Shown here: piece after piece, positions 1 to 64,000 of the stretch
How the letters are laid out: the number at the start of each line of letters is the position of its first letter
Position numbering within the stretch: position 1 is the first letter of the stretch
Sequence record: PP989839.1
DNA length: 64,000 nucleotides
Source of the DNA: Escherichia phage VTCCBPA_322
Strand: one strand, 5' to 3'
The notes under the pieces: model-generated
What the model was told of the DNA's origin: nothing
The model's input: only the letters and a program-made list of their open reading frames with translations
Database searches by the model: none
Position numbers and translations under genes: made by a program

Positions 1-30
1 CCGTTACGTGTAGAGAATATAAGTCCCGCT

Positions 31-672
31 ATGACTGACTATGGGAGCATTGGTAACTGGTCTGCTATAAACTATTTAGGGATGGATTTCTATCGGGAAA
101 TCTTTGTTAACCCTACTACCGGTAATGACGAGAACTCCGGATTTGTTTCTGGTAGGGCTGTAGCATCTCTGGAGCGAGCTATAGAAATCATTAATATCAT
201 TCAACAACGTGGCAGTTTCCGGGGCAACTTCGTTATTAACGTAAGTGGAAGTATTGCTTTAACCAGGGTGGTTAGGGCATACAAAGATTTTCGTATAAAT
301 GCTGCGGGTTCTGTTATTACTTCTAGCAGTACCGGACATATAGAAATGAGTGGTATTGATGTAATCCTGGCATCTGGCACGTTTAGTGGTACTGCTGCTC
401 TATTACGCCATGTAGCAGACAACAATAGGGTTTATTTGATAGGTTCCGCTGTTGTAAACACCCCGGCTATAGTTACGGCATCCATAGGTTTGGGCACACT
501 ACATATTAACCAAACAGCTGGTACTAATACGTCTGAAATATCTAAGTATGTAGATGGTGCTGGAGTTGTAATGGTTACTCTTTTAGTAAGAGCAGCTAAT
601 AGAAATACTGCTATTGATTCTGTTCCTGTATCTGCAAATCAGTATGCTGGTATATCAAGTATTACATCTTAA
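31..672 (+). CDS. hypothetical tail-associated protein
   Basis: ATG at 31; 213-aa ORF directly upstream of the tailspike gene; followed by TTCG-tetraloop hairpin 681-698; no recognisable catalytic motif. Confidence 0.5.
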   Translation: MTDYGSIGNWSAINYLGMDFYREIFVNPTTGNDENSGFVSGRAVASLERAIEIINIIQQRGSFRGNFVINVSGSIALTRVVRAYKDFRINAAGSVITSSSTGHIEMSGIDVILASGTFSGTAALLRHVADNNRVYLIGSAVVNTPAIVTASIGLGTLHINQTAGTNTSEISKYVDGAGVVMVTLLVRAANRNTAIDSVPVSANQYAGISSITS

Positions 673-678
673 ACAGTA

Positions 679-703
679 ACACCCCTCTTCGGAGGGGTTT
701 CCT
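679..703 (+). terminator. hairpin (ACCCCTC-TTCG-GAGGGGT) with short T-run; weak intrinsic terminator or attenuator
   Basis: 7-bp GC-rich stem, TTCG loop, followed by TTTCC. Confidence 0.4.
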
Positions 704-723
704 AGAAAAACGAAGAGGTTATT

Positions 724-3021
724 ATGAACGAAATGTTCTCGCAAGGTGGCAAAGGCTCCACTGGTATTCTTACCAATAAGCAAGCTATTGCCCGTCATTT
801 TGGTATTAAGCAATCCGAGGTTCTTTACTTCTCTGTTGGTGCTGTATTAGATGGTTATAAAGTCATTTATGACAAGTCCACTCAAAGGAGTTATTCCTTA
901 CCTGCTGGTATTCCATCTGGCACTACTGCTATTAGTCTAAGCACTGCTGCTGTACTTGTACACTCAGCAGGCAGTGAGGACTTAGGTACTTTGGCTGCTA
1001 CTCGTAAGGAATTTATAACTAAGCAGGAGAACTTTAATACAGGCTTTACTATTAGTACCCATAATGAGCAAGTAGTTACTCCTGGTGGGGTTTACTACTG
1101 GGCAGGGTCTTTACCTAAAGTTGTACCTCCTGGTTCCTCTATTGAGGAAACTGGTGGGGTGAATGCTACTGCATGGGTTAATTCATACTCCAATGCTGTC
1201 TTATGTATTAAGGATTTGCTGACACATCCACAGGGTGGCACAGTTAGTGTGGTTGGTTACATTTCTGGTACGGACTTTGGTGGTGGTGATTTTTACTGGG
1301 ATGCTACTCGTCCACGTAGTAAACATAATGGTATTACAGTATTCAGTCCTACTGTTCCATTTAGTGGTTTATATACGGATATACCGAATTTCCATGCTAA
1401 GGTTGGAGAGACTGCACCTGATGCCAATGGTTGTTGGGTGCGTAAGGACTGTGGTCGTAAAGTTCTAATGTCATGGGGTGGTGTAGATATTTCAGGCACT
1501 CAGCCAATGGATGCCGTAGTAACAAGTATGTGTACTTATGTGCATAATACTCGTCAGATTTTGGATGCTGATGAGAATGCTGTACTTAAGGCAGGGTTTA
1601 CTACCGGTACTCAGACCAAAGATAAGCACAATGTGTTTACCCAAGCTTCTGTAATCTTAGAGGGTAAGTATGTCACCATTCGTGGTAATGGGGCTAAGAT
1701 TGATACATATCACCCTGTCCACAGAGAACGTTCTGTATTTGTTCTTCGTAATGGTGGGTATAACATTTCTGGTTTTAAATGGAATGATGGGTACACTGAC
1801 TTTAGTACTTCCCCTACGGATACCCAGCACAAACAAGGTGAATGGTGGATGGGTATTGTTGCAGATGGTGCAGTTACTTTAGTAGCTGACCACCATGAAG
1901 TAACTGCTTCTCAGGTATTTGTACGAGCAGATGCATTTAATGCTACGGACTGGAATGAAAGAGTAACTGTACGGTATAGTAAGTTTGACTACATTACTAA
2001 CTACTGTTTCCTTAGTCGTAAGCTGAAACATTATGAGTTCAGCTACAATGAGGTTAAACACAATGGCCGTGAGTGGCATACTTATGGGGAAGCATGTGCT
2101 CCAACCACATACACCACACATACTATTATACGTAGTAATAACTTCTTCAATCAGATCGCAGAACAATCCTGTATTACTCCTGGGTCATACCATAAGTCCT
2201 GTCTGATTGTTAATAACCATTGTGAACGCTATCGAGGCATTTTCGTTGAGATTGGTTCTTCCAGTAATATCAGCATTCTGAATAACTACTCTTATTCCAG
2301 TGGTGAAAGGGATAGTTCTCATATCCTACTTGTATCTGGTGGGGTAGATGACGAACCAGAGGGTGGTTTGAATAACTTGTTGATTAACGGTAATGTGTTT
2401 GAGAGTGGACCGTATACGCTGCGGGAGTACAACACTGGTACTCCAGTTCGCAGAGGCATTACATTCTCTAATAACCACATTATTGATTGCCCTATGCCTA
2501 ATATGGGTAATGCTGCTTACCACTCAATGGCATTTACCAATAACTACTGCCAGCCACCAGCAGACTTCCCGTATCTGGTATGGGCAGGTAAGAATCCAAT
2601 TATTGAAGGCAATACTTTTGTTGGTGGGGTTATTCGTGCTAGAGATCTGGGTTATACCATTACTAACCCAATCATTCGTAATAACGTATTCCGTGATGGT
2701 AGTACTGTTCAGACATTCCCTGCATTAATTGATATGACTGACTTTACCCGTTTAGTTGCTGAGGGTAACGATGTAACTAATGCTACCTTTACTCGTGTAA
2801 TTGTTGATCCAGCCAACTGTACTTCGGTCGGGTTTAAACGTATTGGGCAGGCAGAGGGTTTTGAATCTAACCCAGCTACCTTGTATGGTGCTAAACTTAC
2901 GGATGTAATTAATGGTGATATTGTGATGAACAATAACCCAGGTAATGCTGAAGGTGGTTACGCATGGGTATGCGTAAATTCTGGTTCTAAACAATTTGGT
3001 AAAATTGTCGTAGCTGTGTAA
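724..3021 (+). CDS. tailspike / tail fiber with right-handed beta-helix (pectate-lyase-like) domain, putative depolymerase
   Basis: ATG with GAAGAGG RBS; 765 aa; Asn-rich rung segments (NNHCERYRGIFVEIG, NNLLINGNVFESG, FSNNHIIDCP, IRNNVFRDG) typical of parallel beta-helix tailspikes; strong terminator downstream. Confidence 0.65.
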   Translation: MNEMFSQGGKGSTGILTNKQAIARHFGIKQSEVLYFSVGAVLDGYKVIYDKSTQRSYSLPAGIPSGTTAISLSTAAVLVHSAGSEDLGTLAATRKEFITKQENFNTGFTISTHNEQVVTPGGVYYWAGSLPKVVPPGSSIEETGGVNATAWVNSYSNAVLCIKDLLTHPQGGTVSVVGYISGTDFGGGDFYWDATRPRSKHNGITVFSPTVPFSGLYTDIPNFHAKVGETAPDANGCWVRKDCGRKVLMSWGGVDISGTQPMDAVVTSMCTYVHNTRQILDADENAVLKAGFTTGTQTKDKHNVFTQASVILEGKYVTIRGNGAKIDTYHPVHRERSVFVLRNGGYNISGFKWNDGYTDFSTSPTDTQHKQGEWWMGIVADGAVTLVADHHEVTASQVFVRADAFNATDWNERVTVRYSKFDYITNYCFLSRKLKHYEFSYNEVKHNGREWHTYGEACAPTTYTTHTIIRSNNFFNQIAEQSCITPGSYHKSCLIVNNHCERYRGIFVEIGSSSNISILNNYSYSSGERDSSHILLVSGGVDDEPEGGLNNLLINGNVFESGPYTLREYNTGTPVRRGITFSNNHIIDCPMPNMGNAAYHSMAFTNNYCQPPADFPYLVWAGKNPIIEGNTFVGGVIRARDLGYTITNPIIRNNVFRDGSTVQTFPALIDMTDFTRLVAEGNDVTNATFTRVIVDPANCTSVGFKRIGQAEGFESNPATLYGAKLTDVINGDIVMNNNPGNAEGGYAWVCVNSGSKQFGKIVVAV

Positions 3022-3024
3022 ACG

Positions 3025-3050
3025 AAAGCCCCCAATTAAGGGGGCTTTTC
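3025..3050. terminator. intrinsic terminator shared by tailspike gene (+) and opposite-strand ORF (-)
   Basis: AAAGCCCCC-AATTAAG-GGGGGCTTT stem-loop followed by TTTTCC on plus strand; A-run gives U-run on minus strand. Confidence 0.7.
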
Positions 3051-3500
3051 CTATATGGAGTTCACTGTTTGCATTACCCTGACTGACACTGATGTTAGGG
3101 TAATTACTTGACCTGAGATATTGAACATACCCAGCTGGATACCATCTACCATAAACGGGTCTGTTGAACCGAGTGTGTAAGTAGCTAATACATTATCTCT
3201 GTTAGCAATGTCCGTACCTTGTACCTTAACACTAGCGTCTGAACCCACTATCGTAGTTCCATTGGTTCGCCTTGTTTGTGTTCTCCATTCCCTAGCTGTA
3301 CCAGCACCTCCTGCAATAGTTCCTGAGATACGTACACTAAACATTACCTGGGTATTTCTGGTTCTAACAGGAAACTTAAGATTACCCTCTTCAATTGTTA
3401 GTGCTGCTGTACCTCCAGGAGTTTTAGTCATGCCTGGTAAAGCAAAGTAATTGAACCAGGACTGGTCATTTACTGCCTGGTTCCCTGTCCACGTATACAA
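3051..3500 (-). CDS. hypothetical protein encoded opposite to the late module
   Basis: 450-nt stop-free frame (chance unlikely); TTG at 3500 or ATG at 3431 as start, neither with a strong RBS; Gly/Thr-rich product. Confidence 0.35.
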   Translation of the reverse strand: MYTWTGNQAVNDQSWFNYFALPGMTKTPGGTAALTIEEGNLKFPVRTRNTQVMFSVRISGTIAGGAGTAREWRTQTRRTNGTTIVGSDASVKVQGTDIANRDNVLATYTLGSTDPFMVDGIQLGMFNISGQVITLTSVSVRVMQTVNSI

Positions 3501-3520
3501 GTCCAGAAGGAAAGTATCTT

Positions 3521-3676
3521 CTAACTCGGTTGGGGGAAAGGTAGCAGTTCTGGTGGGATCTCTGAGATGTTATTAGCAGAAACTATTCGTTCCCCATAAC
3601 TTCCCACGACCAACAATCCTCCCTTCATTTTGCATACAACATCCTTACCACTTTGGAAAATATCTTTAATAGACAT
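3521..3676 (-). CDS. small hypothetical protein (51 aa)
   Basis: ATG at 3676 preceded by GCGAGGT RBS at 6-nt spacing; directly upstream of ORF 3051-3500 in a different frame. Confidence 0.35.
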   Translation of the reverse strand: MSIKDIFQSGKDVVCKMKGGLLVVGSYGERIVSANNISEIPPELLPFPQPS

Positions 3677-3800
3677 AGTTACCTCGCAGTCGATACCAGA
3701 CACTATGTCTGGATGTATTCCATCATACTAAGTATTATCTAAGAGTCATCTTATGATACGACCCTATTGGGGTTCCTAACTTTACAACTACGGTAATATT

Positions 3801-4130
3801 ATGAATGAATCGGGTGAACTGCTTCTAGTCAGACTGGAGGAACGATTGAAGACTCTGTTTGAGAACCAGACAAGGGACAGGCAGGACCGTGAGAAACTGG
3901 AGGAAACTCTGGGAGAACTACGGGATTCAATCAATGACATAGGCAATAGACTAAAGAATGTGGAGGATAGCTTAGCTAAGAATGAACCTACTATTGAAGA
4001 GTTCATCACCATTAAGCATAAGGTCGTTGGTGCCGGAATTTTTGGTAAGTGGGTATGGGCTGGGGCAGGTGCAATTATCGGGGTACTGGCTGCTGCAAGA
4101 CGGGAGATATTCGCATGGTTCGCAGGCTAA
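3801..4130 (+). CDS. membrane-anchored coiled-coil protein, possibly lysis-associated
   Basis: ATG at 3801; charged coiled-coil N-terminus and C-terminal Gly/Ala-rich hydrophobic segment (VVGAGIFGKWVWAGAGAIIGVLAAA); first gene of lysis cluster. Confidence 0.45.
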   Translation: MNESGELLLVRLEERLKTLFENQTRDRQDREKLEETLGELRDSINDIGNRLKNVEDSLAKNEPTIEEFITIKHKVVGAGIFGKWVWAGAGAIIGVLAAARREIFAWFAG

Positions 4131-4375
4131 AAAGAAAAGTAGAGTTAGTACCTAACTGGAAAAGATGCTGGAAGTGGGCATCAGTTCAAATTAGTACGTT
4201 TGGTTTAATTCTATTCTCTGCTGTAGATATCATCCAACCAATGATGACAGGATTACCTCGCCACATCCTGGATGATATTCCTCATGGTTCCAATATTGCA
4301 ATCGCACTGTTTGCCTTAAACATCATAGGTAGATTAATACGATTCCGTCCAAAGGAAAATTCTCATGAAAGCTAA
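4115..4375 (+). CDS. putative holin (two transmembrane segments)
   Basis: ATG at 4115 with GGGAGA RBS (ORF track used GTG at 4049); basic N-terminus, two hydrophobic helices, charged C-terminus; immediately upstream of endolysin. Confidence 0.5.
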   Translation: MVRRLKRKVELVPNWKRCWKWASVQISTFGLILFSAVDIIQPMMTGLPRHILDDIPHGSNIAIALFALNIIGRLIRFRPKENSHES

Positions 4376-5000
4376 ACAGAAACTTGCTGCGAAAGGTGGT
4401 GCAGTGGGAGGAGTTGTCGCTGCTATTCTGGGGGCAGTGTTCTATATGGAAGGGGGTTATGTAAACAATCCTCGTGACCCAGGTGGGGAAACTAATCATG
4501 GTATTACCCAATCAGTAGCTAAGTCTCACAAAGAAGTTCTGGCTACTGAGTATGGTTGGGATGGTTCTATGAAGGGTTTATCTAAAGAGATGGCTGCTGA
4601 GATATACATTGATGACTACGTACTTAAGCCTAACTTCGTAGCCTTCGCTGATATATCTCCTGCTGTAACACATAAGCTGGTAGATGCTGGTGTTAATACT
4701 GGTGTGACTCGCCCGGCTAAGTGGTTACAGTTATCCCTTAATGAAATGTCCCGTGATGGCAAAGACTACCCTAAAATACAGGTTGATGGTAAAGTCGGTG
4801 TAAGTACTGTTAATGCATATAAAGCATTACAGAAAAAACGAGGCAAAGTTGCAGCATGTCAAGTAATGATTAAGCTGCTTGATGCTAAACAACTGAACCA
4901 CTATACCTCATTAAACATGCCAGACTTTACGTATGGTTGGGTAGCTAACCGAATTGGCAATGTGCCACTGGAGGCATGTAATGAAGACGCTAATCTCTAA
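4365..5000 (+). CDS. endolysin, glycoside hydrolase family 108 N-acetylmuramidase with PG-binding C-terminal domain (N4 gp61-like)
   Basis: ATG with AGGAAA RBS; N-terminal signature EGGYVNNPRDPGGETNHGIT typical of GH108; preceded by Gly/Ala-rich hydrophobic stretch suggestive of a SAR anchor. Confidence 0.8.
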   Translation: MKAKQKLAAKGGAVGGVVAAILGAVFYMEGGYVNNPRDPGGETNHGITQSVAKSHKEVLATEYGWDGSMKGLSKEMAAEIYIDDYVLKPNFVAFADISPAVTHKLVDAGVNTGVTRPAKWLQLSLNEMSRDGKDYPKIQVDGKVGVSTVNAYKALQKKRGKVAACQVMIKLLDAKQLNHYTSLNMPDFTYGWVANRIGNVPLEACNEDANL

Positions 5001-5487
5001 AGGTTGGCCTTATCTTCTGGTGGTGGTCCTTGGGGCCACCATTTACTTTTGGGGCAATTCCAATGGACAGTCTACTGTTCAAAAGAAATGGGATGCCCAA
5101 AAGGTTGAAGACCAAAAGGCAACACAAAAATTACAGGACAAATACAATGCTCTCCAAAGAAACCATAGTTATGAAGTCGGGTTACTCACTTCCCGGTTGC
5201 AGACGGCTGAGAGTAATTACGCAAGCGAGCTTGCTCGCGTTAGCAGTGATTACGACAGCCGGATGCAACAGTCTGAAAGGCGAGCATCGGTATATAAACG
5301 TCAAGCCGAAGCCGGAACCCTTGAGTGCAGAAGTCTTGCAAGCCATGCAGCCAGACTCGACAATAGTCTTGAAGAAGGCAGACGTTTGGTTGAAGAACTC
5401 CGGGCAACTGTTAGACTCCGTGACAACCAACTAATTGAGTTGGGTAAACAAATTCAGGCTGACCGTAAACTTTTTGAACAGGAATAA
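4981..5487 (+). CDS. i-spanin (Rz-like)
   Basis: ATG at 4981 overlapping endolysin stop; N-terminal TM ([16 protein letters not shown]) then long charged coiled-coil periplasmic domain; contains embedded lipoprotein ORF. Confidence 0.65.
5171..5434 (+). CDS. o-spanin (Rz1-like outer-membrane lipoprotein) embedded in +1 frame of i-spanin gene
   Basis: ATG at 5171; signal peptide with lipobox-like ITTAGC; mature part short and Pro-rich (KPKPEPL); fully nested in 4981-5487. Confidence 0.6.
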   Translation: MKSGYSLPGCRRLRVITQASLLALAVITTAGCNSLKGEHRYINVKPKPEPLSAEVLQAMQPDSTIVLKKADVWLKNSGQLLDSVTTN

Positions 5488-5489
5488 CT

Positions 5490-7760
5490 ATGGAACACCA
5501 AGACACTTTTAAGCCTTTACCAGACCCGGCTCAATCAGAGAAGTTAACGGACTGGAAGAAGGAACCAAGTATCCAATTACTGAAAGGTGATCTGGAATCT
5601 GCTAAACCTGCTCACGATGCAATCATGGCACAAATTCGTGAGTGGAATGACTTAATGGAAGTCAAGGGTAAGGCTAAACCCCCAAAGGTAAAAGGGCGTT
5701 CACAGGTCCAACCTAGACTGGTTCGCCGTCAGGCAGAGTGGCGTTATGCTCCATTGTCTGAACCATTCCTTTCTTCTAATAAACTCTTTAAAGTAACCCC
5801 AGTTACTTTTGAAGATGAGTTAGCTGCTCGTCAGAATGAACTAGTTCTTAACTACCAATTCCGTACTCAGCTTAATAAAGTAAAATTGGTAGATGATTAT
5901 GTGCATAGTGTCGTAGATGACGGTACTGGTATTGCTCGTATCGGTTGGGAACGTAAGACTGTTAAGATTAAGACAGAAACCCCAGTCTTCCAGTTGTATC
6001 CAATTGAGAACCAGGAACAAGCAGATGTTCTTCAACAGGCTTTGCAGCTTCAGGCAGAGAATCCCCGTGAGTATGACGAAACAATGCCGGAAGATATCAA
6101 GGAAGCTGTTAACTACTTCAACGAAACTGGAGAAGCTACTTATGCAATCCAGACTGGAGTTACTGAAGTAGAGGTAGAGAAAGCACTGGTTAACAGACCT
6201 ACTGTTGAAATGCTTAATCCAAATAACGTAGTTATCGACCCAAGCTGTAATGGTGACTTAGATAAGGCTCTTTATGCAGTTATCTCCTTTGAGACTTGCA
6301 AAGCAGACCTTATGAAAAACAAAGACCGTTATCACAACCTGGATAAAATTGACTGGGAAAGTTCCAGCCCCATTACTGACCCAGACCATGAAAGTAAAAC
6401 CCCTAGCGATTTCCAGTTTAAGGATGCACTTCGTAAGAAGGTAGTTGCTTATGAGTACTGGGGATTCTACGACATCAATGATGATGGTTCATTGGAACCA
6501 ATTGTTGCTACATGGATTGGCTCTACTCTTATTCGTATGGAGAAGAACCCATTCCCTGATGGCAAGTTACCATTGGTAGTTGTTCCTTACATGCCACGTA
6601 AACGTGAACTCTATGGTGAAGCTGATGCTGAATTGTTAGGCGACAACCAGGCAATTCTTGGTGCAACTATACGTGGGATGATTGACCTGTTGGGTCGAAG
6701 TGCAAATGGTCAACGTGGTTATCCTAAAGGGATGTTAGATACCCTGAACCGTCGTCGATATGATGATGGGCAAGACTATGAATATAACCCAATGCAAGGT
6801 AATCCCAGTCAGTCCATTATGGAACATAAGTTCCCTGAGTTGCCTCAGTCTGCAATAGTAATGACTCAGATGCAAAACCAGGAAGCAGAAGCATTAACAG
6901 GTGTTAAGGCATTTTCTGGTGGTGTAACTGGTTCAGCTTACGGTGATGTTGCTGCCGGTATTCGTGGTGCACTCGATGCAGCATCCAAACGTGAGATGGC
7001 AATCCTACGTCGATTAGCTAAAGGCATGGCAGACATTGGTACTAAGATTTGTGCAATGAATGCTGTGTTCTTATCTGAGAAAGAAGTAGTACGTATTACT
7101 AATGAACAGTACGTGGAAATTAACCGTGAAGACCTTAAAGGTAACTTCGACATTGAGGTTGATATTAATACTGCTGAAATTGATAACCAGAAATCCCAGG
7201 ACTTGAGCTTCATGGTTCAAACATTAGGTAATACAGTTGACCAGACTATTACGTTATCTCTTGTAGCAAAAATTGCAGAACTTAAACGTATGCCTGACCT
7301 TGCACATGAGTTACGTACCTGGCAACCACAACCAGACCCTATGGAAGAACAGCTTAAGCAATTGGCAATTCAGAAAGCACAGCTTGAGAATGAAGAGTTG
7401 CAAAGTAAAATTGCACTCAATATGGCTAAGGCTAAAGAGGCTGCTTCTAGCGGTGACCTTAAAGACCTGGATTATCTGGAGCAGGAATCTGGTACTAAAC
7501 ATGCTCGTGATATGGAGAAACAAAAAGCACAATCCCAAGGAAACCAGAACCTTCAGATAACTAAGGCGTTGACAACACCTACTAAAGAAGGTGAAACTAC
7601 CCCCAACATATCTGCTGCTGTTGGATATAACGCTTTGACTAACGGGAACTCTATACCAGAACGTGACTTAGCTGCACAACAAGACCCAGCTTATTCACTT
7701 AGTTCCCAATTTTATGACCCTAGCCAAGACCCAGCATCGGCTCTTGGCATGAACTTGTAA
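5490..7760 (+). CDS. portal protein (N4 gp59-like)
   Basis: 756 aa; position between lysis cassette and scaffold/capsid genes; size matches N4-type portal; assignment by synteny. Confidence 0.6.
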
Positions 7761-7773
7761 GGCAGACCTTCAC

Positions 7774-8118
7774 ATGAGTAAAGAATCAACAATCGCTGGA
7801 CTGGAACATCGACTGGAAGCTGCTAAAGGTGCAGTTGCACATGCAGAAGATGTACGTAAACTTCTGGAGAATCCACTGTTCCGTAAAGTAATTCTTCGCC
7901 AGTTCTGTGTGGAAGATTGTGCACGTTACGTGCAGGAGTCTGGTGACCCACTGCTTGAACCTAATAACCGTGCAGATGCACTGAATATGGCTCAAGCTGC
8001 TGGTCACTTACGTCGTTGGCTCGACCTCGCCATTCGTATGGGCGAAAACGAAGCTGATGTTATTCTTCAGGTAGAAGAAGAACTCGATGCAGTTCGTGCT
8101 GAACCTGAAGACGAATAA
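7774..8118 (+). CDS. hypothetical head-module protein
   Basis: ATG at 7774; 114 aa acidic protein between portal and scaffold-like genes. Confidence 0.5.
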   Translation: MSKESTIAGLEHRLEAAKGAVAHAEDVRKLLENPLFRKVILRQFCVEDCARYVQESGDPLLEPNNRADALNMAQAAGHLRRWLDLAIRMGENEADVILQVEEELDAVRAEPEDE

Positions 8119-8137
8119 TTAACCGGAGATATTTCCT

Positions 8138-9358
8138 ATGACTACGGAAGCTGCAACCACAGCTTCCGACATTCTCGCAATGTCGGATGATGAGATTCTG
8201 AATATGGAAGCCCCAGCAGTTATTGCTGAGGAAGATACTTCCACTCAGAACAACCCTGAAACCAACGGCGTACAGACTCCTGATGAAGAAGTTGATCCCT
8301 CTGCTGTTGAAGACCTACCAACCGAAGAAACCTCCCCTGAAACCGAACCAGTTGAAGAAGATGCAGCAAATTCTTTAACTTCTGATAAAGTTGATGATAA
8401 AGTTGTTGACACAGAAGTTGATAGTAACGGTAAGCCGATTACTAAAGCTGAACCTTCTACTACTGAACCAGGCCAGGAACAGAAAGAAGAAGGCAAACAG
8501 TCTGAAGGTCTGCCTGCTGACTTCAACTATAAGGAAGGTTACGAGAAGTTGATGGCTCCTTTTAAAGCTAACGGCAAAATGATTACTCCCCGTTCACCGG
8601 AGGAGGCCATTAGCCTGATGCAGATGGGTGCTAACTATACTCGCAAGATGCAAGAACTTCAGCCGTACCGTAAGGTAATGCTGATGCTACAGAACAACGG
8701 TTTAATGGATGAGGAAAAACTTTCTTTCCTGATTGACCTGGATAAGAAGAATCCTGAAGCCATTAAGAAGTTGCTCAAAGACTCTGGTACAGACCCTCTG
8801 GACTTTAATCCAGATGAGGAAATTAACTACCAGGGTGGCAATTACCGTGTTACCGACACCGAAGCAGATTTTGCAACCGAAATTGACGACTTAAAGTCTA
8901 CTCAAGAAGGACAAGCTACATTAGGTGTTATTGGCTCGACATGGGATGCTGCCAGTAAAGATGCTCTTTATCAGAATCGTGGCTTACTCCACACTATTCA
9001 CGAACAACGTGAGAATGGTATTTATGACACCATTGCTAACGAAGTGAATCGTCTTCAGATGTTAGGCCAGATTCCGGTAGGTACTCCGTTTATTCAGGCT
9101 TATAACTACGTTGGTAATCTCCTTGCACAACAGGGAGCATTTAACCAAGTAGCTAAGCCTGAACCGGTACAAGCAGTTAAACCAGCGGTTCAGCCGGTAG
9201 TGCGTGTAGCACAGCCTAAGCAGACTCTGGCTAACAGTGAGCAAGCTAAAGCAGCTTCCCTTAATCGGGCTGCTACACGCAAAGCAACACCTATTGTAAA
9301 CCCACTCGCCATGAGTGATGAAGATTTCGCTAAACTCCCAGTACCGGGTAGTCTTTAA
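8138..9358 (+). CDS. scaffolding-like protein
   Basis: ATG with GGAGA RBS; 406 aa, very acidic Glu/Asp/Thr/Pro-rich N-terminal half; immediately upstream of major capsid gene. Confidence 0.45.
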   Translation: MTTEAATTASDILAMSDDEILNMEAPAVIAEEDTSTQNNPETNGVQTPDEEVDPSAVEDLPTEETSPETEPVEEDAANSLTSDKVDDKVVDTEVDSNGKPITKAEPSTTEPGQEQKEEGKQSEGLPADFNYKEGYEKLMAPFKANGKMITPRSPEEAISLMQMGANYTRKMQELQPYRKVMLMLQNNGLMDEEKLSFLIDLDKKNPEAIKKLLKDSGTDPLDFNPDEEINYQGGNYRVTDTEADFATEIDDLKSTQEGQATLGVIGSTWDAASKDALYQNRGLLHTIHEQRENGIYDTIANEVNRLQMLGQIPVGTPFIQAYNYVGNLLAQQGAFNQVAKPEPVQAVKPAVQPVVRVAQPKQTLANSEQAKAASLNRAATRKATPIVNPLAMSDEDFAKLPVPGSL

Positions 9359-9374
9359 ACAGGAATAATACGAT

Positions 9375-10577
9375 ATGTTAAACTATAACGCTCCAATTGA
9401 CGGTCAGAAATCTAGCATTGATGGTGCTGGTTCCGACCAGATGAATACCTTTTACTGGCTGAAGAAAGCTATTATTCAGTCTCGTAAAGACCAGTACTTC
9501 ATGCCACTGGCTAACACCATTAACATGCCGAAGAACTACGGTAAGACTGTTAAGGTGTATGAGTACGTTCCTCTGCTCGATGACAAGAACATTAACGATC
9601 AGGGTATTGATGCTAACGGTGCTACCATTGTTAACGGTAACCTGTATGGTTCTTCTAAAGACGTAGGTAACATCACCTCTAAACTGCCTCTTCTGACAGA
9701 GAACGGTGGTCGTGTTAACCGTGTAGGATTTACTCGTCTGTCCCGTGAAGGCTCCATCCATAAATTTGGTTTCTTCTACGAATTTACCCAAGAGTCCCTG
9801 GACTTTGATTCTGATGACCAGCTGAAAGAACACCTGTCTCGTGAACTGATGAACGGTGCTGTACAGCTGACCGAAGCTGTTCTCCAGAAAGACTTGTTGG
9901 CTGCTGCTGGTACTGTACTGTATGCAGGTGCTGCTACCTCCGATGCTACCATCACTGGTGAAGGTTCTACTCCGTCTGTAGTTTCTTATAAGAACCTGAT
10001 GCGTCTTGACCAGATTCTTACTGAGAACCGTACTCCGACTCAGACCACTATTATCACTGGTTCTAAACTGACTGATACCAAAGTATTGGGTGGTACTCGT
10101 GTAATGTACGTTGGTTCTGAACTGGTTCCAGAACTGAAAGCGATGAAAGACCTGTTCGGTAATAAAGCATTCATCGAAATTCAGCACTATGCTGATGCTG
10201 GTACACTGATGAATGGTGAAATCGGTTGTATTGATAAGTTCCGTATTATCCAGGTTCCTGAGATGCTGCATTGGGCAGGTGCTGGTGCTCAAGTTTCTTC
10301 TAACCCGGGTTACCGTACTTCTATGGTATCAGGTCAGGAACACTATGATGTGTTCCCGATGCTGGTAGTTGGTGATGACTCCTTCTCTACCATTGGATTC
10401 CAGACTGATGGTAAGTCTGTTAAGTTCTCCATCATGACTAAGATGCCTGGTAAAGAAACTGCTGACCGTAATGATCCGTATGGCGAGACTGGCTTCAGTT
10501 CTATCAAGTGGTACTACGGTATCCTGGTTAAACGTCCAGAACGTCTGGCTCTGATTAAGACTGTTGCTCCTCTGTAA
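9375..10577 (+). CDS. major capsid protein (N4 gp56-like)
   Basis: ATG with AGGAA RBS; 400 aa; optimal-looking codon usage (ctg/cgt/ggt-rich); follows scaffold-like gene; followed by hairpin terminator. Confidence 0.65.
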
Positions 10578-10594
10578 TAGTCCGAAATAAAACA

Positions 10595-10620
10595 AGGGGG
10601 ACATTAGTCCCCCTCTTAAT
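10595..10620 (+). terminator. hairpin terminator after capsid gene
   Basis: AGGGGGAC-ATTA-GTCCCCCT 8-bp stem followed by CTT; weak T-run. Confidence 0.4.
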
Positions 10621-10644
10621 AAAACTGAATGAACCACAGGAAAT

Positions 10645-11286
10645 ATGAACATGAGCATTAACGATAAACCGACCACTGACGTAGAAGTGAACGTACAGGG
10701 CAACGAAGATACCGTTAACGATATTGCAATGCCTAGCGAACTTGAAGTTCTTAAGCAACGTGCAACGTTGATGAATATCAAGTTCTCTAACAACATCTCC
10801 GTTGAAAAACTTCGTGAGAAAATTGAAGCAGCACAAGTAAAAGATGAACCAGTAGTAGAAGAAGCTGCTGTTAATCCTCTGGGTGAAAAACAGGAAGCTG
10901 GCGTTAAGAAGATGACTCTGGGTCAGAAGATTCGTGCAGAACAGACTCGACTGATTCGTGTACGTATCCAGAACCTTGACCCTAAGAAGAAAGACCTGCC
11001 TGGTGAGATTATCACCGTAGCTAACGAATATATGGGTACTGTACGTAAGTTTGTTCCATTCGGTGAAGTAACTGACAATGGTTATCACATTCCGTACTGT
11101 ATCTACGAGTTCCTTAAAGAGCGTAAGTTCATCAACATTACAACCCGTAAGGGTAAGAATGGCTTACCGGATATTCGTGCAACTGAAGCACGAGAGTTCT
11201 CCATTGAGGTACTGCCTCCGTTGACTGAAGCAGAATTGGCTCAACTGGCTCAGGCACAGATTGCTGCTGGTAGCCTGAACGATTAA
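10645..11286 (+). CDS. hypothetical virion protein
   Basis: ATG with AGGAAA RBS; 213 aa; followed by terminator. Confidence 0.5.
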   Translation: MNMSINDKPTTDVEVNVQGNEDTVNDIAMPSELEVLKQRATLMNIKFSNNISVEKLREKIEAAQVKDEPVVEEAAVNPLGEKQEAGVKKMTLGQKIRAEQTRLIRVRIQNLDPKKKDLPGEIITVANEYMGTVRKFVPFGEVTDNGYHIPYCIYEFLKERKFINITTRKGKNGLPDIRATEAREFSIEVLPPLTEAELAQLAQAQIAAGSLND

Positions 11287-11305
11287 CGTATAAGCTACAG
11301 TTCAA

Positions 11306-11345
11306 CACGGCTCACTGGGGTAACTCCGTGGGCCGTTTCTTTTTG
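11306..11345 (+). terminator. intrinsic terminator
   Basis: ACGGC...GCCGT stem enclosing CACGG/CCGTG followed by TTTCTTTTTG. Confidence 0.5.
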
Positions 11346-11362
11346 AACCAAGAGGAATGATT

Positions 11363-12199
11363 ATGTCTTGTTCTGCTGAGGTAGAAGCTAACCGACTCCT
11401 AGAAGAGTTAACTAAGGGTGACGACTTTACCCTTCCTGATATTGATATGTCCGGTCCTGAATGGGATATCCCTGGTGGAGATGATTCTCCAATCTTTGGT
11501 GCTATTGATAAAATATCCAACGAATCTCTTACTACCCGAGAAGTGGGTGGTAGTGGTACGTTTGATGCATTAATGGAATCTGCTCACAATCACCTTAAAG
11601 CTGAGTTTAAAGCTAACCGTATTACCGGTGGTGAATATACCAAAGCATACATTGCTATGATGGAATCTTGCATGAGCAATGCTGTTCAGTTCTTACTTGG
11701 TCGTGACCAGGCATACTGGGCTGCTGCTATGGCACAGATTCAGGCAGTTACTGCTCGTGTTCAACTGGCAACTTCTAAAGCACAGTTTGTACTGGCTAAG
11801 ATTCAGGCACTGTCTGCTAAGAGTGAATATGCTCTTACTAAGATGAAGATTGCTACTGAGTCTGAAACGTACTGTGCTGCACTGTTTAATGCTAACCAGA
11901 TGCTACCTCAACAGCTTAAATTGCTTACTGAGCAGACTGAAGCACAACGTGCACAGACACTGGATACTCGTACCGATGGTGCAGTAGTTAAGGGTTCTGT
12001 AGGTAAACAGAAAGAGTTGTACTCTCAACAGATTACCTCTTACCAACGTGATGCAGAAGTTAAAGCATCTAAGCTGTTTACTGATGCATGGATTACACAG
12101 AAGACTATTGATGAAGGCTTGAACCCACCGAATGGTTTCACTAATGCAAGTATTGATACCATTCTGACCAAGCTGAAGTCTAACAACGGGCTGAACTAA
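11363..12199 (+). CDS. hypothetical structural protein
   Basis: ATG at 11363 has AGAGGA RBS at 7-nt spacing (track start 11357 is too close to RBS); coiled-coil-like Ala/Gln-rich sequence. Confidence 0.5.
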
Positions 12200-12200
12200 T

Positions 12201-14855
12201 ATGGGCTTATTCAGTGGGAAGACTAAAGTATACGTAGCATCCTCTGTCTATAACATGGCAGGGGATATACACAAACGTCCTAACTATATGAAGACTGTAG
12301 TTATCGGTAATATTGTTTCCAATACAGGATTCACTATGGCAGATACTATCTCTGATAGTTATCTGAATGGGCCAGGCATTCGTATGCGACTGTTCTCCAG
12401 CTGGAGTAAGAACCACTATGATTCAGTAGTTGGTATGGCTGGTTCTTCATTAGGTGTATTGGCTAAGATTGACCCTACTGTTATAGAAGGGCAAATTACA
12501 CCACCTGCTGGAGAGTCAGTCTATGTTCAGGCAGCAGAGATAGGCTTTGCTGACTTTGAGCAATGGTGTGACCAGTATCTTTATGAAAATGCTCCAAGTC
12601 GAATCATGGAACGATTCGACATAGACATTGACGAAGATACTAATGAAATCACTATGACCTCCTTAGATGGAGGCTCTACTATTACATTCACACCTACTAA
12701 CTTTGAACCAGGTGCTTTATATCTCTATGCTGATTACTCATTCTATAAGTCCCCTACCACCAATCCACCAGTAGTAGGACCGACTACCGTTTATGATGAT
12801 GAGGATGACTTACCATCTACTTTGTTATGGACTACTGTCTCTAGTGATACGACTGCTAACACAACCAATCTTACTAAGACTATACATACTCATTCTGTTT
12901 ACTCTGATGGTAGACCAGATGAGGACAGTACTGTTACTGAGCCAAGTGTGGATAACTGGAACTCTTACATTAAAGTTTACCGTAGAGGATTTACTGAGAA
13001 ACCTGATGATGTGACTGTAGTTGTATCTGACAGGGTAATGACTCATACAAAGTTTGGAGAGATTCAGTCCAGTACTTCTGTAACTACTAATGTAGTTGAT
13101 ATAGGTGGTGGTGTTACTCGTACAGATACAATCACTACAACCACAGAGACACTGGTTCGTAAGTATTCATCCCAGACTACTCGTACTGATACTGAGATGA
13201 CTGCTGTTGGTACACCTAAGATGCTTATCTATAAGCAGAACTCCGGTAATGTTGTACTGGATTCACTGTTTGAAACTGAGGCTACTGATAACCGATTCTA
13301 CCCATTTATTCCAATCAGGAATGATAAACAATGGGTAGAGAATGACCCAATCTACCCCCACTGTAAGAAAGCTCTTTATAAAGCTACTGGTGGGAAAATT
13401 GATAAAGTAGTCACAGAGCTTAAGAAGAATGATGACATAGGAGATATTCAGTACATCTATGGTTCATTCGGTGTATCCCTTAATACTCCTGAGGATACTG
13501 CTAAAGAATACATCTACCGTTTCTTTCAGATGGCTACTGAAGCATTTCCACCTGACCCAACTTATCCAACACTGGAGGCAGTAATTGCAGGTTATCAGGC
13601 AGCAAATGATGCAGTTGATGCATACGTGGAATGGTGGAACAGGCAGGAAGGTCAGATTGTTGGAACACCTCCTCCATTGCCAGAATACCCAGTCATACCT
13701 AAGCGAGAGTTTAGGGTACATAGTAATAAGCAGTACAAGTACGACATGACTATTGGCTGGAACTATGTATCTGAAACTACCCATTCAGGACAAGCATGGT
13801 CTGGTGCTAAGCAAGGACAACTTCGAGCCAGATATGCTGGAGATATAACGCTTACTCGTAAGAACATACGTACTGCTAGTAACTCTGGTTCAGTTAAGAA
13901 GTTGGAAGTTACTACTACATTTTACTCTATGCAGGAGTATGAGTTACTTTGGCAGGATGGTAATGACACTTACCGTAAACTTAGGGTATTAGGTCTAAAC
14001 CACAATAACAGGGTATATAAGAACAAGTCAGTGCACATTGATGTTGCCGAAGCAATGGGAGATGCAGAGGAGAGCGGATTCATTATTCCACTGCACACTA
14101 ATATCTACCGTTCAATGTCACTGGTTCGTAGTACACAGCTGTCTACTGCCTGTTCCTACTTAGTAATGAACTCATATAAGAAAGTTAAGCAGAAGTGGTA
14201 CACAACATCTGCCTTTAAGATTGTGGTTGTTGTAGTTGCTGTCGTTGTATCTGTATTTACTATGGGTGCTGGTGGTGCAGGTATTCTTGGGGCATACGGT
14301 GCAGTTGGTGCATCCCTGGGTTTTGTTGGATTAGCTGCTGTAATAGTTGGTGCTGTAGCAAACGCAATTGCTGCAATGATTCTGGTATCTATTATTACTA
14401 AAGTATCTACTTCACTGTTCGGTGATAAGCTAGGTTTTATCATTGCTGCTATTGCCTCAATGGTAGCCATGAACGTTGGTACTGCTTTGTCTACTGGTAC
14501 ATCCTTATCTTCCCTAGCCGGTGAAATGATGAATGCCCAAAACATCATGCAGCTTACCAGTTCAGTTGGCAATGGTATTAGTCAGTATATTAATGCATCC
14601 ACGGCTGCTACTATTCAGAAAGCAGAGAATATAATGCAGCAGTACAATACTGATATGATGGCAATCAATAAGCAGTATGAAGAAATGTTCGGTACTGCTG
14701 GACAGGGTGTGATTGACCCCATGCAATTCGTGTCAATGGAGTCGTTGGATTCGTTCCTATCACGTACTCTCATGAATGGTTCAGATATAGCTGACTTGTC
14801 CTTAGACATGGTTGGCAACTACTCTGATATGACTCTTAATACTGACCTTATTTAA
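12201..14855 (+). CDS. large virion protein with C-terminal Gly/Ala-rich multi-helix hydrophobic region
   Basis: 884 aa; Thr/Ser-rich central region; about 110 aa Gly/Ala/Val-rich hydrophobic stretch (VVVVVAVVVSVFTMGAGGAGILGAYGAVGASLGFVGLAAVIVGAVANAIAAMILV). Confidence 0.6.
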   Translation: MGLFSGKTKVYVASSVYNMAGDIHKRPNYMKTVVIGNIVSNTGFTMADTISDSYLNGPGIRMRLFSSWSKNHYDSVVGMAGSSLGVLAKIDPTVIEGQITPPAGESVYVQAAEIGFADFEQWCDQYLYENAPSRIMERFDIDIDEDTNEITMTSLDGGSTITFTPTNFEPGALYLYADYSFYKSPTTNPPVVGPTTVYDDEDDLPSTLLWTTVSSDTTANTTNLTKTIHTHSVYSDGRPDEDSTVTEPSVDNWNSYIKVYRRGFTEKPDDVTVVVSDRVMTHTKFGEIQSSTSVTTNVVDIGGGVTRTDTITTTTETLVRKYSSQTTRTDTEMTAVGTPKMLIYKQNSGNVVLDSLFETEATDNRFYPFIPIRNDKQWVENDPIYPHCKKALYKATGGKIDKVVTELKKNDDIGDIQYIYGSFGVSLNTPEDTAKEYIYRFFQMATEAFPPDPTYPTLEAVIAGYQAANDAVDAYVEWWNRQEGQIVGTPPPLPEYPVIPKREFRVHSNKQYKYDMTIGWNYVSETTHSGQAWSGAKQGQLRARYAGDITLTRKNIRTASNSGSVKKLEVTTTFYSMQEYELLWQDGNDTYRKLRVLGLNHNNRVYKNKSVHIDVAEAMGDAEESGFIIPLHTNIYRSMSLVRSTQLSTACSYLVMNSYKKVKQKWYTTSAFKIVVVVVAVVVSVFTMGAGGAGILGAYGAVGASLGFVGLAAVIVGAVANAIAAMILVSIITKVSTSLFGDKLGFIIAAIASMVAMNVGTALSTGTSLSSLAGEMMNAQNIMQLTSSVGNGISQYINASTAATIQKAENIMQQYNTDMMAINKQYEEMFGTAGQGVIDPMQFVSMESLDSFLSRTLMNGSDIADLSLDMVGNYSDMTLNTDLI

Positions 14856-14868
14856 CAGGAGAATCCCC

Positions 14869-15312
14869 ATGGATTTGTCATTCTTAACAGGCAACCAAAC
14901 TCCACAGCCAGCTGCTATGTCTTGGATGTCTAATAACAATCAGAACTTTAATACCCCGGCTATGAACTATGTACCTGGTGCAACTATTGGTATGGGAGCA
15001 AATACAGGAGTAGCTTCTCCTACCTCTTTCCTGTCTGGTTCAGCTAATCAGTTGGGTTTGAATGTACCCACCTTCCAACTAGGCTTAGGTGCACTTGGTT
15101 CATTAGCGAATATCTATAGTGGTTTCCAGGCTAATAAGTTAGCCAAAGACCAGTTGAACTTTACCAAGAGTGTTACTAACACTAACCTGAATAATCAGAT
15201 TAAGTCTTATAACACTGCACTGGAAGACCGTGCTCGTAGTCGTGCTACAGCAGAGAACCGTGACCAGTCTACTGCTGATGCTTATATTGCAGCTAATAAA
15301 TTAACCCGTTAA
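14869..15312 (+). CDS. hypothetical virion protein
   Basis: ATG with AGGAG RBS; 147 aa Asn/Gly-rich. Confidence 0.5.
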   Translation: MDLSFLTGNQTPQPAAMSWMSNNNQNFNTPAMNYVPGATIGMGANTGVASPTSFLSGSANQLGLNVPTFQLGLGALGSLANIYSGFQANKLAKDQLNFTKSVTNTNLNNQIKSYNTALEDRARSRATAENRDQSTADAYIAANKLTR

Positions 15313-15324
15313 TAGGAAACCATC

Positions 15325-17289
15325 ATGGCTCAAATTACATGGCGTAATGTTGATGCACCCAACTTCTCTGGGGTTGGTGACAGCATTCGCACATTTGGCA
15401 ACATGATTGGTAACGCCACCTCCGGCTTAAGTGATGCACTGGGTAATTTCCAGAACGCTGCCAAGCAGGAGGCTGGCAATGCCGTCATGATGAATGCTAT
15501 GCAGTATCAAGACCCTACTGAGTATCGCAATGCTTTAGCATCCGGTGCACTGTTTCAGGGGGTTGACCCTTCACTGGTAAACCAACGTACTCTCCAGAAT
15601 CTGGATGAGCGAGCAGGCACACTTCTGACCCAACAAGGTCAGCAGGGAACCAATGACTATAATGCTTATCGCTTTGGTCGTTTACAGGATACTAATGCTG
15701 CATTAGATAGTGCTTCCCCAGCTATTCGTTTACTGTCTGAGGCTTATCAGTCTGGTGACCAGAATCGTATTAATGCTGCATTGGGTCAGACGCGTGAAGC
15801 GTTATCTGCACTACCTGCTGACCAACAACTGGATATGTTGAGTCGTCTACAAGGACAAGGTGGTCAGGCTATCAATCAAGCACAGAACCGTTTTGATTTA
15901 GGCGTGGCTCAACGTAATGATGCAGATAGTCAGGCAGCTATGGGTGTAATGTCTCAAATTACCCGTGGTGCTGAGAACCCCAATGATGCTCGTTTGCTGG
16001 CAGAAGCATATAGTAAAAACCTGTCCCCTGTTGCACAGGCACGTTTACAGGAAATGCTCGCTCGTGCATACCCGGGTGTCTATGGCAATAATGTTGGTGC
16101 TACATCTGCTCCCGGTACTGCTGGTACTCGTCAGGGTTCCCCTTATGATGTTACTTATCAGTTTGCTGGTACATCTACTCCTATTACTCAAATGAGTATT
16201 GGTGATGTAATTAAACACCAGGATGTTATGAAGACTAATCAGGGTGCTTCCCCTGTTGGTGCATTCCAGATTAACCAAGCTACCTTGAAAGACTTTGCCC
16301 CCAAAGTTCTTGGTTCAGATTGGCAGAACCAACCTCTTTCTCCTGAGAACCAGGAGAAGATTGGTAAGGCTATTTTTGAGGCTCGTAAGAATGGTAACCT
16401 TAAAGATACCTGGGCTGCTTTACCTAACTCTACCCCTGGTGCTTATAAGGATATGACTTGGGAACAGATTAAACCTGTTATTGCCCAAGCTGAAGTAGGG
16501 GCTGACCCATTCGCTCTGATTCAGAATAATCAAGGAAATCAGGCAGTATCTACCTTGGCTCAGGGTATGATTGGTACACGTTCTATGCAGGATAACACCG
16601 GTAGTCTTAATACCGATTTCCTGGGTACTGTCACCGATAATACTCCAGTAGGTGAGATTGCTAATCGTCTACTGGATGGTGACTTTAAGGGTGCTGACCG
16701 TAACTGGGTACTTAACCGATTAACTGATATTTCTCAACGTGGGAATATGTCTCCAGCTATGGCTGCTGCTGTTATGCAACGTGCACAGACTGGTGTACCG
16801 GAAGGTTATATTAGTCGTGCTATTGATGCGGTTAACCCATTCATTACCAACGAAGCCGGTAATGGTATGCGTCTTAATGACCGTCTGGTAGATCAGTTAA
16901 TTGAGGGTGTACAACGTGGTGAACCACTGGAAGGCAGTGTGCGAAACCTTGGTCGTGCTCAAGCTATGCAGAATATTCAGGCAGCACAGACTGCTTATGA
17001 TGCTGCTGTAGCTGCACTGACAAATACCCAGAACAAGATTAACACCGGACAAACCGGTCTTACTGCATTGTTACCCGCACGTCAGGAAGCTGTTACTAAA
17101 GCTGCTGCAATGCTTCAAGCTGCACAAGCCCAAGTACAAGCAGACCCAGCTAACCTGGCTCCAAGAGGTTTTCGGTCACAGGCTAGTGTGGACAGAGCAC
17201 GAGCCAAGGAAGATGAAGAACGTGCTGCACGTTACCTACGTCAGGCACAAGGTTTGCCTGAGTATATGCAACCAAGACAAAATCGGTAA
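15325..17289 (+). CDS. virion protein (N4 gp51-like position), Gln/Ala-rich
   Basis: ATG with AGGAAA RBS; 654 aa; directly upstream of vRNAP gene; strong terminator downstream. Confidence 0.55.
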   Translation: MAQITWRNVDAPNFSGVGDSIRTFGNMIGNATSGLSDALGNFQNAAKQEAGNAVMMNAMQYQDPTEYRNALASGALFQGVDPSLVNQRTLQNLDERAGTLLTQQGQQGTNDYNAYRFGRLQDTNAALDSASPAIRLLSEAYQSGDQNRINAALGQTREALSALPADQQLDMLSRLQGQGGQAINQAQNRFDLGVAQRNDADSQAAMGVMSQITRGAENPNDARLLAEAYSKNLSPVAQARLQEMLARAYPGVYGNNVGATSAPGTAGTRQGSPYDVTYQFAGTSTPITQMSIGDVIKHQDVMKTNQGASPVGAFQINQATLKDFAPKVLGSDWQNQPLSPENQEKIGKAIFEARKNGNLKDTWAALPNSTPGAYKDMTWEQIKPVIAQAEVGADPFALIQNNQGNQAVSTLAQGMIGTRSMQDNTGSLNTDFLGTVTDNTPVGEIANRLLDGDFKGADRNWVLNRLTDISQRGNMSPAMAAAVMQRAQTGVPEGYISRAIDAVNPFITNEAGNGMRLNDRLVDQLIEGVQRGEPLEGSVRNLGRAQAMQNIQAAQTAYDAAVAALTNTQNKINTGQTGLTALLPARQEAVTKAAAMLQAAQAQVQADPANLAPRGFRSQASVDRARAKEDEERAARYLRQAQGLPEYMQPRQNR

Positions 17290-17296
17290 TACTAAT

Positions 17297-17320
17297 AAAA
17301 GCCCTTCGGGGCTTTTTTCT
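17297..17320 (+). terminator. strong intrinsic terminator
   Basis: AAAGCCC-TTCG-GGGCTTT hairpin followed by TTTTTCTT. Confidence 0.8.
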
Positions 17321-17327
17321 TACACAG

Positions 17328-17345
17328 GCTTACTGTAGAGTAAGC
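17328..17345 (+). promoter_or_regulatory. perfect inverted repeat (GCTTACT-GTAG-AGTAAGC) in leader of vRNAP gene; possible regulatory hairpin or operator
   Basis: 7-bp perfect stem with 4-nt loop between terminator and vRNAP RBS. Confidence 0.3.
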
Positions 17346-17383
17346 TTCCTATATACGATATAAGTTTGAACAGGAAACATGCT

Positions 17384-20300
17384 ATGTCAACATTTGACCG
17401 TCTGGCAGGTTTCGCAGACAGCATCACTAATGCCAAGCAAGTCGATGTCTCTACTGCAACCTCTCAGAAGCAAGCTGCACAAGGGCAAAGCCCTTTCCAA
17501 TTAACCCCAGAGAATGCTTACAATCTCCAAACTGGTCGTGTAGGTAATCTTGGAATCGGTGCATTCGAACCAGGTTCACTTCAGGCAGATTTCACTCAAG
17601 CCTCTCCATTAGAAATTCTTAATAAATACGGTAATGAGCAAGGTCTACAGATTCTTAATAGCCGAGCTAATGCTGCTGATGTTGTACGTCAGGACTTATC
17701 TAAGCAACGTACTAACGCAGAAGCATTTGGTGATACTCTTTCTGGTGTTGGTCTTGGTGTTGCTAATACCCTTGGGGGCATTGCTGCTCTTGGCACAGGT
17801 CTGGTCAATGATAATGCCGGGGCATCCATTGCTTCCGGGATGGATTGGTTGAATGAAGGTGTACACAATCTACAGTCTGATGCACTGAATGCTACCCGTA
17901 AGGTTGTTCAGAATCAGAACCTGATTTCTGCACAAAAGAACCAGAAACTTTATGAAGAAGACATTAAGAATGGGGAGAGCAGTTTGGTTGCCTCCTTGTC
18001 TCGCATTGGTCGTGACGCTTTTGATTCCGTTGCTAATACACTTGATAATGGTATGGCTGCCACCGATGGACTGAGTGAAGGTGTTGGTTCCCTCTTTACT
18101 GGTGGTCCACTTATCCGTGGTGTATCTGCACTTGGTAAAGTAATGGTAGGTGGTGATAAAGCTATTAAAGGTATTACCTTAGCTGCTGAGTTAGGTTCAC
18201 GCCCTGCACAGGTTGCATTGTCTGCTGGTCGTGTTGCTGCACCTGCTATAGCAATTGGTGGTATGGAAGCTGGTGGTGCATACCAACAGACTGCTTCTGA
18301 AATCATGAAGATGTCCCATCAAGAATTAGCAAGTAAGTCTCCTGTTTATCAACAACATATTGCTGATGGTTTATCCCCTGATGAAGCTCGTCGTCAGACT
18401 GCATCTGAAACAGGTATCGTTGCTGCTGGCTTAACTGCTCCGGTTGCTGCTGCTACTGGTCCACTGGTATCCAAATTTGAACTCAACCCCCTTAAAGTAG
18501 GTTCACTGGCTGGTGCTGGCTCTAACATGCTACGTGAGACTGTAGAAGAAGGTATCCAGTCCGGTACTAGTCAGTTTGCACAGAACAAAGCAATTCAGGG
18601 TAATGTAGATGCTAAGCGTGATTTGCTTAAAGGTGTCGGTGAACAAGCAGGTCTTGGTGCACTTTATGGCTTCGGTAGTGCTGGTGTTGCTCAGGCTCCA
18701 GGTGCAACTGTTAAAGCTGTTGGTGCTTCTGCTGGGCCTGCTTTACGTACTACTCTGGCTGGTGCTTCTCTGGTTGGTAGTGCATTAGCAAAAGCTGCCT
18801 CTCCTATTACTAACATCCTGGTTCAACGTGGGGAAGAAGTTGCTAAGCGTAATGAACAAGCATCTCCTGTATCAGACGCTACAGTTAACGCTGCTGCACA
18901 AGAAGCTACTGCTCAGGCAGAACAAGCACAAGCAACTGTACAGGAAGCAGTAGATGCAATGGATATTTCTCCTGAAGAGAAAGCTGCTGCTACTCAGTAT
19001 GCTGCTGACTTAACTCAGGCAATGAAGTTTGACCCAGTAGAGTTAGAGCAAGCTAATCCAGCAATCCGTGAAGCTGTTTCTGGTTCCACTAACCGTGTAG
19101 AAGCTATTCAGAAGATGGCTGACCTGGTTAATACTGCTGAAGACCCTAACGTTCAAATGGAAGCTGCAATCCAGATGTATGACAACATCATGTCTATGGA
19201 TAGCTTCATTAATCGTGACCCGGGTGCTTTGGCTAATCTGGAACAGGGTTCTCCTGCTGCTAATATTGTTGACCAGTTCTCCGGTCTGATGGCTAACGTA
19301 CAGAATACTCCAAAGGTACTTCGTGCATTCCGTGCCATCCATTCTATGATTCAGGAACAGGCTGAAGCAGGTAAGTTAAAAGCTACTGAAGAAGCTAATC
19401 AAGCCCAAGCAAACAACATTGCTATGGCTGCTGATATGTCTCCAGAAGTATTGGATGCAGATTCAGTGAACATGGTTCTGAAACATGCAAGTGAAGGTAA
19501 GATTACACTGGGTAATCGTCAGCGTGCTGCCTTGCAATCTGCTGCTGCTTTATTACAAGGAGCACGGGAATTTGACGCTAAAGCAGAAGAACTGGGCTTA
19601 CGTCCTCAGGACATTGTTAGTAAACAGATTAAAACCGACGAATCTCGTTCTAATGAAGGTCAGTACTCTGCGTTGCAACATGCTAAACGCATTCGTTCTG
19701 CGTACAACTCTGGTAACTTCGATTTGGCTTCCGCTTATCTCGACGACTTTATGAAGTTCGCCCAGCACATGCAGAATAAGGTCGGAGCGTTGAATGAGCA
19801 TCTGATTTCTGGGAATGCGGATAAGAATAAGTCTGTCCATTATCAGGCTCTTACTCCCTCCCGTGAATGGGTACGTAGTCGTACTGGCCTCGGTGTCAAT
19901 CCGTATGATACCAAGTCGGTTAAGTTTGCCCAGCAAGTAGGACTGGAGGCCAAAACCGTAGCTGATATTGCTAATGCACTTGCTACGGCTTACCCGGAGC
20001 TTAATGTTTCTCATGTGAAGGTTACCCCATTAGATTCACGTCTGGACAAGCCTGCTGCCCAGGTGGTTAAAGAGTTCCGTCAGGGCAATCTTGACGCTGC
20101 TCAATCCCAACAGACCAATGAACCAGTGAATCAGGTTGATAAATCTCCTGCACCTGTGCAAGAGGCCACTACTACTGTACAGCCTAAAGCTAAACTAGTG
20201 GTAGAAAATAAGACTGTTCCTGTTAAGGAGACTAGTTCAAAAGCAGAAGAAGTCTCTACTACCGAATCCGAAAGGGATGCTTATGTGAAAGAAAATACTA

Positions 20301-23300
20301 TTTCACAGGACATCCTCAATAAGAGCGGTGATCGTAGAGAGAGTCCTTGGCTCTTTGCTGATGGTACTGTTGTTGGTTCTAACGGCGATCACATTAGCCT
20401 GTCCGATGTATTTGGTCACGATGGCTATCGTGATATGTCTTTGGATACTGGTGCTGTACGTTCTACTTTCTATAAAGGCAGTGAGCAACCATTCGTATCT
20501 TTGCAACTTTTTGATAATCAGAAGCTAACTACTGAACAATTCAATACTGTTCAATCATTCGTAGAAGCAAACAATGCACTGATTCAGATTGGTGTAGATA
20601 CGTCTGGGCGTAACACCAATAACGTTGAGAAGATAGAAGTATCACTGGCCCAACTGAAAGCAGACTATACCGTTGGTGGTAAACCCCTGTCTGAGATGGA
20701 AACAGTGTTCCCTGTCTATAACAATGACAAGACACCGAACCAGTTCCTGAAAGCATTTACCCTGCCGGAAGAACCTAAGTCTCGCACCATTGGTTCTGAA
20801 TCCCCTTTGACTGATGTTAAGCAAGCACTGTCTTCTGCTGCTCGCTTTGAAGCATTCACTCAAAAAGAAAATAACGCTCTCACAAGTGATGTGATTAAGC
20901 GTTATCAGGACTTAATGGACTTTGGTGAAACTCTGAAGACTACTTTGTCTGACCGTCTGACTAAGTTTCTTGCTAATAAGAATGTTGGTAAACGTTTTGC
21001 AGAAGGTACTGAGGCTAACCGTTGGGTAGGTGGTAAGTTACTTAACATCGTAGAGAAAGATGGGGATACCTTTAAGTTCAATGACCAGTTGTTAGAGACT
21101 GCTGTACTTGCTGGTCTGCAATGGCGACTTACTGCTACACAAAATGCTGCTGTTAAAGATATGAAAGACGTAGCTGCTATTACTGGAGTAGAAGCATCCT
21201 TGTTACCTGAAGGTATCCTGGCTGAATTTGAGAATGCTCAGACTCTGGTTGAAGCTACTAACTCACTGGCTCAAAAGATTGAATCTTACTGGGGTCTGAA
21301 TCGTAATCCTAATGCACCTCTGGGTTATACCAAAGGTATCCCAATGGCAATGGCTACAGAGATTCTGTCTTCTTTCATTGAGATGGGTGAAGTTAAAGAA
21401 TCTATGCTGGATGTGTCTGAGTTTGACCCAGCTTCTAATAAGACTGTTGGTCTGTATACTATTGAGAAACTGGATGATAATGATGCCATTAACAAATTCC
21501 CTACTGCTATTGAGGAAGCTGTCCTCGTAGAACCAGAAGAGAAAATGTACTTTGGTGATGATATTCCTTCCGTGGCTCAAACACAGTTACGTAATCCTGC
21601 TGTTAAGAATACCCCAGAGCAGAAAGCTGCTCTTAAAGCAGAACAGGCTACCGAGTTCCGTGTACACATGCCTATGGTTAACTTCTATGAAGCATTAGGT
21701 CGTGACAACATTCTGGAACTGATGGGTGCTGGTACTCTTAATCCTGAACTGCTGAACGTGAATACTGCTAAATCATTGGAAGGTAAAAACCTGTCCGTGT
21801 CCATGGCATATGATTCCTTGTTTGGTGTAATCAATCAATTACAGGAACAGGAGAATGGTCTGGATACGCCTATTCACTATGGTTACAACATGACCCGTGT
21901 AGGTCGTATGCAGATGCTTGGTAAGAACAACCCACAATCCAGCAAGCTGGTTCGTGAAGCAATTCTGCCAACCTTCTCTACTATTGACTTAAGTAATGAA
22001 AATAGCCAAACGTTCTCTGACTTCCAGTTAGGTCTGGCTCAGGCATTGGGCATCAAGGTTCATAATATGTCCCGTGAAGCTATGTCTGAAAAACTGACCA
22101 AAGCTCTGGAAGGTAATTTGAAACCTGCTGTTGATATGATGGTTGAGTTTGATAAGTCCGGTCACTTACCTGCTGATGCAGTAGATATTCTGAAGACATC
22201 TCTGGGTGGTGATAAATCATTCGTAGCTCTTATGGCTCTTATGGAATATGCCCGTTACCTTAACAGTACTGACCGTGCTAACTTTAATACCCCACTGTAC
22301 GTTGAAGCCGATGGTGTAACCAACGGGCCAATCAATGCAATGGTATTAATGACCGGTGGTAAGTTCACTTCGGATTGGATTAAGAATACTGCTAAAGGTG
22401 GTTTGTTCTTCGGTAAAGCTGGTAAGACTATGAACGAACACCGTTCACAGGATGACAGTGTTGACTTGTATGAAGCATCTACTAATGGTCTGCAACAAGC
22501 ACTAAATGAGTTACGTACTACTTACCGTAATAATGTTCCGGTCATGAACCAGATGAATCATCTTCAGAAGTTAATGGACCTGTTCATTAAAGACTTTAAC
22601 CTGAACGAAGACGGTACTTTGGACCTGAAACGTGGTATCGCTAAAAACCCACTGACTATTACCATCTATGGTTCTGGTGCTCGTGGTATTGCTGGCAAGA
22701 TGGTTAGTGCAATTACTGACACCATCTATGAACGCTTCAGTGATGTTCTGCAAGCTCGTGCTGCTGACCCTAGCATTTCCCCAGCTATGGCAATGTTTGG
22801 TAAGGAGGCTGCGTCTGAGGCTAATGCTCAGGCTATGCTGGATACTTTCCTTACATCTATGGAAGCACTGACTGGTAATGTTCCAGTTATGCGTAAAGGT
22901 CAACTGTCTATTCAACAGGTAGAAGGTGCTCTGACTGGTAAGTTAGACCCACAGAAATTTACTGTATCTGGTAATGCCCTGAAGAACTTACAAGAGAACA
23001 TGCTTCACCTGTTCGTTGAACCAATGCGTACTGGTATCCGTAATACTGTTGGTGAAGGTCTTATGCATTCTACTGAGAACTTGCAGAAGGCTACCCAGAT
23101 TCAGTCTTTGGTTCTGCAAGACATGTTCCAACAAGCAGTACAGGCTAAGCTGGCAGAAAAAGAAAAAGACCCAACATGGAAGAAGGGTGATTTCTTAACA
23201 CAGAAAGAACTTAATGAAATCCAGGAATCATTATCTCCACTGGCTCCAATGATTGAGACTGGTTCACAGACTTTCTACATTGCTGGTAGTGAGAATACTG

Positions 23301-26300
23301 ACGTTGCTAACCAAGTTCTGGCTACCAACTTAGATGATCGTATGCGTGTGCCAATGAGCATCTATGCTCCTTCACAGGCAGGCGTTGCAGGTATTCCATT
23401 TATGACCATTGGTACTGGCGATGGCATGATGATGCAGACCCTTTCTACTATGAAAGGTGCTCCGAAGAATACCCTGAAAATCTTTGATGGTATGAACATT
23501 GGTATCGACAACATCACTGATGCAAGTCGTAAAGCTAACGAGGCTGTATACACTTCCTGGCAGGGTAACCCTATCAAGAATGTCTACGACTCCTTCTCTA
23601 AGTTCATGAAGAATGTAGACTTCAGCAAACTGTCTGATGAAACCAAACAGGCTATCGCTAAATCTGCTCTGGAATATGACCAGCGTGAAGGTGCTACCGA
23701 TGACCTGTTACGTGTTGGTGCTGAACAGATTGAACGTAATCTGCGCAACATTGCTCTGGGTGTGGATATTCGCCACAAAGTAATGAACCAGGTACAGACT
23801 ACTGTTGACCAGATGGCTGCTGTAGGTGCTCCTTATGTGAACAACGGTAAAATCTCTCTGGAAGGTCTGACTGTAGACCAGCAAGTAGCTAAGCTGAACG
23901 AACTGTTTGATGCTGAGTTAAACAAGCGTCGTGATGCAGTACGTGCTGCTAAAGCAGAACCAGTGAAAGAAGTACCAGCAATGGAACAGGTTGGTCGTGT
24001 ACTGAAGTCTGGTGTACGTCTGCTGTCTAATACTGCTATCTCTAAGCTGGCTAAAGAGATGTCTCCGGAACAGCAAGCGGTACTGAAAGAAGTACAGAAA
24101 TCCCTTGCTGCTAAAGACTACAAAGTTGTTTATGGTACTCCTGCTCAATTAGATGCTTATGCTATTGAGAAGAATATTACTCGCCCAGCACCAGAAGATA
24201 TTGAAGCTGCTGAAGCAGGTAATGCATACGGCTGGACTAACTTTGATGATAAGACTATCTACTTAGTTACCCCTTCCTTGGAGACTCTGGTTCATGAATT
24301 GGTACATGCTTCTACTTTCGAATCTGTACTGGCTCATTATGAAGGTACTCCAAATGAAGCAGTCCAAAATATTGAAGACTTAATGAATCAGTTCCGTACT
24401 CTGGATGTTAAGGATGAATCTCCGGCAGTACGCGAAGCATATGCAGATGCTCTTAATACCATTAATGGTCATTTGTCTAATGGCTTCATTGAACCAGCAA
24501 TGGCTAAAGCTGCTGCACTTAACGAGTACATGGCATGGGGTTTAACTAACCGTGAACTAATTAGCAAGCAGAAGAAAACTACTGCACTGAAGACTATGGT
24601 TCAGGCTGTGTATGAAGCAATCAAGCGTCTGGTATTCGGACGTAAGAAAGCTCCCGCTAATGCAGATGATATGTTCTCTGGTTTACTATTTAACTCTGCT
24701 GTAGTTATGCGAGGACAAGCTCCTACTGCTGCTGTAGCCAAGGATACTACTCTGTTCCATAACAAAGCATACGGTGACAATACTCGTCTGGAAGAGCTAG
24801 GGAAAACCTTCGATAAACTGATTACAGACTACATTGGTTCAGAACCAGTACAACAAGTAATTCGTAAGGGTAAATTCTCTGATGCAGTAGTGAATGCAAC
24901 TAAAGTAACCCGTGATGTTCAGGCTCATGGCTTCACTATGAATATGCAGGAACAGCGTCTATTCACTAACATCGTTGCTGCTCTGGCTACTGAAGCTGCC
25001 ATTAGTCCTGCTGCCCTGGCTCGTGCACAGGAATACTATACGCATGTTACTAAGAACCTGACCGTTGAATCGTTCATGGCTGACCCGGATAGTACTAACC
25101 CTGCTGACCGTTACTATGCTCAACAGAAGTTCGATACCATTATGGGTGCTAACAATATTGAGTTTGATGCACAGGGCCGTTCTTCCTTACTGCCTACCTT
25201 TGTTGGTCTGGCAATGGTAAGTGAAGAGGTACGTAAAGTACTGGCAGACATTCCTGTTATGAAAGCAGATAAGCAATCCGGTAATACAGTTGATGCAATG
25301 CTGACTAACATTGGTACTGCTGCAATGGCTAGTCTGAATGCTCGTGTAGCGGGTGATACTAAGGCTACCAATGTACAGGAAGGTATGGATGCACTGGCTC
25401 AGACAATCATGCAGACGAGTCTCAATGCACAGTCCTTCTATGATTCCGTTGCTACTCCTAGTGGTAATGCTATTGACCGTGCTAACCAGTATCTGGTGGA
25501 TTCTATTGATGCATTGTCTACCCGTGCTTTAGAAGGTGCTCGTGAAGTTGCAGCTAATACCAAGAACCCGTTGGTTAAAGGTGCTGCTCATGCTGCACAA
25601 CTAATAGCTGCTATTGCTACAGAGAAGAATGGTGAAATCGTAGCTGAAGGCGTTATGGCTGCAATGAACCAGGGTAAAGTGTGGCAACCTTTCCATGACC
25701 TGGTTAATGACTTAACAGGCCGTACTAAGAGCAATGCTTCTGTATACGATTTGATTAAGGCAGTACGTGCACAGGTACAAGCTGACCGTCAACAGTTCCG
25801 TGAACATTTGCCTACCACTATCGCATCTAAGTTCAGCCGTAAGCTGACTAATGATGAATGGAAAGCAATGCATACTGGTATGGGTAAAACTGACTTAGCT
25901 GTTTTACGTGACACTATGTCTCTGGCTGAAATTCGTGACTTGCTGACTGACCAAAAGATTGTTGACCGTGAAGTGAATAAGCTGGAAGCAGACTTACAGA
26001 AACAAGCTGGTCGTAACTGGCCTCTGATTAGCCGTAAATCTAAGCAACTAGCTCAGTACATGATTAACGGTACAGTTGGTAATAACCTGCTGCGTAATGC
26101 TACAGCAATCTCTCGTATGCTGGGTGAACGTCAGGCTGCACGTTCTACTGTAGATGTAGCTCAACTGGATAAACTGATTACTCTGTATGCACTGGAAGCA
26201 ATGAGTAAGACTGACCGTGAGATGTTATCTTCACTGGCTCAATCAGAAGTTGATGGAATTGATTTTGCTACTTCTTACCTGGTTGGTCAGCGTAAAGATG

Positions 26301-28096
26301 AAATGGCTAAAGCCAAGTCTGACATGCGTGCAACCCTGAACCAGTACAAAGGTTATATCCCAAGTGAGACTAAGCAAGGTGTTAACCTGATTGTTGCTGA
26401 AGACAGTCAATTTGCTGATTTGATTGAGAAGTCTTATGTACGTCTGGGTACTTATCAAGGTAGTTCTGCTAATCGTGGTTCAGCACGTAGCTACTACTTC
26501 GCACCGGTACAGGCACAGGCTCCATTCTCACAGGGTATTCTACAGAACGTTCGTAATACTGCTGGTGGTGTAGACCTTGGTACAGGATTTACGATGGGAA
26601 CCATGGTGGCTGGTCGTATTACTGACAAGCCTTCTGTAGACCGTATCACTAAAGCACTGGCTCGTGGTGAACGAGGTAATGAGCCACTGATGCCTGTATA
26701 TGATGACAAAGGTAATGTAGTTGCTTATGAACAATCTATTGACCCTAACATGCTGAAGCACATTGAGGGTGAGAACCATCTTGCTCGTGCAATCGGTGTA
26801 TGGCGTGGTCGTCAGGTGGAAGAAGCTAAGGCTCAGCGTTTCAACGATATGCTAATTGAGAATCTGCATAGCATGTATGAGAACGACATTAAGATGTCTG
26901 CCTCTAATAAGTCCCAGTACGTTAACCTTCTTGGTTCTAAGCTGGACCCAGTAACTGCTGATGCCCTTAAGCTGATGAACAGTGAAACACGTCAGAAAGC
27001 AGAAAGCCTGTTTGGCGAAGGTGAACTGTGGGTTCGTCGTGACATGCTGAATGATGCACTAGGCTATCGTGCAGCTTCCGTTGGTGATGCCTGGTCTGGT
27101 AATTCTCGTTGGTCCCCGGAAACACTGGATACCTTTAAGAAAGCTATGCTTGGTGTGTTCGGCAACCGTGCCTACAAGTATGTAATGGGTGGTGAGAACC
27201 TGGTTCAGAACTTAGTTAAAGAAGCTAAGACTCTGATTGTAGTTAAATCAGTGGTTGTACCTGCTGTTAACTTCCTGGCTAACCTTTACCAGATGGTTGG
27301 TCGTGGTGTACCCGTTAAGAACATTGCTAAAAGCATTCCACAGAAGACTGCTGAGATTAACCAGTACCTGAAATCTCGTCTGCGTCAGGTAGACGCAGAA
27401 GCAGAATTACGTGCAGCCACTAACCCGAACCAGATTCGTAAACTTAAGGCTGAGATTCAGTCTATTACTGACAGCCATAAGCGTATGAGTATCTGGCCTC
27501 TGTTAGAAGCTGGTGAGTTCTCTTCAATTGCAGATGCTGGTATTGGGCGTGATGATATCCTGATTACTGAGGGTAAACTCCATGAATACATGGATAAACT
27601 GGCTGATAAGTTACCTAAGTCTGTACGCAACGCTGGACGTTATGCACTTATCACCAAAGATACTGCTCTCTTCCAGGGTATCCAGAAGACGGTTGAGTAC
27701 TCTGACTTTATCGCTAAAGCAATCATCTATGATGATTTGACTCAGCGTAAAGGTAAGACTCGTGAAGAAGCACTAGGACGTGTAACGGAGGAGTTCATTA
27801 ACTATGACCGTTTGCCTGGTCGCTTCCGTGGGTATATGGAAAGTGTTGGTTTAATGTGGTTCTACAACTTTAAGATTCGTTCTGCGAAAATTGCAGTATC
27901 CATGATTCGTAACAACCCGGTACATGCAGCTATGGCTATGTTGGCTCCAACTCCTACCATGTTTGGTAACGTTGGTTTACCTATTCAGGACAACATCTTC
28001 AGTATTGCTGCACAAGGTAATCTTGGTTACTCCTGGGGCTTCGGTCAGGGCTTACGTGCCCATAACCTTAACCCTTGGCTCAACCTCACTAACTAA
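17384..28096 (+). CDS. virion-encapsidated giant RNA polymerase (N4 gp50-like vRNAP)
   Basis: 3570-aa ORF (ATG 17384 with AGGAAA RBS; track start 17366 is TTG); central region has T7-like polymerase motifs: DG near PLYVEADGVTNGPINA, motif B-like KNPLTITIYGSGARG, motif C-like KIFDGMNIG; hallmark of N4-like phages. Confidence 0.9.
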   Translation: MSTFDRLAGFADSITNAKQVDVSTATSQKQAAQGQSPFQLTPENAYNLQTGRVGNLGIGAFEPGSLQADFTQASPLEILNKYGNEQGLQILNSRANAADVVRQDLSKQRTNAEAFGDTLSGVGLGVANTLGGIAALGTGLVNDNAGASIASGMDWLNEGVHNLQSDALNATRKVVQNQNLISAQKNQKLYEEDIKNGESSLVASLSRIGRDAFDSVANTLDNGMAATDGLSEGVGSLFTGGPLIRGVSALGKVMVGGDKAIKGITLAAELGSRPAQVALSAGRVAAPAIAIGGMEAGGAYQQTASEIMKMSHQELASKSPVYQQHIADGLSPDEARRQTASETGIVAAGLTAPVAAATGPLVSKFELNPLKVGSLAGAGSNMLRETVEEGIQSGTSQFAQNKAIQGNVDAKRDLLKGVGEQAGLGALYGFGSAGVAQAPGATVKAVGASAGPALRTTLAGASLVGSALAKAASPITNILVQRGEEVAKRNEQASPVSDATVNAAAQEATAQAEQAQATVQEAVDAMDISPEEKAAATQYAADLTQAMKFDPVELEQANPAIREAVSGSTNRVEAIQKMADLVNTAEDPNVQMEAAIQMYDNIMSMDSFINRDPGALANLEQGSPAANIVDQFSGLMANVQNTPKVLRAFRAIHSMIQEQAEAGKLKATEEANQAQANNIAMAADMSPEVLDADSVNMVLKHASEGKITLGNRQRAALQSAAALLQGAREFDAKAEELGLRPQDIVSKQIKTDESRSNEGQYSALQHAKRIRSAYNSGNFDLASAYLDDFMKFAQHMQNKVGALNEHLISGNADKNKSVHYQALTPSREWVRSRTGLGVNPYDTKSVKFAQQVGLEAKTVADIANALATAYPELNVSHVKVTPLDSRLDKPAAQVVKEFRQGNLDAAQSQQTNEPVNQVDKSPAPVQEATTTVQPKAKLVVENKTVPVKETSSKAEEVSTTESERDAYVKENTISQDILNKSGDRRESPWLFADGTVVGSNGDHISLSDVFGHDGYRDMSLDTGAVRSTFYKGSEQPFVSLQLFDNQKLTTEQFNTVQSFVEANNALIQIGVDTSGRNTNNVEKIEVSLAQLKADYTVGGKPLSEMETVFPVYNNDKTPNQFLKAFTLPEEPKSRTIGSESPLTDVKQALSSAARFEAFTQKENNALTSDVIKRYQDLMDFGETLKTTLSDRLTKFLANKNVGKRFAEGTEANRWVGGKLLNIVEKDGDTFKFNDQLLETAVLAGLQWRLTATQNAAVKDMKDVAAITGVEASLLPEGILAEFENAQTLVEATNSLAQKIESYWGLNRNPNAPLGYTKGIPMAMATEILSSFIEMGEVKESMLDVSEFDPASNKTVGLYTIEKLDDNDAINKFPTAIEEAVLVEPEEKMYFGDDIPSVAQTQLRNPAVKNTPEQKAALKAEQATEFRVHMPMVNFYEALGRDNILELMGAGTLNPELLNVNTAKSLEGKNLSVSMAYDSLFGVINQLQEQENGLDTPIHYGYNMTRVGRMQMLGKNNPQSSKLVREAILPTFSTIDLSNENSQTFSDFQLGLAQALGIKVHNMSREAMSEKLTKALEGNLKPAVDMMVEFDKSGHLPADAVDILKTSLGGDKSFVALMALMEYARYLNSTDRANFNTPLYVEADGVTNGPINAMVLMTGGKFTSDWIKNTAKGGLFFGKAGKTMNEHRSQDDSVDLYEASTNGLQQALNELRTTYRNNVPVMNQMNHLQKLMDLFIKDFNLNEDGTLDLKRGIAKNPLTITIYGSGARGIAGKMVSAITDTIYERFSDVLQARAADPSISPAMAMFGKEAASEANAQAMLDTFLTSMEALTGNVPVMRKGQLSIQQVEGALTGKLDPQKFTVSGNALKNLQENMLHLFVEPMRTGIRNTVGEGLMHSTENLQKATQIQSLVLQDMFQQAVQAKLAEKEKDPTWKKGDFLTQKELNEIQESLSPLAPMIETGSQTFYIAGSENTDVANQVLATNLDDRMRVPMSIYAPSQAGVAGIPFMTIGTGDGMMMQTLSTMKGAPKNTLKIFDGMNIGIDNITDASRKANEAVYTSWQGNPIKNVYDSFSKFMKNVDFSKLSDETKQAIAKSALEYDQREGATDDLLRVGAEQIERNLRNIALGVDIRHKVMNQVQTTVDQMAAVGAPYVNNGKISLEGLTVDQQVAKLNELFDAELNKRRDAVRAAKAEPVKEVPAMEQVGRVLKSGVRLLSNTAISKLAKEMSPEQQAVLKEVQKSLAAKDYKVVYGTPAQLDAYAIEKNITRPAPEDIEAAEAGNAYGWTNFDDKTIYLVTPSLETLVHELVHASTFESVLAHYEGTPNEAVQNIEDLMNQFRTLDVKDESPAVREAYADALNTINGHLSNGFIEPAMAKAAALNEYMAWGLTNRELISKQKKTTALKTMVQAVYEAIKRLVFGRKKAPANADDMFSGLLFNSAVVMRGQAPTAAVAKDTTLFHNKAYGDNTRLEELGKTFDKLITDYIGSEPVQQVIRKGKFSDAVVNATKVTRDVQAHGFTMNMQEQRLFTNIVAALATEAAISPAALARAQEYYTHVTKNLTVESFMADPDSTNPADRYYAQQKFDTIMGANNIEFDAQGRSSLLPTFVGLAMVSEEVRKVLADIPVMKADKQSGNTVDAMLTNIGTAAMASLNARVAGDTKATNVQEGMDALAQTIMQTSLNAQSFYDSVATPSGNAIDRANQYLVDSIDALSTRALEGAREVAANTKNPLVKGAAHAAQLIAAIATEKNGEIVAEGVMAAMNQGKVWQPFHDLVNDLTGRTKSNASVYDLIKAVRAQVQADRQQFREHLPTTIASKFSRKLTNDEWKAMHTGMGKTDLAVLRDTMSLAEIRDLLTDQKIVDREVNKLEADLQKQAGRNWPLISRKSKQLAQYMINGTVGNNLLRNATAISRMLGERQAARSTVDVAQLDKLITLYALEAMSKTDREMLSSLAQSEVDGIDFATSYLVGQRKDEMAKAKSDMRATLNQYKGYIPSETKQGVNLIVAEDSQFADLIEKSYVRLGTYQGSSANRGSARSYYFAPVQAQAPFSQGILQNVRNTAGGVDLGTGFTMGTMVAGRITDKPSVDRITKALARGERGNEPLMPVYDDKGNVVAYEQSIDPNMLKHIEGENHLARAIGVWRGRQVEEAKAQRFNDMLIENLHSMYENDIKMSASNKSQYVNLLGSKLDPVTADALKLMNSETRQKAESLFGEGELWVRRDMLNDALGYRAASVGDAWSGNSRWSPETLDTFKKAMLGVFGNRAYKYVMGGENLVQNLVKEAKTLIVVKSVVVPAVNFLANLYQMVGRGVPVKNIAKSIPQKTAEINQYLKSRLRQVDAEAELRAATNPNQIRKLKAEIQSITDSHKRMSIWPLLEAGEFSSIADAGIGRDDILITEGKLHEYMDKLADKLPKSVRNAGRYALITKDTALFQGIQKTVEYSDFIAKAIIYDDLTQRKGKTREEALGRVTEEFINYDRLPGRFRGYMESVGLMWFYNFKIRSAKIAVSMIRNNPVHAAMAMLAPTPTMFGNVGLPIQDNIFSIAAQGNLGYSWGFGQGLRAHNLNPWLNLTN

Positions 28097-28097
28097 A

Positions 28098-28128
28098 TGA
28101 AAAAGCCCCTCTAATGAGGGGCTTTACT
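28098..28128. terminator. bidirectional intrinsic terminator at convergence of late (+) and early/middle (-) transcription
   Basis: AAAGCCCCTC-TAAT-GAGGGGCTTT 10-bp stem; U-run on minus strand (TTTTTCATTT), weaker on plus. Confidence 0.75.
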
Positions 28129-28136
28129 CTTAGAAG

Positions 28137-28367
28137 TTAAGGTGTTTTCCACATTTTAGGCTTACGCCCTTCACTTGGAAATTTACCAGTCTCCTTAATC
28201 TTTCGTAGTGTTTCTTCAGATGGGAACCACAGGAATGTGAAGTAAAGCTTCTTAGCTACGTAACGAGTTACTCCTAGTTTCTCTGCGATTTCATCGAATG
28301 AATATGTACGAACGGTATTGTTGAGAATGGCTTCACGAACAACAGAGGTAATAGATACTTGTGTCAT
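28137..28367 (-). CDS. small protein with HTH-like segment
   Basis: ATG at 28367 with AGGAAA RBS; 76 aa; SFDEIAEKLGVTRYVAKK resembles helix-turn-helix. Confidence 0.5.
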   Translation of the reverse strand: MTQVSITSVVREAILNNTVRTYSFDEIAEKLGVTRYVAKKLYFTFLWFPSEETLRKIKETGKFPSEGRKPKMWKTP

Positions 28368-28386
28368 GCTATTTTCCTATAAATGA

Positions 28387-28420
28387 GAAAGCCCTCACTA
28401 GGAGGGCTTGTTTTGTTTTG
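28387..28420 (+). terminator. hairpin with plus-strand T-run inside minus-strand module (antisense-blocking or bidirectional terminator)
   Basis: GAAAGCCCTC-ACTA-GGAGGGCTT followed by GTTTTGTTTT on plus strand. Confidence 0.4.
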
Positions 28421-28489
28421 GCTTCTTGAGCCTTACCACTTGTCTGGTAGTTCAGTACCTTTCGGTAAAAACTACCTTACATCTTTGAA

Positions 28490-28870
28490 TCAGATTGTAC
28501 AACCACCACCATCACAGGTGTTGTTTTCTGCAAAGGAAGCTAGAGCCTTAGCTGTCTCCTCTTTCTCATGCAGTGCCTGACGTAGCAGGTAACCCTCTAA
28601 TTCCCAAATCTTATTGAATGCATTTTCATATGCATACTGACGGCCTTTCTTCTCATCATAGATAGTTGGGTCTACACAGGCAGATACACCTTCAACTTTG
28701 AAGCCGTTTTCTAGGATGATAATGCAATGAGTTGTCAGACCCAGGTTAGCTAAATCATCTGCCGGGAGTGCAGATGGATCAACGAATGCAGACTTCACTG
28801 CATCAGCACCATTGAAATAGTAGACGCTCTTAATCTTAGCTTCGATTGCTTCTTTACTTACTGTTGCCAT
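28490..28870 (-). CDS. hypothetical protein
   Basis: ATG at 28870 with GAGG RBS (track start 28882 also ATG); 126 aa; preceded by terminator 28931-28968. Confidence 0.5.
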   Translation of the reverse strand: MATVSKEAIEAKIKSVYYFNGADAVKSAFVDPSALPADDLANLGLTTHCIIILENGFKVEGVSACVDPTIYDEKKGRQYAYENAFNKIWELEGYLLRQALHEKEETAKALASFAENNTCDGGGCTI

Positions 28871-28930
28871 TATTAGCCTCATAGAGTGGTTTTAGTGTGT
28901 GCTTAAACATGATTACGTTTATTAATACTC

Positions 28931-28968
28931 AAATAAAAAAGTCCCCCAGAGTGACGGCTCCAGGGGAC
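28931..28968 (-). terminator. intrinsic terminator ending the non-coding / tRNA-like transcription unit
   Basis: minus strand AAGTCCCC...GGGGACTT stem followed by TTTTTTATTT. Confidence 0.65.
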
Positions 28969-29752
28969 TTAGTACTATTTACCCATAGCTGGGAGGCTTT
29001 TGGTTCTTACCACGAAGACAGTCCACGCTGACTAGGCTTGGGATTGATAGTCCCGTTCCTGTGGTAATTACTCAGGCTAGGATTTAAGGAGTTCCTATTC
29101 TCCAGCGAAATTCCCGTCGAGGGGAATAACAATACAATAGCAGCCACTGGACTGTCTTACCAGTGTTGTCTTTAGAGTGCTGTGCAATCAGGACTATGTT
29201 ACTGCTAAATAGGTGAGTCATGCCAGGCTCTAACTGGCTCCTTCTTCGCAATCCTTACATACCCCTACATAATTATTGCGTTAAGCTTTTTTGTTTAAGT
29301 TTAAGTGAAGGCGTTCTTGCTGACTCATAATTAGGTTGGGCGTTTGACGAATGACTAGTTCGTTACTACCCGTTTGCCATAAGTACCTGGCGACTTTGGT
29401 TTGAGGTGGGAGTCCGAGTCCTGTACAGCCTTACCGTTCACACATTGGCAGCGTATCTAGAATAGCACTTCCGGCAACTGGATTTAACTGTTACACCTCA
29501 AATCTGGTAGGGGCGTCCAGAAGTCTCATCTGGTACTTACGCCGTCGTATGGTTACGACTTACCCCCATTGTTAGTTGCTCGGCTCACCCCCTCGACTAA
29601 AGTGACCTTTGAGGGGCTACGCTACACTATGTGTTTCATCCCATTACAGAGAATCATCAGGCGTATTAGTTGGTCACCCCGGATACCTACTTACCGAGCA
29701 TTGGTATCGTATGACTCTTCCAATTAGAAGTAGCACTGTTGCAGTCGTCACT

Positions 29753-29826
29753 GCCCATAGGTAAGGACTCGAACCTTACAATACCATTGGTTTACAATGT
29801 CGCTGTACCATTTCGCGTTCTATGCA
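29753..29826 (-). tRNA. tRNA-sized tRNA-like element (degenerate or unusual tRNA)
   Basis: minus strand: canonical T-arm TAAGG-TTCGAGT-CCTTA, D-loop-like AAATGGTACA flanked by CGC/GCG, anticodon-like arm CATTG-TAAAC-CAATG; acceptor pairs only 5-6 of 7; no encoded CCA. Confidence 0.3.
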
Positions 29827-29840
29827 ATGCTACTTTGAAT

Positions 29841-29964
29841 TGGTTATCAGTGAAGGATTCGAACCTCCGGTTGGAGTCTATAGCTTACCGCAGCAGCCCT
29901 CCAATCTAGCGGTGTCACACTTAGTCCAAACTTGAACATGTCAAGCCATCTCGTGCAACTGATA
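29841..29964 (-). ncRNA. tRNA-like RNA, about 124 nt, with perfect acceptor stem, canonical T-arm and encoded CCA
   Basis: minus strand 5'-TATCAGT...GGAGG-TTCGAAT-CCTTC-ACTGATA-A-CCA-3'; 7/7 acceptor pairing; long internal stem TTGGAG/CTCCAA abutting T-arm; too long for a canonical tRNA. Confidence 0.45.
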
Positions 29965-29966
29965 AT

Positions 29967-30094
29967 TGGTTCCAGGAGAAGGAATCGAACCTCCAAGTCA
30001 GGCCGTGAACCCTGACTATATCACCTACACTTAGTAGGCTTACTCTAACTGCTGCGCATTACATTAAAGCTATACCTAGTGTTGATATCCTGGA
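29967..30094 (-). ncRNA. tRNA-like RNA, about 128 nt, with perfect acceptor stem, canonical T-arm and encoded CCA
   Basis: minus strand 5'-TCCAGGA...GGAGG-TTCGATT-CCTTC-TCCTGGA-A-CCA-3'; 7/7 acceptor pairing; 7-bp variable-arm-like hairpin AGTCAGG/CCTGACT abutting T-arm; separated from next element by AT. Confidence 0.45.
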
Positions 30095-31130
30095 ATTGGA
30101 GTTGCCAGGGATTCCACCTGGCTCCATCTGTTTTTATAGTCACTCAGATATCGTCTGGACTCTTTACTGTGGGCTGTACCGACTACTTAGAATAACTACG
30201 GCAAAGATTATTCCACAGCTTACATTGATGGTACAACCCATCAAAGAGTACACTAGCACTGGGCCACGCATAAGTGGGCATCGGCCTTCCTCCCACAGCT
30301 AATCTACTAATGTACTCATTGATAGGATGTCATAATAGGAGGGAGGGGACGAATCCTCCCTTTATACCCTATGTTGCATGTAAGACCTAACATCTCGATG
30401 TTGTATAAATAGCGTAATGAACTATCCGACATTATTGGTTAATGTTGTGCTCAACATGAGCGTTAGTTGATAAGGGATCTGAAGCCTTATCCTAAAGATT
30501 CTAACCTTTGGGATATAGCCTAAGATTCAGAAATGGCCCCTATAGGGAGAGGCCATTGATTAACCCGAATGTTGCTTTACATTTTCTGTAATAACCAATT
30601 CTTAAAATAGTCTGTCTGACGGATGGGGGGCCACCCCTAGCGTCAGTGCCATACGGCAAAGATTAAGTTAAGAAAGGTTATGATAGGAGTTCCTATCTCA
30701 AAGGATTCTAACAGAACCCTTCACGATATTAACTACTCTTTTTTAATGCCTTTACTTCACCATCTTTATACCAAGCATACGGTATTAAGATTTTGCATCC
30801 TTCCGAATCAATGTGGAATGCTTTTTTTCCTTCAGCAGGTTCTCCACCCACGAAAGAACTAACCTTTCCATTGAGCCAGTGAATAGTAAATTTGTTCATG
30901 CTAACCCCGTTTGAACCAATCCCCTTCGGAGAGTATTAAAGGGGACTGGTTCGGTTGTTGTTATTCTGGCGGCTTGTCACCACCGTGTTTACCACTGCAT
31001 TTCCACAGGATAATGACAGTGATGATAAAAGCTATGTATGGAGCCGACACGTCTATAATTCTGACCAGTAGTAGCATCAGGACTATAAACACTACCACAC
31101 CTAGCAGCAGCTTCTGAGCCACCTACCAGA

Positions 31131-31574
31131 TTAACTACGTTTAAGGCCAGCGAACAGTGAAGGCTTAGTAGCAGGTTTCTCTGCCGGTTCTTCAGCCTTA
31201 ACTTCTTCCTGCACAACTTCTTCTTGTGCTTCTGGTTCAGCTACTGCTTCTTCTTCAGGTTCCGGCGTAGAACTCTCGTTCTGACCACCAGTAGAGGTCT
31301 GGATTTCTTCTTCCTTTACCTCTTCAACCACTTCTTCCGGTTCCGGTTCTACCGGACGGTGTTTGGCTTCCTGCGGGTTCTTACGAGAACGACGTGTCTT
31401 CTTCTCTACCAAGGGTGGAGTATCATCGTTATGACTTACCTCTTCGTTAATACCAATGGAGGCTGTGCCATCTGCATTTACAACAATGCTGGCTTCCCCT
31501 GGATAATTAACTTGTTCATCTACGTATGCCTGAATAGCTGCTTCTACTTCAGCTTGGTTCAAAGTGATTTGCAT
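31131..31574 (-). CDS. highly acidic protein with SSB-like C-terminal tail motif
   Basis: ATG at 31574; 147 aa, Glu/Pro-rich; C-terminus KPSLFAGLKRS resembles C-terminus of adjacent SSB-like protein (KSLFGKR). Confidence 0.5.
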   Translation of the reverse strand: MQITLNQAEVEAAIQAYVDEQVNYPGEASIVVNADGTASIGINEEVSHNDDTPPLVEKKTRRSRKNPQEAKHRPVEPEPEEVVEEVKEEEIQTSTGGQNESSTPEPEEEAVAEPEAQEEVVQEEVKAEEPAEKPATKPSLFAGLKRS

Positions 31575-31575
31575 G

Positions 31576-32130
31576 TTACGCCTTTATTAAATTAAGAAGG
31601 TTTTGGAAAGCTGGGAGATTTACACCAGCATGGATTGCACCGATTGCATCTGCTAAGTGCTCATTCTTATTCAGAAGTTTGCCTTTCTTATCAGTGAGCC
31701 AGTTGGCTTCAGGATAGATAGCATGAGCAGCACGAATCATCGTGTCCTTAGATGCAGTTTTATCACCGACCAGTGCAAGTTTGTTTTCAATTGGGGATAC
31801 TTCAAAGATTGGACAACCCAACGCACGAAATGCACCAATTAATCCTACGCATACGCCATAGGATTTCATACCGTTAGCAGACTGAGAGCCTACCGGTACT
31901 TCTACGAATACTGCTTTAGCAGACCGTAACCATTCCTCACAACCAAGAAACAAATCGTGAGCGGCTTGTATATCTTTGGAGTTGGTTCGAACTTGTTTGT
32001 TGTGGTCAACTTCAGTTTGAACCAGTTTAAGTTCGACCTGCTCGAAGACGCCGGAATCAATGTCCAGCATCCCACGAGCTAAACCCCAATTGCGGAGACT
32101 AATATCTGCACCAACAATTGGGATTTTCAT
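31576..32130 (-). CDS. RuvC-like Holliday junction resolvase
   Basis: 184 aa; N-terminal IVGADIS (RuvC-type first acidic motif) and C-terminal HLADAIGAIHAG; start overlaps SSB stop (TAATG). Confidence 0.5.
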   Translation of the reverse strand: MKIPIVGADISLRNWGLARGMLDIDSGVFEQVELKLVQTEVDHNKQVRTNSKDIQAAHDLFLGCEEWLRSAKAVFVEVPVGSQSANGMKSYGVCVGLIGAFRALGCPIFEVSPIENKLALVGDKTASKDTMIRAAHAIYPEANWLTDKKGKLLNKNEHLADAIGAIHAGVNLPAFQNLLNLIKA

Positions 32131-32927
32131 TAACGTTTACCGAACAGTGATTTACCACCAGCAGGAGCAGTACCCGTGCCAGCACCCGGTTTAGGAGGCA
32201 AGCCTGATTTACCAGTACCACCGGCAGAACTCTTAGTCTTGTCACGAGTTTTGCCTTTGTTCTTTTCCAACCATGCTGCATAGAATACAGCCAGTTCCGG
32301 GGTCAGTTCTTTCTCAGCCTTCTCTGCTTCCTGAGCCTCGACGACTGTGACCAGCAGTTCCGGGTGAAACACTTTCTGAATCTCGTTTACTTCACGAGTT
32401 TCGCCAGAGTCAACGTAACCGTTGTCTCCTTTGACTTGTTTGGATTCCAGAACTTTTTCCAGAGCGAAGGTAACAGTCTGACCAACCAGCTCAACTGGAA
32501 CCATGACAGACTTATTGACTTCTGCTTTAGCATCGAAGTCATAGACTTTGACAATCTTCTCTTCGAAGTCTGCTTCAGGCAGTTCAGTACCGGTTGCCAT
32601 CAGCATCATGTCATTAATGACGGTATAACCAGGCAAGAAGTATTCTTTACCATTCTTCTCGTAAGTAGGCTTATTGCCTTTAGCATTACCAGAAGTGAAG
32701 TACACCTGAGCACGGAACTCACCAGCAGGCACACCATCTGAGTTTTTCAGGTCTTCAATAATTAACTGCATCCAGTCTGCACCGGAGTCAGCTTTACCTA
32801 CGTAAGCTACTTTGACATCGCCCGTGTAGATATCAGTCTCTTTTGCACCGAATCCACCACCACCAAGGGTGTCTTTTACAGCTTCAACGTTTTTGGTTTT
32901 TTCTTTCAAGTTACTGAACAGTGACAT
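32130..32927 (-). CDS. single-stranded DNA-binding protein (N4 gp45-like)
   Basis: 265 aa with AGGAAA RBS; Gly-rich flexible C-terminal tail ending SLFGKR; size and position match N4-type SSB; assignment by synteny. Confidence 0.55.
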   Translation of the reverse strand: MSLFSNLKEKTKNVEAVKDTLGGGGFGAKETDIYTGDVKVAYVGKADSGADWMQLIIEDLKNSDGVPAGEFRAQVYFTSGNAKGNKPTYEKNGKEYFLPGYTVINDMMLMATGTELPEADFEEKIVKVYDFDAKAEVNKSVMVPVELVGQTVTFALEKVLESKQVKGDNGYVDSGETREVNEIQKVFHPELLVTVVEAQEAEKAEKELTPELAVFYAAWLEKNKGKTRDKTKSSAGGTGKSGLPPKPGAGTGTAPAGGKSLFGKR

Positions 32928-32967
32928 AATATTTTTCCTAATAAGTGATTAACAACCAGGCAAACGC

Positions 32968-33720
32968 TTAAGCGTAGTATTCAGCCAGATGGTCTAAGAG
33001 TTTCTGGGCATCGTTATCAATGTAAGTCTCGGACTTATCGAACATACCCATTGGAGAACGTAGACGTTTACCAACAGACTTCTTAGTTGGGCGAGTCTGG
33101 AATACGTGCTTATACCCTAAGTCACGTTCTTCTTCGGTAATTTCAAGCATCTTGTTGCCATATTTCTCCAGTTCTTTAATGTCTACACGCTCTGCGTAAA
33201 CCACTGTAGAGAAGTAAGCCTCAAGACCATTGTTCTTCAGAGAGCCTTTCACTGGGATGAATGTTTTGATCACACCAGCAGCTTCGTCGAGTTCATCTTT
33301 GGCATGAGCAGTAATGATTACTGGCTTACCAAACTTAACAACTTTCTGTTGCAGCAGTATTTTAAAGAACTGTGCAAAATCCCCCCATGCCTTCTGAGTA
33401 TTAGCAGACGGCAGTACATACTGGGATTCCAGCATATCCATCATGAAGGTAGCGGAGTCGATAATGATACCATCAACATCGTCTGCCATTTCTCCACCTG
33501 GAGATGCAACATCAAATGCTTCCCAAATCTGGTATGGGTCTTCAATGTTGTAGGTATTAAACTTGTTACGGAAAGGTAGACGTTTACCTGCTTCTGTATT
33601 CAGATAGAGCCAGCGTTCCTGGTTCCGGATGTTACGCAGTGATGCTGATTTACCACTCGCTGAGAATCCTGCAATCAGGATTAGCTGAGTGTTCATATCA
33701 TTGGAGATTTCTTCGGACAT
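32968..33720 (-). CDS. P-loop NTPase (RecA-like / AAA_24-type ATPase)
   Basis: Walker A GFSASGKS near N-terminus, Walker B-like GIIIDSA; 250 aa; GAGGAAA RBS. Confidence 0.55.
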   Translation of the reverse strand: MSEEISNDMNTQLILIAGFSASGKSASLRNIRNQERWLYLNTEAGKRLPFRNKFNTYNIEDPYQIWEAFDVASPGGEMADDVDGIIIDSATFMMDMLESQYVLPSANTQKAWGDFAQFFKILLQQKVVKFGKPVIITAHAKDELDEAAGVIKTFIPVKGSLKNNGLEAYFSTVVYAERVDIKELEKYGNKMLEITEEERDLGYKHVFQTRPTKKSVGKRLRSPMGMFDKSETYIDNDAQKLLDHLAEYYA

Positions 33721-33776
33721 TATTTTTCCTCGTTTAATTTAGGAGTCCTTCAAACCAAAGAAAGACTCCTGTTTAC

Positions 33777-35930
33777 TTATTTACCAGCGTAGCGTTTAGC
33801 CACGGTGACCATTACGGTTGCATTCAATTCATCATCTGGTAATGGATTAGCCAGTTTCTTATTGAATGTGTGGACGGCTTGCTGTACTTGAGCAAAGTCC
33901 CAACCACTATCAACCAATGCCAGTGCGTACTTAATCATTTGATTATTACGATTACCGGAGGCAATACGACTAGCGAACCAACGCTCCAGATTATCCAACG
34001 ACTGTACTTCCTTCATCTGGTTCTGGAACTGCTCGTTCTTACTAGTACGAGGAATAAAGTCACGCACATCTAACAGATTCGCATCGAGATTATAATGATA
34101 AGAACCAGTCTCGCAGGACATCCACTTCTTGGCTCGTTGATTAGCTGACTCATCCGTTTCGAATGGTAGCCAAGCCATAACATTATTCATGAACTCTTTA
34201 TATTCCTCAGTATCGAGGTGTAACTCATAGTTCATTGGAATAATCAGACGGAAGCGGTTCTCTTCATCAGTATGACGCTTGGTGGTATAGGTCATGAACT
34301 TATATTCCTTCATCAGTTCATGGCACGTATGCAGTGGTACTCCACCATCACAATCAATAACAATCATGTTAAATCCTGGAATAACGTTCTCTTCAGAACG
34401 ATGCCCATTCTTCATGTGATGGTTTACCCAGTGCATACCGGGAGCTTGGGTTAATACATGCAACTGGTCGAACGGTACACGCTCACCAATGTAGTCATAA
34501 GCAAAGCTATCACTATACGCCACAATCATCTCATTGATGTCTGTCTCTTTAAGAGTTTCACCACGGAAGAACTCAATACCCTCATTGAAGGTCTTCTTAA
34601 TGATGATGTGCTGTTTGTAACCCCATGCAGTAGCAAGAGTCATCATCTCATTACGAGCTGCATTGCCACTCTTATAGAATGGCAAAGACTCCAGTAAGTC
34701 AGCATGAGTTACTTCTTTACCTACAGAGGCAATGTACTTAGCCAGCTTCACATAGGCTTTTTCACGATTGAGGATTGTCTGGAATGCTGCTCCAGATTCC
34801 TCTACAAGCAGAATTGCTTGTTTAAGGTGAGCCATCTCAATGAATGAACTCTGGTCAACAAACGCCAGTGCACCTGCCAGCTTAAGAGCTTTGAAGTAGC
34901 GGTGGGAGATTTCAGCCTTACGAATTTCTTCGTGGTCAGCCATAGCCTCTGCTTGTTTCTCACAATCAATCTTGTAAGTAATAAGAGCAATGCCCACAGC
35001 ATCTTCCACAATCATCTTAAAGCCAAACAAGTTTGGGTCAGCCAGACTATGGAAGTGGTTAGCCCATTTACCAAGAGACTGTACGTTATCCTGTTTAATC
35101 AGGTTACGGTAGATTTCTTCCGGAGTCAGTGTTGCATGTGCTCGTTTGTCTAAATGCCCTATGGCAAACAGACAACGACGTGCATACCCTGTATCAAGGA
35201 AATCATAGAACTGGTCTTCAGTCTGTCCACCATCCAGCAGCTTACTCGGAGTACCGAACAGCAGCAGGTTAGTTGGAGTCTTACCATCCAGTTCTTCGCC
35301 ACGAACGCTTTCAGCAGTATTCTTGGTCAGCTTCTGCTTAACCTTGCCCTGGTCATATAGCTCCAGGAACAAGGTTAATACATCAGAGTTAGCCAGCAGA
35401 TTTGAACCAATTTCATCAATCTGAAGGTTAATAGAACCACAGCCAGCCATTAACAGCTTATGGCGTAGTTGTTTAACTGCTGGTGGAGTACCTGAGTCAA
35501 ACGTAAACGGATATGCTCCAGCACGTTTATATTCTGCTTCAACTTTATCAAACTCTTCCTGCTGGTCAGTGCCCTGACGTGCAGAACGTTCGTTAGCAAT
35601 CTTCCATAGACGGTCATTTGCAATGACGGGCATGGTGTCTTCCATAAAACGCTTACGGAAGCCAGTCATGAACCCGTCTTCGATGATATTTACTGAGTGA
35701 CCTTTACCGAAACCAGATGTAGCCAACGCTATAGCGTAGATGTTTACCGGCAGGTCACCACGGTCTTTAGTTACGATGGTTGCACCCATGCAGGATGCCA
35801 TTTTAGCCAAGAAGTAGGCTACTTCGACACGGAAGAATCCCCGGTCATTGTTCTGGGTTTTATTGCAGAGCACATCTACGATTTCTTCAATCGCCGGATG
35901 ATGCACTACTCCGGTAAGGTCAATACTCAT
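33777..35930 (-). CDS. DNA primase, primase-polymerase (AEP)-like (N4 gp43-like)
   Basis: 717 aa from ATG 35930 (track start 35987 is TTG); hhhDxD-type motif NMIVIDCDGG; degenerate P-loop SGFGKGHS; start overlaps upstream stop (ATGA). Confidence 0.5.
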   Translation of the reverse strand: MSIDLTGVVHHPAIEEIVDVLCNKTQNNDRGFFRVEVAYFLAKMASCMGATIVTKDRGDLPVNIYAIALATSGFGKGHSVNIIEDGFMTGFRKRFMEDTMPVIANDRLWKIANERSARQGTDQQEEFDKVEAEYKRAGAYPFTFDSGTPPAVKQLRHKLLMAGCGSINLQIDEIGSNLLANSDVLTLFLELYDQGKVKQKLTKNTAESVRGEELDGKTPTNLLLFGTPSKLLDGGQTEDQFYDFLDTGYARRCLFAIGHLDKRAHATLTPEEIYRNLIKQDNVQSLGKWANHFHSLADPNLFGFKMIVEDAVGIALITYKIDCEKQAEAMADHEEIRKAEISHRYFKALKLAGALAFVDQSSFIEMAHLKQAILLVEESGAAFQTILNREKAYVKLAKYIASVGKEVTHADLLESLPFYKSGNAARNEMMTLATAWGYKQHIIIKKTFNEGIEFFRGETLKETDINEMIVAYSDSFAYDYIGERVPFDQLHVLTQAPGMHWVNHHMKNGHRSEENVIPGFNMIVIDCDGGVPLHTCHELMKEYKFMTYTTKRHTDEENRFRLIIPMNYELHLDTEEYKEFMNNVMAWLPFETDESANQRAKKWMSCETGSYHYNLDANLLDVRDFIPRTSKNEQFQNQMKEVQSLDNLERWFASRIASGNRNNQMIKYALALVDSGWDFAQVQQAVHTFNKKLANPLPDDELNATVMVTVAKRYAGK

Positions 35931-36907
35931 GATGGAAAATATCTCTCTCTTTGTTTGCAAATGGTAGCGACAGGGCAGTATAAACAACGCTTAACCTGCC
36001 CCTCCACGACCTTGATAGCACCTTTGCCACCTTTTTCAGCCATGAAGATACGAGCAGATGCCATATCGTCAAAGTTTTTGGTACTTCTGGCTCCGGGTAC
36101 ATCTACCTTAGAAGCGTCAGAGAAGTATTTGAACTGTGGCTCTGTTCGCCACAACTCCTCATCAGTACATTCAGGAATTTCCTCTTCAGGAGCATCCCAG
36201 TACTTTTCAATGAGGTGAATCTTCTCTTCTACCCAACGTTCAGTCTTCTCGACAGATAGCAGCGGAATATCCTTATGCATAATACGATTAGCAGGATAGT
36301 TCGGGTTGCTACTAGCCATGTGCTTCATGAAGTCAGTGAAGATGTAGTTAATACGAATTACATCCTCAGTAATGATGTCGTTGTGAATCCAACGGTACAA
36401 GCTGCCTTGCATCTTGTGTTCATCATCACGGGAACCAGCAACCCAAGAATAGGTTGAGGTAGACTTAAAGTCTTGCAACAGACCTTCAGTTACGATGTCG
36501 AACTTACCACCGATAGTCCAACCCTTAACTACTCTGGTTCCACGTTGTTCAATGTAGATTGGGATAAGGTCAGGGTTAGCATCAAAGTCTGCTTTGGTTG
36601 GGTTAATGACTACTGCATCAATTACTCGCTGAGGATAACCCAACTTTTTCAATGCAGTCTTATGGCCTAACTTCCAGGCTTTCTCAATAGAATCGTGTAA
36701 GCCAGTACCCATTGATGTGGAGACGAAATCCATAACATCAATGGATTGTTCACTGAGATCTACGCGATGCTTCATGACGATTTGCTTAATGGGTTTAAGC
36801 AATGTAGTAGCAGACAAGTACTTAGGATTGTCTACATAATCATACTCGTCATGCAATAGCCATACAGCCAAAGCCAGCGAGACATCATGGTTGTTGGTTA
36901 TCTTCAT
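35927..36907 (-). CDS. PD-(D/E)xK family nuclease with C-terminal Cys cluster (RecB/Cas4-like exonuclease)
   Basis: 326 aa; C-terminal KRCLYCPVATICKQRERY with three Cys; overlapping start/stop with flanking genes. Confidence 0.45.
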   Translation of the reverse strand: MKITNNHDVSLALAVWLLHDEYDYVDNPKYLSATTLLKPIKQIVMKHRVDLSEQSIDVMDFVSTSMGTGLHDSIEKAWKLGHKTALKKLGYPQRVIDAVVINPTKADFDANPDLIPIYIEQRGTRVVKGWTIGGKFDIVTEGLLQDFKSTSTYSWVAGSRDDEHKMQGSLYRWIHNDIITEDVIRINYIFTDFMKHMASSNPNYPANRIMHKDIPLLSVEKTERWVEEKIHLIEKYWDAPEEEIPECTDEELWRTEPQFKYFSDASKVDVPGARSTKNFDDMASARIFMAEKGGKGAIKVVEGQVKRCLYCPVATICKQRERYFPS

Positions 36908-37407
36908 CAGTAGTTAATCCTGTATTTAAGTACACGGTTCCACTGTATTTCACGTAAATTTGAATAGGAGTAAATATACTTCCTATCCAGTTCCGTCTTA
37001 TAAACAACTTCAATGGAAGTAAACTTTTTGGTGAAGTACGGATGGCCACTACCTAAGTAATGCCAGCATCCACCAATAGTAGATATGTCTGGCGGAGTCT
37101 CTGTACCTTTTTCTTTAGCTACTTCTTCACTCTCCTTAGCAAATAAAAGCGCTTTAGCTAATAGTCGGTTTGAGTAGTGAACTAACTTCTCGCAGTCATA
37201 CACTGGAGTATTTCCAGGTTTACCATTACCCATACGGGCAGCAGCATTTCGCCATAGAGCTTTAAAGGCACAACCTTCATCGAAGGTCATGCCCAGTGCC
37301 TGGATAATATCCTCGCACTCTGCTTGGTATGGCTCTTGCTCTTTCCGTTGGGGGTTCTTAACTGGTACTACATACCAGTTATTCAATCCACCGGAGAGCT
37401 TAGTCAT
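36907..37407 (-). CDS. hypothetical protein
   Basis: 166 aa; ATGA overlap with upstream gene. Confidence 0.5.
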   Translation of the reverse strand: MTKLSGGLNNWYVVPVKNPQRKEQEPYQAECEDIIQALGMTFDEGCAFKALWRNAAARMGNGKPGNTPVYDCEKLVHYSNRLLAKALLFAKESEEVAKEKGTETPPDISTIGGCWHYLGSGHPYFTKKFTSIEVVYKTELDRKYIYSYSNLREIQWNRVLKYRINY

Positions 37408-37712
37408 TATTCCCCCTTGGGAATCATGTTTGCCTGGAACTCTGGTTCAGACATCAGACCCAGGTTGTTAATAGACAGATAAACGATGTCTTTCAAATCA
37501 ACCGAAGTGTCGAAACGCTGGTCCAGACTAATCTTCAGGGAGTGATTGGCACGGGCCAAGTCTTTATAGGTCACATGAGGCTCGTCAGTGAGCAGCATTG
37601 TGTTCATGGTAAGCAGGGAGCCATCATCAGCTTTGGGAAGCTGGAAAATTACCTGTGCTGCCACCATCCAATGATATTTTCTGACAACGGTTTCTTTAGT
37701 ACTTTTAGTCAT
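37407..37712 (-). CDS. hypothetical protein
   Basis: 101 aa; ATGA overlap with DNA polymerase gene. Confidence 0.5.
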   Translation of the reverse strand: MTKSTKETVVRKYHWMVAAQVIFQLPKADDGSLLTMNTMLLTDEPHVTYKDLARANHSLKISLDQRFDTSVDLKDIVYLSINNLGLMSEPEFQANMIPKGE

Positions 37713-40288
37713 GCGAATGCCTTTTGAATTATTTGATGAACTTCATCTGGGGTAGCGTGATTTGGAATTTCAATCTCGTTAGCCCACGTTGGGTAAAACA
37801 AGGATAGTTCCCCACCCAAACCAACTTCTGGATGAGCAATATCAGGATGGTCTTGCCAGTTAACGGCTTCAACCAGATGCTTGTTCGTATACTGCAAGGT
37901 GTCCATGTTGTCGCGAATCATGAAGTATTGGGCATCATGAATGTGAATACAAGGGCGTATATCTAACCTGAACTCACTGGTTCTGACTTTACGCATAAAT
38001 TCTGAGCCAGCACGGTTATTCAGTAGACACCAGCTTTGACCTAATGCATTACCAGCAGTCCTGCCTTCAGCCTCTGCTTCATATGGAGTCTTACATGTCC
38101 CACGTAAAACCTGAGCCAGTAAAGGAGTACGCACTCTCAAACCAAATGCAGCAGTTACATAACCAGTCTTAGCAGCTTCATCTAGCTTAGCTTGAACCCA
38201 CGCATCACTAACTACATAGAGGTCGTGATAACGTTTCTCTGTGAGTTTTGCCTTCTCTTCGGAGAAGCCACAGTTTTTCATTAAGCCCATATATGTACCA
38301 CCATAGGTAAGCAGGAAGGTTGGAGCCTTCGAGTCACTACGTAATGATTTGTACTTATGCTGAATGGAGTTAATAGATTCTACAGTGTCTTCTATGTCTG
38401 GCATCTGCTCGCCGAAGTAAGCATATGCACGGAGACTATGTCCATCATAGCCATCGGTATATACCTTAAGCTTCTGAGGGTCTTTAGTAGTTAGTGCAGA
38501 GATACGGTCTTCAAGGCTTGCAAAGTCCAGTCCACAAAATATCCAACCTGGTGGTGCTTCGAAGCATTTCTTAATCTTCTTGGCATATTTGGAACCACTG
38601 GGGATGGTCTGTAGATTAGGCTCGGACGCTGAGAGACGTCCTGATACTGTGCCTCCAAGATTGAGGTTACCGAACAGGTAGTGCCATCCATCTGGTCCAG
38701 GCTGTGCATTACGGAAAGCTGGTATGAATGAAGTGATAATCTTATCCACGAGCTTATAGTCGATAAGTGCATTGAGCAGTTCCTTAACATCTTCACTCTG
38801 CGTATGTGTACGCAGTGCTTTAATAGTGTCACCGTCAGTAGCAGGTTGCTTGCTCTTAGTAAGACCAAGAACCGGTAAGCCGATATAATCAAATAACAGC
38901 TTCTGTAGTTGTGGCCCAGAGTTAGGATTAAACTCAATGTCACAATCAGCTAGTGTTACCTGTTTCTTTTTCAACTTAGCATTCTTATCGTCTACCCATT
39001 CCTGACGAAGCATCAGGGTGAAGTTCTTCATGAGATTAGACTCACGAATAGTTTTCAGAGCCTGGTTCCTGTCAGTTTCCATTTCCTCAGCTACCTGGTT
39101 AACGGTTTCCATATTCATGGGCATACCGGTTAACTGCATTTGAATAATGTCTTCACATGCTGGTTTAAAGATGTTGTTGTAAACATCCAGTTGGTCATCA
39201 GTTACCAGGGTATCCCAGTGCTTCTCATAGGTGTACCACGTACACAAACCATCAATGAGGTTGTAGCGTAACAGTTGCTCATTAGGAATAAGACGAATGT
39301 CTTTAATATCATCCTGAGCATAGTTACCAGCATACTCCTGAGCCTGCTCTTTTAGACTAAGGTGATTACCAGCACAGCTGTTAGTAGCCAGATAGGTAAT
39401 TAATTTAGTACAGTCCCAGTTACGCAGCATGATGTCCATGCCATGTAGTAACCCTTCTGTATCAATCAGGTTATCCATGAATAACTGATAGATAAGTATG
39501 TATACGTCATAGCTAATGTTGTGATACATCTGCCGTTGGGTGTACTTAATGAAGAACTCGCGTAACAGGTTTCGAACAATATCATTTCTGTTGATACGCC
39601 CGTAAGGTGCTTCAGTAGCTCCAGGAATCGGCTCATAGTCCACGTTAAAGGCTATGCCTTGTGTCTTACTCCAACAGAATGTAATTGTCCCTATACCGGC
39701 GTTATAGTGCTTTAAACCGAATGCTTCGATGTCTATAGCCAGAGGCTTATTCATCTCAAGCAACTGGTCTAGCCAGGCTTTAATCTTTTCGGGTGTATCT
39801 GGGTAGGCTTCAAACTCAATGATTCCTTGACCTGGTTCAGCATACTGTCCACGTATGTGGTTGAGTAATGCATCCATACCCTGAGCAATCTTGGATTTCA
39901 CTACGGGTGGGTCATAAAATACCTGCCTGTAGCTAGGCGTATAGATAACCTTCTGCTTACCCCATACTGAGTCACAAACATAGCCGAGGTTAGCCTCTGC
40001 TTTAGCTTCTTTAGTCAGTATTTTGAAGTAGTCAGAATCGGTACAGATAATGTACTGAGTTTCTGCATCATCCAGTACTTGTTGCAATTCCTGCTGTATG
40101 AACTCCTTAATCTCCCTTGCTGGAGTCTTCTTCTTGCCGGGGGCAGAATGAAGTTCAATAAAGATGAAATCTTCCATGCTTAGGTCATAAGGTAGCAGGT
40201 AGGTTTTAATCATCTCCTCCCTTCGGATTTGATGACCGAGGATAGCAATAGGATACTTACCAGTATCCTGAGAGGTGATGTAACGCAT
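37709..40288 (-). CDS. family A DNA polymerase with 3'-5' exonuclease domain (N4 gp39-like)
   Basis: 859 aa; Exo I-like LAIDIEAFGL; Pol I motifs RLSASEPNLQTIP, KAPTFLLTYGGTYMGL (K...YG), CIHIHDAQYF (HD). Confidence 0.85.
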   Translation of the reverse strand: MRYITSQDTGKYPIAILGHQIRREEMIKTYLLPYDLSMEDFIFIELHSAPGKKKTPAREIKEFIQQELQQVLDDAETQYIICTDSDYFKILTKEAKAEANLGYVCDSVWGKQKVIYTPSYRQVFYDPPVVKSKIAQGMDALLNHIRGQYAEPGQGIIEFEAYPDTPEKIKAWLDQLLEMNKPLAIDIEAFGLKHYNAGIGTITFCWSKTQGIAFNVDYEPIPGATEAPYGRINRNDIVRNLLREFFIKYTQRQMYHNISYDVYILIYQLFMDNLIDTEGLLHGMDIMLRNWDCTKLITYLATNSCAGNHLSLKEQAQEYAGNYAQDDIKDIRLIPNEQLLRYNLIDGLCTWYTYEKHWDTLVTDDQLDVYNNIFKPACEDIIQMQLTGMPMNMETVNQVAEEMETDRNQALKTIRESNLMKNFTLMLRQEWVDDKNAKLKKKQVTLADCDIEFNPNSGPQLQKLLFDYIGLPVLGLTKSKQPATDGDTIKALRTHTQSEDVKELLNALIDYKLVDKIITSFIPAFRNAQPGPDGWHYLFGNLNLGGTVSGRLSASEPNLQTIPSGSKYAKKIKKCFEAPPGWIFCGLDFASLEDRISALTTKDPQKLKVYTDGYDGHSLRAYAYFGEQMPDIEDTVESINSIQHKYKSLRSDSKAPTFLLTYGGTYMGLMKNCGFSEEKAKLTEKRYHDLYVVSDAWVQAKLDEAAKTGYVTAAFGLRVRTPLLAQVLRGTCKTPYEAEAEGRTAGNALGQSWCLLNNRAGSEFMRKVRTSEFRLDIRPCIHIHDAQYFMIRDNMDTLQYTNKHLVEAVNWQDHPDIAHPEVGLGGELSLFYPTWANEIEIPNHATPDEVHQIIQKAFA

Positions 40289-40297
40289 AGCTTTACC

Positions 40298-40828
40298 TTA
40301 GAAAATCAGATGGGAAGCTGCATAGTACTCAATAGAGGGCAGAATCTTCTCATACTGTTTTATTGCCATAGCATCGCCAGCGAGTGTCCAGGCTGCTTCA
40401 CGAGTACGTGGCAGACCTTTGTACTGACCCGTCTGGTCTTGTGCTACCAGACACTCAGGCAGAGCATCACGTACATCCTGATAAGACATACAACCGCGAA
40501 CCAGGCGATATACAGTCTGGTTCACAAGGTGTACTTCCATAATCAGACGACTGGAGGCTTTCAGATACTTGTCCATTGCAGGCCATAGTTCTGGATTAAG
40601 GGTTAATCGTTCACCGTAGGTTGGGGGTCTGGTAGCGTTAGAACGCTGATAGAACTCCCCCTGATAAAGGAATCCAGCTGATACATCAATACCATTGATA
40701 CGGTCATTCTTATCAATGATGCTGTTTAACACACCATCAAGACGAACCAGTTCTGCTAAGAACAGGTGCTTGACTATCTCGCTGCTATTGGCAACCTGAC
40801 CAATAGTTGCTGAACCAATCTGAGGCAT
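40298..40828 (-). CDS. hypothetical protein
   Basis: 176 aa; strong AAGGGAGGG RBS. Confidence 0.55.
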   Translation of the reverse strand: MPQIGSATIGQVANSSEIVKHLFLAELVRLDGVLNSIIDKNDRINGIDVSAGFLYQGEFYQRSNATRPPTYGERLTLNPELWPAMDKYLKASSRLIMEVHLVNQTVYRLVRGCMSYQDVRDALPECLVAQDQTGQYKGLPRTREAAWTLAGDAMAIKQYEKILPSIEYYAASHLIF

Positions 40829-40838
40829 ATACCCTCCC

Positions 40839-42149
40839 TTAGAAAGTTAGACCACCGTACTTACTGGCAAGATTGCCATAGAACACTACACGCTTACGAG
40901 CACGAGACACAGCGACGTAAAGCAGACGGGCAACCATATCTGGTTGGCGACAGCTTGAGAGGTCATTTGCGTCAATAAAGATTGTGTCGTAAGTAGAGCC
41001 TTGCGATTTATGAACAGTACATGCGTGAGTAGCACGTAGGTCTGGAATGGTTTCTTTAAGACGGAAGTAAGGTTCCCAGTTCTTCTCTTTACCTAACCAC
41101 TTAACTAAACGGTTGAAGTAGTCTGGGTCGGTAGGTACTGGAACTTCACTAACAATACCACCATAACCAAGGTCAAGAGTACTATCACGGACTTCCAGTT
41201 CCAGGTCACCTGTAACTTTAACCATTCGAGTACTACTATCCTGGTCGATGAGTTTTACGTCTTGCTCGATAGACAGACGATCATCCACACCTAAGCGAAC
41301 AGCAGAGTTAGATACCAGCTGCTCGCCGATGGAGTACTCACCTACGTAGCCATTAGCCTCACGAATGTAGTTATTGTAATTAATAACCTGGTCATTTGTG
41401 TAAGCAACAATACGGCTGTTGGTAGGTTGAGTGAAGTGACTGAGAACCAGTCTCTCCATCTCTTCTTCCTGTACCCAGTCAATAATGCCTGGAATACATT
41501 TAATAGGCAGGAAGCCTGTCTTACCTTCCACCGTGTCACGCAATTGCTGGTGCAATGCCTTAAGTTCCGGTGCGTCAGTACGCATCTGTTCAGTCAGATA
41601 GTGTGTTGGGATATTACCTGCGTATACCGGAGACTTATTCTCTTTAACGGGCAGAAGCTGGGAAGCATCTCCTACAAATACCAGTTTGCACTGGTGAGTA
41701 CCTTCACGAGCATACTTAAGTAACTGACGGTCAATCATGGATGCTTCATCTACGAAGATGATTTTGTTCTTCTTAATATTGAATGACTTAGAAGGTACGA
41801 CATTAGCCTCACCAGTCTTAAAATCATTTTTAACAATCAGTCCCTGGAAGGAATGATAGGTAGATGTTGGACGTCCGGTAGCCTGAGCCAGAACTTCAGC
41901 AGCTTTGTTCGTGGTCGCAGTCATAACAACCTCGTTATACAGAGGCTTGGTTCCCATAAGGGAGCAAGTTTCCATATATGCAGGCATAGTGTCATCAATG
42001 AGGTGCGACATCAGGAATGTCTTACCAGTTCCCCCAGGTCCACTAATATTGAATTCTGAGGCATTAGGGTCGAGCAGGAAGTCGAAGAACTCCTTCGCAA
42101 CCGCTTCTTGCCCCTTGTTCAGTGGGGCTTTGGTAGGTTTGGAAAACAT
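40839..42149 (-). CDS. SF1 DNA helicase (Dda/RecD-like)
   Basis: 436 aa; Walker A GPGGTGKTF, Walker B FVDEASMI, motifs VHKSQGSTYD and LYVAVSRARK. Confidence 0.8.
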   Translation of the reverse strand: MFSKPTKAPLNKGQEAVAKEFFDFLLDPNASEFNISGPGGTGKTFLMSHLIDDTMPAYMETCSLMGTKPLYNEVVMTATTNKAAEVLAQATGRPTSTYHSFQGLIVKNDFKTGEANVVPSKSFNIKKNKIIFVDEASMIDRQLLKYAREGTHQCKLVFVGDASQLLPVKENKSPVYAGNIPTHYLTEQMRTDAPELKALHQQLRDTVEGKTGFLPIKCIPGIIDWVQEEEMERLVLSHFTQPTNSRIVAYTNDQVINYNNYIREANGYVGEYSIGEQLVSNSAVRLGVDDRLSIEQDVKLIDQDSSTRMVKVTGDLELEVRDSTLDLGYGGIVSEVPVPTDPDYFNRLVKWLGKEKNWEPYFRLKETIPDLRATHACTVHKSQGSTYDTIFIDANDLSSCRQPDMVARLLYVAVSRARKRVVFYGNLASKYGGLTF

Positions 42150-42161
42150 TAAAATCTCCAG

Positions 42162-42185
42162 TAAAAAACCCTCCGTAGAGGGTTA
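42162..42185 (-). terminator. intrinsic terminator after MazG-like gene
   Basis: minus strand AACCCTC-TACG-GAGGGTT followed by TTTTTTAC. Confidence 0.6.
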
Positions 42186-42644
42186 GATGTAAGGGGTTAA
42201 ATCTGGGGGAGTGTAGTCTTTCCCCTTCATAACTTTCTTATTCTCATTGAAGACTGGTTCCCCATCTTCAAACTTAGAATAGTTAGAGCGATTGACTTCA
42301 GCCAATGCTCCAGGGACATTCATCCCAAGGAAAGTACCGACGCCAGTTGCTGTAACAATCTGGTCTGCCAGTGCATCCAGTAGTTCTTTACGGTCTTCTT
42401 CTTTAATGAAGAAGCTACCCTCTTCTTGCTTAAGCAAGTTGGATACAAATCGTAAGTGTTTACGTGCATCATCTAACTTGTTTTTATAGCCAGGATACTT
42501 AGTCTGGAGCACATCTAGCATCTCCACTACTTCTTCCAGATGACAACCAATCTGGGTACTAATGTTCTTACTCGTCGGATTTGGTACTGCTTTCCGGAAC
42601 CAGGCTTCCGTATTTGCCAGCGTACAAACGGATGAACTTGTCAT
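42183..42644 (-). CDS. MazG-like nucleoside triphosphate pyrophosphohydrolase
   Basis: ATG at 42644 (track start 42650 is GTG); EExxExxD-type motif HLEEVVEMLD and second acidic helix ELLDALADQ. Confidence 0.55.
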   Translation of the reverse strand: MTSSSVCTLANTEAWFRKAVPNPTSKNISTQIGCHLEEVVEMLDVLQTKYPGYKNKLDDARKHLRFVSNLLKQEEGSFFIKEEDRKELLDALADQIVTATGVGTFLGMNVPGALAEVNRSNYSKFEDGEPVFNENKKVMKGKDYTPPDLTPYI

Positions 42645-42963
42645 ACTCACTCTCTTGGTTAAGGTGGCGATTATTATATGCCTCCAGAATCAAGTCCCTT
42701 ACATATGAGCGAATTTCATAAGCAGGACCAACTTGTTCTGACAGCCAATCTGCCACATGGGTTGGTAAAGGACGTAATACGTTTTCCATGAACGTGCGAC
42801 GTGTGTCGGCTGGTTCAATGTTTAAAGAACGCAATCGCAAAGTAACCGTAGTGGGGTGAACCCCCAACGTCTTAGCGATAGTTGCGAGGGACAGACCAAC
42901 AGCATTCATACGAATGATGTCTTCATCAGTTGCTTTGCGATTACTTCTGAATACTTTACTCAT
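42568..42963 (-). CDS. HTH DNA-binding protein
   Basis: ATG at 42963 with GAGGAGG RBS; helix-turn-helix GLSLATIAKTLGVHPTTVTLRL; 3' end overlaps MazG-like gene by 77 nt in another frame. Confidence 0.5.
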   Translation of the reverse strand: MSKVFRSNRKATDEDIIRMNAVGLSLATIAKTLGVHPTTVTLRLRSLNIEPADTRRTFMENVLRPLPTHVADWLSEQVGPAYEIRSYVRDLILEAYNNRHLNQESEYDKFIRLYAGKYGSLVPESSTKSDE

Positions 42964-43025
42964 AGTACAATTCCTCCTCAAAATTACCCTCACTTTATTA
43001 CAAGTGAGGGCATTTGAACAGGCTA

Positions 43026-45077
43026 TTACTTAACTGCTTTGACTAGCTTGGTAGCTAATTTAGCTTCTTCTTCAGTCAGACCCATTGCAGTGAATGACTT
43101 CTTAGCATGACGCTTATAGTCTTGCAGGGCATGACCCTTCTGATAGTCAGAGTATGACGTATCGTTCAGGATGCTACGCAGATTATCAGCGTGTTTACCA
43201 GAAGGAGCTACTTTAGTAGCAGCAGCAGAACGGTGAGCCTTAGCTTGCTTCACTGGTTTAGGTTTACCGATTGGTTTAGCTGTGTAAGTTGTACGTACAT
43301 CAGCAATCTTAGCCACCACATCGCTACCTACGCCCAAAGCAGCCCATGGCTTACGAGCCTTGCCTCGCATTTCCACAAGCAAATCAGCAGCAGCTAACTT
43401 ATCTTCTGGGGTTGTTGCATTAAGTAACTCTTTAACCAGTTCCTGGATTTGTTCTTTCACAGTAGGAGCCTTCTTAATAACAGGTTTGAGGTCAGTAGCT
43501 TTCACTGGTTCAGCAGCTACAGCTTCATTTAGTGACTCTTCCATATTCAGTGCTTCCTTACTAGCAACTGTACGGAATTGTTCTACAGAACCAGATGTGA
43601 GATTAGTGTATTTGAGGTTAGTACCACGATGCCCACCAACCATAACAAGTGTGGTAGGGGAACTGTGGTTCCCAACGATGGCATCATTAAGCAACTTCTT
43701 GCCCACTTCCGTCTTAGACAGATAGATACCATTGTTAACGTTGCAACGTTCCTCTTCCGGCAGTTCAGCAATAATGTGATATGCAGATACACGCATCTTA
43801 TTAGTGTTGTACTGAGGAACAGCAAATACATCTTCTGGTGCTACTTTACCAAGGATAGTTACGTTACCACCGAAGCTACGAATGTAGCTCATGGATGCTA
43901 CGTGTAGGCCATTAGAACAGTCCTGACGACGGTCAGGGTCTACCAGGTCTTCACGTACCTGCACTTTACAGCCTACCCATTGACGAATGTTGCCTGAGTG
44001 ACAGTCAACGAATACACGTTTACCATCTTCTTTCTCTTTATACTGAAGACGTTTCAGGAACAAGATAGAACCATCATCAGCAATAGGCAGTTCAGCAGTT
44101 TCCATGAACTTCATCAGGTCTTCTACTGAGTGCAGACGGTCTTTAATAACCGGAGCCAGACGCTCAAGGAACTTAGTAAAGCCCTTGTAGTCTTTCAGCT
44201 TGGCAGACTGACGCAAGTGACGTTGTAGGTTCTCAACTCCAGGGATAACCCCATTGTTGGTAACAGCAACAACCACTTCATCTTCCTTCACATCAGTGTG
44301 GAAGTTAGCGTCATCAGTACTAATGGCACCTAATGCAGCTAACTTCTCAGAAGCAGCAGCCAGCTTATCCTGGTTCGAAGTTTTAGTTACTTCAATGTAA
44401 GGCAGTGGTGTCTGTTCACGGTTGGTAAATACAACATGTACGCCTTTTATGTGCTTAGCTTGTTTAGCAAACTCACCCATTTCATCATCAGATACTGCAC
44501 GAATTGCAACAGGCCATTCTTGTCTGAGCATGGTGTTGGTATGTTCATACCCCCAACCCATTACGTCGTTAATAAAGCGAACCAGTGCAGGATGGTTATG
44601 GTCTTTGTCCCAACCAGTAACCCACATCAGATTGTCACGCTTGTCATAACAACCATCTGATACTGTTACTTCTGGTTCATTAGCCTGTACAGCCAGGAAG
44701 GTATCCATAGCTTTAGATACTAATGTCTTAGTGGGATTGCCCAGCTTAATATCAGCAACGTTACGGGCTGGTGGAACATCAGTATCATCATGGAAGAACT
44801 CTTTAAGCTTAGCTTTAGCTACCTTGAAGAAACGAACGAATCCGTTAGTGTTCTTCTCTGCTTCCAGATACTCAGTACGTAGTGATACCTCTGGTGCAAT
44901 GTTTACTTCTATCAGGTCTTTGGTAATTCCCAGACCTTTGGTTTGTGCTTCAGATACAATACGAGCAACCCGTGGGTCGCTCTGAGGATACACAATTGTG
45001 GAGCCATCTGGCTTCCACAATGTTAGGTTTCGACTGTCAACTGCCAGTGCGATGATAGAAATCAGTTCGATTTTCAT
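43026..45077 (-). CDS. rIIB: rIIB-like protein
   Basis: 683 aa directly downstream of rIIA-like gene; assignment by synteny with rIIA-like partner, no motif. Confidence 0.4.
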   Translation of the reverse strand: MKIELISIIALAVDSRNLTLWKPDGSTIVYPQSDPRVARIVSEAQTKGLGITKDLIEVNIAPEVSLRTEYLEAEKNTNGFVRFFKVAKAKLKEFFHDDTDVPPARNVADIKLGNPTKTLVSKAMDTFLAVQANEPEVTVSDGCYDKRDNLMWVTGWDKDHNHPALVRFINDVMGWGYEHTNTMLRQEWPVAIRAVSDDEMGEFAKQAKHIKGVHVVFTNREQTPLPYIEVTKTSNQDKLAAASEKLAALGAISTDDANFHTDVKEDEVVVAVTNNGVIPGVENLQRHLRQSAKLKDYKGFTKFLERLAPVIKDRLHSVEDLMKFMETAELPIADDGSILFLKRLQYKEKEDGKRVFVDCHSGNIRQWVGCKVQVREDLVDPDRRQDCSNGLHVASMSYIRSFGGNVTILGKVAPEDVFAVPQYNTNKMRVSAYHIIAELPEEERCNVNNGIYLSKTEVGKKLLNDAIVGNHSSPTTLVMVGGHRGTNLKYTNLTSGSVEQFRTVASKEALNMEESLNEAVAAEPVKATDLKPVIKKAPTVKEQIQELVKELLNATTPEDKLAAADLLVEMRGKARKPWAALGVGSDVVAKIADVRTTYTAKPIGKPKPVKQAKAHRSAAATKVAPSGKHADNLRSILNDTSYSDYQKGHALQDYKRHAKKSFTAMGLTEEEAKLATKLVKAVK

Positions 45078-45081
45078 CAGA

Positions 45082-47646
45082 TTAGTTACCTTTCAGTTTA
45101 TTTAGACGATTACGGTAGAGGGATTTAAACCCAGGAATATCCTCTGGATTCCTCTTGAGATGTTTAACTAAACTATCTAAGTCCAGATTTTGAAGGATGT
45201 CACTATCACTCCAGCTATAATGGAATAATCCTTTGTACTGATTAAGTATTTCAAAGTATTTATGATTACGTGGGCTGGTCATTTGTATGTAAGGTAATAA
45301 GTCTTCCCTTGACTTAATGTAACCCATTTCAATGAGCTTCTCCTCTTTACTCCGATGATTTCTTAGGAAATCATACGCCCATTCATACTCTGGTTTAAAA
45401 ATCAGATTCTGTAATGGTTTGAATGTTAGACCCAGTATGTCGAGGATTTCCCAGTATTCCCTGTCATCTAATCCTACATATTCCAGAATACCAATACGGT
45501 GTTCAGTGACATACTTCTTAAATCCCTTACTGGTAATGACAGGCATCAGTTCCTTAAAACGAACATCGTCAATGTGAATAGCACCACGTCGTTTAGCCTT
45601 GTTAGCTTCTATTTGATTACGGCAGACAACAGTCTCTGCCTTCATCTCATCAGATAACTCATACCATTTCCACATGGTTCCAATCCGGGCAATTACTGGA
45701 CTACCAGAAGCAACCTGATTGGCTAGTACGTAGTACTTAGGTTGTTCCACTTCAACAAAACCATATTTCTCATGGCGGCTTGGGTCAGCAAACTCCTTCT
45801 GGATGTATGGTTTATATACCCAATCACCACTTTTATCTCGTACAGGAGTAGTACCAAGAACTGCATTCAATGAAACCAATGCATTAGTTTTACCAGTTGC
45901 TTTGGTTTTATTGGCAGCTATTGTCTTAGCCCGTCTTTCAGCAGCTATCTTAGCTTGCTCTCTGCGATAGTTAGTTGGTTTGTCCCACTCATTATATTGA
46001 GTGAGGTCAATTACCCGATAACCCATAGCAGTGAACTTAGCTACAGCTTCCTCTGCTGCACCCTTCTTAGGACCAACGACGTGAACAAAAGCTGTACGCT
46101 CCAGGTCATCTCGGTTGTACTCTGGGAAATATGAGAAAGAGTCCGCACAATCAGATAAACGTCGAGTAACTACAACGTTCTTGGTAGTGAAAATACCAAT
46201 ACCCAAATGGCAGTTATAGCCCATCTTAAAGTAATCAGTAAGTTTACCTTTCACCAGATCAACACGGTTACCCTGGTTCATTATGTAACCAGACCATTTA
46301 ACACCAGTTGCTTTTAAAGCAGCAAGCTGAGGTAAATGTAGATGGCGATATACCAATTCCTGGAATGGATAGCTTGTACCATCTGCACGAGTATCTTTAA
46401 GAGCACTCATAGCCTTACTATACAGTTTCTTAAGACCTGCATATTCAGGACGAGCTAGTAGTGCTTTATTAGATAAGTTACGCCAATGCTTGATGTGATG
46501 TTTGCGTTGTTTAGCCCATAAGCTAGAGGACATATAGCGTTGAACAGTTCTGTCTGTAACTGCAAGTAAGAAAGATGGATATTCCCAATAACGGGTAGAT
46601 GATTTAGAGGCGTATTCTTCAATCTGCTTAATAGCTTCAGGAATTTTAGCCTTAATCTCCTTCTCCATACGGTCTACTAAATCTACACATAGAGTAGTAA
46701 TACCATCGTCGGTTAACTTCTGGTTAGACAGTGTTTCTCGACTAGGAGCAATAGCTAGAGTATCCGGTGCAGCCTGAACTACTAAATTGTCAGCACCAAT
46801 AATGTTCATAAAGTTGAGAATAAGACCTACAGCCTCTTCACTAGCAGGGCTGGATACTATTGGGTACATTACATTACCGTAACGAACAAATAGATTACTG
46901 TTACCCATATAGCCTTGATACCAGCTATCAGACATATTATAGGAACCAGGTTCAAATGACATGCCTAGTGTATTCAGTAAAGTGTAGTCGCCCTGCTGAA
47001 TACTATTACCTTCTTCTGTTTTAACGAGTTTAGGGATACTAAGTTCAGCTTTAATTTCACCGTTAAATACAATAGATGTAATGTAATGCACAAAGGTATT
47101 TAAATCATGCTTGCCTAACTGGAATTTAACTTCCAGGCCAGATTCCTCAGTAGGAATGTTAGTAACGATAGGAACAATTCCGGGTTTACCGTCATTCTCA
47201 ATCGCAGCTTTAGCTACGTTATATACAGACATCTTTCCCTGGTTCCATGAAGTAACCTGAAAGCTATCTGTATAAGCGAACGGGGATTTACATCCCAGAC
47301 CAAAGCCACCAGTAACACTACTGTTGGCTTTCTTAGTAGATGCACCATAGACACCATAAATGGAACCAATGAGTTCATCAGGGATACCATTACCGTAGTC
47401 ACGGAATGTAATAAAGTTGTCTGTATCAATAGTGATACGAATAGGAGTATCAGTCTTACCTGCTTCAATATGAGCATCCCAACTGTTACAGATAGTCTCA
47501 CGAACTACTGCTAAAGTAGGATTGTTATATAAGGAAGTACTTAATACATGAAAGAATGCCGGGTCATCAGAGATGCCAAAGGCAATTGTTTCTTTGCCAC
47601 CCAGTGTCGCTGAGGTAGCTACTTCATTGGTATCTGCAACTAACAT
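45082..47646 (-). CDS. rIIA: rIIA-like protein with N-terminal GHKL (Bergerat-fold) ATPase domain
   Basis: 854 aa; GHKL motifs ETICNSWDA (N-box), RDYGNGIP (G1), GGFGLGCKS (G2). Confidence 0.6.
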   Translation of the reverse strand: MLVADTNEVATSATLGGKETIAFGISDDPAFFHVLSTSLYNNPTLAVVRETICNSWDAHIEAGKTDTPIRITIDTDNFITFRDYGNGIPDELIGSIYGVYGASTKKANSSVTGGFGLGCKSPFAYTDSFQVTSWNQGKMSVYNVAKAAIENDGKPGIVPIVTNIPTEESGLEVKFQLGKHDLNTFVHYITSIVFNGEIKAELSIPKLVKTEEGNSIQQGDYTLLNTLGMSFEPGSYNMSDSWYQGYMGNSNLFVRYGNVMYPIVSSPASEEAVGLILNFMNIIGADNLVVQAAPDTLAIAPSRETLSNQKLTDDGITTLCVDLVDRMEKEIKAKIPEAIKQIEEYASKSSTRYWEYPSFLLAVTDRTVQRYMSSSLWAKQRKHHIKHWRNLSNKALLARPEYAGLKKLYSKAMSALKDTRADGTSYPFQELVYRHLHLPQLAALKATGVKWSGYIMNQGNRVDLVKGKLTDYFKMGYNCHLGIGIFTTKNVVVTRRLSDCADSFSYFPEYNRDDLERTAFVHVVGPKKGAAEEAVAKFTAMGYRVIDLTQYNEWDKPTNYRREQAKIAAERRAKTIAANKTKATGKTNALVSLNAVLGTTPVRDKSGDWVYKPYIQKEFADPSRHEKYGFVEVEQPKYYVLANQVASGSPVIARIGTMWKWYELSDEMKAETVVCRNQIEANKAKRRGAIHIDDVRFKELMPVITSKGFKKYVTEHRIGILEYVGLDDREYWEILDILGLTFKPLQNLIFKPEYEWAYDFLRNHRSKEEKLIEMGYIKSREDLLPYIQMTSPRNHKYFEILNQYKGLFHYSWSDSDILQNLDLDSLVKHLKRNPEDIPGFKSLYRNRLNKLKGN

Positions 47647-47689
47647 TTATTTACTCTCCAGATTAAATGTTGCTTCCTGGTTATGACTA

Positions 47690-47884
47690 TTAAGAATTTA
47701 ATGCTGATTTACAGGCTTCAAAGATTTCTTTACGCAATTCCCGTTCTTTTTCTGGTTCTTCATGAGGATTGTAACCAAAAGGACTGTTTTGCATAAAACT
47801 AGCTAGAATTAGTAAATCTTCTTTAGATAGACCATCAATAGTGATGGAGTATTGGTTTTTGCTTTTTACTGTAGCGTTAGCCAT
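47690..47884 (-). CDS. small hypothetical protein
   Basis: ATG at 47884 with GGAG RBS (track start 47914 is TTG). Confidence 0.45.
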   Translation of the reverse strand: MANATVKSKNQYSITIDGLSKEDLLILASFMQNSPFGYNPHEEPEKERELRKEIFEACKSALNS

Positions 47885-48191
47885 TTCGTTTCTCCGCCAT
47901 TGCTTGTAGTACAAATACTACAGTGTCTGAAATCTGGTCATCAGTAGGCTCAACTAATTGACCATCCTTGTCATACATTTCTTTCAGAAGTGCATTAAGT
48001 TCAGCCATACCAGCCAATACCATTTCTTTGCTTGGCTCCAACCATAACTTACGTTCCTCTGCTAGTGCAGCAATGCACATACACAGAGAGGCAATGTTTG
48101 CAGGACATGCAAGAATATCTCCAGTAAGAGCTACTTCACTTAGGGGTACTGCTTTGCCTGTTTCAGACAAAATTACTTCAGGATTAATCAT
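47877..48191 (-). CDS. hypothetical protein
   Basis: ATG at 48191 with GGAG RBS; track start 48239 would overlap upstream gene by 56 nt. Confidence 0.45.
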   Translation of the reverse strand: MINPEVILSETGKAVPLSEVALTGDILACPANIASLCMCIAALAEERKLWLEPSKEMVLAGMAELNALLKEMYDKDGQLVEPTDDQISDTVVFVLQAMAEKRNG

Positions 48192-48426
48192 GTATTTGCT
48201 CCAGGTTATGGGCAGGAATAGGGAAGCATGGATAGTCACCAGTAGGGTCCAGTGTCACTGATACATGTAGTGTATTTGTCATTTGGGTTAACATAAGAGC
48301 AGCATTGAAATCATCCTGAATACAGGCATATACAATGTCACCCTTCTCACCTTCACACATTAGTGGGGTGTCTTTAATGCGGTATTTAGCAGGCATATGT
48401 CCTCCTAAAAGAGTTAATAGAATCAA
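48184..48426 (-). CDS. small hypothetical protein
   Basis: 80 aa; follows terminator 48424-48450. Confidence 0.45.
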   Translation of the reverse strand: MILLTLLGGHMPAKYRIKDTPLMCEGEKGDIVYACIQDDFNAALMLTQMTNTLHVSVTLDPTGDYPCFPIPAHNLEQIHD

Positions 48427-48450
48427 AAAAAGACCTCCCGGAGGAGGTCT
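48424..48450 (-). terminator. intrinsic terminator
   Basis: minus strand AAGACCTCC-TCCG-GGAGGTCTT followed by TTTTTTTGA. Confidence 0.7.
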
Positions 48451-48455
48451 TAGGT

Positions 48456-48692
48456 TTACTTACTATTTTCTTCAATGAAACGTCTCATACGCTCCTTTGC
48501 TTCATCATGCTCCTTAATGGCTACATAGTCTCGTGCATAATAATATGCACACCATAAGCCAAGAACGCATGCAGAGAAGCGAGCCACTACGAAGAACATT
48601 TCCTCCAGGCTTTGAGCATTGTGCAATGAAAATACAAATTCCAGAACCAGGATGATACTTATAATCATTGCTTGTATAGCTAGTCGTCTCAT
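48456..48692 (-). CDS. small membrane protein (two predicted TM helices)
   Basis: 78 aa; hydrophobic segments IISIILVLEFVF and ACVLGLWCAYYYA. Confidence 0.5.
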   Translation of the reverse strand: MRRLAIQAMIISIILVLEFVFSLHNAQSLEEMFFVVARFSACVLGLWCAYYYARDYVAIKEHDEAKERMRRFIEENSK

Positions 48693-49633
48693 TCAGTAAT
48701 AGTCTCACCGGGGATTAACTTACGGAATTGGATAAAGTGAAGTAGGTTACCTGAGTACAGATTCCCTTCTTTATCCATGGATGTAACACCTTGTTCCCAT
48801 GTAGCCGGGTTCATGTTATTCACACACTTTTCACCAAGATTCATAGGTGTAGCCTGATGTTCAGTAGGTGAAGCATGAATAGGCTGTTTCTCTACCAACT
48901 TAGCAAACAGGTCAAGGTCATCGCTGATAGTGGATGGCTTACCTTCGAAGTTGTTATAAGAAGCACGGGCACAACGAGCAGCAGAGACTTTAAGCAGCAA
49001 GCCTAAAATTTCTTCATTACTTGGTTCATCACGAGTAATTCGCTGATATTTGCAATGATTGTAAGCATTAGCACAATCAACACTGCGAATATAAGGCAGA
49101 TGCCAGTCACCTTTCTTGAGCTTTTGCGGAACAGATTCTTCATGAGCCTTCTTCATGGCCTGGGCCAGTAAACGAATTTCTGGTTGGGCATCCTCATGGT
49201 CACGTAAGCCATAAAAGTTAGCCCAACTTGTTGAAGTTACCACGACACGGATATGTGTGAATGGTTCCAAGATACGGTTAACAATCTGCTTATGTACTTG
49301 CCCACGTCGTAACTGTTCAGCATACACAGCAGCAGCAGATGCAGCGTTATCCCAGATAAACTTAGCATCCTCAATTTCCATAGGAGTGAGTTCTTCTTCT
49401 GCTTGCATACCCTTCTGGTTCTTGCCCCAGTGACTGGGCATCACTGGTTCATTACGAACTTGTTCGATGAACTTAGCTGTTGGAATAGCACGACTGCTTG
49501 AAGCATTACGGTTAAATACACGGTGGGTCATAAACTCACTGTGGATGAATCGGGGATAAACCAATTCAAAGGTAGTAATACGAGTTCCTGTTTCTGGGTG
49601 AACGGAATCTGCAATGACAGTTGCCTTAATCAT
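48689..49633 (-). CDS. thyX: FAD-dependent thymidylate synthase (ThyX)-like
   Basis: 314 aa; ThyX-like signature THRVFNRNASSSR (RHR-x7-S type); overlapping start/stop with neighbours. Confidence 0.5.
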   Translation of the reverse strand: MIKATVIADSVHPETGTRITTFELVYPRFIHSEFMTHRVFNRNASSSRAIPTAKFIEQVRNEPVMPSHWGKNQKGMQAEEELTPMEIEDAKFIWDNAASAAAVYAEQLRRGQVHKQIVNRILEPFTHIRVVVTSTSWANFYGLRDHEDAQPEIRLLAQAMKKAHEESVPQKLKKGDWHLPYIRSVDCANAYNHCKYQRITRDEPSNEEILGLLLKVSAARCARASYNNFEGKPSTISDDLDLFAKLVEKQPIHASPTEHQATPMNLGEKCVNNMNPATWEQGVTSMDKEGNLYSGNLLHFIQFRKLIPGETITE

Positions 49634-50076
49634 TAGAATGACCTTAGATAGTTGGTAATACCACTACGGTTTTCTGTAATTTTCTTAACCTGAACGTATA
49701 CCAGTTTAAACTCACTACGAGGTAGTTCCTGTAATACTGCTATACCTTCAGTAAGAGCCACAGAACACGCTACAGCGGTTTCTTTTTTAAAGGAGTACAA
49801 GTCTTCGTACATGATGGCTTCATACTCCCTGCGGAGCATACAGAGAGCATCTCTTGCCTTATCACTTACTTCTTGTGAACCAGCAGACATAGCTAAACTG
49901 TATATGATAAAGACTTGTTCAAAAACAAAGTCCAATAATCTATCAGGATTGTTAGTCCCCATGAATAATTTTGTTGTGTAGGAACGAGCTTTACGGTTGA
50001 GTTCGTACTCATTCTCTATACCTTTATTATAAAGAACCGGATTTCGTTCCCTTTTCCGTAGGAATGGGATACGCAT
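49633..50076 (-). CDS. hypothetical protein
   Basis: 147 aa. Confidence 0.5.
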   Translation of the reverse strand: MRIPFLRKRERNPVLYNKGIENEYELNRKARSYTTKLFMGTNNPDRLLDFVFEQVFIIYSLAMSAGSQEVSDKARDALCMLRREYEAIMYEDLYSFKKETAVACSVALTEGIAVLQELPRSEFKLVYVQVKKITENRSGITNYLRSF

Positions 50077-50456
50077 TAGTATTTACTACCTCTTCTATAC
50101 CAAGGGTAATGATGGGTAGTACTTTTACCTTTGAATACATCCTTAGTACGTGGATTCTTTTGTATTTGAGCCAGGTAAAGATGCATATCATCTCCACACG
50201 GGCTAAGCCAGAACTTATCTATGATTCGGTCTACCTTAGATTTCAGATGAGGTTCCGGAGGAATGTATGAAGGGAAAGGTCTGCTAATAGTCCATCCTTT
50301 CTGAACAAGAGCCTGCATTGTCGTGTAAAGATCTAATGCAATATCATTATCTACTTGATCATGGATAGTTTTACCTAAAGTAAGCATTGCAGTTTGTTCC
50401 AGCTTACCGAAGTCCAGTCCTTGCAGGATAGACTTACCATTTCGTCTGTTTGACAT
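50076..50456 (-). CDS. hypothetical protein
   Basis: ATG at 50456; track start 50558 would read through terminator 50470-50499. Confidence 0.45.
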   Translation of the reverse strand: MSNRRNGKSILQGLDFGKLEQTAMLTLGKTIHDQVDNDIALDLYTTMQALVQKGWTISRPFPSYIPPEPHLKSKVDRIIDKFWLSPCGDDMHLYLAQIQKNPRTKDVFKGKSTTHHYPWYRRGSKY

Positions 50457-50469
50457 AAGAGTACCTGTA

Positions 50470-50499
50470 AATAAAAAAGCCCACGGGTTAAGTGGGCTT
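50470..50499 (-). terminator. intrinsic terminator
   Basis: minus strand AAGCCCAC-loop-GTGGGCTT followed by TTTTTTATTT. Confidence 0.7.
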
Positions 50500-50573
50500 G
50501 GGTTAGGAGATGGATAAGCAATGAGCTGGAAGTAACTTCCACAAGCACCACTATGCAATGATGCTTAGGTTAG

Positions 50574-50816
50574 TTACTCTGCTTTACTACCACCATTGGT
50601 TTGAACAACAGTTACGTTTGTAACTTGGTTCTGACCTTTGTTGGACAGTGACCAAATCAGTGCTACTACCCAGAAGACTAAAGACCAGCCTAATACAATA
50701 TTGAGCACACCAATACCCCACTTGGAGGCATGGCCTCGTGCAAAAGCAATGATAGTAGGGATAAGGTATACAGCTAGTATGAATAAGAAAACAAGGATTG
50801 CTGCTAAAGATTCCAT
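50574..50816 (-). CDS. superinfection-immunity (Imm-like) small membrane protein
   Basis: ATG at 50816 with AGGAA RBS (track start 50852 is GTG); motif PTIIAFARGHASKWGIGVLNIVLGWSLVFWVVALIWS matches Imm-family pattern. Confidence 0.6.
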   Translation of the reverse strand: MESLAAILVFLFILAVYLIPTIIAFARGHASKWGIGVLNIVLGWSLVFWVVALIWSLSNKGQNQVTNVTVVQTNGGSKAE

Positions 50817-50889
50817 GATGGTTCCTATGTGAGGTTGAGTTAGTTTCTTCACAAATAGCCCAACTATGCTGGGCTATTTAGGCAGCTAC

Positions 50890-51090
50890 TTACTCTGCGT
50901 CAGAGACAGCAGTCAAAGCTTTACGGATGTAACCACGCACAGAACGGTAACTTTCTTTTACAGATACTGTTCGCCCATCAATCAGATGAATTACAGCACC
51001 GACTGATGTCTCATCTACGTCTACTACGTTAGTTGCAACAATAGTTTTACGCACGGTACTTCCAACAGGAGTTACTTGAAATACTGACAT
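50890..51090 (-). CDS. small hypothetical protein
   Basis: 66 aa. Confidence 0.4.
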   Translation of the reverse strand: MSVFQVTPVGSTVRKTIVATNVVDVDETSVGAVIHLIDGRTVSVKESYRSVRGYIRKALTAVSDAE

Positions 51091-51120
51091 GTTGTTTCCT
51101 TAATTAAGCTGGATAGCCTT

Positions 51121-51627
51121 TTATTTTGAAGGTCTAGCAGCTACTGGTTGGTTTTCCTGGTTCTGATACTTGCCATTGTAATTAGCAGGTTCCTGAACCA
51201 GATGAAATAATACTTGAGCTATCCCAGCACCAGCCGGGATATGTAGTTTTTTACGACCATGATAGACCAGTTCAAGGGTAAGATACCCTTTCCATCCTGG
51301 TTCTATTACGGTATTAAACACTGATAATGCACGTCTTGCCCACGTAGACTTATCGTGAACGATAGCTACACAGGAAGGAGACATGTTGAACTTCTCAATT
51401 GCTGAAGCCAAGGTGAACTTACCGAGATGGTGTGATACTTGATTCCCATCAACGACTTTCACCATTGGAATCAACCCAAATAAGCGATAGAAGGTAATAT
51501 CTTGTTTGATACGAATATCGTAACCAGCTTCACCCAATCCATAGCTTACACCATGCTCGGATACCTTGCGGTCTGGGATATCCAGCAACTGAGATGAACG
51601 GTATAGAGAATTACCATTAACAACCAT
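51121..51627 (-). CDS. dCTP deaminase / dUTPase-family protein
   Basis: 168 aa; trimeric dUTPase-superfamily-like motifs VIEPGWKGYLTLEL and GAGIAQVLF. Confidence 0.5.
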   Translation of the reverse strand: MVVNGNSLYRSSQLLDIPDRKVSEHGVSYGLGEAGYDIRIKQDITFYRLFGLIPMVKVVDGNQVSHHLGKFTLASAIEKFNMSPSCVAIVHDKSTWARRALSVFNTVIEPGWKGYLTLELVYHGRKKLHIPAGAGIAQVLFHLVQEPANYNGKYQNQENQPVAARPSK

Positions 51628-52802
51628 TATTTCATTCCTTTAGGGATATGAACTACCTCCCCAAAAGGTACGGTAGCATTGGGATTATTCAGAACACACC
51701 AGATGATAGGAATATCAAATGGTAATTCTTCCATAGGATGAACATACATATCGGAGAATATGATTGCAGCAGTTGGTTTATTCTTAATAATCCAATCACG
51801 TACTGGCACAAGGCTTGTACCACCACGACCAGTAATCTTAATCTCTTCAAAAGTATCTTCTTCAGTGATGTCTATTTCTTCTTGGATAATATCGTCGAAG
51901 GTAATTAGGGACATCTTCTTAGGATTGAACTGGCTCTTAACGTAGGCAACCTCTGAGTTAAATCGCAGAGAGTCTGCACTACTAATAGAACCAGATACAT
52001 CCTCAAAGTAGGCCAAGTGTCGTAAACGTCCTTCATCATCTTCCAGTGAAGGTAGATAAATGTCAGTGTAACGACGGTTAGGTCTGGCCCACGTATAATG
52101 AGTATCATCAATGTCGGTAAAGAAGTTCATCAGAACTTCCTGCCATGGAACCACTGGTTTGAGGAATTGGGTAATAACCTCTTCCATACGACCAGCACCT
52201 TTACCAGGCAATGTTCCACCAGCCATTTTCTGGCTCTGCATTGCACGTACTACGTTGTTGACGACAGCACCCTGGGACTGCCCCGAAGTGGGGGATTTCA
52301 TGTCGCCAGCAAGACCTGCTCCAGCACCCCCTGACGGCTTCTGCCTTTTCTGAGGGTTCTTCATCAAGTCATCGTAGATGTCTTCTTCGACCCACCCTTT
52401 GTATTGTGGGTCTTTGCAAATACCTTCATCAATGCCAGTGAACTTGTAACCATCTTCTTCTAACTGAAGGTTAATGAAGTGGTCACATGCCTGGTTCCAG
52501 ATTTCTGGGTCACGGCTTCCACGACGAATATCGTGTAGGTATGCCACATGCCAAAGTTCATGCATTAATACTGTTTTTCTTGCATCTGGGCACATCCAGA
52601 TGAAGAAATCAGGATTGAAATGGAGTTCTATCCCATCAGTACATGCAGTGGGACAATCCTCACGTTTCCATGAGAACTTAAGACTACATAGTAATGAACC
52701 AAAGAACGCAGCAGACTTGCCTAGGAAAGCCTGAGCTTGAATACGGTCATACTCACGCATGAGTTGTTCATCACTAAGGGAGTGCTGAGGAAATTGGTTC
52801 AT
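51627..52802 (-). CDS. VWA-domain protein with N-terminal HExxH metallopeptidase-like motif (N4 gp25-like)
   Basis: 391 aa; HELWH motif; C-terminal region consistent with von Willebrand A fold; immediately downstream of MoxR-like ATPase. Confidence 0.5.
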   Translation of the reverse strand: MNQFPQHSLSDEQLMREYDRIQAQAFLGKSAAFFGSLLCSLKFSWKREDCPTACTDGIELHFNPDFFIWMCPDARKTVLMHELWHVAYLHDIRRGSRDPEIWNQACDHFINLQLEEDGYKFTGIDEGICKDPQYKGWVEEDIYDDLMKNPQKRQKPSGGAGAGLAGDMKSPTSGQSQGAVVNNVVRAMQSQKMAGGTLPGKGAGRMEEVITQFLKPVVPWQEVLMNFFTDIDDTHYTWARPNRRYTDIYLPSLEDDEGRLRHLAYFEDVSGSISSADSLRFNSEVAYVKSQFNPKKMSLITFDDIIQEEIDITEEDTFEEIKITGRGGTSLVPVRDWIIKNKPTAAIIFSDMYVHPMEELPFDIPIIWCVLNNPNATVPFGEVVHIPKGMK

Positions 52803-52806
52803 TGTT

Positions 52807-53859
52807 TTATCCGTGAAGGTAACGAGAGATATTAGCAGCAGCCTTACGCCATTCAGGGGTAGCCTGAAGTTCTGGCAATGCTCTACCTACTGTACGGAAG
52901 TACAGAATCTTATGAGTGAACGTTTTAAATCGTTCAATGTACTGAAGAACATCAGCGAAGTTCTCTTCAGTAGTTTTGTTAGCCAGATGGTTAACGGTAG
53001 CCCAGCACAGGTTGTTATCTTCTGGTAGTGCACAGCCCAAGGGGTCTTTTACTACCTTTTCAATCGTAATCATACGATTGTATACCTGAGTAAATTGAAC
53101 AAACTCTGTAGCCTTACCAGCAGTAACGTGCCCTGCATAGTAGATAGAATCTTCGTCAGGCAGAGCACCTTCAGGGCGGTTCTTAAGGTCTTTGTTAACA
53201 AAGTCCCAGGTACGAGGGCAACAGAACGTTTTATTCTTATGTGCTGGGTCAAAGTCATGCAGATAACCGGGGTTAGCATGTAAGAATGCAACCAGACGTT
53301 CATCCCATTCTTGAGGAATCATTACGTCTTCAACAAAAATGTCGAAGTTGAGTTCCATTTCGAAGTGGACAACACGAGACTGCATTGCAGTACCCAGTGG
53401 GTTAACGATGGCACGGTCAGTAGCTTTGTTACCTGCACATATAATCATCACATTAGGATGAAGTTTTTTCTGACCAGTCATACGGTCTAAAATCAGTTTA
53501 TATGCAGCAGCTACTACTTCTTTTCTGGCTGAGTTGAACTCATCAAGGAACAGGAGCCAACCATTATATCCTTCCGGTACTTTATCTCCCTCAATAGGGA
53601 ATAAGTCAGCGAATGGGATAAACTCTGCACGGTCACCATTACGGAATGGTAGGCCAGACAAGTCTTCCGGGGCAGAAGTAGACAGACGATGGTCTATCAG
53701 CTTCATACCAAATTCTTCTGCAACAGAGCGAATGATTGCAGATTTACCCATACCTGGTGATGAAGTCAGGAACGGTACGTTACCTGCTTGCAGGGCACGG
53801 ATAATAAAGTTACGGGCCTGACGTGTATTACATACGGTCAGTGAGTCAATGCTCGCCAT
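52807..53859 (-). CDS. MoxR-like AAA+ ATPase (N4 gp24-like)
   Basis: 350 aa; Walker A SPGMGKS, Walker B LLFLDEFN, sensor region ICAGN. Confidence 0.75.
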   Translation of the reverse strand: MASIDSLTVCNTRQARNFIIRALQAGNVPFLTSSPGMGKSAIIRSVAEEFGMKLIDHRLSTSAPEDLSGLPFRNGDRAEFIPFADLFPIEGDKVPEGYNGWLLFLDEFNSARKEVVAAAYKLILDRMTGQKKLHPNVMIICAGNKATDRAIVNPLGTAMQSRVVHFEMELNFDIFVEDVMIPQEWDERLVAFLHANPGYLHDFDPAHKNKTFCCPRTWDFVNKDLKNRPEGALPDEDSIYYAGHVTAGKATEFVQFTQVYNRMITIEKVVKDPLGCALPEDNNLCWATVNHLANKTTEENFADVLQYIERFKTFTHKILYFRTVGRALPELQATPEWRKAAANISRYLHG

Positions 53860-53893
53860 TTACTTACTCTCCTAAAGTTAATGGAATTACTAA

Positions 53894-54220
53894 TTAAGAT
53901 TTAATACAAGGGTATGCTGTATCAATTGCCAGCAGAACCATGTCTGATGGTACTTTTACTGCATTAACCTTTCGGTCGTACAGAATAATAGTGGCTACTT
54001 TGTCAAAGACATTTCCTAACTTTAAACTATCTGGTACGCAGTTTTTGCCTGCTTCTACACCCATAGTAACCATGCCCATGAAGTAACCTTGGTTCACAAA
54101 GCTATCATTCCCGGCCTTATAAGCAGCAGCAGCTTCCAATAAGGTTTCACGGCTGGATGCTTGAGCATTGAATGACAGAGCTGATAAAGCTACTACAGCA
54201 ACAGCAATTAAAGTTTTCAT
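53894..54220 (-). CDS. secreted / periplasmic small protein
   Basis: N-terminal signal peptide MKTLIAVAVVALSALSFNAQA. Confidence 0.5.
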   Translation of the reverse strand: MKTLIAVAVVALSALSFNAQASSRETLLEAAAAYKAGNDSFVNQGYFMGMVTMGVEAGKNCVPDSLKLGNVFDKVATIILYDRKVNAVKVPSDMVLLAIDTAYPCIKS

Positions 54221-54406
54221 TTAGTTACCTTTTAACTCGTTGAGTTGAAGTACTCCGGTAGGGGTTAATGACCACCCAAGACCAGCGTTGAACTGTACTA
54301 GGCCCAGTTTCTTAAGAGACTGTGCGGTTTTGTTATTACGGTTGCTGGTGGCAGAGCCACCTTGAACCATACGAAGGAAGATTGCTTGGGACTGAGTTAA
54401 TTTCAA
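54221..54406 (-). CDS. small hypothetical protein
   Basis: 61 aa. Confidence 0.4.
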   Translation of the reverse strand: MKLTQSQAIFLRMVQGGSATSNRNNKTAQSLKKLGLVQFNAGLGWSLTPTGVLQLNELKGN

Positions 54407-54612
54407 AGGTAATATCCTTCCAGGTTTATTGGTGTTACAAATGTACTAGCTGATAGACAGAAAGACTTACCAGTTTCTACAGCAACAGCAGCAGGCTTAC
54501 CATCGGGTAAGTGAATCTTTAAACATACTGACTGGTTATATATAAAACCACAGGCAGGTTGCACATCACCGAAGGTCACTTCATTGCTTTCAGAACGATT
54601 CGTTACTTTCAT
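54403..54612 (-). CDS. small hypothetical protein
   Basis: 69 aa; ATGA overlap. Confidence 0.4.
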   Translation of the reverse strand: MKVTNRSESNEVTFGDVQPACGFIYNQSVCLKIHLPDGKPAAVAVETGKSFCLSASTFVTPINLEGYYL

Positions 54613-54797
54613 TTCTTCTCCGGTACGAACTGCATTACACAGTTTTGATTACGAGGGATATTCAATTCACATTCATGCTTGAGGGTTTGCGTTACAGAAT
54701 TTGGAGTAGAACCAAAGTAGGTATTAGAAATAGCTACGAATCCTGCACCTATCAAACCACCTAGTAAGAATGAGAAAAATGCAATCTCTTTATACAT
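54609..54797 (-). CDS. small membrane protein
   Basis: 62 aa with one TM (FFSFLLGGLIGAGFVAI). Confidence 0.4.
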   Translation of the reverse strand: MYKEIAFFSFLLGGLIGAGFVAISNTYFGSTPNSVTQTLKHECELNIPRNQNCVMQFVPEKK

Positions 54798-54821
54798 TTC
54801 CTGGCTCCAGGATGTTTAAGT

Positions 54822-54853
54822 CAAAAAAAGACCTCCCTTCAATAGGGAGGTCA
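54822..54853 (-). terminator. intrinsic terminator
   Basis: minus strand GACCTCCC-TATTGAA-GGGAGGTC followed by TTTTTTTGA. Confidence 0.7.
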
Positions 54854-54902
54854 AACTTGAGGGTTTCATTTCAGGGTTTATAACCCCAAACAAAGGATAC
54901 CC

Positions 54903-55736
54903 TTATTCTGCAACAGTAACAGCGATGGTTACATCGACCGTACCGTTGGTAACTACTACAGAAGTATCTTCGCCAGCAGCTACCGGTTTAACCGTCAGTA
55001 CGTTACCAGCAATGGTAGCTGTAGCACGAGCAGAATCTGGGGCAGTTTTAATAGACAATGTACCAGCAGAAGAACCAACAGGCATAGCAGCAATGGTTAC
55101 AGTCTTACCGGCAGCAGTATCATCAGCAACAGACAGAGCCAGTGAATCAGGAGTAGCTACCAGTGAGCTTGCTTCGTAGTAGCCTACAGCCAGCAGAGAC
55201 TCATCTTCTACAGTGGTTCCATTAGCATCAGTAACAATTACTTTATAAGTACCGGCAGAAGCAGCTGTTACGTTGTTAAGGGTCAACGTTGCAGTAGCAG
55301 CGGATGCGTTATCACCAGAATCAATATCGGCGAATACTGCACCGGCAGTATCGGCTTTAAATTGCCATTTATAAGTAAATGGTGCTTTACCACCTGCTAC
55401 ATCAACATGCCAGTTAATGTCTTCGCCTTCGATAGCAGAGACTACACGAGGCAGTTTAGTAGCAATAGTCAGTCGTGGAGTAGCTTTCATATCAATAGAG
55501 ATGGCTTGCATATCCACAATGTTGTTAGGCCAGAAGCCTTCTTCAGCAGGGTTTTTAGCAGAACGTTTATACAGCAGATCACGTACACCGTGAAAGATAA
55601 CTAAGCTATCTGGGTAGGTAGCATCTGGATGTACAAAAGTACCTACTTCTACTGAACCACCCGGGATAGAACCACTGGCATCTAGTACAGTTGCAACATT
55701 GGTGGTTTTGTTAAAACCTACTTTTAAAGTTGGCAT
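54903..55736 (-). CDS. Ig-like domain capsid decoration protein (N4 gp17-like)
   Basis: ATG at 55736 with GAGGAAA RBS, downstream of terminator 55784-55813 (track start 55865 reads through it); Ala/Thr/Val-rich beta-strand repeats. Confidence 0.5.
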   Translation of the reverse strand: MPTLKVGFNKTTNVATVLDASGSIPGGSVEVGTFVHPDATYPDSLVIFHGVRDLLYKRSAKNPAEEGFWPNNIVDMQAISIDMKATPRLTIATKLPRVVSAIEGEDINWHVDVAGGKAPFTYKWQFKADTAGAVFADIDSGDNASAATATLTLNNVTAASAGTYKVIVTDANGTTVEDESLLAVGYYEASSLVATPDSLALSVADDTAAGKTVTIAAMPVGSSAGTLSIKTAPDSARATATIAGNVLTVKPVAAGEDTSVVVTNGTVDVTIAVTVAE

Positions 55737-55783
55737 ATGAATTTCCTCATAAGTAAATAGCAGGATTAGTATACATGACATGT

Positions 55784-55813
55784 AAAAAAATAAACCCTCC
55801 GTTAAGAGGGTTA
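55784..55813 (-). terminator. intrinsic terminator
   Basis: minus strand AACCCTC-loop-GAGGGTT followed by TATTTTTTTAC. Confidence 0.65.
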
Positions 55814-56008
55814 GTTGTTTACACAGTAGATAGCAAAAGCTATCCATCCTGCCATTACAAAGCATCCTAGTGAATATGCCCCATAGTAGCAGTAAGCAAA
55901 CTTAGACTTGTGAGCACGAACTATCGTAGCCAGAACCAGTACAGATAAAACTATCAGTATCAGCTGAAAGATTACTTCAAAATTGATAAGCATAGTTGCT
56001 ACCTCCAA
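55811..56008 (-). CDS. small membrane protein
   Basis: 65 aa, two hydrophobic helices. Confidence 0.45.
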   Translation of the reverse strand: MEVATMLINFEVIFQLILIVLSVLVLATIVRAHKSKFAYCYYGAYSLGCFVMAGWIAFAIYCVNN

Positions 56009-56009
56009 G

Positions 56010-56046
56010 CAAAAAATAAAGCCCCACTCCCGAAGGAATGAGGCTA
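56010..56046 (-). terminator. intrinsic terminator after RNAPII operon
   Basis: imperfect hairpin AGCCTCATTCC-TTCG-GGAGTGGGGCT followed by TTTATTTTTTG. Confidence 0.5.
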
Positions 56047-56051
56047 GTTTA

Positions 56052-57269
56052 TTAACTTAATGCATAATCTGTTTCAAGGATGTCCTGCCAGAGGCTGTCA
56101 TCCAGCTTACCAGCAGAGAACTCTTGTCCCAGTACCTGAGACAGGATGAAGCCCAGTAGGTCACTCTTCGCAATGTCAGACAGAATCTGATTGTACTGAC
56201 GACGCAAGTCATTACCGTAGTTAGGATGGCAACGGAAGCAGTCATGTACAGTCATTACAGGGAATGGTTTCTTAGGCATGGTATTGAGCATAGTCATGAT
56301 TACATCTGTATCAACCAATGCAATCGTTTCTGAGTCCAGATAGTCAAAGATACGAGTAGACAGGAAGCCCGACTTCTCATAGCTGGTCCACAGTGTATTA
56401 ACCATTTCATAGTTATCATCAGAGCCTACCATGTAGTCACTGGTTCCCTCACAAAGGGACTTAACATAATTCACCTGGTTCATGTCGAAGTTGCAACGAC
56501 GCAGCATCTCACGTACCACCATTCCATCAATAGAGTGAGTGATGTTAGCAGAGAGCATACGGGTCTTCTCTTCAGTACCCTGAACCATACGAGTGATATC
56601 GAAGGGTTTACCTAAGAAGTTAATAGTCTGTACTTCTTGAACCATGACCTTAATGACAGCATGGAAGTTGTCAGGCAATACCCATATGTAACGGTTAGCA
56701 TCCGGGTTACCACATTGCAGTAAGAACTTGTTAAGTGCCCAAGGACCACTTGCAACTGTTTCCATTACATTCTCAAAAGTCTTGAGACGAATACCTTCAC
56801 CGAATACTTCTTTAGGCTTGGCTTCTGAACCGTAGAATGCGGTCATAACTGCCTGCTTGGTATCACTACGTTTAATACGAGATGCTTCACCAAGGATGTC
56901 CAGCATCTTGTGATAGATAACTGTATAAGCATCACGACGTAATGGCTTACCATTCTCACCCATGTAGTTAACTACGTTACATAGTTCAGCAGCAGAACGG
57001 TCACCAGTCAGGCAGGCCAGTAACTGCAAGCCGGATGATGTAGCATCCAGAGCTACGGCATAACCGATAGGCTTACCTGCTTTCATATCTTTCCATGCGT
57101 TTATACCAGCATAGAACAGTGCAGATTCTTCAGCTTCATCTACCAGATTAAGCAGGTTAGCTTCGTTCTCATCGAACCAGGCAATACGTTCATCCCAGGT
57201 CTTTTTATCCAGACCATAGTTATTGGCAATATCTACTTTCAGGTATTCTTTAGCAGTTAACAGTTGCAT
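56052..57269 (-). CDS. phage RNA polymerase II, catalytic (large) subunit, T7-like (N4 gp16-like)
   Basis: 405 aa; T7 RNAP motif A-like GYAVALDATSSGLQ and motif C-like VMTVHDCFRC. Confidence 0.8.
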   Translation of the reverse strand: MQLLTAKEYLKVDIANNYGLDKKTWDERIAWFDENEANLLNLVDEAEESALFYAGINAWKDMKAGKPIGYAVALDATSSGLQLLACLTGDRSAAELCNVVNYMGENGKPLRRDAYTVIYHKMLDILGEASRIKRSDTKQAVMTAFYGSEAKPKEVFGEGIRLKTFENVMETVASGPWALNKFLLQCGNPDANRYIWVLPDNFHAVIKVMVQEVQTINFLGKPFDITRMVQGTEEKTRMLSANITHSIDGMVVREMLRRCNFDMNQVNYVKSLCEGTSDYMVGSDDNYEMVNTLWTSYEKSGFLSTRIFDYLDSETIALVDTDVIMTMLNTMPKKPFPVMTVHDCFRCHPNYGNDLRRQYNQILSDIAKSDLLGFILSQVLGQEFSAGKLDDSLWQDILETDYALS

Positions 57270-57326
57270 TTTATGTTCCTTTTGCTTCTTGGCTCTCCAC
57301 TATGGGGAGCCTGCTTATTGGATGGA

Positions 57327-57566
57327 TTAGCCAGCATTAAATGATGACAATACTATTCCTGGTTCCACACCTTCTGTGGCAATACCCAGGTACTCGACAT
57401 GTACTTTATCTGGGGAAGAACACCAAGCGGAGTATGTACTCCATTCTCCGTCTGGGCTAATAAGACGAGCCTCTTCTGCGGTTTTAGCTGCTACCACAGC
57501 AGAATCATATGTATCCCAATCCGTATTTTCTTCTTGGCTAATAAGCCATAGTTTTAATCTACTCAT
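57327..57566 (-). CDS. small hypothetical protein
   Basis: 79 aa between the two RNAPII subunit genes. Confidence 0.4.
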   Translation of the reverse strand: MSRLKLWLISQEENTDWDTYDSAVVAAKTAEEARLISPDGEWSTYSAWCSSPDKVHVEYLGIATEGVEPGIVLSSFNAG

Positions 57567-58377
57567 CGTTTACTAACTCCTTATCAGCGAACTCCAGTAC
57601 AGCTTTGTTGTAACTGGTTCCCTGATAGTTAATGTGATAGCCCTGAGCATAAGTACGCCCACGTTTGTCATATTTGTGACCCAGTGAGAAGTTATTACCC
57701 TCTTTGGTCACTAACTCCATTACTTCCTTAGCGGTACGGCTGTACTTCTCAAAGGCTTTAACACGTTTCTCGTATTCCTGTCGGGTTTCACCCTCTTTGG
57801 GCTTATCCATATTAGGGCGAGAGTCTTTTACATAATTAGCAACATCCCAGTTGATACTTAGACGTTGATTATTCATACGGTTAATATGGTCAAGACAGAC
57901 ATCCATCTCATGATGGTTCTTCTTGAGGATGATACTGCCCCTGCTCTCGTAGTAACCTGTATCACGGTTACACAGAACAGGCTTAGGAGCACTTACGATA
58001 GGTAATGGATACTGGAATGCTTCCAGTTCCATCTGAACATCTTCACTAATCTCATAGATAACACCGAACTTGTCGATGGTAGGGTCATAGTTGAAGCAGT
58101 CATTCTCTGCCATCTTATACAGACAGTCAGCGATGTACTGAGCGTCATCTGAGTGGCTCATGAGAGAGCCAATCATAGTCTGGATGTCGGCTCGTTTATG
58201 TAGGGCAATCTGCACCATTGCATCAATGAGCAGCTTATAATCAATTTCCAAATAGGCAGCGAATGCCCTAAAGTCAATTTCTTCGGAGTCCTCAAATTCC
58301 TTCCTCATGCGAGGGAGTAATTGATTTTTGTTGAAAAGAATTTCGAGTTGCTTCTGATGTTCAATAGATGAGTACAT
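57559..58377 (-). CDS. phage RNA polymerase II, small subunit (N4 gp15-like)
   Basis: 272 aa immediately upstream of catalytic subunit gene; assignment by synteny and size. Confidence 0.6.
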   Translation of the reverse strand: MYSSIEHQKQLEILFNKNQLLPRMRKEFEDSEEIDFRAFAAYLEIDYKLLIDAMVQIALHKRADIQTMIGSLMSHSDDAQYIADCLYKMAENDCFNYDPTIDKFGVIYEISEDVQMELEAFQYPLPIVSAPKPVLCNRDTGYYESRGSIILKKNHHEMDVCLDHINRMNNQRLSINWDVANYVKDSRPNMDKPKEGETRQEYEKRVKAFEKYSRTAKEVMELVTKEGNNFSLGHKYDKRGRTYAQGYHINYQGTSYNKAVLEFADKELVNDE

Positions 58378-58397
58378 CGCATATTCTCCTAACTAAT

Positions 58398-58631
58398 TTA
58401 AATAATACTTGCTATTAGAGTCCTGGTTTTATGCTCACTAGCACATCGGTAATACATTCTTATGTGGTTTCCATGGAAGTTATGTCTCCATGCCCACGGG
58501 AAGGATAATTCTACTTCACACCAGTTATTAGGGCTTTCATATGCCCCTTTAACTGCTTCTTTAATCTTTGGGTAATTACCCCATTTATGCTTATGTTTCT
58601 TAGCTATGATCTGCTGAATTGATACTGACAT
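58398..58631 (-). CDS. small hypothetical protein
   Basis: ATG at 58631 with AAGGA RBS; directly downstream of conserved hairpin motif. Confidence 0.45.
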   Translation of the reverse strand: MSVSIQQIIAKKHKHKWGNYPKIKEAVKGAYESPNNWCEVELSFPWAWRHNFHGNHIRMYYRCASEHKTRTLIASII

Positions 58632-58637
58632 TTCATA

Positions 58638-58659
58638 TCCTTAAGCTGCGGAGCAGCTT
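58638..58659 (-). promoter_or_regulatory. conserved hairpin motif TCCTTAA-GCT-GCGGAGC-AGC; candidate virion-RNAP early promoter upstream of RNAPII operon
   Basis: 7-bp stem AAGCTGC/GCAGCTT with 3-nt purine loop GGA on plus (template) strand; shares core with sites at 63123 and 63897. Confidence 0.45.
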
Positions 58660-59009
58660 TAACTCCAGTAGTTGTAAGCATCGCCTAAATGTTTACGCCA
58701 TGCTTCGGGTAACAGTACATTACCTGTTACATTAATGAACTGGTATGGGTCCAGGTAGTCATTACTCATGACTTTGAAATTCCACTGTGGATTAGAGGAG
58801 GCATAGGCAATGAAGCCTTCAATGAAGCCATAAATAGCACCCTCTTTGATACGGTTACCATTGCCATCTCTTACTGGAATAGCAAAGCTATTACCATAAT
58901 GACCATAGGCCATACCCCAGCGAGCACCATGTTTTTTATAAGCTAATTTGGCAGAAGCATTAGTATGCTGTCCAAGTGTATTAGTAGTGAATACGAAGAT
59001 TTCTTTCAT
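58659..59009 (-). CDS. hypothetical protein
   Basis: 116 aa. Confidence 0.5.
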   Translation of the reverse strand: MKEIFVFTTNTLGQHTNASAKLAYKKHGARWGMAYGHYGNSFAIPVRDGNGNRIKEGAIYGFIEGFIAYASSNPQWNFKVMSNDYLDPYQFINVTGNVLLPEAWRKHLGDAYNYWS

Positions 59010-59215
59010 TTGAGTAGTTTCCTTAAGCCTTTATAGGCTTCTTGGGAAGTCATGTTAAATTCGGGACGACCTGCAATATAAAGGTCTAATTCTTTTAGAG
59101 CCAACTCATGGTCATGCTGTTCCTTCTTGGTTCTACAATGACCACACTTGCCATCCCATTGGGATACATGACCTTTACCACATTTGCATTGTTTACCCAT
59201 TAGGATTCTCCACAA
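59006..59215 (-). CDS. small zinc-ribbon protein
   Basis: CKCGKG...CGHC four-Cys pattern. Confidence 0.45.
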   Translation of the reverse strand: MWRILMGKQCKCGKGHVSQWDGKCGHCRTKKEQHDHELALKELDLYIAGRPEFNMTSQEAYKGLRKLLK

Positions 59216-59573
59216 AGTAGTTATACATAGCTTTTACTAGCTTCTCTTTAATAACCTCACCATGACATGGTTTCGGATAACAGAAGCACTGTAAGGTCAG
59301 CCCTTTCTCGTCAATGGCTTTATTACCAAGACGATTAAGTTCATCCAGTACAACTGGATTCTTTCTCATGATTTGTTCATGAAGCCATGCTCGATATTTG
59401 GCTATAACCTGTTCTCTTGAACCGTCTTTACCAATAACGAATGGATTGCCTAATGGTGAGCCACGCCCGATATACTCTCCGGATTTACCATGATGTTTAT
59501 TAACAATGATAATTGGACGTGCATATACACCAAGCAAAGCATTAGTGTCATCACCTAATGTAATAGTCTTCAT
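59193..59573 (-). CDS. DUF4326-like protein
   Basis: motifs GRGSPLGNPF, AKYRAWL, LQCFCYPKPCHG. Confidence 0.45.
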   Translation of the reverse strand: MKTITLGDDTNALLGVYARPIIIVNKHHGKSGEYIGRGSPLGNPFVIGKDGSREQVIAKYRAWLHEQIMRKNPVVLDELNRLGNKAIDEKGLTLQCFCYPKPCHGEVIKEKLVKAMYNYFVENPNG

Positions 59574-59576
59574 TTT

Positions 59577-59801
59577 TTATTTACCTTGAATTACTAAGTG
59601 AGATTCATATAGGTCAACCTTTGCAGAACTTACTACAGGAATTATTTCATCTGTCTTGCTAATACGCATAGCAGAGCAACCAACTTTCATCCATAAGTAG
59701 GTATCAGAATCTTCATTCAGGAAACGAAATACATCACCATTTGATAAGTCTTTAAATTGAAGTACAGGTAAGGGCTTCTTCTTAATTACTTCTACTTTCA
59801 T
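59577..59801 (-). CDS. small hypothetical protein
   Basis: 74 aa. Confidence 0.45.
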   Translation of the reverse strand: MKVEVIKKKPLPVLQFKDLSNGDVFRFLNEDSDTYLWMKVGCSAMRISKTDEIIPVVSSAKVDLYESHLVIQGK

Positions 59802-59802
59802 A

Positions 59803-60126
59803 TTACTGACCTTTGGGGTTAAGTACCTGGAAAGCGAACACAGGGCGTTTACTACGCCACTGGTTCATAGCTAGTTCACTGGTTTCAGAACCATCATGTA
59901 AGTCATAAATAAATGAGATTACATAGTCTGGTTCTTCTGGGAAATTCTCTGTAGAGAATGGTAAACCTGATTCCTTAAGAATAGGAACCAGTGGAGATTC
60001 TGCATTGCAGTAGAGGGTAAACTCTTCATTGAATGCCTGGCTTGTTTGAGATACATAATCAATATTACGCATCATTTTATCTACATCTGTAAATGTAGAA
60101 TCATGAACTACTAGAATAGTTTTCAT
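59803..60126 (-). CDS. hypothetical protein
   Basis: 107 aa. Confidence 0.45.
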   Translation of the reverse strand: MKTILVVHDSTFTDVDKMMRNIDYVSQTSQAFNEEFTLYCNAESPLVPILKESGLPFSTENFPEEPDYVISFIYDLHDGSETSELAMNQWRSKRPVFAFQVLNPKGQ

Positions 60127-60377
60127 ACCTTTCTTAATGTCCCATAAATGTTATTATCGACAATACTCAAATCACAAAAACCAATCTCTTCTTGTCTCCC
60201 AGAGGATACCCAGATATTGTTTTCTGTTAGCTTAGGCTTCTTAGAGAAGCCTATTAAGGAGGTATTAGCACTCTTATATTGTCGAGTATATAGAGCTATA
60301 TACTTAACCCAGTGAGGCACTTGGATAGTATGTCCCATATATTCCACAGTCTTACCTGTAGGGTATGTAATAATCAT
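60123..60377 (-). CDS. small hypothetical protein
   Basis: 84 aa; ATGA overlap. Confidence 0.45.
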   Translation of the reverse strand: MIITYPTGKTVEYMGHTIQVPHWVKYIALYTRQYKSANTSLIGFSKKPKLTENNIWVSSGRQEEIGFCDLSIVDNNIYGTLRKV

Positions 60378-60686
60378 TTAGTACCTCACAATATATACAG
60401 GTTTATTAAGCTTATTCATGATATCAATCATGTGCTTGGTTCCTTTGGAATTACCATCCCAGAAGCATACAGCAGCATCTGCAAATTCACCCATTTCCTG
60501 GTTACGTATATAACCAGCACGTTTACCTAGTCTGACCCAGTCAGCAGGAAATTTATTTATTACCATTCCTGTTCCACCCCAAAGGTTATATGCTGTAAGG
60601 TCTGCTCCATAAGCCATACCACATACTAATTCTGGACATTCAGGTATATTTCCTGAATTTACTAACTTCTGTAGTTCAGCAATCAT
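60378..60686 (-). CDS. SLOG-family (DUF2493-like) Rossmann-fold protein
   Basis: motifs GMAYGADLTAYNLW, RNQEM, CFWDGNSKGTKHMI. Confidence 0.45.
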   Translation of the reverse strand: MIAELQKLVNSGNIPECPELVCGMAYGADLTAYNLWGGTGMVINKFPADWVRLGKRAGYIRNQEMGEFADAAVCFWDGNSKGTKHMIDIMNKLNKPVYIVRY

Positions 60687-60724
60687 AAGATTAGTGTCAG
60701 TGAAGTCACGTCCACCAGCTACAA

Positions 60725-60952
60725 TCAGTTTCGTTTTTGATATCCTTGCATATAGTTAATACGGCGAATACGTTGAGTAGATGCCTTAACAGCCATCTGT
60801 TGATTTTCTTGTTTATGCTGATTAGTCAGTATCTTATCCCATTCTTTCTGGTTCCTTTGTTTCTGTAATATACGACTACAACGCTTATGATTGGCAACTC
60901 CACGTCCTTTTTTACAGACTGGGCAAATACCATAATCGTTTGAGTACATCAT
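60725..60952 (-). CDS. small zinc-ribbon protein
   Basis: CPVCKK...HKRC pattern. Confidence 0.4.
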   Translation of the reverse strand: MMYSNDYGICPVCKKGRGVANHKRCSRILQKQRNQKEWDKILTNQHKQENQQMAVKASTQRIRRINYMQGYQKRN

Positions 60953-61257
60953 TGGCTTAAAGCCTCCATTAATATTTTACGAATAACGTTAACATCAGAT
61001 TCAGTACCAATTAAACCAACAGGTTTACCTGTACTATCTGTTACAAAACCAGCAATCCTTTCCATTTCTGCTGTAATTAGTTTGTCACCACTAATAAGAC
61101 GATTACGAAGGTAAGCCTCATAAGCTACCTCTATATCTTCTACTGTGGTTCTTTCATTACGAGCGAATGGATTACTTAATGGGAAGGGTAAATGTACCCG
61201 TATATTCCTGTCAGCTACTTTAGCTTGGTGAGGAAGTATACATACTATTTCATTCAA
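60949..61257 (-). CDS. hypothetical protein, possible DUF4326-like paralogue
   Basis: 102 aa; LSNPFARNERTTVEDIEVAYEAYL resembles N-terminal motif of 59193-59573 product. Confidence 0.45.
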   Translation of the reverse strand: MNEIVCILPHQAKVADRNIRVHLPFPLSNPFARNERTTVEDIEVAYEAYLRNRLISGDKLITAEMERIAGFVTDSTGKPVGLIGTESDVNVIRKILMEALSQ

Positions 61258-61298
61258 GGTTATTTCTCCTATTTAAATACATATCTAACTATTCAAGA

Positions 61299-61332
61299 AT
61301 AAAAAATAGGAGCCTCCTAATGGAGGACTCCT
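61299..61332 (-). terminator. intrinsic terminator
   Basis: minus strand AGGAGTCCTCC-ATTA-GGAGGCTCCT followed by ATTTTTTATTCTT. Confidence 0.65.
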
Positions 61333-61334
61333 TA

Positions 61335-61523
61335 TTATTTAATACACGGATGATTGAAAGTTACGATGATATCGTCTTTAATCTTCATATTAGTAACTGG
61401 ATTGAGTTGACCAGGTGCACCAACATAAGCAACAGTGTCGTTACCCTTACTTAATGCTGACTTATTACGTTTACGCATACGAACAACATCTTCTTTGGTT
61501 CCCATGATTAATGACTTACGCAT
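61335..61523 (-). CDS. small basic hypothetical protein
   Basis: ATG at 61523 with GGAG RBS (track start 61568 lacks RBS). Confidence 0.4.
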   Translation of the reverse strand: MRKSLIMGTKEDVVRMRKRNKSALSKGNDTVAYVGAPGQLNPVTNMKIKDDIIVTFNHPCIK

Positions 61524-61890
61524 GTTTAGTACTCCACATAAAGTTAAAAGGTTTATTGTTACGTACAATTCTTACAACCATTTGATAGCCATTGAGCTGC
61601 ACAACACCATAGTGTCGTTTCTGTACACCAGTGTGATATCTACGAAAGATACATTCTTCAATGGCATCTTCTATGTTAGTGAATATCACTGGTTCTCCCG
61701 TAATATCGACAACTAAGCACAGGTGAATAACGTTTACACATCGCCACCTGGCTCATCTCTGCCACGAGCATTACTTGCTACGGAAGTGAACATACCAATA
61801 ACTATGCCTACTGCTAATAACCACGGGAATGCAGCTACCAGCAGTATCATTAATAAAGTACACAGAATCTCTGCCAGCAGCTTCATAGCA

Positions 61891-62295
61891 TTATCCTTCC
61901 AGTTGTTTAGGCAACATTGCCATTAGTTGTTTAGCCATAGACTCACACTCATCGGTGCAATATTGCTCATCTCGCCATACACCCTCTGAGTACATGTGCA
62001 AGCCTTCCAACGGAGTACCCTTGTACTTCTCTGGGCATTTCATGAGGTCACCATAATGAGCACAATCAAAACCAATAACAATTTTGTCCTCTAATTGAGG
62101 AAGTGCATCCTGATAAGTAACACCACCATGAACTGAGATGCATACTTCTGAGTCATAATTCATGAAGTCTTTGTCTACTAAGTCAGCAGGTAATGCTACG
62201 TAACCACAATGGTGAGAACCATCATTCACTAACAGGATTACAGCAGGTAAGACAGCTTCAGTAGTCCAGCTTTTTACGATTTTATGAGTAGTCAT
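61891..62295 (-). CDS. hypothetical protein
   Basis: 134 aa; conserved-looking His/Cys positions (SHHCGY, GFDCAH). Confidence 0.5.
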   Translation of the reverse strand: MTTHKIVKSWTTEAVLPAVILLVNDGSHHCGYVALPADLVDKDFMNYDSEVCISVHGGVTYQDALPQLEDKIVIGFDCAHYGDLMKCPEKYKGTPLEGLHMYSEGVWRDEQYCTDECESMAKQLMAMLPKQLEG

Positions 62296-62296
62296 C

Positions 62297-62488
62297 TTAT
62301 TTATTTCCTTTGTGAAGTTTACGGATTTGTTTACGAGTAGGTTTAGCTACAAAGAAGTGGTCATAATGCTGACCATTCTTGTCTTCTACAGATACCTGCC
62401 AACGAGCATTAAGTGACATCTTGCCACCATAACACTGTACCATCTTAATCAGCTTCTGAGAGTTATAACGGTTACATACTGTACGCAT
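62297..62488 (-). CDS. small hypothetical protein
   Basis: 63 aa. Confidence 0.4.
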   Translation of the reverse strand: MRTVCNRYNSQKLIKMVQCYGGKMSLNARWQVSVEDKNGQHYDHFFVAKPTRKQIRKLHKGNK

Positions 62489-62592
62489 AATGGTTACTCC
62501 TTCATCTAATATAAATCTATATCTATCTGGTTACTGTTTCAGTACCCTTCGTCTAAAGATACTCAAAAAGTAGAAATAGCTTATCGTCTAGT

Positions 62593-62624
62593 TAAAAATA
62601 AAAGACTCCCCAAAGGGAGTCTTA
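62593..62624 (-). terminator. intrinsic terminator
   Basis: minus strand AAGACTCCC-TTTG-GGGAGTCTT followed by TTATTTTTAAC. Confidence 0.7.
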
Positions 62625-62631
62625 TGGTTGA

Positions 62632-63114
62632 TTAGAAAGTCAGTTTACGAGCATATTTATTCTCGTCTGCTGGGATGTCAGCAGCCTCTGCTTTCACACG
62701 GCGAAGTTGAACTTGCAGGTTAATGATACCTTCTTCACCTGGTTCCAGGTTCTGAGCATATTCGATTAACTGTTCCAGTAAGTCGTTCTGTGCACAACGC
62801 ATAGCACGGAAGTCAGCATTGCTGCTATTAGTAGGCAGCGGTTCCTGAGTATCCAGTGGAATACCTGTAGGCAGTGAGATGAATTTCTCATCATCAGAAC
62901 CTTCATTAGCTACATAACCAATGTTCAGCCAGAACTGAGCTTTTGGTTTATCAGCTTTAGCAGTAGAAGTAGCAGCAGCGTTAGATTGACCGAAAGTGAA
63001 TTTTTGAATAGACATTTTGTACTCTCCAGATAAATGATTGTTTGATTTATGGGTTTGTCCGTCGGTGACTAAACCCAAGAAAAGACTTAAGATTTCAATG
63101 ATTAGTGGATGCAT
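62632..63114 (-). CDS. acidic hypothetical early protein
   Basis: ATG at 63114 lies about 9 nt downstream of candidate promoter hairpin; alternative start at 63015 has GGAGAG RBS. Confidence 0.45.
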
Positions 63115-63122
63115 TTAAATCA

Positions 63123-63144
63123 TCCATAAGACGCGGAGCGTCTT
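63123..63144 (-). promoter_or_regulatory. conserved hairpin motif TCCATAA-GAC-GCGGAGC-GTC; candidate virion-RNAP early promoter
   Basis: 7-bp stem AAGACGC/GCGTCTT with GGA loop on plus strand; same core as 58638 and 63897. Confidence 0.45.
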
Positions 63145-63149
63145 GGTTT

Positions 63150-63449
63150 TTAAGACAAACGTTTAAGCAATTCTGCCTTAGCAGATTTGTAGTCAGAACT
63201 ATCTTGTCTTACTGCATCTTCGAAGCGAGCCAGTAGTTCTTCCTTATCTGGTTCTCCTTCACAGGATTCCCATTGCCATACATAACCAGTTAGTGGAACT
63301 AGTTCTCCTTCCACAAAGTAAGGATTGTTGTCAGAATCTCTAACAGTAGACTCTTCGGTAAGACGGATACGTTTCCCTTCTAATTCTCCTACGATAATTG
63401 TTCCAACAGGAACATCAACAGAACCTTTGATACAACGGAATTTAGCCAT
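63150..63449 (-). CDS. hypothetical early protein
   Basis: 99 aa. Confidence 0.5.
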   Translation of the reverse strand: MAKFRCIKGSVDVPVGTIIVGELEGKRIRLTEESTVRDSDNNPYFVEGELVPLTGYVWQWESCEGEPDKEELLARFEDAVRQDSSDYKSAKAELLKRLS

Positions 63450-63499
63450 TATCTATCTCCAAAGTAGATAGTTATCTACTTTTGACTATCTATCTAATG

Positions 63500-63530
63500 T
63501 TTATAAAAGGAGACTCCGAAGAGCCTCCTA
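63500..63530 (-). terminator. intrinsic terminator
   Basis: minus strand AGGAGGCTC-TTCG-GAGTCTCCT followed by TTTATAAAC. Confidence 0.6.
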
Positions 63531-63536
63531 TGTGAC

Positions 63537-63860
63537 TTAGTCTTTAGTCAGGATGTCAATTACTTTTGAATATTCTGCGTTATAGATACGAGCGTTCTCA
63601 GAATCCTTACAGAATTCCTCAATACTTTTCTTACGCAGAGTCTCAGTCATAGCTGTTTCCTCTGCCAGTTTATTAACGAATGTATGCATTTCTAATTTAG
63701 TACGAATGGCTTGTTTCTCTGCCATAGTACTTACATATGAATTAAGCATACCTACTGCTTTAGTTGCTGTACCGAATGTATCTGCAACAGTAGTAGCAGC
63801 TGAGTTAACAGTACCAAGTAAAGTTCCTGCGGTCATACGTACAGTAGCTTGAGTAGTCAT
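63537..63860 (-). CDS. hypothetical first early protein
   Basis: ATG at 63860 with GGAG RBS; 107 aa. Confidence 0.5.
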   Translation of the reverse strand: MTTQATVRMTAGTLLGTVNSAATTVADTFGTATKAVGMLNSYVSTMAEKQAIRTKLEMHTFVNKLAEETAMTETLRKKSIEEFCKDSENARIYNAEYSKVIDILTKD

Positions 63861-63896
63861 GATGATAGCTCCAATAGTTGATGATAGGACGACATG

Positions 63897-63916
63897 TCCA
63901 TAACATGCGGAGCATG
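63897..63916 (-). promoter_or_regulatory. conserved hairpin motif TCCATAA-CAT-GCGGAGC-ATG; candidate virion-RNAP early promoter for leftmost early gene
   Basis: 5-bp stem CATGC/GCATG with GGA loop on plus strand, about 40 nt upstream of start codon at 63860. Confidence 0.45.
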
Positions 63917-64000
63917 TGTAACGTGTAAGGTGGGGTAGGGTAGTGGCTACACCGTCAACATACCGGGGGGCTAGTTGAGTGTAAGGGTGTAGCCCCAGCC

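Follow-up and report, generated by a model that had tools for sequence, protein, structure and literature searches.

At about position 28100 of the window, the 64,000-nucleotide stretch of Escherichia phage VTCCBPA_322 (record PP989839.1) analysed here, two gene modules of opposite direction converge, and a single hairpin occupies the short gap between them. The question raised by this locus is whether the hairpin stops transcripts that arrive from one side or from both. The explanation that fits the available observations best, and is most probably correct, is that the hairpin represents a canonical Rho-independent (intrinsic) terminator that would work from both strands and that would be the orthologue of the hairpin between gp49 and gp50 of phage N4. 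The hairpin is already known in the sense that a two-way terminator is annotated at the same site in congeneric phages.

By its sequence, the window belongs to a Gamaleyavirus (G7C/N4-like, Schitoviridae, Enquatrovirinae). Over the 3.5 kb around the hairpin, the identity to many Escherichia phages of this genus is 90-95%, and the window has the N4-type gene set (vRNAP, an N4SSB-like protein, an RNAPII subunit, DNA polymerase and primase) on the expected strands. The greedy ORF map places the tail spike, the structural proteins and the vRNAP in a plus-strand module that extends from about 31 to 28096, and a Sak4-like protein, the primase and the DNA polymerase in a minus-strand module that extends from 28137 to about 63860. 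The C-terminus of the vRNAP (the last 299 residues) matches phrog_2206 'virion RNA polymerase' with E = 1.7e-159. The vRNAP ORF is listed from a TTG at 17366; the true start is probably the ATG at 17384, which has AGGAAA ahead of it. The opposing 76-aa ORF matches phrog_9565 (function unknown), is without a Pfam match, and is conserved at 87-94% nucleotide identity in SP5M, L004, L006, L007 and L009.

The transcription program of N4 gives these modules a probable timing. The late transcripts of N4 are opposite in direction to the early and middle ones; the late genes are transcribed by host sigma-70 RNAP under the direction of N4SSB and the middle genes by the phage RNAPII, and middle and late transcription overlap in time (PMC4496689). 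It follows from this scheme that the plus strand of the window would be 'late' and the minus strand 'early/middle'. The sequence-only reading had taken the hairpin for a probable shared stop of late and early/middle transcription. The shared two-way stop gains from the comparative evidence described below, whereas the 'early' part would have to be dropped: because the early (vRNAP-driven) transcription of N4 covers the early genes alone, the minus-strand transcripts that reach the hairpin are expected to be middle ones, and early, vRNAP-driven transcripts are not expected there (PMC4496689).

Table 1. Positions of the features discussed, in the window unless a record is given. Tail scores are given for the plus (+) and minus (-) strands.
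Feature	Record	Positions	Strand	Description
Terminator hairpin		28102-28125	both	5' arm AAAGCCCCTC, 28102-28111; 3' arm GAGGGGCTTT, 28116-28125
Template of minus-strand U-tract		28090-28104	-	RNA UUUUUCAUUUAGUUA; tail score 5.04
Plus-strand U-tract		28123-28137	+	RNA UUUACUCUUAGAAGU; 3 contiguous U, then pyrimidine-rich; tail score 3.93
Mutant version of plus-strand tail				TTTTTTTT; design sequence only
Second hairpin		28389-28409		AAGCCCTC actag GAGGGCTT; between gp49-family gene and 76-aa ORF; tails + 4.63, - 4.18; dG -12.7 kcal/mol
Hairpin, 13 bp, imperfect		28939-28970	-	AAGTCCCCTGGAG ccgtca CTCTGGGGGACTT, then TTTTATTT
A/T-flanked hairpin		3025-3048		AAAGCCCCC aattaa GGGGGCTTT; tails + 4.39, - 4.06
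Hairpin		10595-10614		AGGGGGAC atta GTCCCCCT; tails - 4.54, + 3.14
Terminator-like hairpin		17297-17316		AAAAGCCC ttcg GGGCTTTT, then TTCTT
vRNAP gene		17366-28096	+	last gene of plus-strand (structural/late) module; stop TAA 28094-28096
76-aa ORF, phrog_9565		28137-28367	-	last gene of replication/middle module; stop 28137-28139
gp49-family gene		28490-28882		beyond 76-aa ORF; PF13876
N4SSB-like single-strand-binding protein		32130-32927	- module	phrog_743
RNA polymerase, phrog_2051		56052-57269	- module	read as large subunit of N4-type RNAPII
PhAPEC5 terminator	KF192075	36206-36244	both	computational prediction
PhAPEC7 terminator	KF562340	36605-36643	both	computational prediction
SP5M terminator	MT682708	38028-38070	both	computational prediction
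N4 gp49-gp50 intergenic hairpin	NC_008720	34486-34522		37-nt gap between convergent stops; unannotated in N4 record

Positions 28100-28131 read AAAAA-GCCCCTC-TAAT-GAGGGGC-TTT-ACTCTT, the TTT being followed by ACTCTTAG. The two arms form ten perfect pairs, six of which are G-C, around the loop TAAT (28112-28115), and they are identical when read on either strand. The GC core is made of GCCCCTC (28105-28111) and GAGGGGC (28116-28122). The earlier description of a 10-bp GC-rich hairpin between the vRNAP gene and the last minus-strand gene is therefore accurate, both in the structure and in the place between the stops at 28096 on the plus strand and 28137 on the minus strand. The flanking runs agree with that description in part: the A-run is present with five A (28100-28104), but the T-run is limited to three T (28123-28125) followed by ACTCTT, and for this reason the hairpin is asymmetric. 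The layout of a bidirectional terminator, that is convergent stops with AAAAA 5' and TTTACTCTT 3' of one hairpin, is present in this asymmetric form. The base of the stem is 5 nt past the vRNAP stop on the plus strand and 11 nt past the stop of the 76-aa ORF on the minus strand, outside coding sequence. The stem and the loop size are within the range of intrinsic terminators (a stem of about 5-14 bp and a loop of 3-8 nt).

Chance does not account for the hairpin. The 31-nt stretch folds as plus-strand RNA at -18.7 kcal/mol (z = -5.5) and as minus-strand RNA at -17.6 kcal/mol (z = -5.3), and 0 of 200 shuffles fold as well. Perfect hairpins of this class (at least 10 bp, at least 6 G-C pairs, loop of 3-8 nt) number one in the 64-kb window versus a mean of 0.025 in 40 dinucleotide-preserving shuffles, and this sole hairpin falls inside the 40-nt intergenic gap. 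Its dG of -17.7 kcal/mol is the lowest among the 12 terminator-like perfect-stem hairpins that were listed for the window. The structure, the position and the non-randomness of the hairpin are thus direct observations.

Several other signals were looked for at the same place. Rfam 15 at its gathering threshold has no match in the whole window; generic terminators are not expected to have a dedicated family. ARAGORN finds no tRNA near the hairpin or elsewhere in the window, and the T7 class II pause signal ATCTGTT is absent around the hairpin, as judged by eye. A promoter-like match at 28181-28153, which points into the hairpin, was disregarded because sigma-70-like sites are not enriched in the window (14 found versus 32.7 expected).

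The sequences that follow the GC core differ between the two strands. Scored in the manner of TransTermHP on the 15 nt past the core, the minus-strand tail UUUUUCAUUU reaches 5.04, about the 100th percentile of the 15-mers of the window, with T at six of the first eight bases, and provides the U-tract of an intrinsic terminator; its region (28090-28104) overlaps the stop codon of the vRNAP gene. The plus-strand tail UUUACUCUUA (in its shorter form UUUACUCUU) is moderate, with a score of 3.93, the 99.1st percentile and T at five of eight bases, and the consensus scan accepts it just with a shorter stem. Termination of the minus-strand transcripts thus looks well supported. Termination of the vRNAP-gene transcripts on the plus strand is plausible, and it may be leaky or partial because the U-tract is just moderate. 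With just 5 nt between the vRNAP stop and the base of the stem, a ribosome terminating at that stop could also hinder folding of the hairpin on the plus strand.

The hairpin is maintained throughout the family. Terminators are annotated on both strands at the same site in the GenBank records of PhAPEC5 and PhAPEC7 (by ARNold) and of SP5M, and, among more distant Schitoviridae, on both strands in Erwinia phage Ea9-2 and Klebsiella phage FBKp27 and on one strand in Stenotrophomonas phage Philippe; the two-strand predictions come from independent annotators. Thirty IMG/VR loci were fetched with the vRNAP C-terminus as a probe, 29 of them with a readable 3' end. An A-flanked and T-flanked GC-rich hairpin is found 1-14 nt past the vRNAP stop in 27 of the 29 loci, N4 included, the two exceptions being L021 and L032. 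Each of the 11 other genera sampled (Pourcelvirus, Philippevirus, Johnsonvirus, Xoxocotlavirus, Aorunvirus, Ithacavirus, Litunavirus, Efbeekayvirus, Exceevirus, Pacinivirus and Luzseptimavirus) has such a hairpin, A-flanked and T-flanked, in the same place. The stems vary by lineage (GCCCCTC, GCCCCCA, GGCCACC, GGGGAACC, GGGAAGGGT, GGGACTC, GGGGGAGC, GGGGAGC and others), and the loops, which measure 3-8 nt, are free in sequence among relatives: hairpins with the GCCCCTC stem carry 13 different ones.

The pairing itself was examined in 19 hairpins, all with a loop of 4 nt, which were aligned on the centre of the loop. Standard pairs make up 95.3% of the cells versus 76% in shuffles and at most 69% with the partners slid. 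Due to the centring the alignment leans towards structure; the hairpins themselves, however, were identified in each genome separately, and always at the same genomic position. The observed value is reached by 0 of 500 shuffles, and two-sided change occurs in some lineage at all 10 pairs. Conservation with compensatory change is thus a matter of observation. Because the stems differ, the pairs covary and 13 loops are found on an identical stem, selection, as read from these comparisons, acts on the pairing and not on a sequence motif. The retention of position, pairing and A/T flanks while the sequence varies is what the signature of a terminator looks like. The same position relative to the vRNAP stop and a structure kept across the family also make the hairpin of the window an orthologue of the N4 gp49-gp50 hairpin and of the terminators at the vRNAP 3' end of Schitoviridae.

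The asymmetry of the tails leads to the strongest alternative, which is nevertheless unlikely: the hairpin could be effectively one-way, an efficient stop for the minus-strand (middle) transcripts that the late vRNAP-gene transcripts largely read through. Late read-through would then end at the hairpin 28389-28409, by head-on collision with opposing polymerases, or nowhere. Besides the difference between 3.93 and 5.04 in the window, the medians of the family (4.10 in the vRNAP direction versus 5.04 on the minus strand) identify the weaker vRNAP-direction tail as a family trait. The window lies near the family median in this respect (rank 14 of 33), and ARNold called a plus-strand terminator in PhAPEC5 and PhAPEC7, which have a similar plus tail (TTTAATTCTT, 4.10). 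An internal control tells against termination on the plus strand: the one-way terminators of the minus-strand module at junctions between co-directional genes (48430, 54830, 62602 and others) score 1.7-3.6 on their plus side, so that 3.93 is barely above their range. The plus tail is at the 99th percentile of the 15-mers of the window. Most phage terminators have an antisense activity that is weak to mediocre (PMC10204088). The terminator T50 of phage LUZ7, the weaker tail of which scores 4.09, still achieves about 90% termination. Finally, the T-rich plus flank is kept in nearly all relatives although the downstream gene differs, which counts against the one-way reading. The better plus tail of the hairpin 28389-28409 counts in favor of it. 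This second hairpin has GTTTTGTTTT (score 4.63) behind it on the plus strand and could so provide a fallback for late transcripts that have escaped the first one and have covered the 76-aa ORF with 231 nt of antisense RNA.

A mainly post-transcriptional role, in which a 3' stem-loop blocks 3'-5' exonucleases or forms an RNase processing site while no polymerase is released, is very improbable. Stable 3' hairpins do stabilise upstream mRNA, as noted for phage terminators in PMC10204088, and ONT-cappable-seq cannot fully separate termination from processing (PMC9163698). A protective stem, however, would have no need for the A/T-rich flanks that are kept on both sides in about 40 genomes and that are specific to intrinsic termination, and LUZ7 T50 lowered downstream reporter expression in a trap assay, which reads out transcriptional read-through. 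A protective role and termination are also not mutually exclusive.

Least probable of all is a role at the DNA level, whether as a hairpin promoter for the vRNAP, as a cruciform, as a site of recombination or as a signal for replication or packaging, or else a palindrome that arose by chance, the latter being excluded by the 0.025 expected hairpins and by the conservation in relatives. The N4-type vRNAP does use DNA hairpin promoters, which have a short stem and a conserved 3-nt loop and are located upstream of early genes, as described in PMC9163698 with reference to Haynes and Rothman-Denes 1985. The loop here has 4 nt, and 3-8 nt in relatives; the vRNAP gene and a middle-module gene both end at the hairpin, which leaves no downstream gene for a promoter to serve, and the distal end of the minus-strand module, the place of the early genes in the N4 layout, is about 35 kb away. 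A vRNAP promoter was therefore rejected on loop length and position. Homology breakpoints exactly at the hairpin edge (28125/28126) and loops inverted between close relatives suggest a recombinationally active palindrome, but breakpoints at a conserved terminator are expected merely because the adjacent accessory gene differs.

With the two-way intrinsic terminator as the preferred explanation, it is possible to describe in some detail how the two transcription streams would end. That termination actually takes place in this phage, by which polymerases and with what efficiency, we infer. The minus-strand transcripts of the replication/middle module would end at the hairpin 28102-28125: the nascent RNA would fold GCCCCUC onto GAGGGGC, and UUUUUCAUUU would then destabilise the RNA-DNA hybrid. 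Late vRNAP-gene transcripts on the plus strand would form the same stem, followed by UUUACUCUU, and would terminate as well, probably less efficiently. Either way, the RNA hairpin would fold behind the polymerase while a weak rU:dA hybrid occupies the active site, resulting in transcript release. The A-tract upstream of the hairpin for one direction would be the template of the U-tract for the other. Neither stream of polymerases would thereby enter the opposing module in antisense during the period in which middle and late transcription coincide. As these overlap in time in N4, polymerases are likely to meet head-on at the junction, and such encounters may strengthen termination, in line with a proposal made for E. 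coli in work cited in PMC10204088. The hairpin probably also protects the 3' ends of both mRNAs.

The polymerases can be assigned by analogy with N4. The plus-strand enzyme is most likely the host sigma-70 RNAP activated by the phage SSB, and the minus-strand enzyme is most likely the phage T7-like RNAPII, although some transcripts may come from the host RNAP. RNAPII would have to obey signals composed of a hairpin and a U-run, as the class I termination of T7 RNAP and the in vivo data on LUZ7 suggest.

The region next to the hairpin is variable. In comparisons of the window with relatives (L001, L002, L003, L004-L009, L031 and L033), homology breaks exactly at the two hairpins, over the region 28126-28388. 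The first homology block ends at 28125-28128 in 9 of 14 loci, and the next block starts at 28381 in 7 loci. The space between the hairpins is occupied by the 76-aa ORF in the window, by a 162-aa DUF2829 gene in PhAPEC5, PhAPEC7 and ECBP1, and by the 76-aa ORF plus further genes in SP5M, L004 and L006. This looks like the exchange of an accessory-gene cassette bounded by terminator hairpins.

The loop, too, has changed in a particular manner. It is inverted on an unchanged stem between the window (TAAT) and L006 (ATTA), so that reverse-complementing the 24-nt hairpin of L006 gives exactly that of the window. Likewise, L013 has the loop TATT and L014 the loop AATA, with near-identical flanks. 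These pairs suggest that the loop has been flipped recurrently by hairpin-mediated DNA events, rather than by four point mutations. A more speculative possibility, which we regard as doubtful, is that the hairpin combines two functions, as a polymerase-agnostic stop for two mechanistically unrelated enzymes that meet head-on (the multisubunit host RNAP from the vRNAP gene and the T7-like RNAPII from the replication genes) and as a recombination boundary for accessory-gene cassettes exchanged between Gamaleyaviruses. If so, the clean loop inversions between close relatives would be the footprint of hairpin-mediated DNA transactions.

The window contains further hairpins of a similar kind. Its only other convergent junction, between the end of the tail-spike gene (3021, plus strand) and that of a 149-aa ORF (3051, minus strand), has the hairpin 3025-3048, which is likely a second bidirectional terminator. 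The hairpin 17297-17316 is located between the stop of a 654-aa structural gene (17289) and the start of the vRNAP gene, which is consequently bracketed by hairpins at both ends; the gene may need read-through or its own promoter (17317-17383). Within the plus-strand module, the ORFs 9375-10577 and 10645-11286 are separated by the hairpin 10595-10614, which has a good T-tail on the minus strand only. Oriented in this way against the surrounding genes, it could stop antisense transcripts or act as a stem that stabilises mRNA.

The hairpin 28939-28970, upstream of the gp49-family gene, has a dG of -24.3 kcal/mol (z = -3.8), and PhAPEC5 and PhAPEC7 have a terminator annotated at the corresponding position. 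Three terminator-like hairpins thus follow one another in the final 900 bp of the minus-strand module. A further stretch of about 2 kb (29084-31117) has only short ORFs of 44-75 aa on mixed strands, and no tRNA was found there. Most close relatives have a tRNA (Ile, Xle or Val) annotated about 1 kb beyond the gp49-family gene; the phage of the window may have lost it or may carry a degenerate copy.

The hairpin marks the boundary between the late (structural and vRNAP) and the middle (replication) units of a G7C/N4-like coliphage. Its importance beyond correct annotation is small. It adds one more natural compact two-way terminator, which might be reused as a genetic part in the way LUZ7 T50 was. 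Of some interest is the possibility that one and the same signal of hairpin and U-run governs both the host polymerase and the T7-like RNAPII of the phage.

The closest known counterparts are the terminators of PhAPEC5, PhAPEC7 and SP5M, which have the GCCCCTC/GAGGGGC stem at the orthologous site directly past the vRNAP stop and differ from the window slightly in loop and flanks. The opposing gene in PhAPEC5 and PhAPEC7 is the DUF2829 gene instead of the 76-aa ORF. The gp49-gp50 gap of N4 reads AAAGCCCCTC-ATTA-GAGGGGC-ATTTTTTATT. It shares with the window the position, an identical 7-bp GC core and, in the middle-gene direction, the loop ATTA, but it has T for A at one base of the A-tract, so that just the core pairs perfectly. 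The tails of the N4 hairpin are ATTTTTTATT and TTTAATTTCT.

The T-phi terminator of T7 is a class I signal, composed of a hairpin and a U-run, that stops a T7-like RNAP and also the RNAP of E. coli. It differs from the hairpin of the window in its use in one direction and its longer, imperfect stem, and no sequence homology between the two is claimed. Bacterial bidirectional terminators (Ju et al. 2019, Nat Microbiol; Wang et al. 2023, Mol Cell; both as cited in PMC10204088) resemble the window in that a single hairpin, with an A-tract on one side and a U-tract on the other, serves both strands where genes converge, and head-on collision of RNAPs may contribute. Unlike in bacteria, the polymerases converging in the window are probably of two kinds, judging from N4: the multisubunit RNAP of the host and a T7-like RNAPII.

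A search of the literature for direct evidence on terminators at gp49/gp50 of N4 or G7C and on termination by RNAPII turned up just generic ARNold predictions and the studies of LUZ7. Bidirectional terminators are described for phiKZ and PAK_P3 in PMC10914365, which mentions neither LIT1 nor the vRNAP. LUZ7 belongs to a distant subfamily (Migulavirinae) and infects a different host. Its terminator T50 has the sequence ...caaaaagaaaGGGGAGCattaGCTCCCCttcttcttta... and a termination site at 43803 on the plus strand (PMC10204088). The LUZ7 record has ORF72, the last rightward gene, at 43593-43790 (plus strand) and gp073, the vRNAP gene, at 43804-54015 (minus strand), which identifies T50 as the hairpin that separates ORF72 from the vRNAP stop. 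The annotated TAG of ORF72 (43788-43790) is inside the T50 loop (L034, 1277-1299), and translation of ORF72 thus ends within the terminator hairpin.

T50 is built like the hairpin of the window, with an A-tract, a 7-bp GC core, a 4-nt loop and a U-tract, 5 nt from the vRNAP stop, on a different stem (GGGGAGC/GCTCCCC). Its tail in the middle-gene direction (UUCUUCUUUA, 4.09) is comparable to the plus tail of the window, and its tail in the vRNAP direction (4.89) is stronger than that of the window. The 90% termination mentioned above is an average in infected cells, obtained by ONT-cappable-seq, and in each of the three hosts in which it was tested T50 ranks with the nine strongest terminators (PMC10204088). 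It alone has strong antisense activity, which amounts in the reporter trap to 99.4% in E. coli, 97.6% in P. aeruginosa and 96.9% in P. putida (PMC10204088). According to the text and the legend of the same paper, on which the bidirectionality of T50 is based here, transcripts from both strands end at T50 in the late-infection track (PMC10204088).

Follow-up and report, generated by a model that had tools for sequence, protein, structure and literature searches.

A plus-biased, putatively bidirectional terminator hairpin of Escherichia phage VTCCBPA_322 that appears to be a second copy of the convergence terminator and borders an accessory-gene slot

Close counterparts of the locus analysed here come from the N4-like phage LUZ7, in which mapped transcript ends gave 61 termination sites, 19.7% of them antisense to genes. 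More than 60% of the LUZ7 terminators are leaky, middle transcripts cross into the late region, and four bidirectional terminator regions were described, one of which lies outside convergent genes (PMC9163698). Ju et al. 2019, as cited in PMC9163698, describe bidirectional terminators as pervasive among bacteria, and inefficient terminators of phage T7 are cited there as well. The middle promoters of LUZ7 are GC-rich hairpins with a stem of at least 6 bp and a loop of 3-4 nt, located ~15 bp upstream of the start (PMC9163698), and the N4-type promoter of the virion RNA polymerase (vRNAP) has a 5-7 bp stem and a 3-nt loop with the core GC-TCC-GC on the transcribed-sense strand, followed by TTATGGA (PMC6950046). 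In T4-type phages, the stem-loop motifs termed PeSLs coincide with indel breakpoints between close relatives and were proposed to mediate the homologous exchange of unrelated cassettes (PMC2839356, PMC4122927).

Here, a hairpin designated H2 was analysed in a stretch of 64,000 nt from Escherichia phage VTCCBPA_322 (PP989839.1), hereafter the window, together with a second hairpin, H1, located at the end of the vRNAP gene. By its sequence, H2 is a putative intrinsic terminator of an ordinary, already described type that lies in an unusual place. It resembles the bidirectional terminators of LUZ7, which are GC-rich stem-loops with an A-tract on one side, a T-tract on the other and a direction-dependent efficiency, and the one bidirectional region of LUZ7 outside convergent genes offers a parallel to its location (PMC9163698). 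H2 differs from them in lying between co-directional genes, ~290 nt inside a block of minus-strand genes, and in being paired with H1, the strand bias of which is opposite. The homologous single hairpin of phages U1G and HK2, in turn, is situated exactly between convergent genes, as is the case for bidirectional intrinsic terminators.

As a pair, H1 and H2 are also similar to tandem or leaky terminators, for example those with sequential read-through in LUZ7 (PMC9163698), since the second hairpin would catch the read-through of the first; however, H2 is located inside genes of the opposite orientation, and the interval that separates the two stops runs antisense to a gene. With the PeSLs (PMC2839356, PMC4122927) they share the appearance of repeated stem-loops at breakpoints of variable genes. 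PeSLs are composites of terminator and promoter present in many copies per genome in hyperplastic regions, whereas H1 and H2 are two copies at one locus and, unlike the PeSL composite, show no sigma-70-like promoter at either hairpin in a simple scan.

Genome setting of the convergence point

A megablast search with positions 27800-29300 matched 81 phage records, nearly all of them from Gamaleyavirus, which places the window among the G7C-like relatives of N4 (Gamaleyavirus; Schitoviridae, Enquatrovirinae). In the matched Gamaleyavirus records, the largest ORF of the region (17366-28096) is named virion RNA polymerase. Upstream of this ORF the genes have plus-strand orientation, which changes to minus-strand orientation for those between 28137 and the end of the window. 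The motif scan revealed three N4-type vRNAP early-promoter hairpins, in which NNNGC-TCC-GCNNN is followed by TTATGGA or TTAAGGA. The minus-strand location of these three hairpins assigns the early and middle genes to that strand and the late genes to the plus strand; the hairpins also mark which end of the genome is early and which way early transcription runs. The late plus-strand programme and the early/middle minus-strand programme meet at ~28100.

H1 is annotated as a terminator on both strands in the G7C, PhAPEC5, PhAPEC7 and SP5M records. H2 is separated from the nearest plus-strand gene, i.e., from the end of the vRNAP gene, by 293 nt with H1 intervening, and within the window it does not lie between convergent units, both flanking genes being on the minus strand. 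No sigma-70-like plus-strand promoter was found between H1 and H2 by a simple scan. The coordinates of the features are given in Table 1. The 76-aa ORF listed there is also present in G7C, SP5M and Mimir124.

Related phages carry a tRNA gene (Ile or Val) at the place corresponding to positions ~29170-29246 of the window. In VTCCBPA_322, both flanks of this tRNA are kept and abut at ~29208-29215, so that the tRNA slot is empty; ARAGORN found no tRNA in the whole 64 kb window.

Table 1. Features of the convergence point and of the early end, in window coordinates (d, terminator score used for ranking; pi, nucleotide diversity)
Feature	Coordinates	Strand	Description
vRNAP gene	17366-28096	+	3,576 aa; last gene of the late plus-strand block, from which any plus-strand read-through would come
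Direct repeat, left copy	28094-28108	+	TAAATGAAAAAGCCC; vRNAP stop codon and left flank of H1
H1, convergence terminator	28102-28125	strand-neutral	AAAGCCCCTC/TAAT/GAGGGGCTTT; directly 3' of the vRNAP stop
76-aa ORF	28137-28367	minus	phrog_9565; sole gene of the H1-H2 slot in VTCCBPA_322
Minus tail of H2	28376-28390	minus	TTTCTCATTTATAGG; interrupted U-tract; T-weight 3.23, top 0.43% of 15-mers
Direct repeat, right copy	28380-28394	+	TAAATGAGAAAGCCC; left flank of H2
H2	28389-28409	strand-neutral	8-bp stem AAGCCCTC/GAGGGCTT, 5-nt loop ACTAG
H2, first arm	28389-28396		AAGCCCTC
H2, loop	28397-28401		ACTAG
H2, second arm	28402-28409		GAGGGCTT
Plus tail of H2	28408-28422	+	TTGTTTTGTTTTGGC (gene-sense A-tract CAAAACAAAACAA); T-weight 3.81, top 0.12% of window 15-mers
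T-run	28410-28419	+	GTTTTGTTTT; directly 3' of the H2 stem
Hairpin B	28420-28432	strand-neutral	GGCTTCTTGAGCC; stem conserved, 3' arm invariant, 3-5 nt loop hypervariable (pi 0.46)
Hairpin A	28446-28476	minus	GGTAGTTTTTACCGAAAGGTACTGAACTACC; 31 nt; invariant GAAA tetraloop on the gene-sense strand; pi 0.023
gp48-like gene	28490-28870	minus	Pfam PF13876, Phage_gp49_66; its 3'UTR contains H2 and the conserved block
H3	28939-28970	minus	strong terminator upstream of gp48, d = +38.8
N4-type vRNAP early-promoter hairpins (n = 3)	63916-63904, 63142-63130, 58657-58645	minus	motif scan

Anatomy and strand bias of H2 and its kinship with H1

The original prediction had described a hairpin with a T-run on the plus strand amid minus-strand genes. 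The stem, the loop and the T-run were confirmed in the sequence, letters and coordinates alike, and the neighbouring genes, namely the 76-aa ORF and the gp48-like gene, are indeed all on the minus strand. Five of the eight base pairs of the stem are G-C, so H2 is a GC-rich stem-loop. The core folds with -10.2 kcal/mol, the minus-strand RNA with -12.7 and the plus strand with -17.3, the stem being lengthened by A/U pairs in the latter case; taken alone, the local fold z-scores at H2 are weak (-1.9 and -1.5). Both tails fall within the top 0.5% of T-weight, and each strand reads as a hairpin followed by a U-tract, the arrangement of a bidirectional terminator. The plus-strand U-tract, TTGTTTTGTTTT, has T at 10 of 12 positions and is able to pair with the A-rich flank upstream; this pairing could make termination less efficient. 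The minus-strand U-tract next to the stem, TTTCTCATTTAT, is T-rich yet interrupted, and the tail continues into the sequence that serves the 76-aa ORF as ribosome-binding site.

All hairpins with 5 or more stem pairs and G/C closure were then ranked by a d'Aubenton-Carafa-type score d, the values of which serve for ranking only. Scoring was performed on the G/C-core stems, as A/T pairs included in the stem would take T's from the tails. On the plus strand, H2 has d = +10.2 and ranks 14th among 184 hairpins; on the minus strand its d of -3.6 is just below the threshold. Across both strands of the 64 kb, 14 hairpins score at least as high as H2 on the plus strand, compared with 0.07 +/- 0.25 in 30 dinucleotide-preserving shuffles, and the combination of hairpin and T-tail at H2 is not due to chance. 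A simple terminator scan lists H2 on both strands. In sequence, H2 is a bidirectional element with a bias to the plus strand. The strong T-run attributed to the plus strand is thus real (top 0.12%, d = +10.2), whereas its exclusiveness is not, given the minus-strand tail (top 0.43%, d = -3.6).

Several other identities of the H2 region were considered. The plus-strand ORF 28383-28580 was rejected as coding, as it is not conserved and 1-nt indels in the adjoining conserved block break any frame. ARAGORN finds neither a tRNA nor a tRNA remnant there. According to the motif scan, H2 is not an N4-type vRNAP early promoter, having a 5-nt loop without the GC-TCC-GC core, and hairpin B has no match to the promoter motif either. 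An Rfam scan of positions 27500-31500, with laxer filters for 28360-28510, yielded only sub-threshold matches to a generic terminator hairpin.

The strand bias was further compared in 20 phages bearing a gene cassette between H2 and the vRNAP gene. In this set, d of H1 ranges from 20.3 to 56.7 on the minus strand and from -23.2 to 43.8 on the plus strand, and that of H2 from 6.8 to 10.9 on the plus strand and from -6.3 to 3.8 on the minus strand. H1 is better on the minus strand in 19 of the 20 phages, the exception being ECBP1, and H2 is better on the plus strand in all 20. The tails differ in the same manner: the minus U-tract of H1 is TTTTTC or TTTTTT in 19 phages (all except G7C), none of the phages has an uninterrupted minus U-tract at H2 (TTTCTC or TTTATC in most of them), and the plus tail of H2 is always TTGTTTTGTTTT or TTATTTTGTTTT. 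In PD205 and pSb-1, the plus-strand score of H1 is below the threshold (-23.2 and -0.7, respectively), and H2 is therefore the first adequate plus-strand stop after the vRNAP gene in these two phages. In VTCCBPA_322, H1 has a strong minus tail (TTTTTCATTT, d = +34.7) and a weaker plus tail (TTTACTCTT, d = +13.0), the latter scoring no lower than the plus strand of H2; a backup stop is therefore possibly seldom needed there. Since the whole block containing H2 is conserved, the conservation of the T-run is not specific evidence of selection on the T-run itself.

It is also conceivable that H2 acts on the minus (gene-sense) strand only, as a leaky terminator, an attenuator or a stabiliser of the 3' end of the gp48 mRNA, the plus-strand T-run being merely its A-tract or a relic. 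Every local gene is on the minus strand and H2 lies 81 nt past the gp48 stop codon; the minus tail is T-rich in its own right; and weak Rfam matches (terminator-ending leaders and sRNAs) that span the whole conserved block fall on the minus strand. The PhAPEC5 record marks the H2 homologue as a minus-strand (gene-sense) terminator predicted by ARNold, but this annotation is absent from the G7C record and from the nearly identical PhAPEC7 record, which is consistent with a borderline minus-strand signal at H2. The plus-strand score of H1 in the window, which is as good as that of H2, points in the same direction. However, each of the 20 phages has an interrupted minus U-tract, scoring at or below the threshold, and a better plus tail, and the slot gene that begins ~20 nt downstream would be silenced if minus-strand termination were efficient. 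Moreover, the equivalent tail in U1G and HK2 is the only terminator tail of the vRNAP gene. With these points weighed, action on the minus strand only is a credible but unlikely reading.

The two hairpins have similar stems and share a 15-nt direct repeat at their left flanks, the copies of which are 93% identical, lie 286 nt apart (start to start) and flank the 76-aa gene. The similar stems and the repeated left flank indicate that H1 and H2 are related; H2 seems to represent a second, diverged H1 copy that includes the sequence overlapping the vRNAP stop codon. Duplication of the convergence terminator, with the accessory-gene slot enclosed between the two copies, would then explain why H2 lies among minus-strand genes.

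A mirror case was noted elsewhere in the window, where the plus-strand GC hairpin GGGGGACATTAGTCCCCC (10596-10613) follows the major capsid gene (9375-10577, plus strand). Its good T-run, TTGTTTTATTT, is on the antisense minus strand (d = +26.7), and its sense tail is poor (d = -7.5). This hairpin is conserved in Gamaleyavirus, in a region ~77% identical to N4-like phages.

The accessory-gene slot and the conserved block beside it

Loci for comparison were collected in two ways, with the gp48 protein (without selection on the hairpin) and with the intergenic DNA, which gave about two dozen Gamaleyavirus loci. H2 is present in 20 of 20 relatives with genes between H2 and the vRNAP gene. The number of these genes varies: none in U1G and HK2; one in VTCCBPA_322, G7C, PhAPEC5 and PhAPEC7; two in SP5M, Mimir124, PW8 and ZQ2; three in IME11; and four in E20. 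Their products include proteins resembling Tad2 (PF11195, Thoeris anti-defence 2-like) or related to crAss001_48 (PF21825), alongside small uncharacterised ORF products. The slot of VTCCBPA_322 (28126-28388) contains no Tad2-like gene, and PADLOC analysis of the slot proteins gave nothing significant.

When phages with differing cassettes are aligned, homology stops just past H1 (GGGGCTTTA) and restarts at AAATGA before H2. Across 22 loci the cassette homology breaks at H1 and H2, and the slot is flanked by the 15-nt direct repeat. By comparison of these loci, the H1-H2 interval is a slot of accessory-gene gain, loss and exchange in G7C-like phages. The exchange most likely proceeds by recombination at or between the hairpin repeats.

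In U1G and HK2, the vRNAP stop codon is followed by a single H1-type hairpin and then by the rest of the conserved block and gp48. The plus tail of this hairpin is TTTTATTTTGTT in U1G and TTTAATTTTATT in HK2, with d of 43.0 and 18.9 on the plus strand and 34.7 and 37.9 on the minus strand, respectively. In both phages the vRNAP gene has no terminator tail other than the T-rich sequence beside the block, which has stayed T-rich though its exact sequence is unlike the H2 tail. The tail shows a 14-nt match to the H1 flank of ECBP1 and PGN829.1 and from there continues as the H2-side block; given how readily T-rich sequences align, this match is not decisive. The empty slot of U1G and HK2 may be either the ancestral state or the product of a deletion by recombination between H1 and H2. 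Whichever origin applies, the arrangement in these phages shows H1 and H2, as judged from the alignments, to be interchangeable partners.

In the outgroup phage N4, gp48 and gp49 overlap (TAATG), and both H2 and the block are absent. Its convergence point has one H1-type hairpin, GCCCCTCATTAGAGGGGC, at the same position as H1. Klebsiella and Pectobacterium N4-like phages have one terminator directly after gp48.

In the minus-strand direction, only ~20 nt separate H2 from the point at which the first slot gene starts, and expression of the slot therefore needs minus-strand read-through of H2, which fits the weakened minus tail. The short and similar distance between H2 and the ribosome-binding site of the first slot gene in every phage, together with the GC-rich hairpin form of the LUZ7 middle promoters (PMC9163698), might instead suggest a hairpin-type middle promoter from which the phage RNAPII drives the slot genes, as in LUZ7. 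Such a promoter is very improbable here. The G7C-like phages group with N4 (Enquatrovirinae), whose RNAPII reportedly uses sequence motifs and not hairpins; U1G and HK2 retain the hairpin without a downstream gene; and H2, with its loop of 5 nt, is bordered on either side by T-runs like all other terminators of the genome and is unlike the N4-type vRNAP promoter hairpin, which is present three times elsewhere in the window.

H2 is part of a non-coding block of ~110 nt (~28380-28490) located right after the gp48 stop codon. On the gene-sense strand, the order of its elements is hairpin A, hairpin B, an A-rich linker and H2. The block is kept irrespective of the gene content downstream, and the gene upstream of it also varies, being gp48, a 49-aa ORF (G7C, pSb-1) or an 82-aa ORF (SP5M, IME11). 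The 1-nt indel polymorphism in the block excludes coding.

Remnants of gp48 were observed at several of these loci. In G7C (locus 1620-1769) and pSb-1, the 49-aa ORF that replaces gp48 keeps the gp48 start MRLIM and its end GGCTI, and a piece of the gp48 3' end is still present behind the 82-aa gene inserted in SP5M and IME11. The retention of the gp48 ends in these four phages suggests that the last ~25 nt of gp48 act as part of the recombination block. In PW8 (locus 1518-1540), the H2 loop is inverted with the stem unchanged (GCCCTC-CTAGT-GAGGGC versus GCCCTC-ACTAG-GAGGGC), which may represent a hairpin-loop inversion.

Nucleotide diversity was calculated on 19 distinct sequences with orthologous gp48. 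It is 0.055, 0.024 and 0.185 at the first, second and third codon positions of gp48, respectively, and 0.078 in the block core (Mann-Whitney test of the core against third positions, p ~2e-5). Within H2, it is 0.25 in the loop and 0-0.07 in the stems, and hairpin A is at the level of second codon positions. RNAalifold analysis of 22 distinct block sequences gave three hairpins. Compensatory changes were found at none of the 24 pairs in these sequences, so covariation neither decides the strand nor proves the structure. The z-scores of the block fold are similar on both strands (-3.3 on the minus strand and -4.0 on the opposite one), and folding thus does not discriminate between them. The hairpin A motif occurs once in the window. 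In IMG/VR, its core was found only in Gamaleyavirus contigs, apart from chance matches; hairpin A is absent from N4 and other N4-like genera, and the Rfam scans gave no family matching the block or hairpin A. On these sequence grounds, hairpin A is clearly functional.

These data bear on a further explanation, in which H2 is simply the 3' end of a structured RNA module in the gp48 3'UTR, such as a small RNA derived from that 3'UTR, a site of protein binding or a cis element governing read-through or processing ahead of the accessory slot. The low diversity of the block core and of hairpin A, the retention of the block whatever gene adjoins either side, the three-hairpin fold and the indels that rule out coding all agree with such a module. 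The lack of compensatory changes among the 24 pairs, the lack of a matching Rfam family and the equally good folding of the opposite strand do not, and its confinement to one genus leaves little divergence for testing. As an account of H2, the module is improbable. It is likewise rather doubtful that the ~110-nt block constitutes a lineage-specific functional RNA of G7C-like phages, whether a 3'UTR-derived small RNA or a cis read-through/processing element; if this were true, the block RNA would control either how the anti-defence and accessory genes of the slot are expressed or the antisense transcription that crosses the convergence point.

Proposed role of H2 and its meaning for Gamaleyavirus

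The reading that we favour, with moderate confidence, is that H2 is a diverged second copy of the bidirectional convergence terminator, that H1 and H2 together bracket the slot, and that H2 would serve as a backup stop on the plus strand while being leaky on the minus strand. Termination at H2 on either strand is inferred here from the hairpin and its tails. H1 retains a strong U-tract for minus-strand transcripts, for which it would be the true end of the transcription unit, and H2 retains a strong U-tract for plus-strand transcripts. Late plus-strand transcripts escaping H1 would stop at H2 as the second, backup terminator, and this stop would limit antisense transcription to the accessory slot, so that it would reach neither gp48 nor the replication genes. 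For minus-strand transcripts, H2 may function as a leaky terminator or as a hairpin stabilising the 3' end of the gp48 mRNA, and transcripts reading through it would allow expression of the slot genes. The leaky, antisense and bidirectional terminators mapped in LUZ7 (PMC9163698) make each element of this mechanism plausible.

The original prediction, according to which H2 may either end antisense transcription that has escaped the main convergence terminator or work as a weak stop in both directions, is partly borne out as far as sequence comparison goes. In its favour are the lower plus-strand scores of H1 relative to its minus-strand scores in 19 of 20 phages against the better plus-strand scores of H2 in all 20, the service of the tail by the block as the own terminator tail of the vRNAP gene in U1G and HK2, and the LUZ7 precedent (PMC9163698). 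It had missed that H2 is a likely copy of the convergence terminator, that it forms the edge of the slot and that its gene-sense tail is T-rich as well.

Taken alone, H2 matters little, as leaky, antisense and bidirectional terminators have already been mapped in this phage family. Modestly useful is the result for the convergence point of the vRNAP and gp48 genes in G7C-like phages, which represents a defined exchange slot bounded by two apparent copies of one terminator. The slot houses Tad2-like anti-Thoeris genes and other small accessory genes, and its recognition may aid annotation and searches for anti-defence genes. Hairpin A, in addition, is a clean candidate for a regulatory RNA or a protein-binding site. 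For H2 itself, the proposed duplication would give a simple account of a terminator that seemingly faces the wrong way.

Follow-up and report, generated by a model that had tools for sequence, protein, structure and literature searches.

The stretch from 28969 to 31130 of the window (the whole stretch of Escherichia phage VTCCBPA_322 DNA that was analysed, 64,000 nt; PP989839.1) appears, on sequence and synteny, to be the tRNA/small-RNA locus of the N4 phage family, in a phage whose copy of the locus has no canonical tRNA. We suggest that it is probably a polycistronic small-RNA operon, and we infer that it is transcribed, that the transcript is cut by host RNases and possibly by self-cleavage, and that the products are functional. 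Comparisons among phages establish the location, synteny and strand of the locus, its lack of a coding signal, its mosaicism and its conservation across phage families. A phage tRNA cluster is commonly taken to be no more than a list of tRNA genes; the present locus shows that the tRNA slot can be filled wholly by other conserved RNAs, which are missed by annotation pipelines and by Rfam.

Position, coding content and boundaries

The window phage is a Gamaleyavirus (a G7C-like N4 phage) and encodes a 3,576-aa virion RNA polymerase. Homologues of N4 gp45-47 and gp49 flank the locus; where the minus-strand middle (replication) gene block has its distal end, the locus separates the gp47 homologue from that of gp49. 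On the same strand, the same slot holds tRNAs for Asn, Ser, Thr and Pro in N4-type phages, and for Asn, Pro, Gln and Leu in KP8 (KP8 paper, PMC6950046); G7C and PGN829.1, like the window phage, have no tRNAs. The locus measures 1.8-2.4 kb in every relative, despite the compact 72-kb lytic genome.

Replication genes (SSB, gp46, gp47 and an AAA ATPase) adjoin the locus, two transcription directions converge there and the cumulative GC skew turns near 28000, as might be expected of a replication origin, the alternative named in the original prediction, or of another DNA-level site whose conserved blocks are protein-binding or unwinding elements. The GC content, however, is 0.39-0.49, with no AT-rich dip and no AT-rich unwinding element, iterons are absent, the T-arm motif described below being the sole repeat family, and the change in skew coincides with the switch of coding strand. 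The conserved pieces also follow RNA base-pairing rules on one strand, covarying as RNA, and the same modules are found in lambda, T4-like phages and Kuravirus, which have unrelated replication systems. We consider a DNA-level site extremely improbable.

The whole span had been described as free of ORFs, and the longest ORF on either strand of 28969-31130 is indeed only 68 aa. From 28969 to 30728 the description stands: third-position bias was seen in none of the 17 ORFs of at least 35 aa, most ORFs are broken by indels or in-frame stops in relatives, and these 1,760 nt, or 2.75% of the 64-kb window, are the truly non-coding part. It does not stand at the right edge, where in the last 400 bp two minus-strand ORFs are real genes, their substitution patterns being those of proteins. 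One, at 30729-30899, encodes 56 aa (substitutions by codon position 25/12/67, no indels) and is already annotated in relatives, for example as G7C gp47.2. The other, at 30961-31122, encodes 53 aa with two hydrophobic stretches (43/18/75, no indels), has 81-84% DNA identity to KP8 and N4, and is followed by a hairpin at 30913-30952 (z = -3.8). These two genes, and the many small ORFs that some annotators place here (11 in Bas96), might hint at further hidden coding capacity, whether as small proteins, recoding or sequencing frameshifts; against this stand the missing third-position bias between 28969 and 30728 and the frequency of frame-breaking indels and in-frame stops among relatives, and we find it hardly conceivable.

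At the left edge, the minus-strand terminator that had been placed at 28931-28968 is present and strong. We locate it at 28939-28970 (minus strand), as an intrinsic terminator with a 13-bp stem containing 7 G-C pairs, followed by the T-run TTTTTATTT (MFE z = -2.8), which would end the small-RNA unit. All recognisable RNA features of the locus, namely T arms, CCA ends, E1 and the hammerhead core, are on the minus strand. No conserved promoter was found for the unit; the sole sigma-70-like match, at 30705-30732, was rejected because Kuravirus homologues do not keep its -10 hexamer and because conserved hairpins form from this sequence. Nothing relevant came from literature searches on transcripts of N4-like phages, including any Gamaleyavirus, or on earlier descriptions or sequences of these RNA elements.

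The region had also been described as packed with stable hairpins. Overall this was not borne out, as the mean MFE z in 120-nt windows was -1.06, compared with -0.78 for the flanking genes, a difference that was not significant (Mann-Whitney p = 0.10). Individual pieces do fit the description, with outliers of z = -3.3 at 30470-30560 and 30600-30700 and of z = -3.5 at 29967-30095.

Order of the array and its tRNA-like units

Read 5' to 3' on the minus strand, the array consists of a structured leader, a block shared with Kuravirus, the element B1, three tRNA-like RNAs, a hammerhead-like domain, a truncated tRNA-like unit, E1, block F and the terminator. A single precursor would be made from it, probably through read-through of the small genes upstream, as they and the array are not separated by a terminator. 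Host RNase P and 3' trimming at the acceptor/T-arm-like minihelices would then release small stable RNAs, RNase III would cut at E1, as in lambda, and the hammerhead-like domain may cleave itself between 29623 and 29622. The non-coding RNA unit of the original prediction is supported by the minus-strand RNA features, the bona fide tRNAs of relatives on that strand, the terminator and two covarying modules.

The 5' leader, at 30473-30728 (minus strand), has 95-97% identity across 13 of 13 Gamaleyavirus loci, MFE z-scores of -3.35 and -3.29, and hairpins at 30682-30697, 30600-30673, 30532-30557 and 30477-30526. The block common to Kuravirus (phiEco32-like phages), at 30167-30372 (minus strand), is 74-78% identical to XT32, FH3, SU10 and IME267. 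It contains a minihelix at 30335-30372, with an outer stem AUAGG/CCUAU and an inner hairpin GGGAGG-AUUCGUCC-CCUCCC. Two more hairpins lie in the block, a long one at about 30239-30327 and another at 30167-30218; RNAalifold gave 45 pairs, 9 of them compensatory, all of these within the long hairpin.

B1 is a 61-nt element at 30101-30161 (minus strand; MFE z = -1.95). Its 5' part, AGUCCAGACGAUAUCUGAGUGACUnnAAAAACAGAUGG, hardly varies, and its 3' part forms a hairpin that covaries and has the loop UGGAAnC. It occurs in N4, KP8, Kuravirus, Klebsiella siphophages and 26 IMG/VR loci, and is 90-96% identical to N4 and KP8, compared with only 67-73% for the adjacent protein genes. A host origin of B1 was rejected, as only 15 of 5,426 E. 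coli genomes carry it and the one inspected copy is in a prophage. Its reading as a promoter was also rejected, as the would-be -10 varies (AT, TA or TT) between invariant flanks.

The Rfam and ARAGORN checks that the original prediction had suggested gave no tRNA match at standard thresholds. ARAGORN at default settings reported no tRNA genes in the whole 64-kb window, the Rfam tRNA model (RF00005) had no match at the gathering score or at E <= 10, and the Rfam search as a whole returned, at the same limits, only terminator look-alikes and one weak Hammerhead_3 match. The predicted tRNA-like elements are nevertheless there in part, as minus-strand pieces that include five T-arm-like repeats AAGGAYTCGAACC, at 29763, 29853, 29979, 30494 and 30701; tRNA-like candidates surface only at a relaxed ARAGORN threshold of 80% (-ps80).

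The first of the three tRNA-like RNAs (#1; 29752-29828, minus strand; MFE z = 0.14) is a degenerate 77-nt tRNA, reported by ARAGORN at -ps80 only, which has a good T arm, acceptor-stem mismatches and a 5-nt 'anticodon' loop. It is present in 2-3 of 13 relatives and is 80% identical to Salmonella phage TR2. The second (#2; 29841-29964, minus strand), of 124 nt, has a 7-bp acceptor stem (UAUCAGU/ACUGAUA), U8, the T arm GGAGG-UUCGAAU-CCUUC and an end encoded as ACCA; the place of the anticodon arm is taken by a long irregular one. Never annotated, it is 95-100% identical among 36 Gamaleyaviruses and 91-92% identical in Klebsiella phages of the KP8 type, so that a 124-nt tRNA-like RNA is kept at 91-100% identity over two phage genera. 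The third (#3; 29967-30095, minus strand), of 129 nt, lies 2 nt upstream of #2 and is a variable cassette, found in about 2 of 13 relatives. Its MFE structure is a four-way junction (z = -3.47), in which the acceptor stem has 8 bp (UUCCAGGA/UCCUGGAA); besides the long arm there is an additional hairpin of 7 bp, and a T arm and a terminal CCA complete the unit. Both #2 and #3 combine an acceptor stem, a T arm of the UUCRANY type (GGAGG-UUCGAWU-CCUUC) and an encoded CCA, and none of the three has a 5-bp anticodon stem with a 7-nt loop. The truncated unit (29503-29566, minus strand; MFE z = -2.33), of 64 nt, is 100% identical in many Gamaleyaviruses. Besides a closing stem it has two hairpins, one of them T-arm-like (CCAGA/UCUGG), and its end, ...CCCCUACCA, lies 2 nt before E1. 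Decoding is unlikely for E1, #2 and #3, because they have no 7-nt anticodon loop or recognisable anticodon arm.

By analogy, the closest precedent for the products would be the 'species 1 and 2' stable RNAs of phage T4. The T4 tRNA cluster, to which rnaC ('species 1') and rnaD ('species 2') belong, is also a one-strand polycistronic RNA locus at a fixed genome position, with tRNAs at the position of the window locus in sister genera, and both loci encode RNAs 100-140 nt long that are not tRNAs but have a closing stem and a T arm. The fold of #3 is that of T4 rnaC, a four-way arrangement of closing stem, long arm, extra hairpin and T arm. Unlike T4, however, the window phage has no canonical tRNA at all, and it has E1, B1 and the hammerhead-like domain, which are absent from T4. 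A search for sequence homology to rnaC or rnaD gave no meaningful alignment, with one 12-mer shared with rnaC (chance expectation about 0.05). To our knowledge, the role of RNAs of the 'species 1/2' type has been unsettled since the 1970s; if the RNAs of this locus are functional, they enlarge a very short list of such stable phage RNAs. A second comparison is with the irregular and tRNA-like RNAs known from polycistronic tRNA arrays, among them allo-tRNAs, whose acceptor/T stems are of the 8/4 or 9/3 kind (Mukai et al., 2017, PMC5389517). The window units have similar acceptor plus T-arm helices of 12-13 bp (9+3 in E1, 8+5 in #3 and 7+5 in #2), and both kinds of RNA are found in phage polycistrons, but E1, #2 and #3 are not detected as tRNA and have no recognisable anticodon arm.

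E1 and the hammerhead-like domain

E1 (29400-29502, minus strand) is a 103-nt structured RNA, recognised by a covariance model and by covariation, and absent from Rfam. It is built of P1 (9 bp), P2, P3, a conserved GAA/CAA internal loop, an invariant P4a and a variable apical hairpin; a side hairpin, P5 (3 bp with a 7-nt loop), adjoins the 3' strand of P1, and CCA comes after P1. Across 34 distinct sequences 91% of cells are paired, compared with 31-47% in slid controls, and 23 of the 30 pairs show compensatory change, which was matched by none of 500 shuffles. As its MFE z is close to 0, the structure is visible only through covariation. The family has about 58 members, in N4-like, rV5-like, T4-like and lambdoid phages, and in the T4-like and rV5-like phages the copies lie within tRNA clusters. 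Outside the lambdoids, 11 contexts have E1 beginning 1-4 nt past a tRNA CCA, and 21 of 28 have CCA after P1. In its core, E1 matches that of N4 at 98.9% identity, compared with the 67-73% of the adjacent protein genes.

With strong covariation support, E1 and the RNase III hairpin of the lambda N leader are members of one family. The covariance model R1 scores 99.2 bits on the window E1 and 78.2 bits on lambda, and the two share CGGAAGUGC, GCUGCCAAUG and the side hairpin CAGGACUnnGACUCC. Each is preceded by a functional RNA (a tRNA or tRNA-like unit for E1, nutL for lambda) and followed by the next unit; the lambda hairpin is located between nutL and the N start codon. The two differ in P1, which has 9 bp in the window E1 and about 16 bp in lambda, where the cut presumably falls in the extended lower stem, and they differ downstream, where E1 is followed by CCA and further non-coding RNA and the lambda hairpin by a ribosome-binding site. 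The P1 of E1 may be too short for RNase III; stacked, P1, P2, P3 and P4 make up more than 25 bp, interrupted by internal loops. Within the family, RNase III cleavage is known only for lambda, whose N leader is a well-established target of the enzyme (Steege, 1987, as cited in PMC5371410). That its hairpin family lies within tRNA clusters of lytic phages (T4-like, rV5-like and N4-like) raises the question of what the conserved core does. Two other identities considered for E1 were rejected: tRNA-Sec or allo-tRNA, as the anticodon arm is absent, and a homologue of T4 rnaC/rnaD, as alignment gave none.

The second strongly covarying module is a pseudoknotted 146-nt domain at 29575-29720 (minus strand), identified from its homologues and covariation. 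It contains a complete hammerhead core in type I order (CUGAUGA at 29654-29660, helix II, GAAA, a helix III hairpin and U-A), with cleavage predicted between 29623 and 29622, and this core sits in a larger fold with four extra helices, Pa-Pd, and two pseudoknots. Klebsiella phage 05F01 has a homologue immediately behind a tRNA, and others come from Pseudomonas phages and IMG/VR contigs. Pairing is kept in 93.4% of cells, compared with 34-42% for slid controls, with compensatory changes at 11 of the 36 pairs. These changes fall in the helices of the domain, helix I (4-5 bp) having G-U changes only; helix II varies as UCUC/GGGA, UCUC/GAGA and GCUGG/CCAGC, and helix III as CAC/GUG, CAU/AUG and CC/GG. 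The conserved hammerhead nucleotides (C3 U4 G5 A6 N7 G8 A9, G12 A13 A14, A15.1-U16.1 and H17) are all present and are invariant in all family members, with the exception of N7 in L123. A type I descriptor matched this family only in 1.62 Mb, with no match in the shuffled set. The covariation analysis with relatives that had been suggested was strong for E1 and for this domain, and at the level of aligned sequences it demonstrates the base-paired structures of both.

The Rfam Hammerhead_3 model scores 18.8 bits on the window and 23.8 bits on 05F01, below the gathering score of 48.5, and the Pseudomonas copy had no Rfam hammerhead match at E <= 1. Position 10.1/11.1 is U-U in the window and in 05F01, G-U in L130 and G-C only in the Pseudomonas copies. 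A published screen demands the core-adjacent pairs 10.1-11.1 and 1.1-2.1 (Perreault et al., 2011, PMC3088659), and the window copy would be rejected under it because of the U-U mismatch. The hammerheads that lie between phage genes are thought to serve in cutting long transcripts (PMC3088659), a role that the phage context of the domain fits. With such phage and prophage hammerheads the domain has in common all core nucleotides, three helices (II and III covarying) and pseudoknots; it differs from them in its sub-threshold Rfam score, the U-U at 10.1/11.1, its larger fold and, in the homologues, its position directly after a tRNA within a tRNA cluster. That several phage groups have a hammerhead-type core right after tRNAs suggests that a ribozyme helps to process their tRNA-cluster transcripts. 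A type III hammerhead with cleavage after GGUAUC, as proposed by Rfam, was rejected, as a helix I hairpin is absent and GGUAUC covaries with GAUACC to form helix Pd. The hairpin GAGCAU/AUGCUC at the 5' end of the domain was likewise discarded and is replaced by the covarying long-range helix Pa.

Mosaicism and spread among phages

The locus is a mosaic of cassettes of 60-150 nt that are gained and lost independently among relatives, being present in 1 to 13 of 13, with sharp junctions. The cassettes are shared piecemeal with unrelated phages, and the same modules are found inside intact tRNA clusters of such phages. The 3'-terminal conserved non-coding part, block F (28971-29399, minus strand), is 95-98% identical among Gamaleyaviruses, and parts of it are 81% identical to KP8 and 83% to N4. 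At a junction within it, at about 29208-29215, relatives hold a tRNA-Ile(AAU) and an odd tRNA, and the window has neither; PBM-2 and E20 have about 157 extra nt, with the two tRNAs, at this point.

A large structured RNA next to tRNA genes, as the original prediction envisaged, would be a single molecule of the GOLLD/ROOL/HEARO class, and the long non-coding span at a tRNA locus and its several local structures would agree with this. The mosaic of independent cassettes does not, since modules that occur, and are inserted or deleted, one by one do not fit a single folded unit; no Rfam family (GOLLD, ROOL, HEARO, OLE etc.) matched at the gathering score or at E <= 10, and long-range pairing beyond single modules was not found. 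We regard such an RNA as very unlikely.

Another explanation is that the locus is a graveyard of decayed tRNA genes, in which neutral debris and hitch-hiking hairpins have no function left. Consistent with this, ARAGORN and Rfam find no canonical tRNA, #1 with its acceptor mismatches and 5-nt loop resembles a broken tRNA, close relatives differ greatly in content, G7C and PGN829.1 also lack tRNAs, and the region as a whole is thermodynamically ordinary. High identity among Gamaleyaviruses is in part due to recent common descent, and #1 and parts of block F and of block 30000-30100 could be decaying remnants. Decay of the whole, however, is hard to square with the retention of 1.8-2.4 kb in every relative of such a compact genome, with several modules that surpass the neighbouring proteins in cross-genus conservation, with compensatory changes that preserve pairs in E1, the hammerhead-like domain and the hairpin shared with Kuravirus, and with the presence of the same modules in intact tRNA clusters of unrelated phages. 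We therefore judge a graveyard unlikely, and prefer a small-RNA operon.

More tentatively, the modules of this operon might belong to a shared mobile RNA kit that moves between the tRNA loci of unrelated phages, a reading that we consider possible but doubtful. Phages that carry parts of the kit include N4-like, T4-like, rV5-like, Stephanstirmvirinae, Kuravirus, siphophages and lambdoids. E1 would then be an old and widespread phage RNA whose conserved core, with its GAA/CAA loop, invariant P4a and 9+3-bp acceptor/T-arm mimic followed by CCA, is more than a cleavage site. By mimicking a tRNA it could engage RNase P or the CCA-adding enzyme, or it could serve as a decoy for host defences that target tRNA. 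The lambda N-leader hairpin would be a domesticated copy of E1, and the hammerhead-like domain an active ribozyme variant that processes tRNA-cluster transcripts.

If the RNAs are functional, recognising them would improve the annotation of therapeutic coliphages, in which the region is now blank or filled with spurious small ORFs. Homing endonuclease genes are also found in such loci, namely segB in T4, gp47.1 in G7C and an HNH-like ORF in S16.

Genomic setting and coding content

By megablast the window belongs to a Gamaleyavirus, one of the G7C-like N4 phages (Schitoviridae), with ~90-95% identity to many coliphages. Its plus-strand ORF of 3,576 aa (17366-28096) is the virion RNA polymerase, with structural genes upstream, and the minus-strand genes form a long run from 64000 down to 28137. 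The RNA stretch is located where these two transcription directions converge, flanked on one side by homologues of N4 gp45 (SSB), gp46 and gp47 and on the other by a gp49-family protein. Two hairpins (28102-28125 and 28389-28409) score as terminators on both strands and are placed at the point where the gene of the virion RNA polymerase converges with the last genes of the minus strand.

The original prediction described 28969-31130 as an ORF-free stretch, packed with stable hairpins, hosting tRNA-like elements and bounded by a minus-strand terminator. A strong terminator is indeed present, at 28939-28970, and no ORF on either strand exceeds 68 aa, but the right-hand 400 bp are coding, on the minus strand. 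Two small genes lie there, one of 56 aa (30729-30899, minus) and one of 53 aa with two hydrophobic stretches (30961-31122, minus); their substitutions by codon position (25/12/67 and 43/18/75, respectively, with no indels in either) indicate protein-coding constraint on both. Conservation of the 53-aa gene reaches N4 and KP8, and a Pfam search with the two products gave no matches. Compared with the flanking genes, folding energy is lower by only a small, non-significant margin (mean z -1.06 vs -0.78, p = 0.10), ARAGORN finds no tRNA in the whole 64-kb window, and Rfam returns nothing at gathering score, the matches at E <= 10 being terminator look-alikes and one weak hammerhead match. With a coding right edge, no tRNA and no significant excess of structure, the observation therefore holds only in reduced form, as a 1.76-kb stretch without coding signal that is closed by a terminator. 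A third-position-type substitution pattern was sought in the 17 small ORFs of 28969-30728 and found in none, most of them being broken in relatives, and hidden genes as an explanation of the stretch lack support, as does an origin of replication. In the Bas96 record (L007, 1984-3898) the homologous RNA region carries 11 tiny 'hypothetical protein' annotations spread over both strands; by the codon-position test made here, such ORFs are probably spurious. The proposed covariation analysis with homologues revealed compensatory pairs in three of the structures described below: E1, the hammerhead-like domain and a long hairpin shared with Kuraviruses.

The E1 element and its lambda relatives

E1, a 103-nt structured element at 29400-29502 (minus), shares 98.9% identity with N4 across 89 nt, compared with ~70% for the neighbouring genes. 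It folds with a 9-bp closing helix (P1), P2, P3 and a conserved GAA/CAA internal loop, beyond which come a four-pair helix that is invariant and an apical hairpin that varies, and a side hairpin of 3 bp with a 7-nt loop abuts the 3' strand of P1. Together P1 and the side hairpin make 12 bp, as long as a tRNA acceptor/T-arm stack. This structure was derived by hand and tested on a MAFFT alignment of 21 sequences, in which 92% of cells are paired (33-42% in slid controls), 22 of the 30 pairs show compensatory change, and none of 500 shuffles did as well. A retest on a model-based alignment of 34 distinct sequences gave 91% paired and 23/30 pairs compensatory.

An IMG/VR pattern scan gave 68 loci, ~58 of them real members of the family, which is absent from Rfam. 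More than 15 are lambdoid prophages, with the element placed after nutL boxB and before the N start codon; lambda is itself a carrier. The N leader of lambda is known to be targeted by RNase III (Steege 1987, cited in PMC5371410), and the lambda hairpin, which has a longer P1, is the only member for which that cleavage has been demonstrated. Elsewhere E1 keeps company with tRNAs: it lies between two tRNAs in the cluster of the rV5-like Enterobacter phage F1M1E and directly 3' of tRNA-Gln in the T4-like Salmonella phage S16. Leaving lambdoids aside, E1 starts 1-4 nt past a tRNA CCA in 11 copies, and a CCA follows P1 in 21 of 28 contexts. In the window itself a truncated tRNA-like unit of 64 nt (29503-29566, minus) has its CCA end just before E1. 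The downstream neighbour differs from case to case (a further tRNA, an HNH-like ORF, small ORFs, lambda N). What the contexts share is that a functional RNA lies upstream of E1 and the next unit after it, which would suit a role in processing or insulation.

Hammerhead-like domain, tRNA-like units and leader

The 146-nt domain at 29575-29720 (minus) contains a complete hammerhead core in type I order, and is a putative ribozyme. CUGAUGA is followed by a hairpin, GAAA, a short hairpin, U-H and a final strand complementary to the five bases preceding CUGAUGA. Only a few Gamaleyaviruses have the domain; it is 86% identical to a copy in Klebsiella phage 05F01, directly 3' of a tRNA within an unannotated seven-tRNA cluster, and 80% identical to Pseudomonas phages, the Pseudomonas copy showing the canonical CUGAUGAG-stem-CGAAAC. 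Further members came from a second IMG/VR scan. Helix II covaries (UCUC/GGGA, UCUC/GAGA, GCUGG/CCAGC), as do helix III (CAC/GUG, CAU/AUG, CC/GG) and the four extra helices Pa to Pd, two of them pseudoknotted. In the alignment 93.4% of cells pair, vs 34-42% in slid controls, and compensatory change is seen at 11 of 36 pairs; helices II and III fall short because the Pseudomonas rows are shifted by one column. In 1.62 Mb of fetched sequence a type I descriptor written here matched this domain family and nothing else, and it had no match in a shuffled version. Rfam hammerhead scores for the window and 05F01 copies are far under threshold, and at 10.1/11.1 the window copy has a U-U, on which it would fail the screening rules of Perreault et al. 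(PMC3088659). The same authors propose that phage hammerheads divide long transcripts into shorter units. In the Pseudomonas phage phita81A (L111, 1170-1375) a B1-type hairpin, the domain and an intrinsic terminator form a compact stand-alone unit ~200 nt upstream of tRNA-Thr. A CUGAUGA ... GAAAC stretch between B1 and tRNA-Ser in Klebsiella phage phi_KPN_H2 (L005, minus, ~1340-1410), which the descriptor does not match, might by its motifs be a candidate second hammerhead-like core.

Upstream lie two tRNA-like units with good T arms and an encoded CCA, #3 (29967-30095, minus; 8-bp acceptor stem) and, 2 nt further on, #2 (29841-29964, minus; 7-bp acceptor stem), in both of which long irregular arms replace the anticodon arm. 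Across 36 Gamaleyaviruses unit #2 keeps 95-100% identity, and in KP8-like Klebsiella phages the figure is 91-92%; no record annotates it. Unit #3 folds as a four-way junction (z = -3.47), the layout in which T4 species 1 RNA (rnaC) also folds. Unit #1 (29752-29828) looks like a genuinely degraded tRNA. The 14-mer TAATCTTTGCCGTA (minus) occurs twice in the region, at 30197-30210 and 30652-30665, and its 12-mer core ATCTTTGCCGTA is found near the 5' end of T4 rnaC (L016, 3021-3032; chance expectation ~0.05).

The 5' part of B1 (30101-30161, minus) hardly varies, and its 3' hairpin shows covariation. N4, KP8, Kuravirus and Klebsiella siphophages carry B1, in most cases a short distance upstream of a tRNA or tRNA-like unit; in Pseudomonas phages the hammerhead-like domain comes immediately after the B1 3' hairpin. 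B1 is rare in E. coli genomes, where the single site inspected is a prophage, that of WP2-S18-ESBL-08 (L109, 3501-3558); there B1 lies in a 750-nt gap from an XRE repressor gene to rdgC and, unlike in lytic phages, is opposite in orientation to the flanking plus-strand genes. The adjoining block 30167-30372 shares 74-78% identity with phiEco32-like Kuraviruses and has an invariant acceptor/T-arm-like minihelix plus the long hairpin, with nine compensatory pairs. The 5' leader (30473-30728, minus) is 95-97% conserved and forms the most stable hairpins of the region. The one sigma-70-like match is at its start; since Kuravirus homologues do not conserve it, read-through from the upstream small genes is assumed.

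A tRNA slot filled with cassettes

At the same position and on the same strand, N4-type phages carry tRNAs for Asn, Ser, Thr and Pro, and KP8 for Asn, Pro, Gln and Leu. Gamaleyaviruses have zero to two good tRNAs there: Ile(AAU) in PBM-2, E20 and ECBP1, Val in Bas96, and none in G7C, PGN829.1 or the window. The sister genera N4 and KP8 have 4-6 tRNAs; with no canonical tRNA across the whole 64 kb, the phage depends entirely on host tRNAs. A block map against 13 relatives shows the locus to be a mosaic, some blocks occurring in all and others in one to three. Junctions are sharp; in PBM-2, for instance, an additional ~157 nt holding two tRNAs sit precisely at 29208-29215 of the window. Sensitive blastn finds short stretches in common with other phage families.

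The reading that fits the region best is a polycistronic small-RNA operon in the tRNA slot of the N4 family, assembled from mobile cassettes of which, in this phage, none is a decoding tRNA. The main rival, a graveyard of dead tRNAs, accounts for unit #1 and for the variable content, but leaves unexplained the conservation across genera, the compensatory changes and the occurrence of the same modules within intact tRNA clusters of other phages; a single giant RNA lacks support. Judged by its anatomy and by homology to lambda, T4 and established hammerheads, the small-RNA operon would be transcribed by the assumed read-through and its RNA cut at the acceptor/T-arm mimics by RNase P and at E1 by RNase III, with the hammerhead-like core cleaving itself. 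For its mature RNAs the nearest precedent is offered by two stable RNAs of T4, species 1 and species 2. This kind of locus, a phage tRNA cluster with accessory RNAs, is already known; what is new is that this one is free of tRNAs, that the lambda N-leader hairpin is linked to the tRNA clusters of lytic phages, that a hammerhead-like domain is present, and that a 124-nt tRNA-like RNA (#2) is conserved. None of these is described in Rfam 15 or the searchable literature.

Homing-endonuclease genes in such loci may drive the cassette exchange. The HNH gene gp47.1 lies inside the RNA locus of G7C (L010, 2774-3271), an HNH-like ORF directly follows E1 in S16 (L015, 1556-2137), and the T4 tRNA cluster likewise contains segB. 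In public records, seven Rfam-grade tRNAs of 05F01 (L110, 164-1192) and one of F1M1E (L004, 1707-1781) are unannotated. The 1.5-kb gp47-gp48 gap is blank in the N4 reference record (L017, 883-2401); E1 is seen there, and in the near-identical N4-type phage SPSP the gap also has tRNAs and B1.

Follow-up and report, generated by a model that had tools for sequence, protein, structure and literature searches.

Phage T4 encodes, within its tRNA operon, two structured RNAs other than tRNAs, species 1 and 2, which depend on the tRNA/RNA processing enzymes of the host for maturation; to our knowledge, they have been left without an assigned function for decades. Non-decoding tRNA shapes also occur within longer transcripts, i.e., in mitochondrial tRNA punctuation and in the MALAT1 mascRNA, where their acceptor ends are accessible and RNase P/Z cleaves them. 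In the processing stalks of rRNA operons and at the RNase III sites of phage T7, a stem of ~20 bp flanks a structured RNA that is excised by RNase III. Bacterial Y RNAs combine a terminal stem with a tRNA-like domain that TruB and DusA modify, and RNase P cleaves one such RNA (PMC4201824); YrlA-type RNAs occur in phages too (PMC4201824).

Here we describe a 124-nt module on the minus strand of a 64-kb stretch of DNA from Escherichia phage VTCCBPA_322 (the window), in which a tRNA-like cloverleaf is carried by a long stem. With the Y RNAs (YrlA in Salmonella and Mycobacterium, Yrn1 in Deinococcus) the module shares a length of ~100–130 nt, ends that form a long terminal stem, mimicry of the D and T arms and conserved elbow nucleotides and, as with these RNAs, it is predicted not to be generally aminoacylatable (PMC4201824). 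Yrn1 further resembles it in a 5-bp “anticodon” stem, a loop other than 7 nt and the D-then-T order (PMC4201824). In YrlA, the terminal stem departs from where the anticodon would be and a closed hairpin forms the acceptor, whereas in the module the stem continues the acceptor, as in Yrn1 (PMC4201824). Among the 10 flanking ORFs, Pfam identifies the N4 gp49 family, AAA_24, PriCT_1 and PDDEXK, and no Ro60/Rsr (TROVE) gene; a regular-expression search for the Ro-binding motif GNCGAAN0-1G (PMC4201824) matches 0 of 13 module sequences, and the Y-RNA-type covariance models of Rfam give no match at E<=10. Given the different topology and the lack of a nearby Ro60 gene, a Ro motif and an Rfam match, we regard the module as an analogue of the Y RNAs and not as a member of this class.

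T4 species 1 and 2 RNAs possess tRNA-like acceptor/CCA ends and are thereby closer to two elements that lie upstream of the module (elements 1 and 2, below), while the module itself has no free end. Compared with mitochondrial punctuation and mascRNA, its ends are locked in a helix and its acceptor is limited to 5 bp. The flanking stem is comparable with those of rRNA stalks and T7 sites, with only 19 bp and 1–2 mismatches around an RNA of tRNA size, and is a candidate cleavage site.

Genome setting and composition of the RNA array

A blastn search with positions 28900–31100 of the window returns 185 phage records, the best of which are Escherichia phages of the genus Gamaleyavirus with 88–95% identity, and identifies the window as part of an N4-like coliphage (Schitoviridae, Enquatrovirinae, Gamaleyavirus). 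The ORF at 17366–28096(+), 3576 aa, is the virion RNA polymerase gene of Gamaleyavirus-type phages, a gene that carries the wrong label “DNA polymerase” in some records. The genes that follow are on the minus strand and include homologues of N4 SSB, a primase-like protein, AAA_24 and N4 gp49. Between the end of a 56-aa ORF (30729) and the gp49 homologue (28882–28490) there are ~1.8 kb without credible ORFs, and the cloverleaf element is located on the minus strand of this non-coding RNA region, with SSB-side genes on one side and the gp49 homologue on the other (Table 1). Small plus-strand ORFs in this region were rejected as coding, since the variants differ by 1- and 2-nt indels. In the public annotation of two relatives (L003, Bas96, 2025–3142; L006, K57alpha1.2, 1–2439), the RNA region is overlaid by CDS calls, i.e., rows of “hypothetical proteins” of 30–70 aa or a pseudo “tail spike protein”. 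These calls are very likely false, because the RNA covaries and indels break the frames.

Table 1 Features of the RNA array, in window positions
Feature	Position	Strand	Evidence or remark
sigma70-like promoter, extended -10	30732–30705	(-)	start of the non-coding RNA stretch
Second frame (I1), 24-nt inverted repeat around 50 nt	30330–30233	(-)	83% complementary
Element 1, 128 nt	30094–29967	(-)	perfect 7-bp acceptor stem, T arm, encoded ACCA
Element 2, 124 nt	29964–29841	(-)	perfect 7-bp acceptor stem, T arm, encoded ACCA
Whole module, 124 nt: outer stem, tRNA-like cloverleaf, extra hairpin	29720–29843	(-)	minimum free energy (MFE), RNAalifold, covariation
Outer stem, 5' arm, CCAATTCAAAGTAGCATTG	29825–29843	(-)	inverted repeat I2; 10 of 19 pairs changed on both sides
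Acceptor-like stem, 5' strand, CATAG	29820–29824	(-)	pairs with 29760–29756
D arm, 3-bp stem CGC/GCG, loop GAAATGGTACA with invariant GG	29801–29817	(-)	identical in 13 of 13 aligned
Anticodon-like hairpin, CATTG-TAAAC-CAATG	29785–29799	(-)	variable; second pair G-C, A-U or G.U
T arm, 6-bp stem GTAAGG/CCTTAC, loop TTCGAGT	29761–29779	(-)	two compensatory pairs; 100% paired
Acceptor-like stem, 3' strand, CTATG, then GG, no CCA	29756–29760	(-)	
Extra hairpin, GCAGT-GACG-ACTGC	29741–29754	(-)	in the gap between cloverleaf and 3' arm; 100% paired
Outer stem, 3' arm, CAGTGCTACTTCTAATTGG	29720–29738	(-)	inverted repeat, covariation, MFE
Intrinsic terminator, strong, 13-bp stem and T run	28970–28939	(-)	closes the RNA array

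The best-conserved block of the non-coding region, 30092–30161(-), a TATAAA block, shows 94–100% identity in all relatives and contains TGAGTGACTATAAAAAC (-10-like), followed by the hairpin CCAGG-TGGAATC-CCTGG. The tRNA-like array may have its promoter and 5' hairpin here. We propose that the array would be transcribed as a single RNA, either from the sigma70-like promoter, from the TATAAA block or from both, and that this transcript would end at the strong terminator. Weak Rfam His_leader matches (E = 0.06 and 2.5) coincide with the terminator hairpin and were dismissed as chance.

The two elements upstream of the module end in CCA and have non-tRNA interiors. In relatives, the acceptor stem of element 2 varies in a compensatory manner (UAUCAGU/ACUGAUA compared with UACCAGU/ACUGGUA), and compensatory changes are also observed in its T stem. 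Neither element is called by ARAGORN (standard run) or Rfam. Relaxed ARAGORN settings (-ps90, -ps80, -i) produce models of “intron-containing tRNAs” with “introns” of 31 and 45 nt, which were rejected because of their poor stems and because no splicing route exists in E. coli phages. In most relatives, element 1 is swapped for a 75-nt tRNA-like RNA (TCCGGTG...CGCCGGA-ACCA). The units of the array are divided by short ACCA-AT(T) spacers, which are typical of multimers processed by RNase P. The T-loop motif GTTCGANTC occurs three times within 230 nt on one strand, two of these in elements 1 and 2; in the whole 64 kb there are 9 copies against 5.9 expected.

At the junction 29208–29215, most relatives hold a cassette of ~157 nt with a tRNA-like gene and a tRNA-Ile(AAT). 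The tRNA-like gene has a 6/8-nt anticodon loop and is reported as “tRNA-???” by ARAGORN and as “Undet-NNN” by tRNAscan. The cassette is absent from the window, from PD205 and from the related locus L017, and this absence is the reason why VTCCBPA_322 has no ARAGORN-detectable tRNA. Across the region, tRNA-finder calls in relatives are inconsistent and include tRNA-Undet, “Pseudo”, odd anticodons and small ORFs.

Starting 8 nt after the outer stem of the module is an unannotated, conserved hammerhead-like RNA of ~140 nt (29712–29575(-)). It displays a complete type-I core, consisting of CUGAUGA (29660–29654), stem II, GAAA and stem III (ACAC-AUA-GUGU), with stem I UACGC/GCGUA at 29665–29661/29622–29618 and a predicted cut after A29623, and has extra helices and two pseudoknots. 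Rfam aligns it below threshold with the type-III family (HH3; 18.8 bits, E = 1.3). Homologues are found in PD205, a metagenome contig, Klebsiella phage 05F01 (Stephanstirmvirinae), Pseudomonas phage phita81A and nine IMG/VR contigs. The Pseudomonas type is partly out of register in our MAFFT alignment, yet 90.6% of the cells are paired, 10 pairs are doubly changed and the covariation score is reached by 0 of 500 shuffles; stems II and III and the two pseudoknots covary when inspected by eye. The copy in the window has a U.U mispair at 10.1/11.1, where the Pseudomonas copies have a canonical G-C pair; a mispair of this type was a rejection criterion of Perreault et al. (PMC3088659). Over 13 nt, the invariant GGUAUUGUA of the cloverleaf, 29777–29789(-), is complementary to the 5' part of the hammerhead, 29699–29711(-), with 12 pairs of which one is G.U; this match is probably due to chance, because most cloverleaf-bearing phages lack the hammerhead block.

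Structure, conservation and framing of the module

Read on the minus strand, the cloverleaf is GCATAG AA CGCG AAATGGTACA GCG A CATTG TAAAC CAATG GTATT GTAAGG TTCGAGT CCTTAC CTATG GG. The original prediction of a tRNA-like element at this site is borne out in its parts: the T arm is present as described (TAAGG 29778–29774, TTCGAGT 29773–29767, CCTTA 29766–29762), the D-loop-like AAATGGTACA is found at 29813–29804(-) in a loop with GG, the anticodon-like hairpin has an atypical loop of 5 nt, and the mismatched acceptor is reduced to 5 bp flanked by G.G and A.C mismatches. Its position is likewise confirmed, as on the minus strand it follows the two long elements of ~125 nt directly on their 3' side. 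The boundaries proposed at the time, 29826–29753, mark the right place, but the functional unit spans 29843–29720(-). This is evident from folding, since the 74-nt piece alone forms the cloverleaf no better than its shuffles do (z = -0.3), so that the earlier boundaries miss the true unit. In contrast, the MFE structure of the 131-nt piece 29845–29715 (-42.9 kcal/mol) is the proposed structure, with z = -4.96 and none of 200 shuffles as good, and similar results are obtained for TR2, Bas96 and IME11. An alternative fold with a longer acceptor (29829–29824 paired with 29754–29749) appears only when 88 nt are folded, and was rejected as the full module prefers the outer stem.

The outer stem comprises 19 bp with 1–2 internal mismatches, and the first three bases of its 5' arm are the CCA end of element 2. 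RNAalifold, given no structure, independently returns a consensus equal to the proposed module. Among 13 distinct aligned sequences, standard pairs occupy 94.6% of the pair cells and 15 of 43 pairs are changed on both sides, values that are reached by none of 500 shuffles; when the partners are slid by 1–3 columns as a control, only 1–2 pairs are doubly changed. Ten of the doubly changed pairs are in the outer stem, two in the T stem and one each in the acceptor-like stem, the anticodon-like stem and the side hairpin. In TR2, CACAG/CTGTG replaces CATAG/CTATG in the acceptor-like stem and GCAAT/ATTGC replaces GCAGT/ACTGC in the extra hairpin, both compensatory. In the T stem, A-U is changed to G-C at two pairs, in five sequences and one sequence, respectively. 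The D stem is 100% paired and without variation, and hence gives no covariation support. By comparison of sequences, the structure of the module is shown to be under selection.

The helices of the cloverleaf and the outer stem differ in their non-Watson-Crick cells. Read on the minus strand, the cloverleaf helices contain five G.U and no A.C cells, which fits an RNA made from this strand, whereas the outer stem contains 17 A.C and four G.U cells, an excess with which this stem may be selected on either strand, and as RNA or as DNA. The double changes in the outer stem are, furthermore, mostly from one lineage, TR2, whose frame belongs to a second, paralogous type, and therefore represent few independent events.

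GG (29809–29808), TTCGA (29773–29769) and the equivalents of A15/U48 are invariant in all 13 aligned sequences, as is the “variable” segment GGUAUUG across the aligned variants. The nucleotides corresponding to the canonical tRNA elbow (G18G19; T54-Psi55-C56-R57-A58) are thus present and invariant, while the U8 and G10 equivalents are non-canonical, i.e., A and C. An L-shaped fold of the module is plausible as a model. The anticodon-like arm is variable; six variants, including that of the window, have a 5-bp stem with a 5-nt loop (UAAAC/CAAAC), seven have a 3-bp stem with a 7-nt loop (UAGCCAU), and no triplet is conserved. A kissing interaction between this loop and element 2 (GUUUG/AUGGCU) was considered and rejected, as IME11-type phages and TR2 have no element 2. 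The window-type loop UAAACCAA has the complement TTGGTTTA, of which the whole window contains 10 copies compared with 3.2 expected (0 of 100 shuffles reach 10) and without strand bias, an excess that is probably unrelated since the loop is not conserved among variants.

The cloverleaf is carried by 12 of the 185 related phage records, and is consequently dispensable. Additional carriers are one IMG/VR contig beyond IME11 and six metagenome contigs, and together with the phage records these give 15 distinct variants. A wider search with a degenerate pattern of 25 bases matches two viral and six metagenome contigs, and no bacterial or archaeal genome out of 185,579; of 50,697 phage records, only the 12 homologues have sequence similarity to the module. 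With our own covariance model (R1), each genome shows a single copy, and neither the window nor 18 loci contain paralogues. One carrier belongs to another genus, Salmonella phage TR2 (Triduovirus), in which homology in this part is confined to 29834–29729. As far as the sequences go, the module is shown to have passed from one phage genus to another as a single unit.

In most relatives, the frame is retained and the cloverleaf is missing. An outer stem of the same type surrounds an unrelated 41-nt interior in PBM-3, whose type of frame is matched by 37 records, and a 38-nt interior in Bp4 and St11Ph5. The second type of frame (I1) encloses ~50–55 nt in the window, the cloverleaf module in TR2, and 71–72 nt in PD205, AN24P2, L017, Bp4 and St11Ph5. 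Mosaic breakpoints among the relatives lie at the frame edges. The occurrence of one frame with unrelated interiors assigns the stems the role of conserved frames with exchangeable interiors, the cloverleaf being a swappable cargo. Nearly every substitution in the stems preserves pairing, and the cargo is better kept than the outer stem when TR2 is compared with the window.

Ancestry and rival explanations

With default settings, ARAGORN reports neither tRNA nor tmRNA genes in the whole 64-kb window, and with -ps90 there are no genes at the cloverleaf; the model obtained there with -ps80 is a badly paired 86-nt one in another register and was discarded. Rfam gives no match to the cloverleaf at gathering scores, and a 386-nt search at E<=10 yields no tRNA, tmRNA or Y-RNA match to it. 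The 7-bp acceptor and free 3' discriminator-CCA of canonical tRNAs are replaced by 5 bp, with G.G/A.C at the stem ends; the 5' strand of the acceptor runs unbroken into the 19-bp helix, and on the 3' side GG and a hairpin precede the helix. The module is shown to have neither an aminoacylatable end nor a conserved anticodon loop, and with no free 3' end or CCA and a loop of 5 or 7 nt the cloverleaf cannot decode. When a parent tRNA was sought with the 69-nt core (blastn, E<=10), only 10–12 homologues and chance T-arm matches were returned. In global alignments with genes of the same loci, the closest relative in sequence is the “tRNA-???” gene (z = 6.3), which has the loop GUAAACCAA in common with the cloverleaf, followed by tRNA-Cys(ACA) (z = 6.1), compared with z = 0.9–3.1 for ordinary tRNAs. 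The module thus looks like a captured relative of the cluster's own odd tRNA-like genes.

In our assessment the module is, on balance, likely to be an RNA domain that derives from a tRNA, does not decode and caps a long stem, and one cassette of a polycistronic array of tRNAs and tRNA-like RNAs. The original prediction offered a divergent tRNA or a decaying pseudo-tRNA, and while “tRNA-like” is upheld by the cloverleaf proportions and the intact elbow, neither of these identities is supported. A genuine, highly divergent decoding tRNA is scarcely credible: the proportions, a canonical T loop and the location in a tRNA cluster, where tRNAs of relatives also carry the odd anticodons AAT and ACA (PMC11927229), speak for it, but both strands continue into a closed stem without CCA/discriminator context, the loop of the window counts 5 nt and that of other variants 7 nt on a 3-bp stem, with no conserved anticodon, and the finders are negative. 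The negative finder calls (ARAGORN, Rfam) would suit a dead copy of a cluster tRNA gene, as would the mismatched acceptor, the missing CCA, the aberrant anticodon loop, the absence from most relatives and the resemblance to the neighbouring odd tRNA-like genes. Such a pseudo-tRNA is nevertheless highly improbable in view of its conservation, as every helix is kept in 15 distinct variants from two phage genera, no change occurs in the D loop, the T loop or the variable region, and nearly all stem substitutions keep pairing; in the acceptor, T and extra-hairpin stems together, a single pair-breaking cell contrasts with four compensatory doubles and one G.U change. The absence of a cloverleaf call by any of these tools is therefore not accompanied by an absence of conservation, the combination that would have spoken against the original prediction.

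Two further explanations accept the conservation and place its cause elsewhere. In one, the cloverleaf is a processing signal (“punctuation”) at which RNase P, and possibly 3' tRNases, cut and thereby mature the 3' side of element 2, with no further function. The cloverleaf indeed adjoins the ACCA of element 2 in an array with ACCA-AT(T) spacers, the elbow from which RNase P measures is intact and invariant, and some tRNA-mimic Y RNAs are cut by RNase P (PMC4201824). On the other hand, the acceptor/T stack amounts to 5+6 bp without a 7-bp acceptor and without RCCA, and Salmonella YrlA and Yrn1 are uncut by RNase P, which has been attributed to the missing 7-bp acceptor (PMC4201824). The would-be leader is moreover paired within the 19-bp stem, the TR2 module has no CCA-RNA upstream, and most relatives have the frame without the cloverleaf, all of which makes a pure processing signal distinctly unlikely. 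The other explanation, which we consider improbable, holds that an inverted repeat is selected at the DNA level, either as a “landing pad” for recombination or as a cassette of the MITE type, with the cloverleaf as a passenger, i.e., a captured tRNA-like fragment. It would account for the 19-bp inverted repeats around interchangeable interiors, the patchy distribution with mosaic breakpoints at frame edges, and the outer-stem preponderance of A.C over G.U cells on the RNA-strand reading. A mere passenger is, however, difficult to reconcile with compensatory changes in four helices, with wobbles that are exclusively pair-preserving G.U, and with better conservation of the passenger than of the frame between TR2 and the window; in addition, no target-site duplication, transposase or integrase is found nearby, and the 86-nt spacer would disfavour cruciform extrusion.

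Possible processing and role

For the non-decoding RNA domain at the tip of a long stem, a processing pathway can be proposed by analogy with rRNA stalks. The stem would be cut by a double-strand-specific nuclease, for which host RNase III is the obvious candidate; the conserved stem of 19 bp with 1–2 mismatches compares with about two turns of dsRNA for an RNase III-type stem. Cleavage in the stem would part the module from element 2, whose CCA is predicted to sit paired in the stem base, and would release a stable RNA of ~100 nt. The released RNA could then act via its tRNA-like elbow, binding or titrating a putative factor that reads the shape of a tRNA and not its anticodon or 3' end, such as a tRNA-modifying or processing enzyme, or a host defence protein directed at tRNA. 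Both RNase III cleavage and a role as decoy are what we infer, purely by analogy with known systems.

A bolder reading, tentative and rather doubtful, is that N4-like phages possess an undescribed kind of exchangeable small-RNA cassette made up of frames of ~19 bp and their cargos, with one cargo being a closed tRNA mimic that works as a Ro-independent decoy or sponge. If this were true, its target might be a host factor that reads tRNA shape, e.g., a defence nuclease acting on tRNAs or an enzyme of processing or modification, and the patchy mosaic distribution would reflect an arms race.

Annotation of phage tRNA clusters usually relies on tRNA finders and nothing else, and in this window the finders see nothing. 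At the Gamaleyavirus locus, CCA-ending tRNA-like RNAs, a closed tRNA mimic, frame stems and a hammerhead-like RNA that also occurs in unrelated Klebsiella and Pseudomonas phages make up a mosaic array. The mimic is a non-coding RNA in an unusual frame-and-cargo arrangement, with a putative molecular function in the mimicry of tRNA shape. Should it bind a host factor that recognizes tRNA, it would be a phage counterpart of the tRNA mimicry of bacterial Y RNAs and a candidate anti-defence RNA, encoded by a locus that is small, dispensable and genetically tractable.
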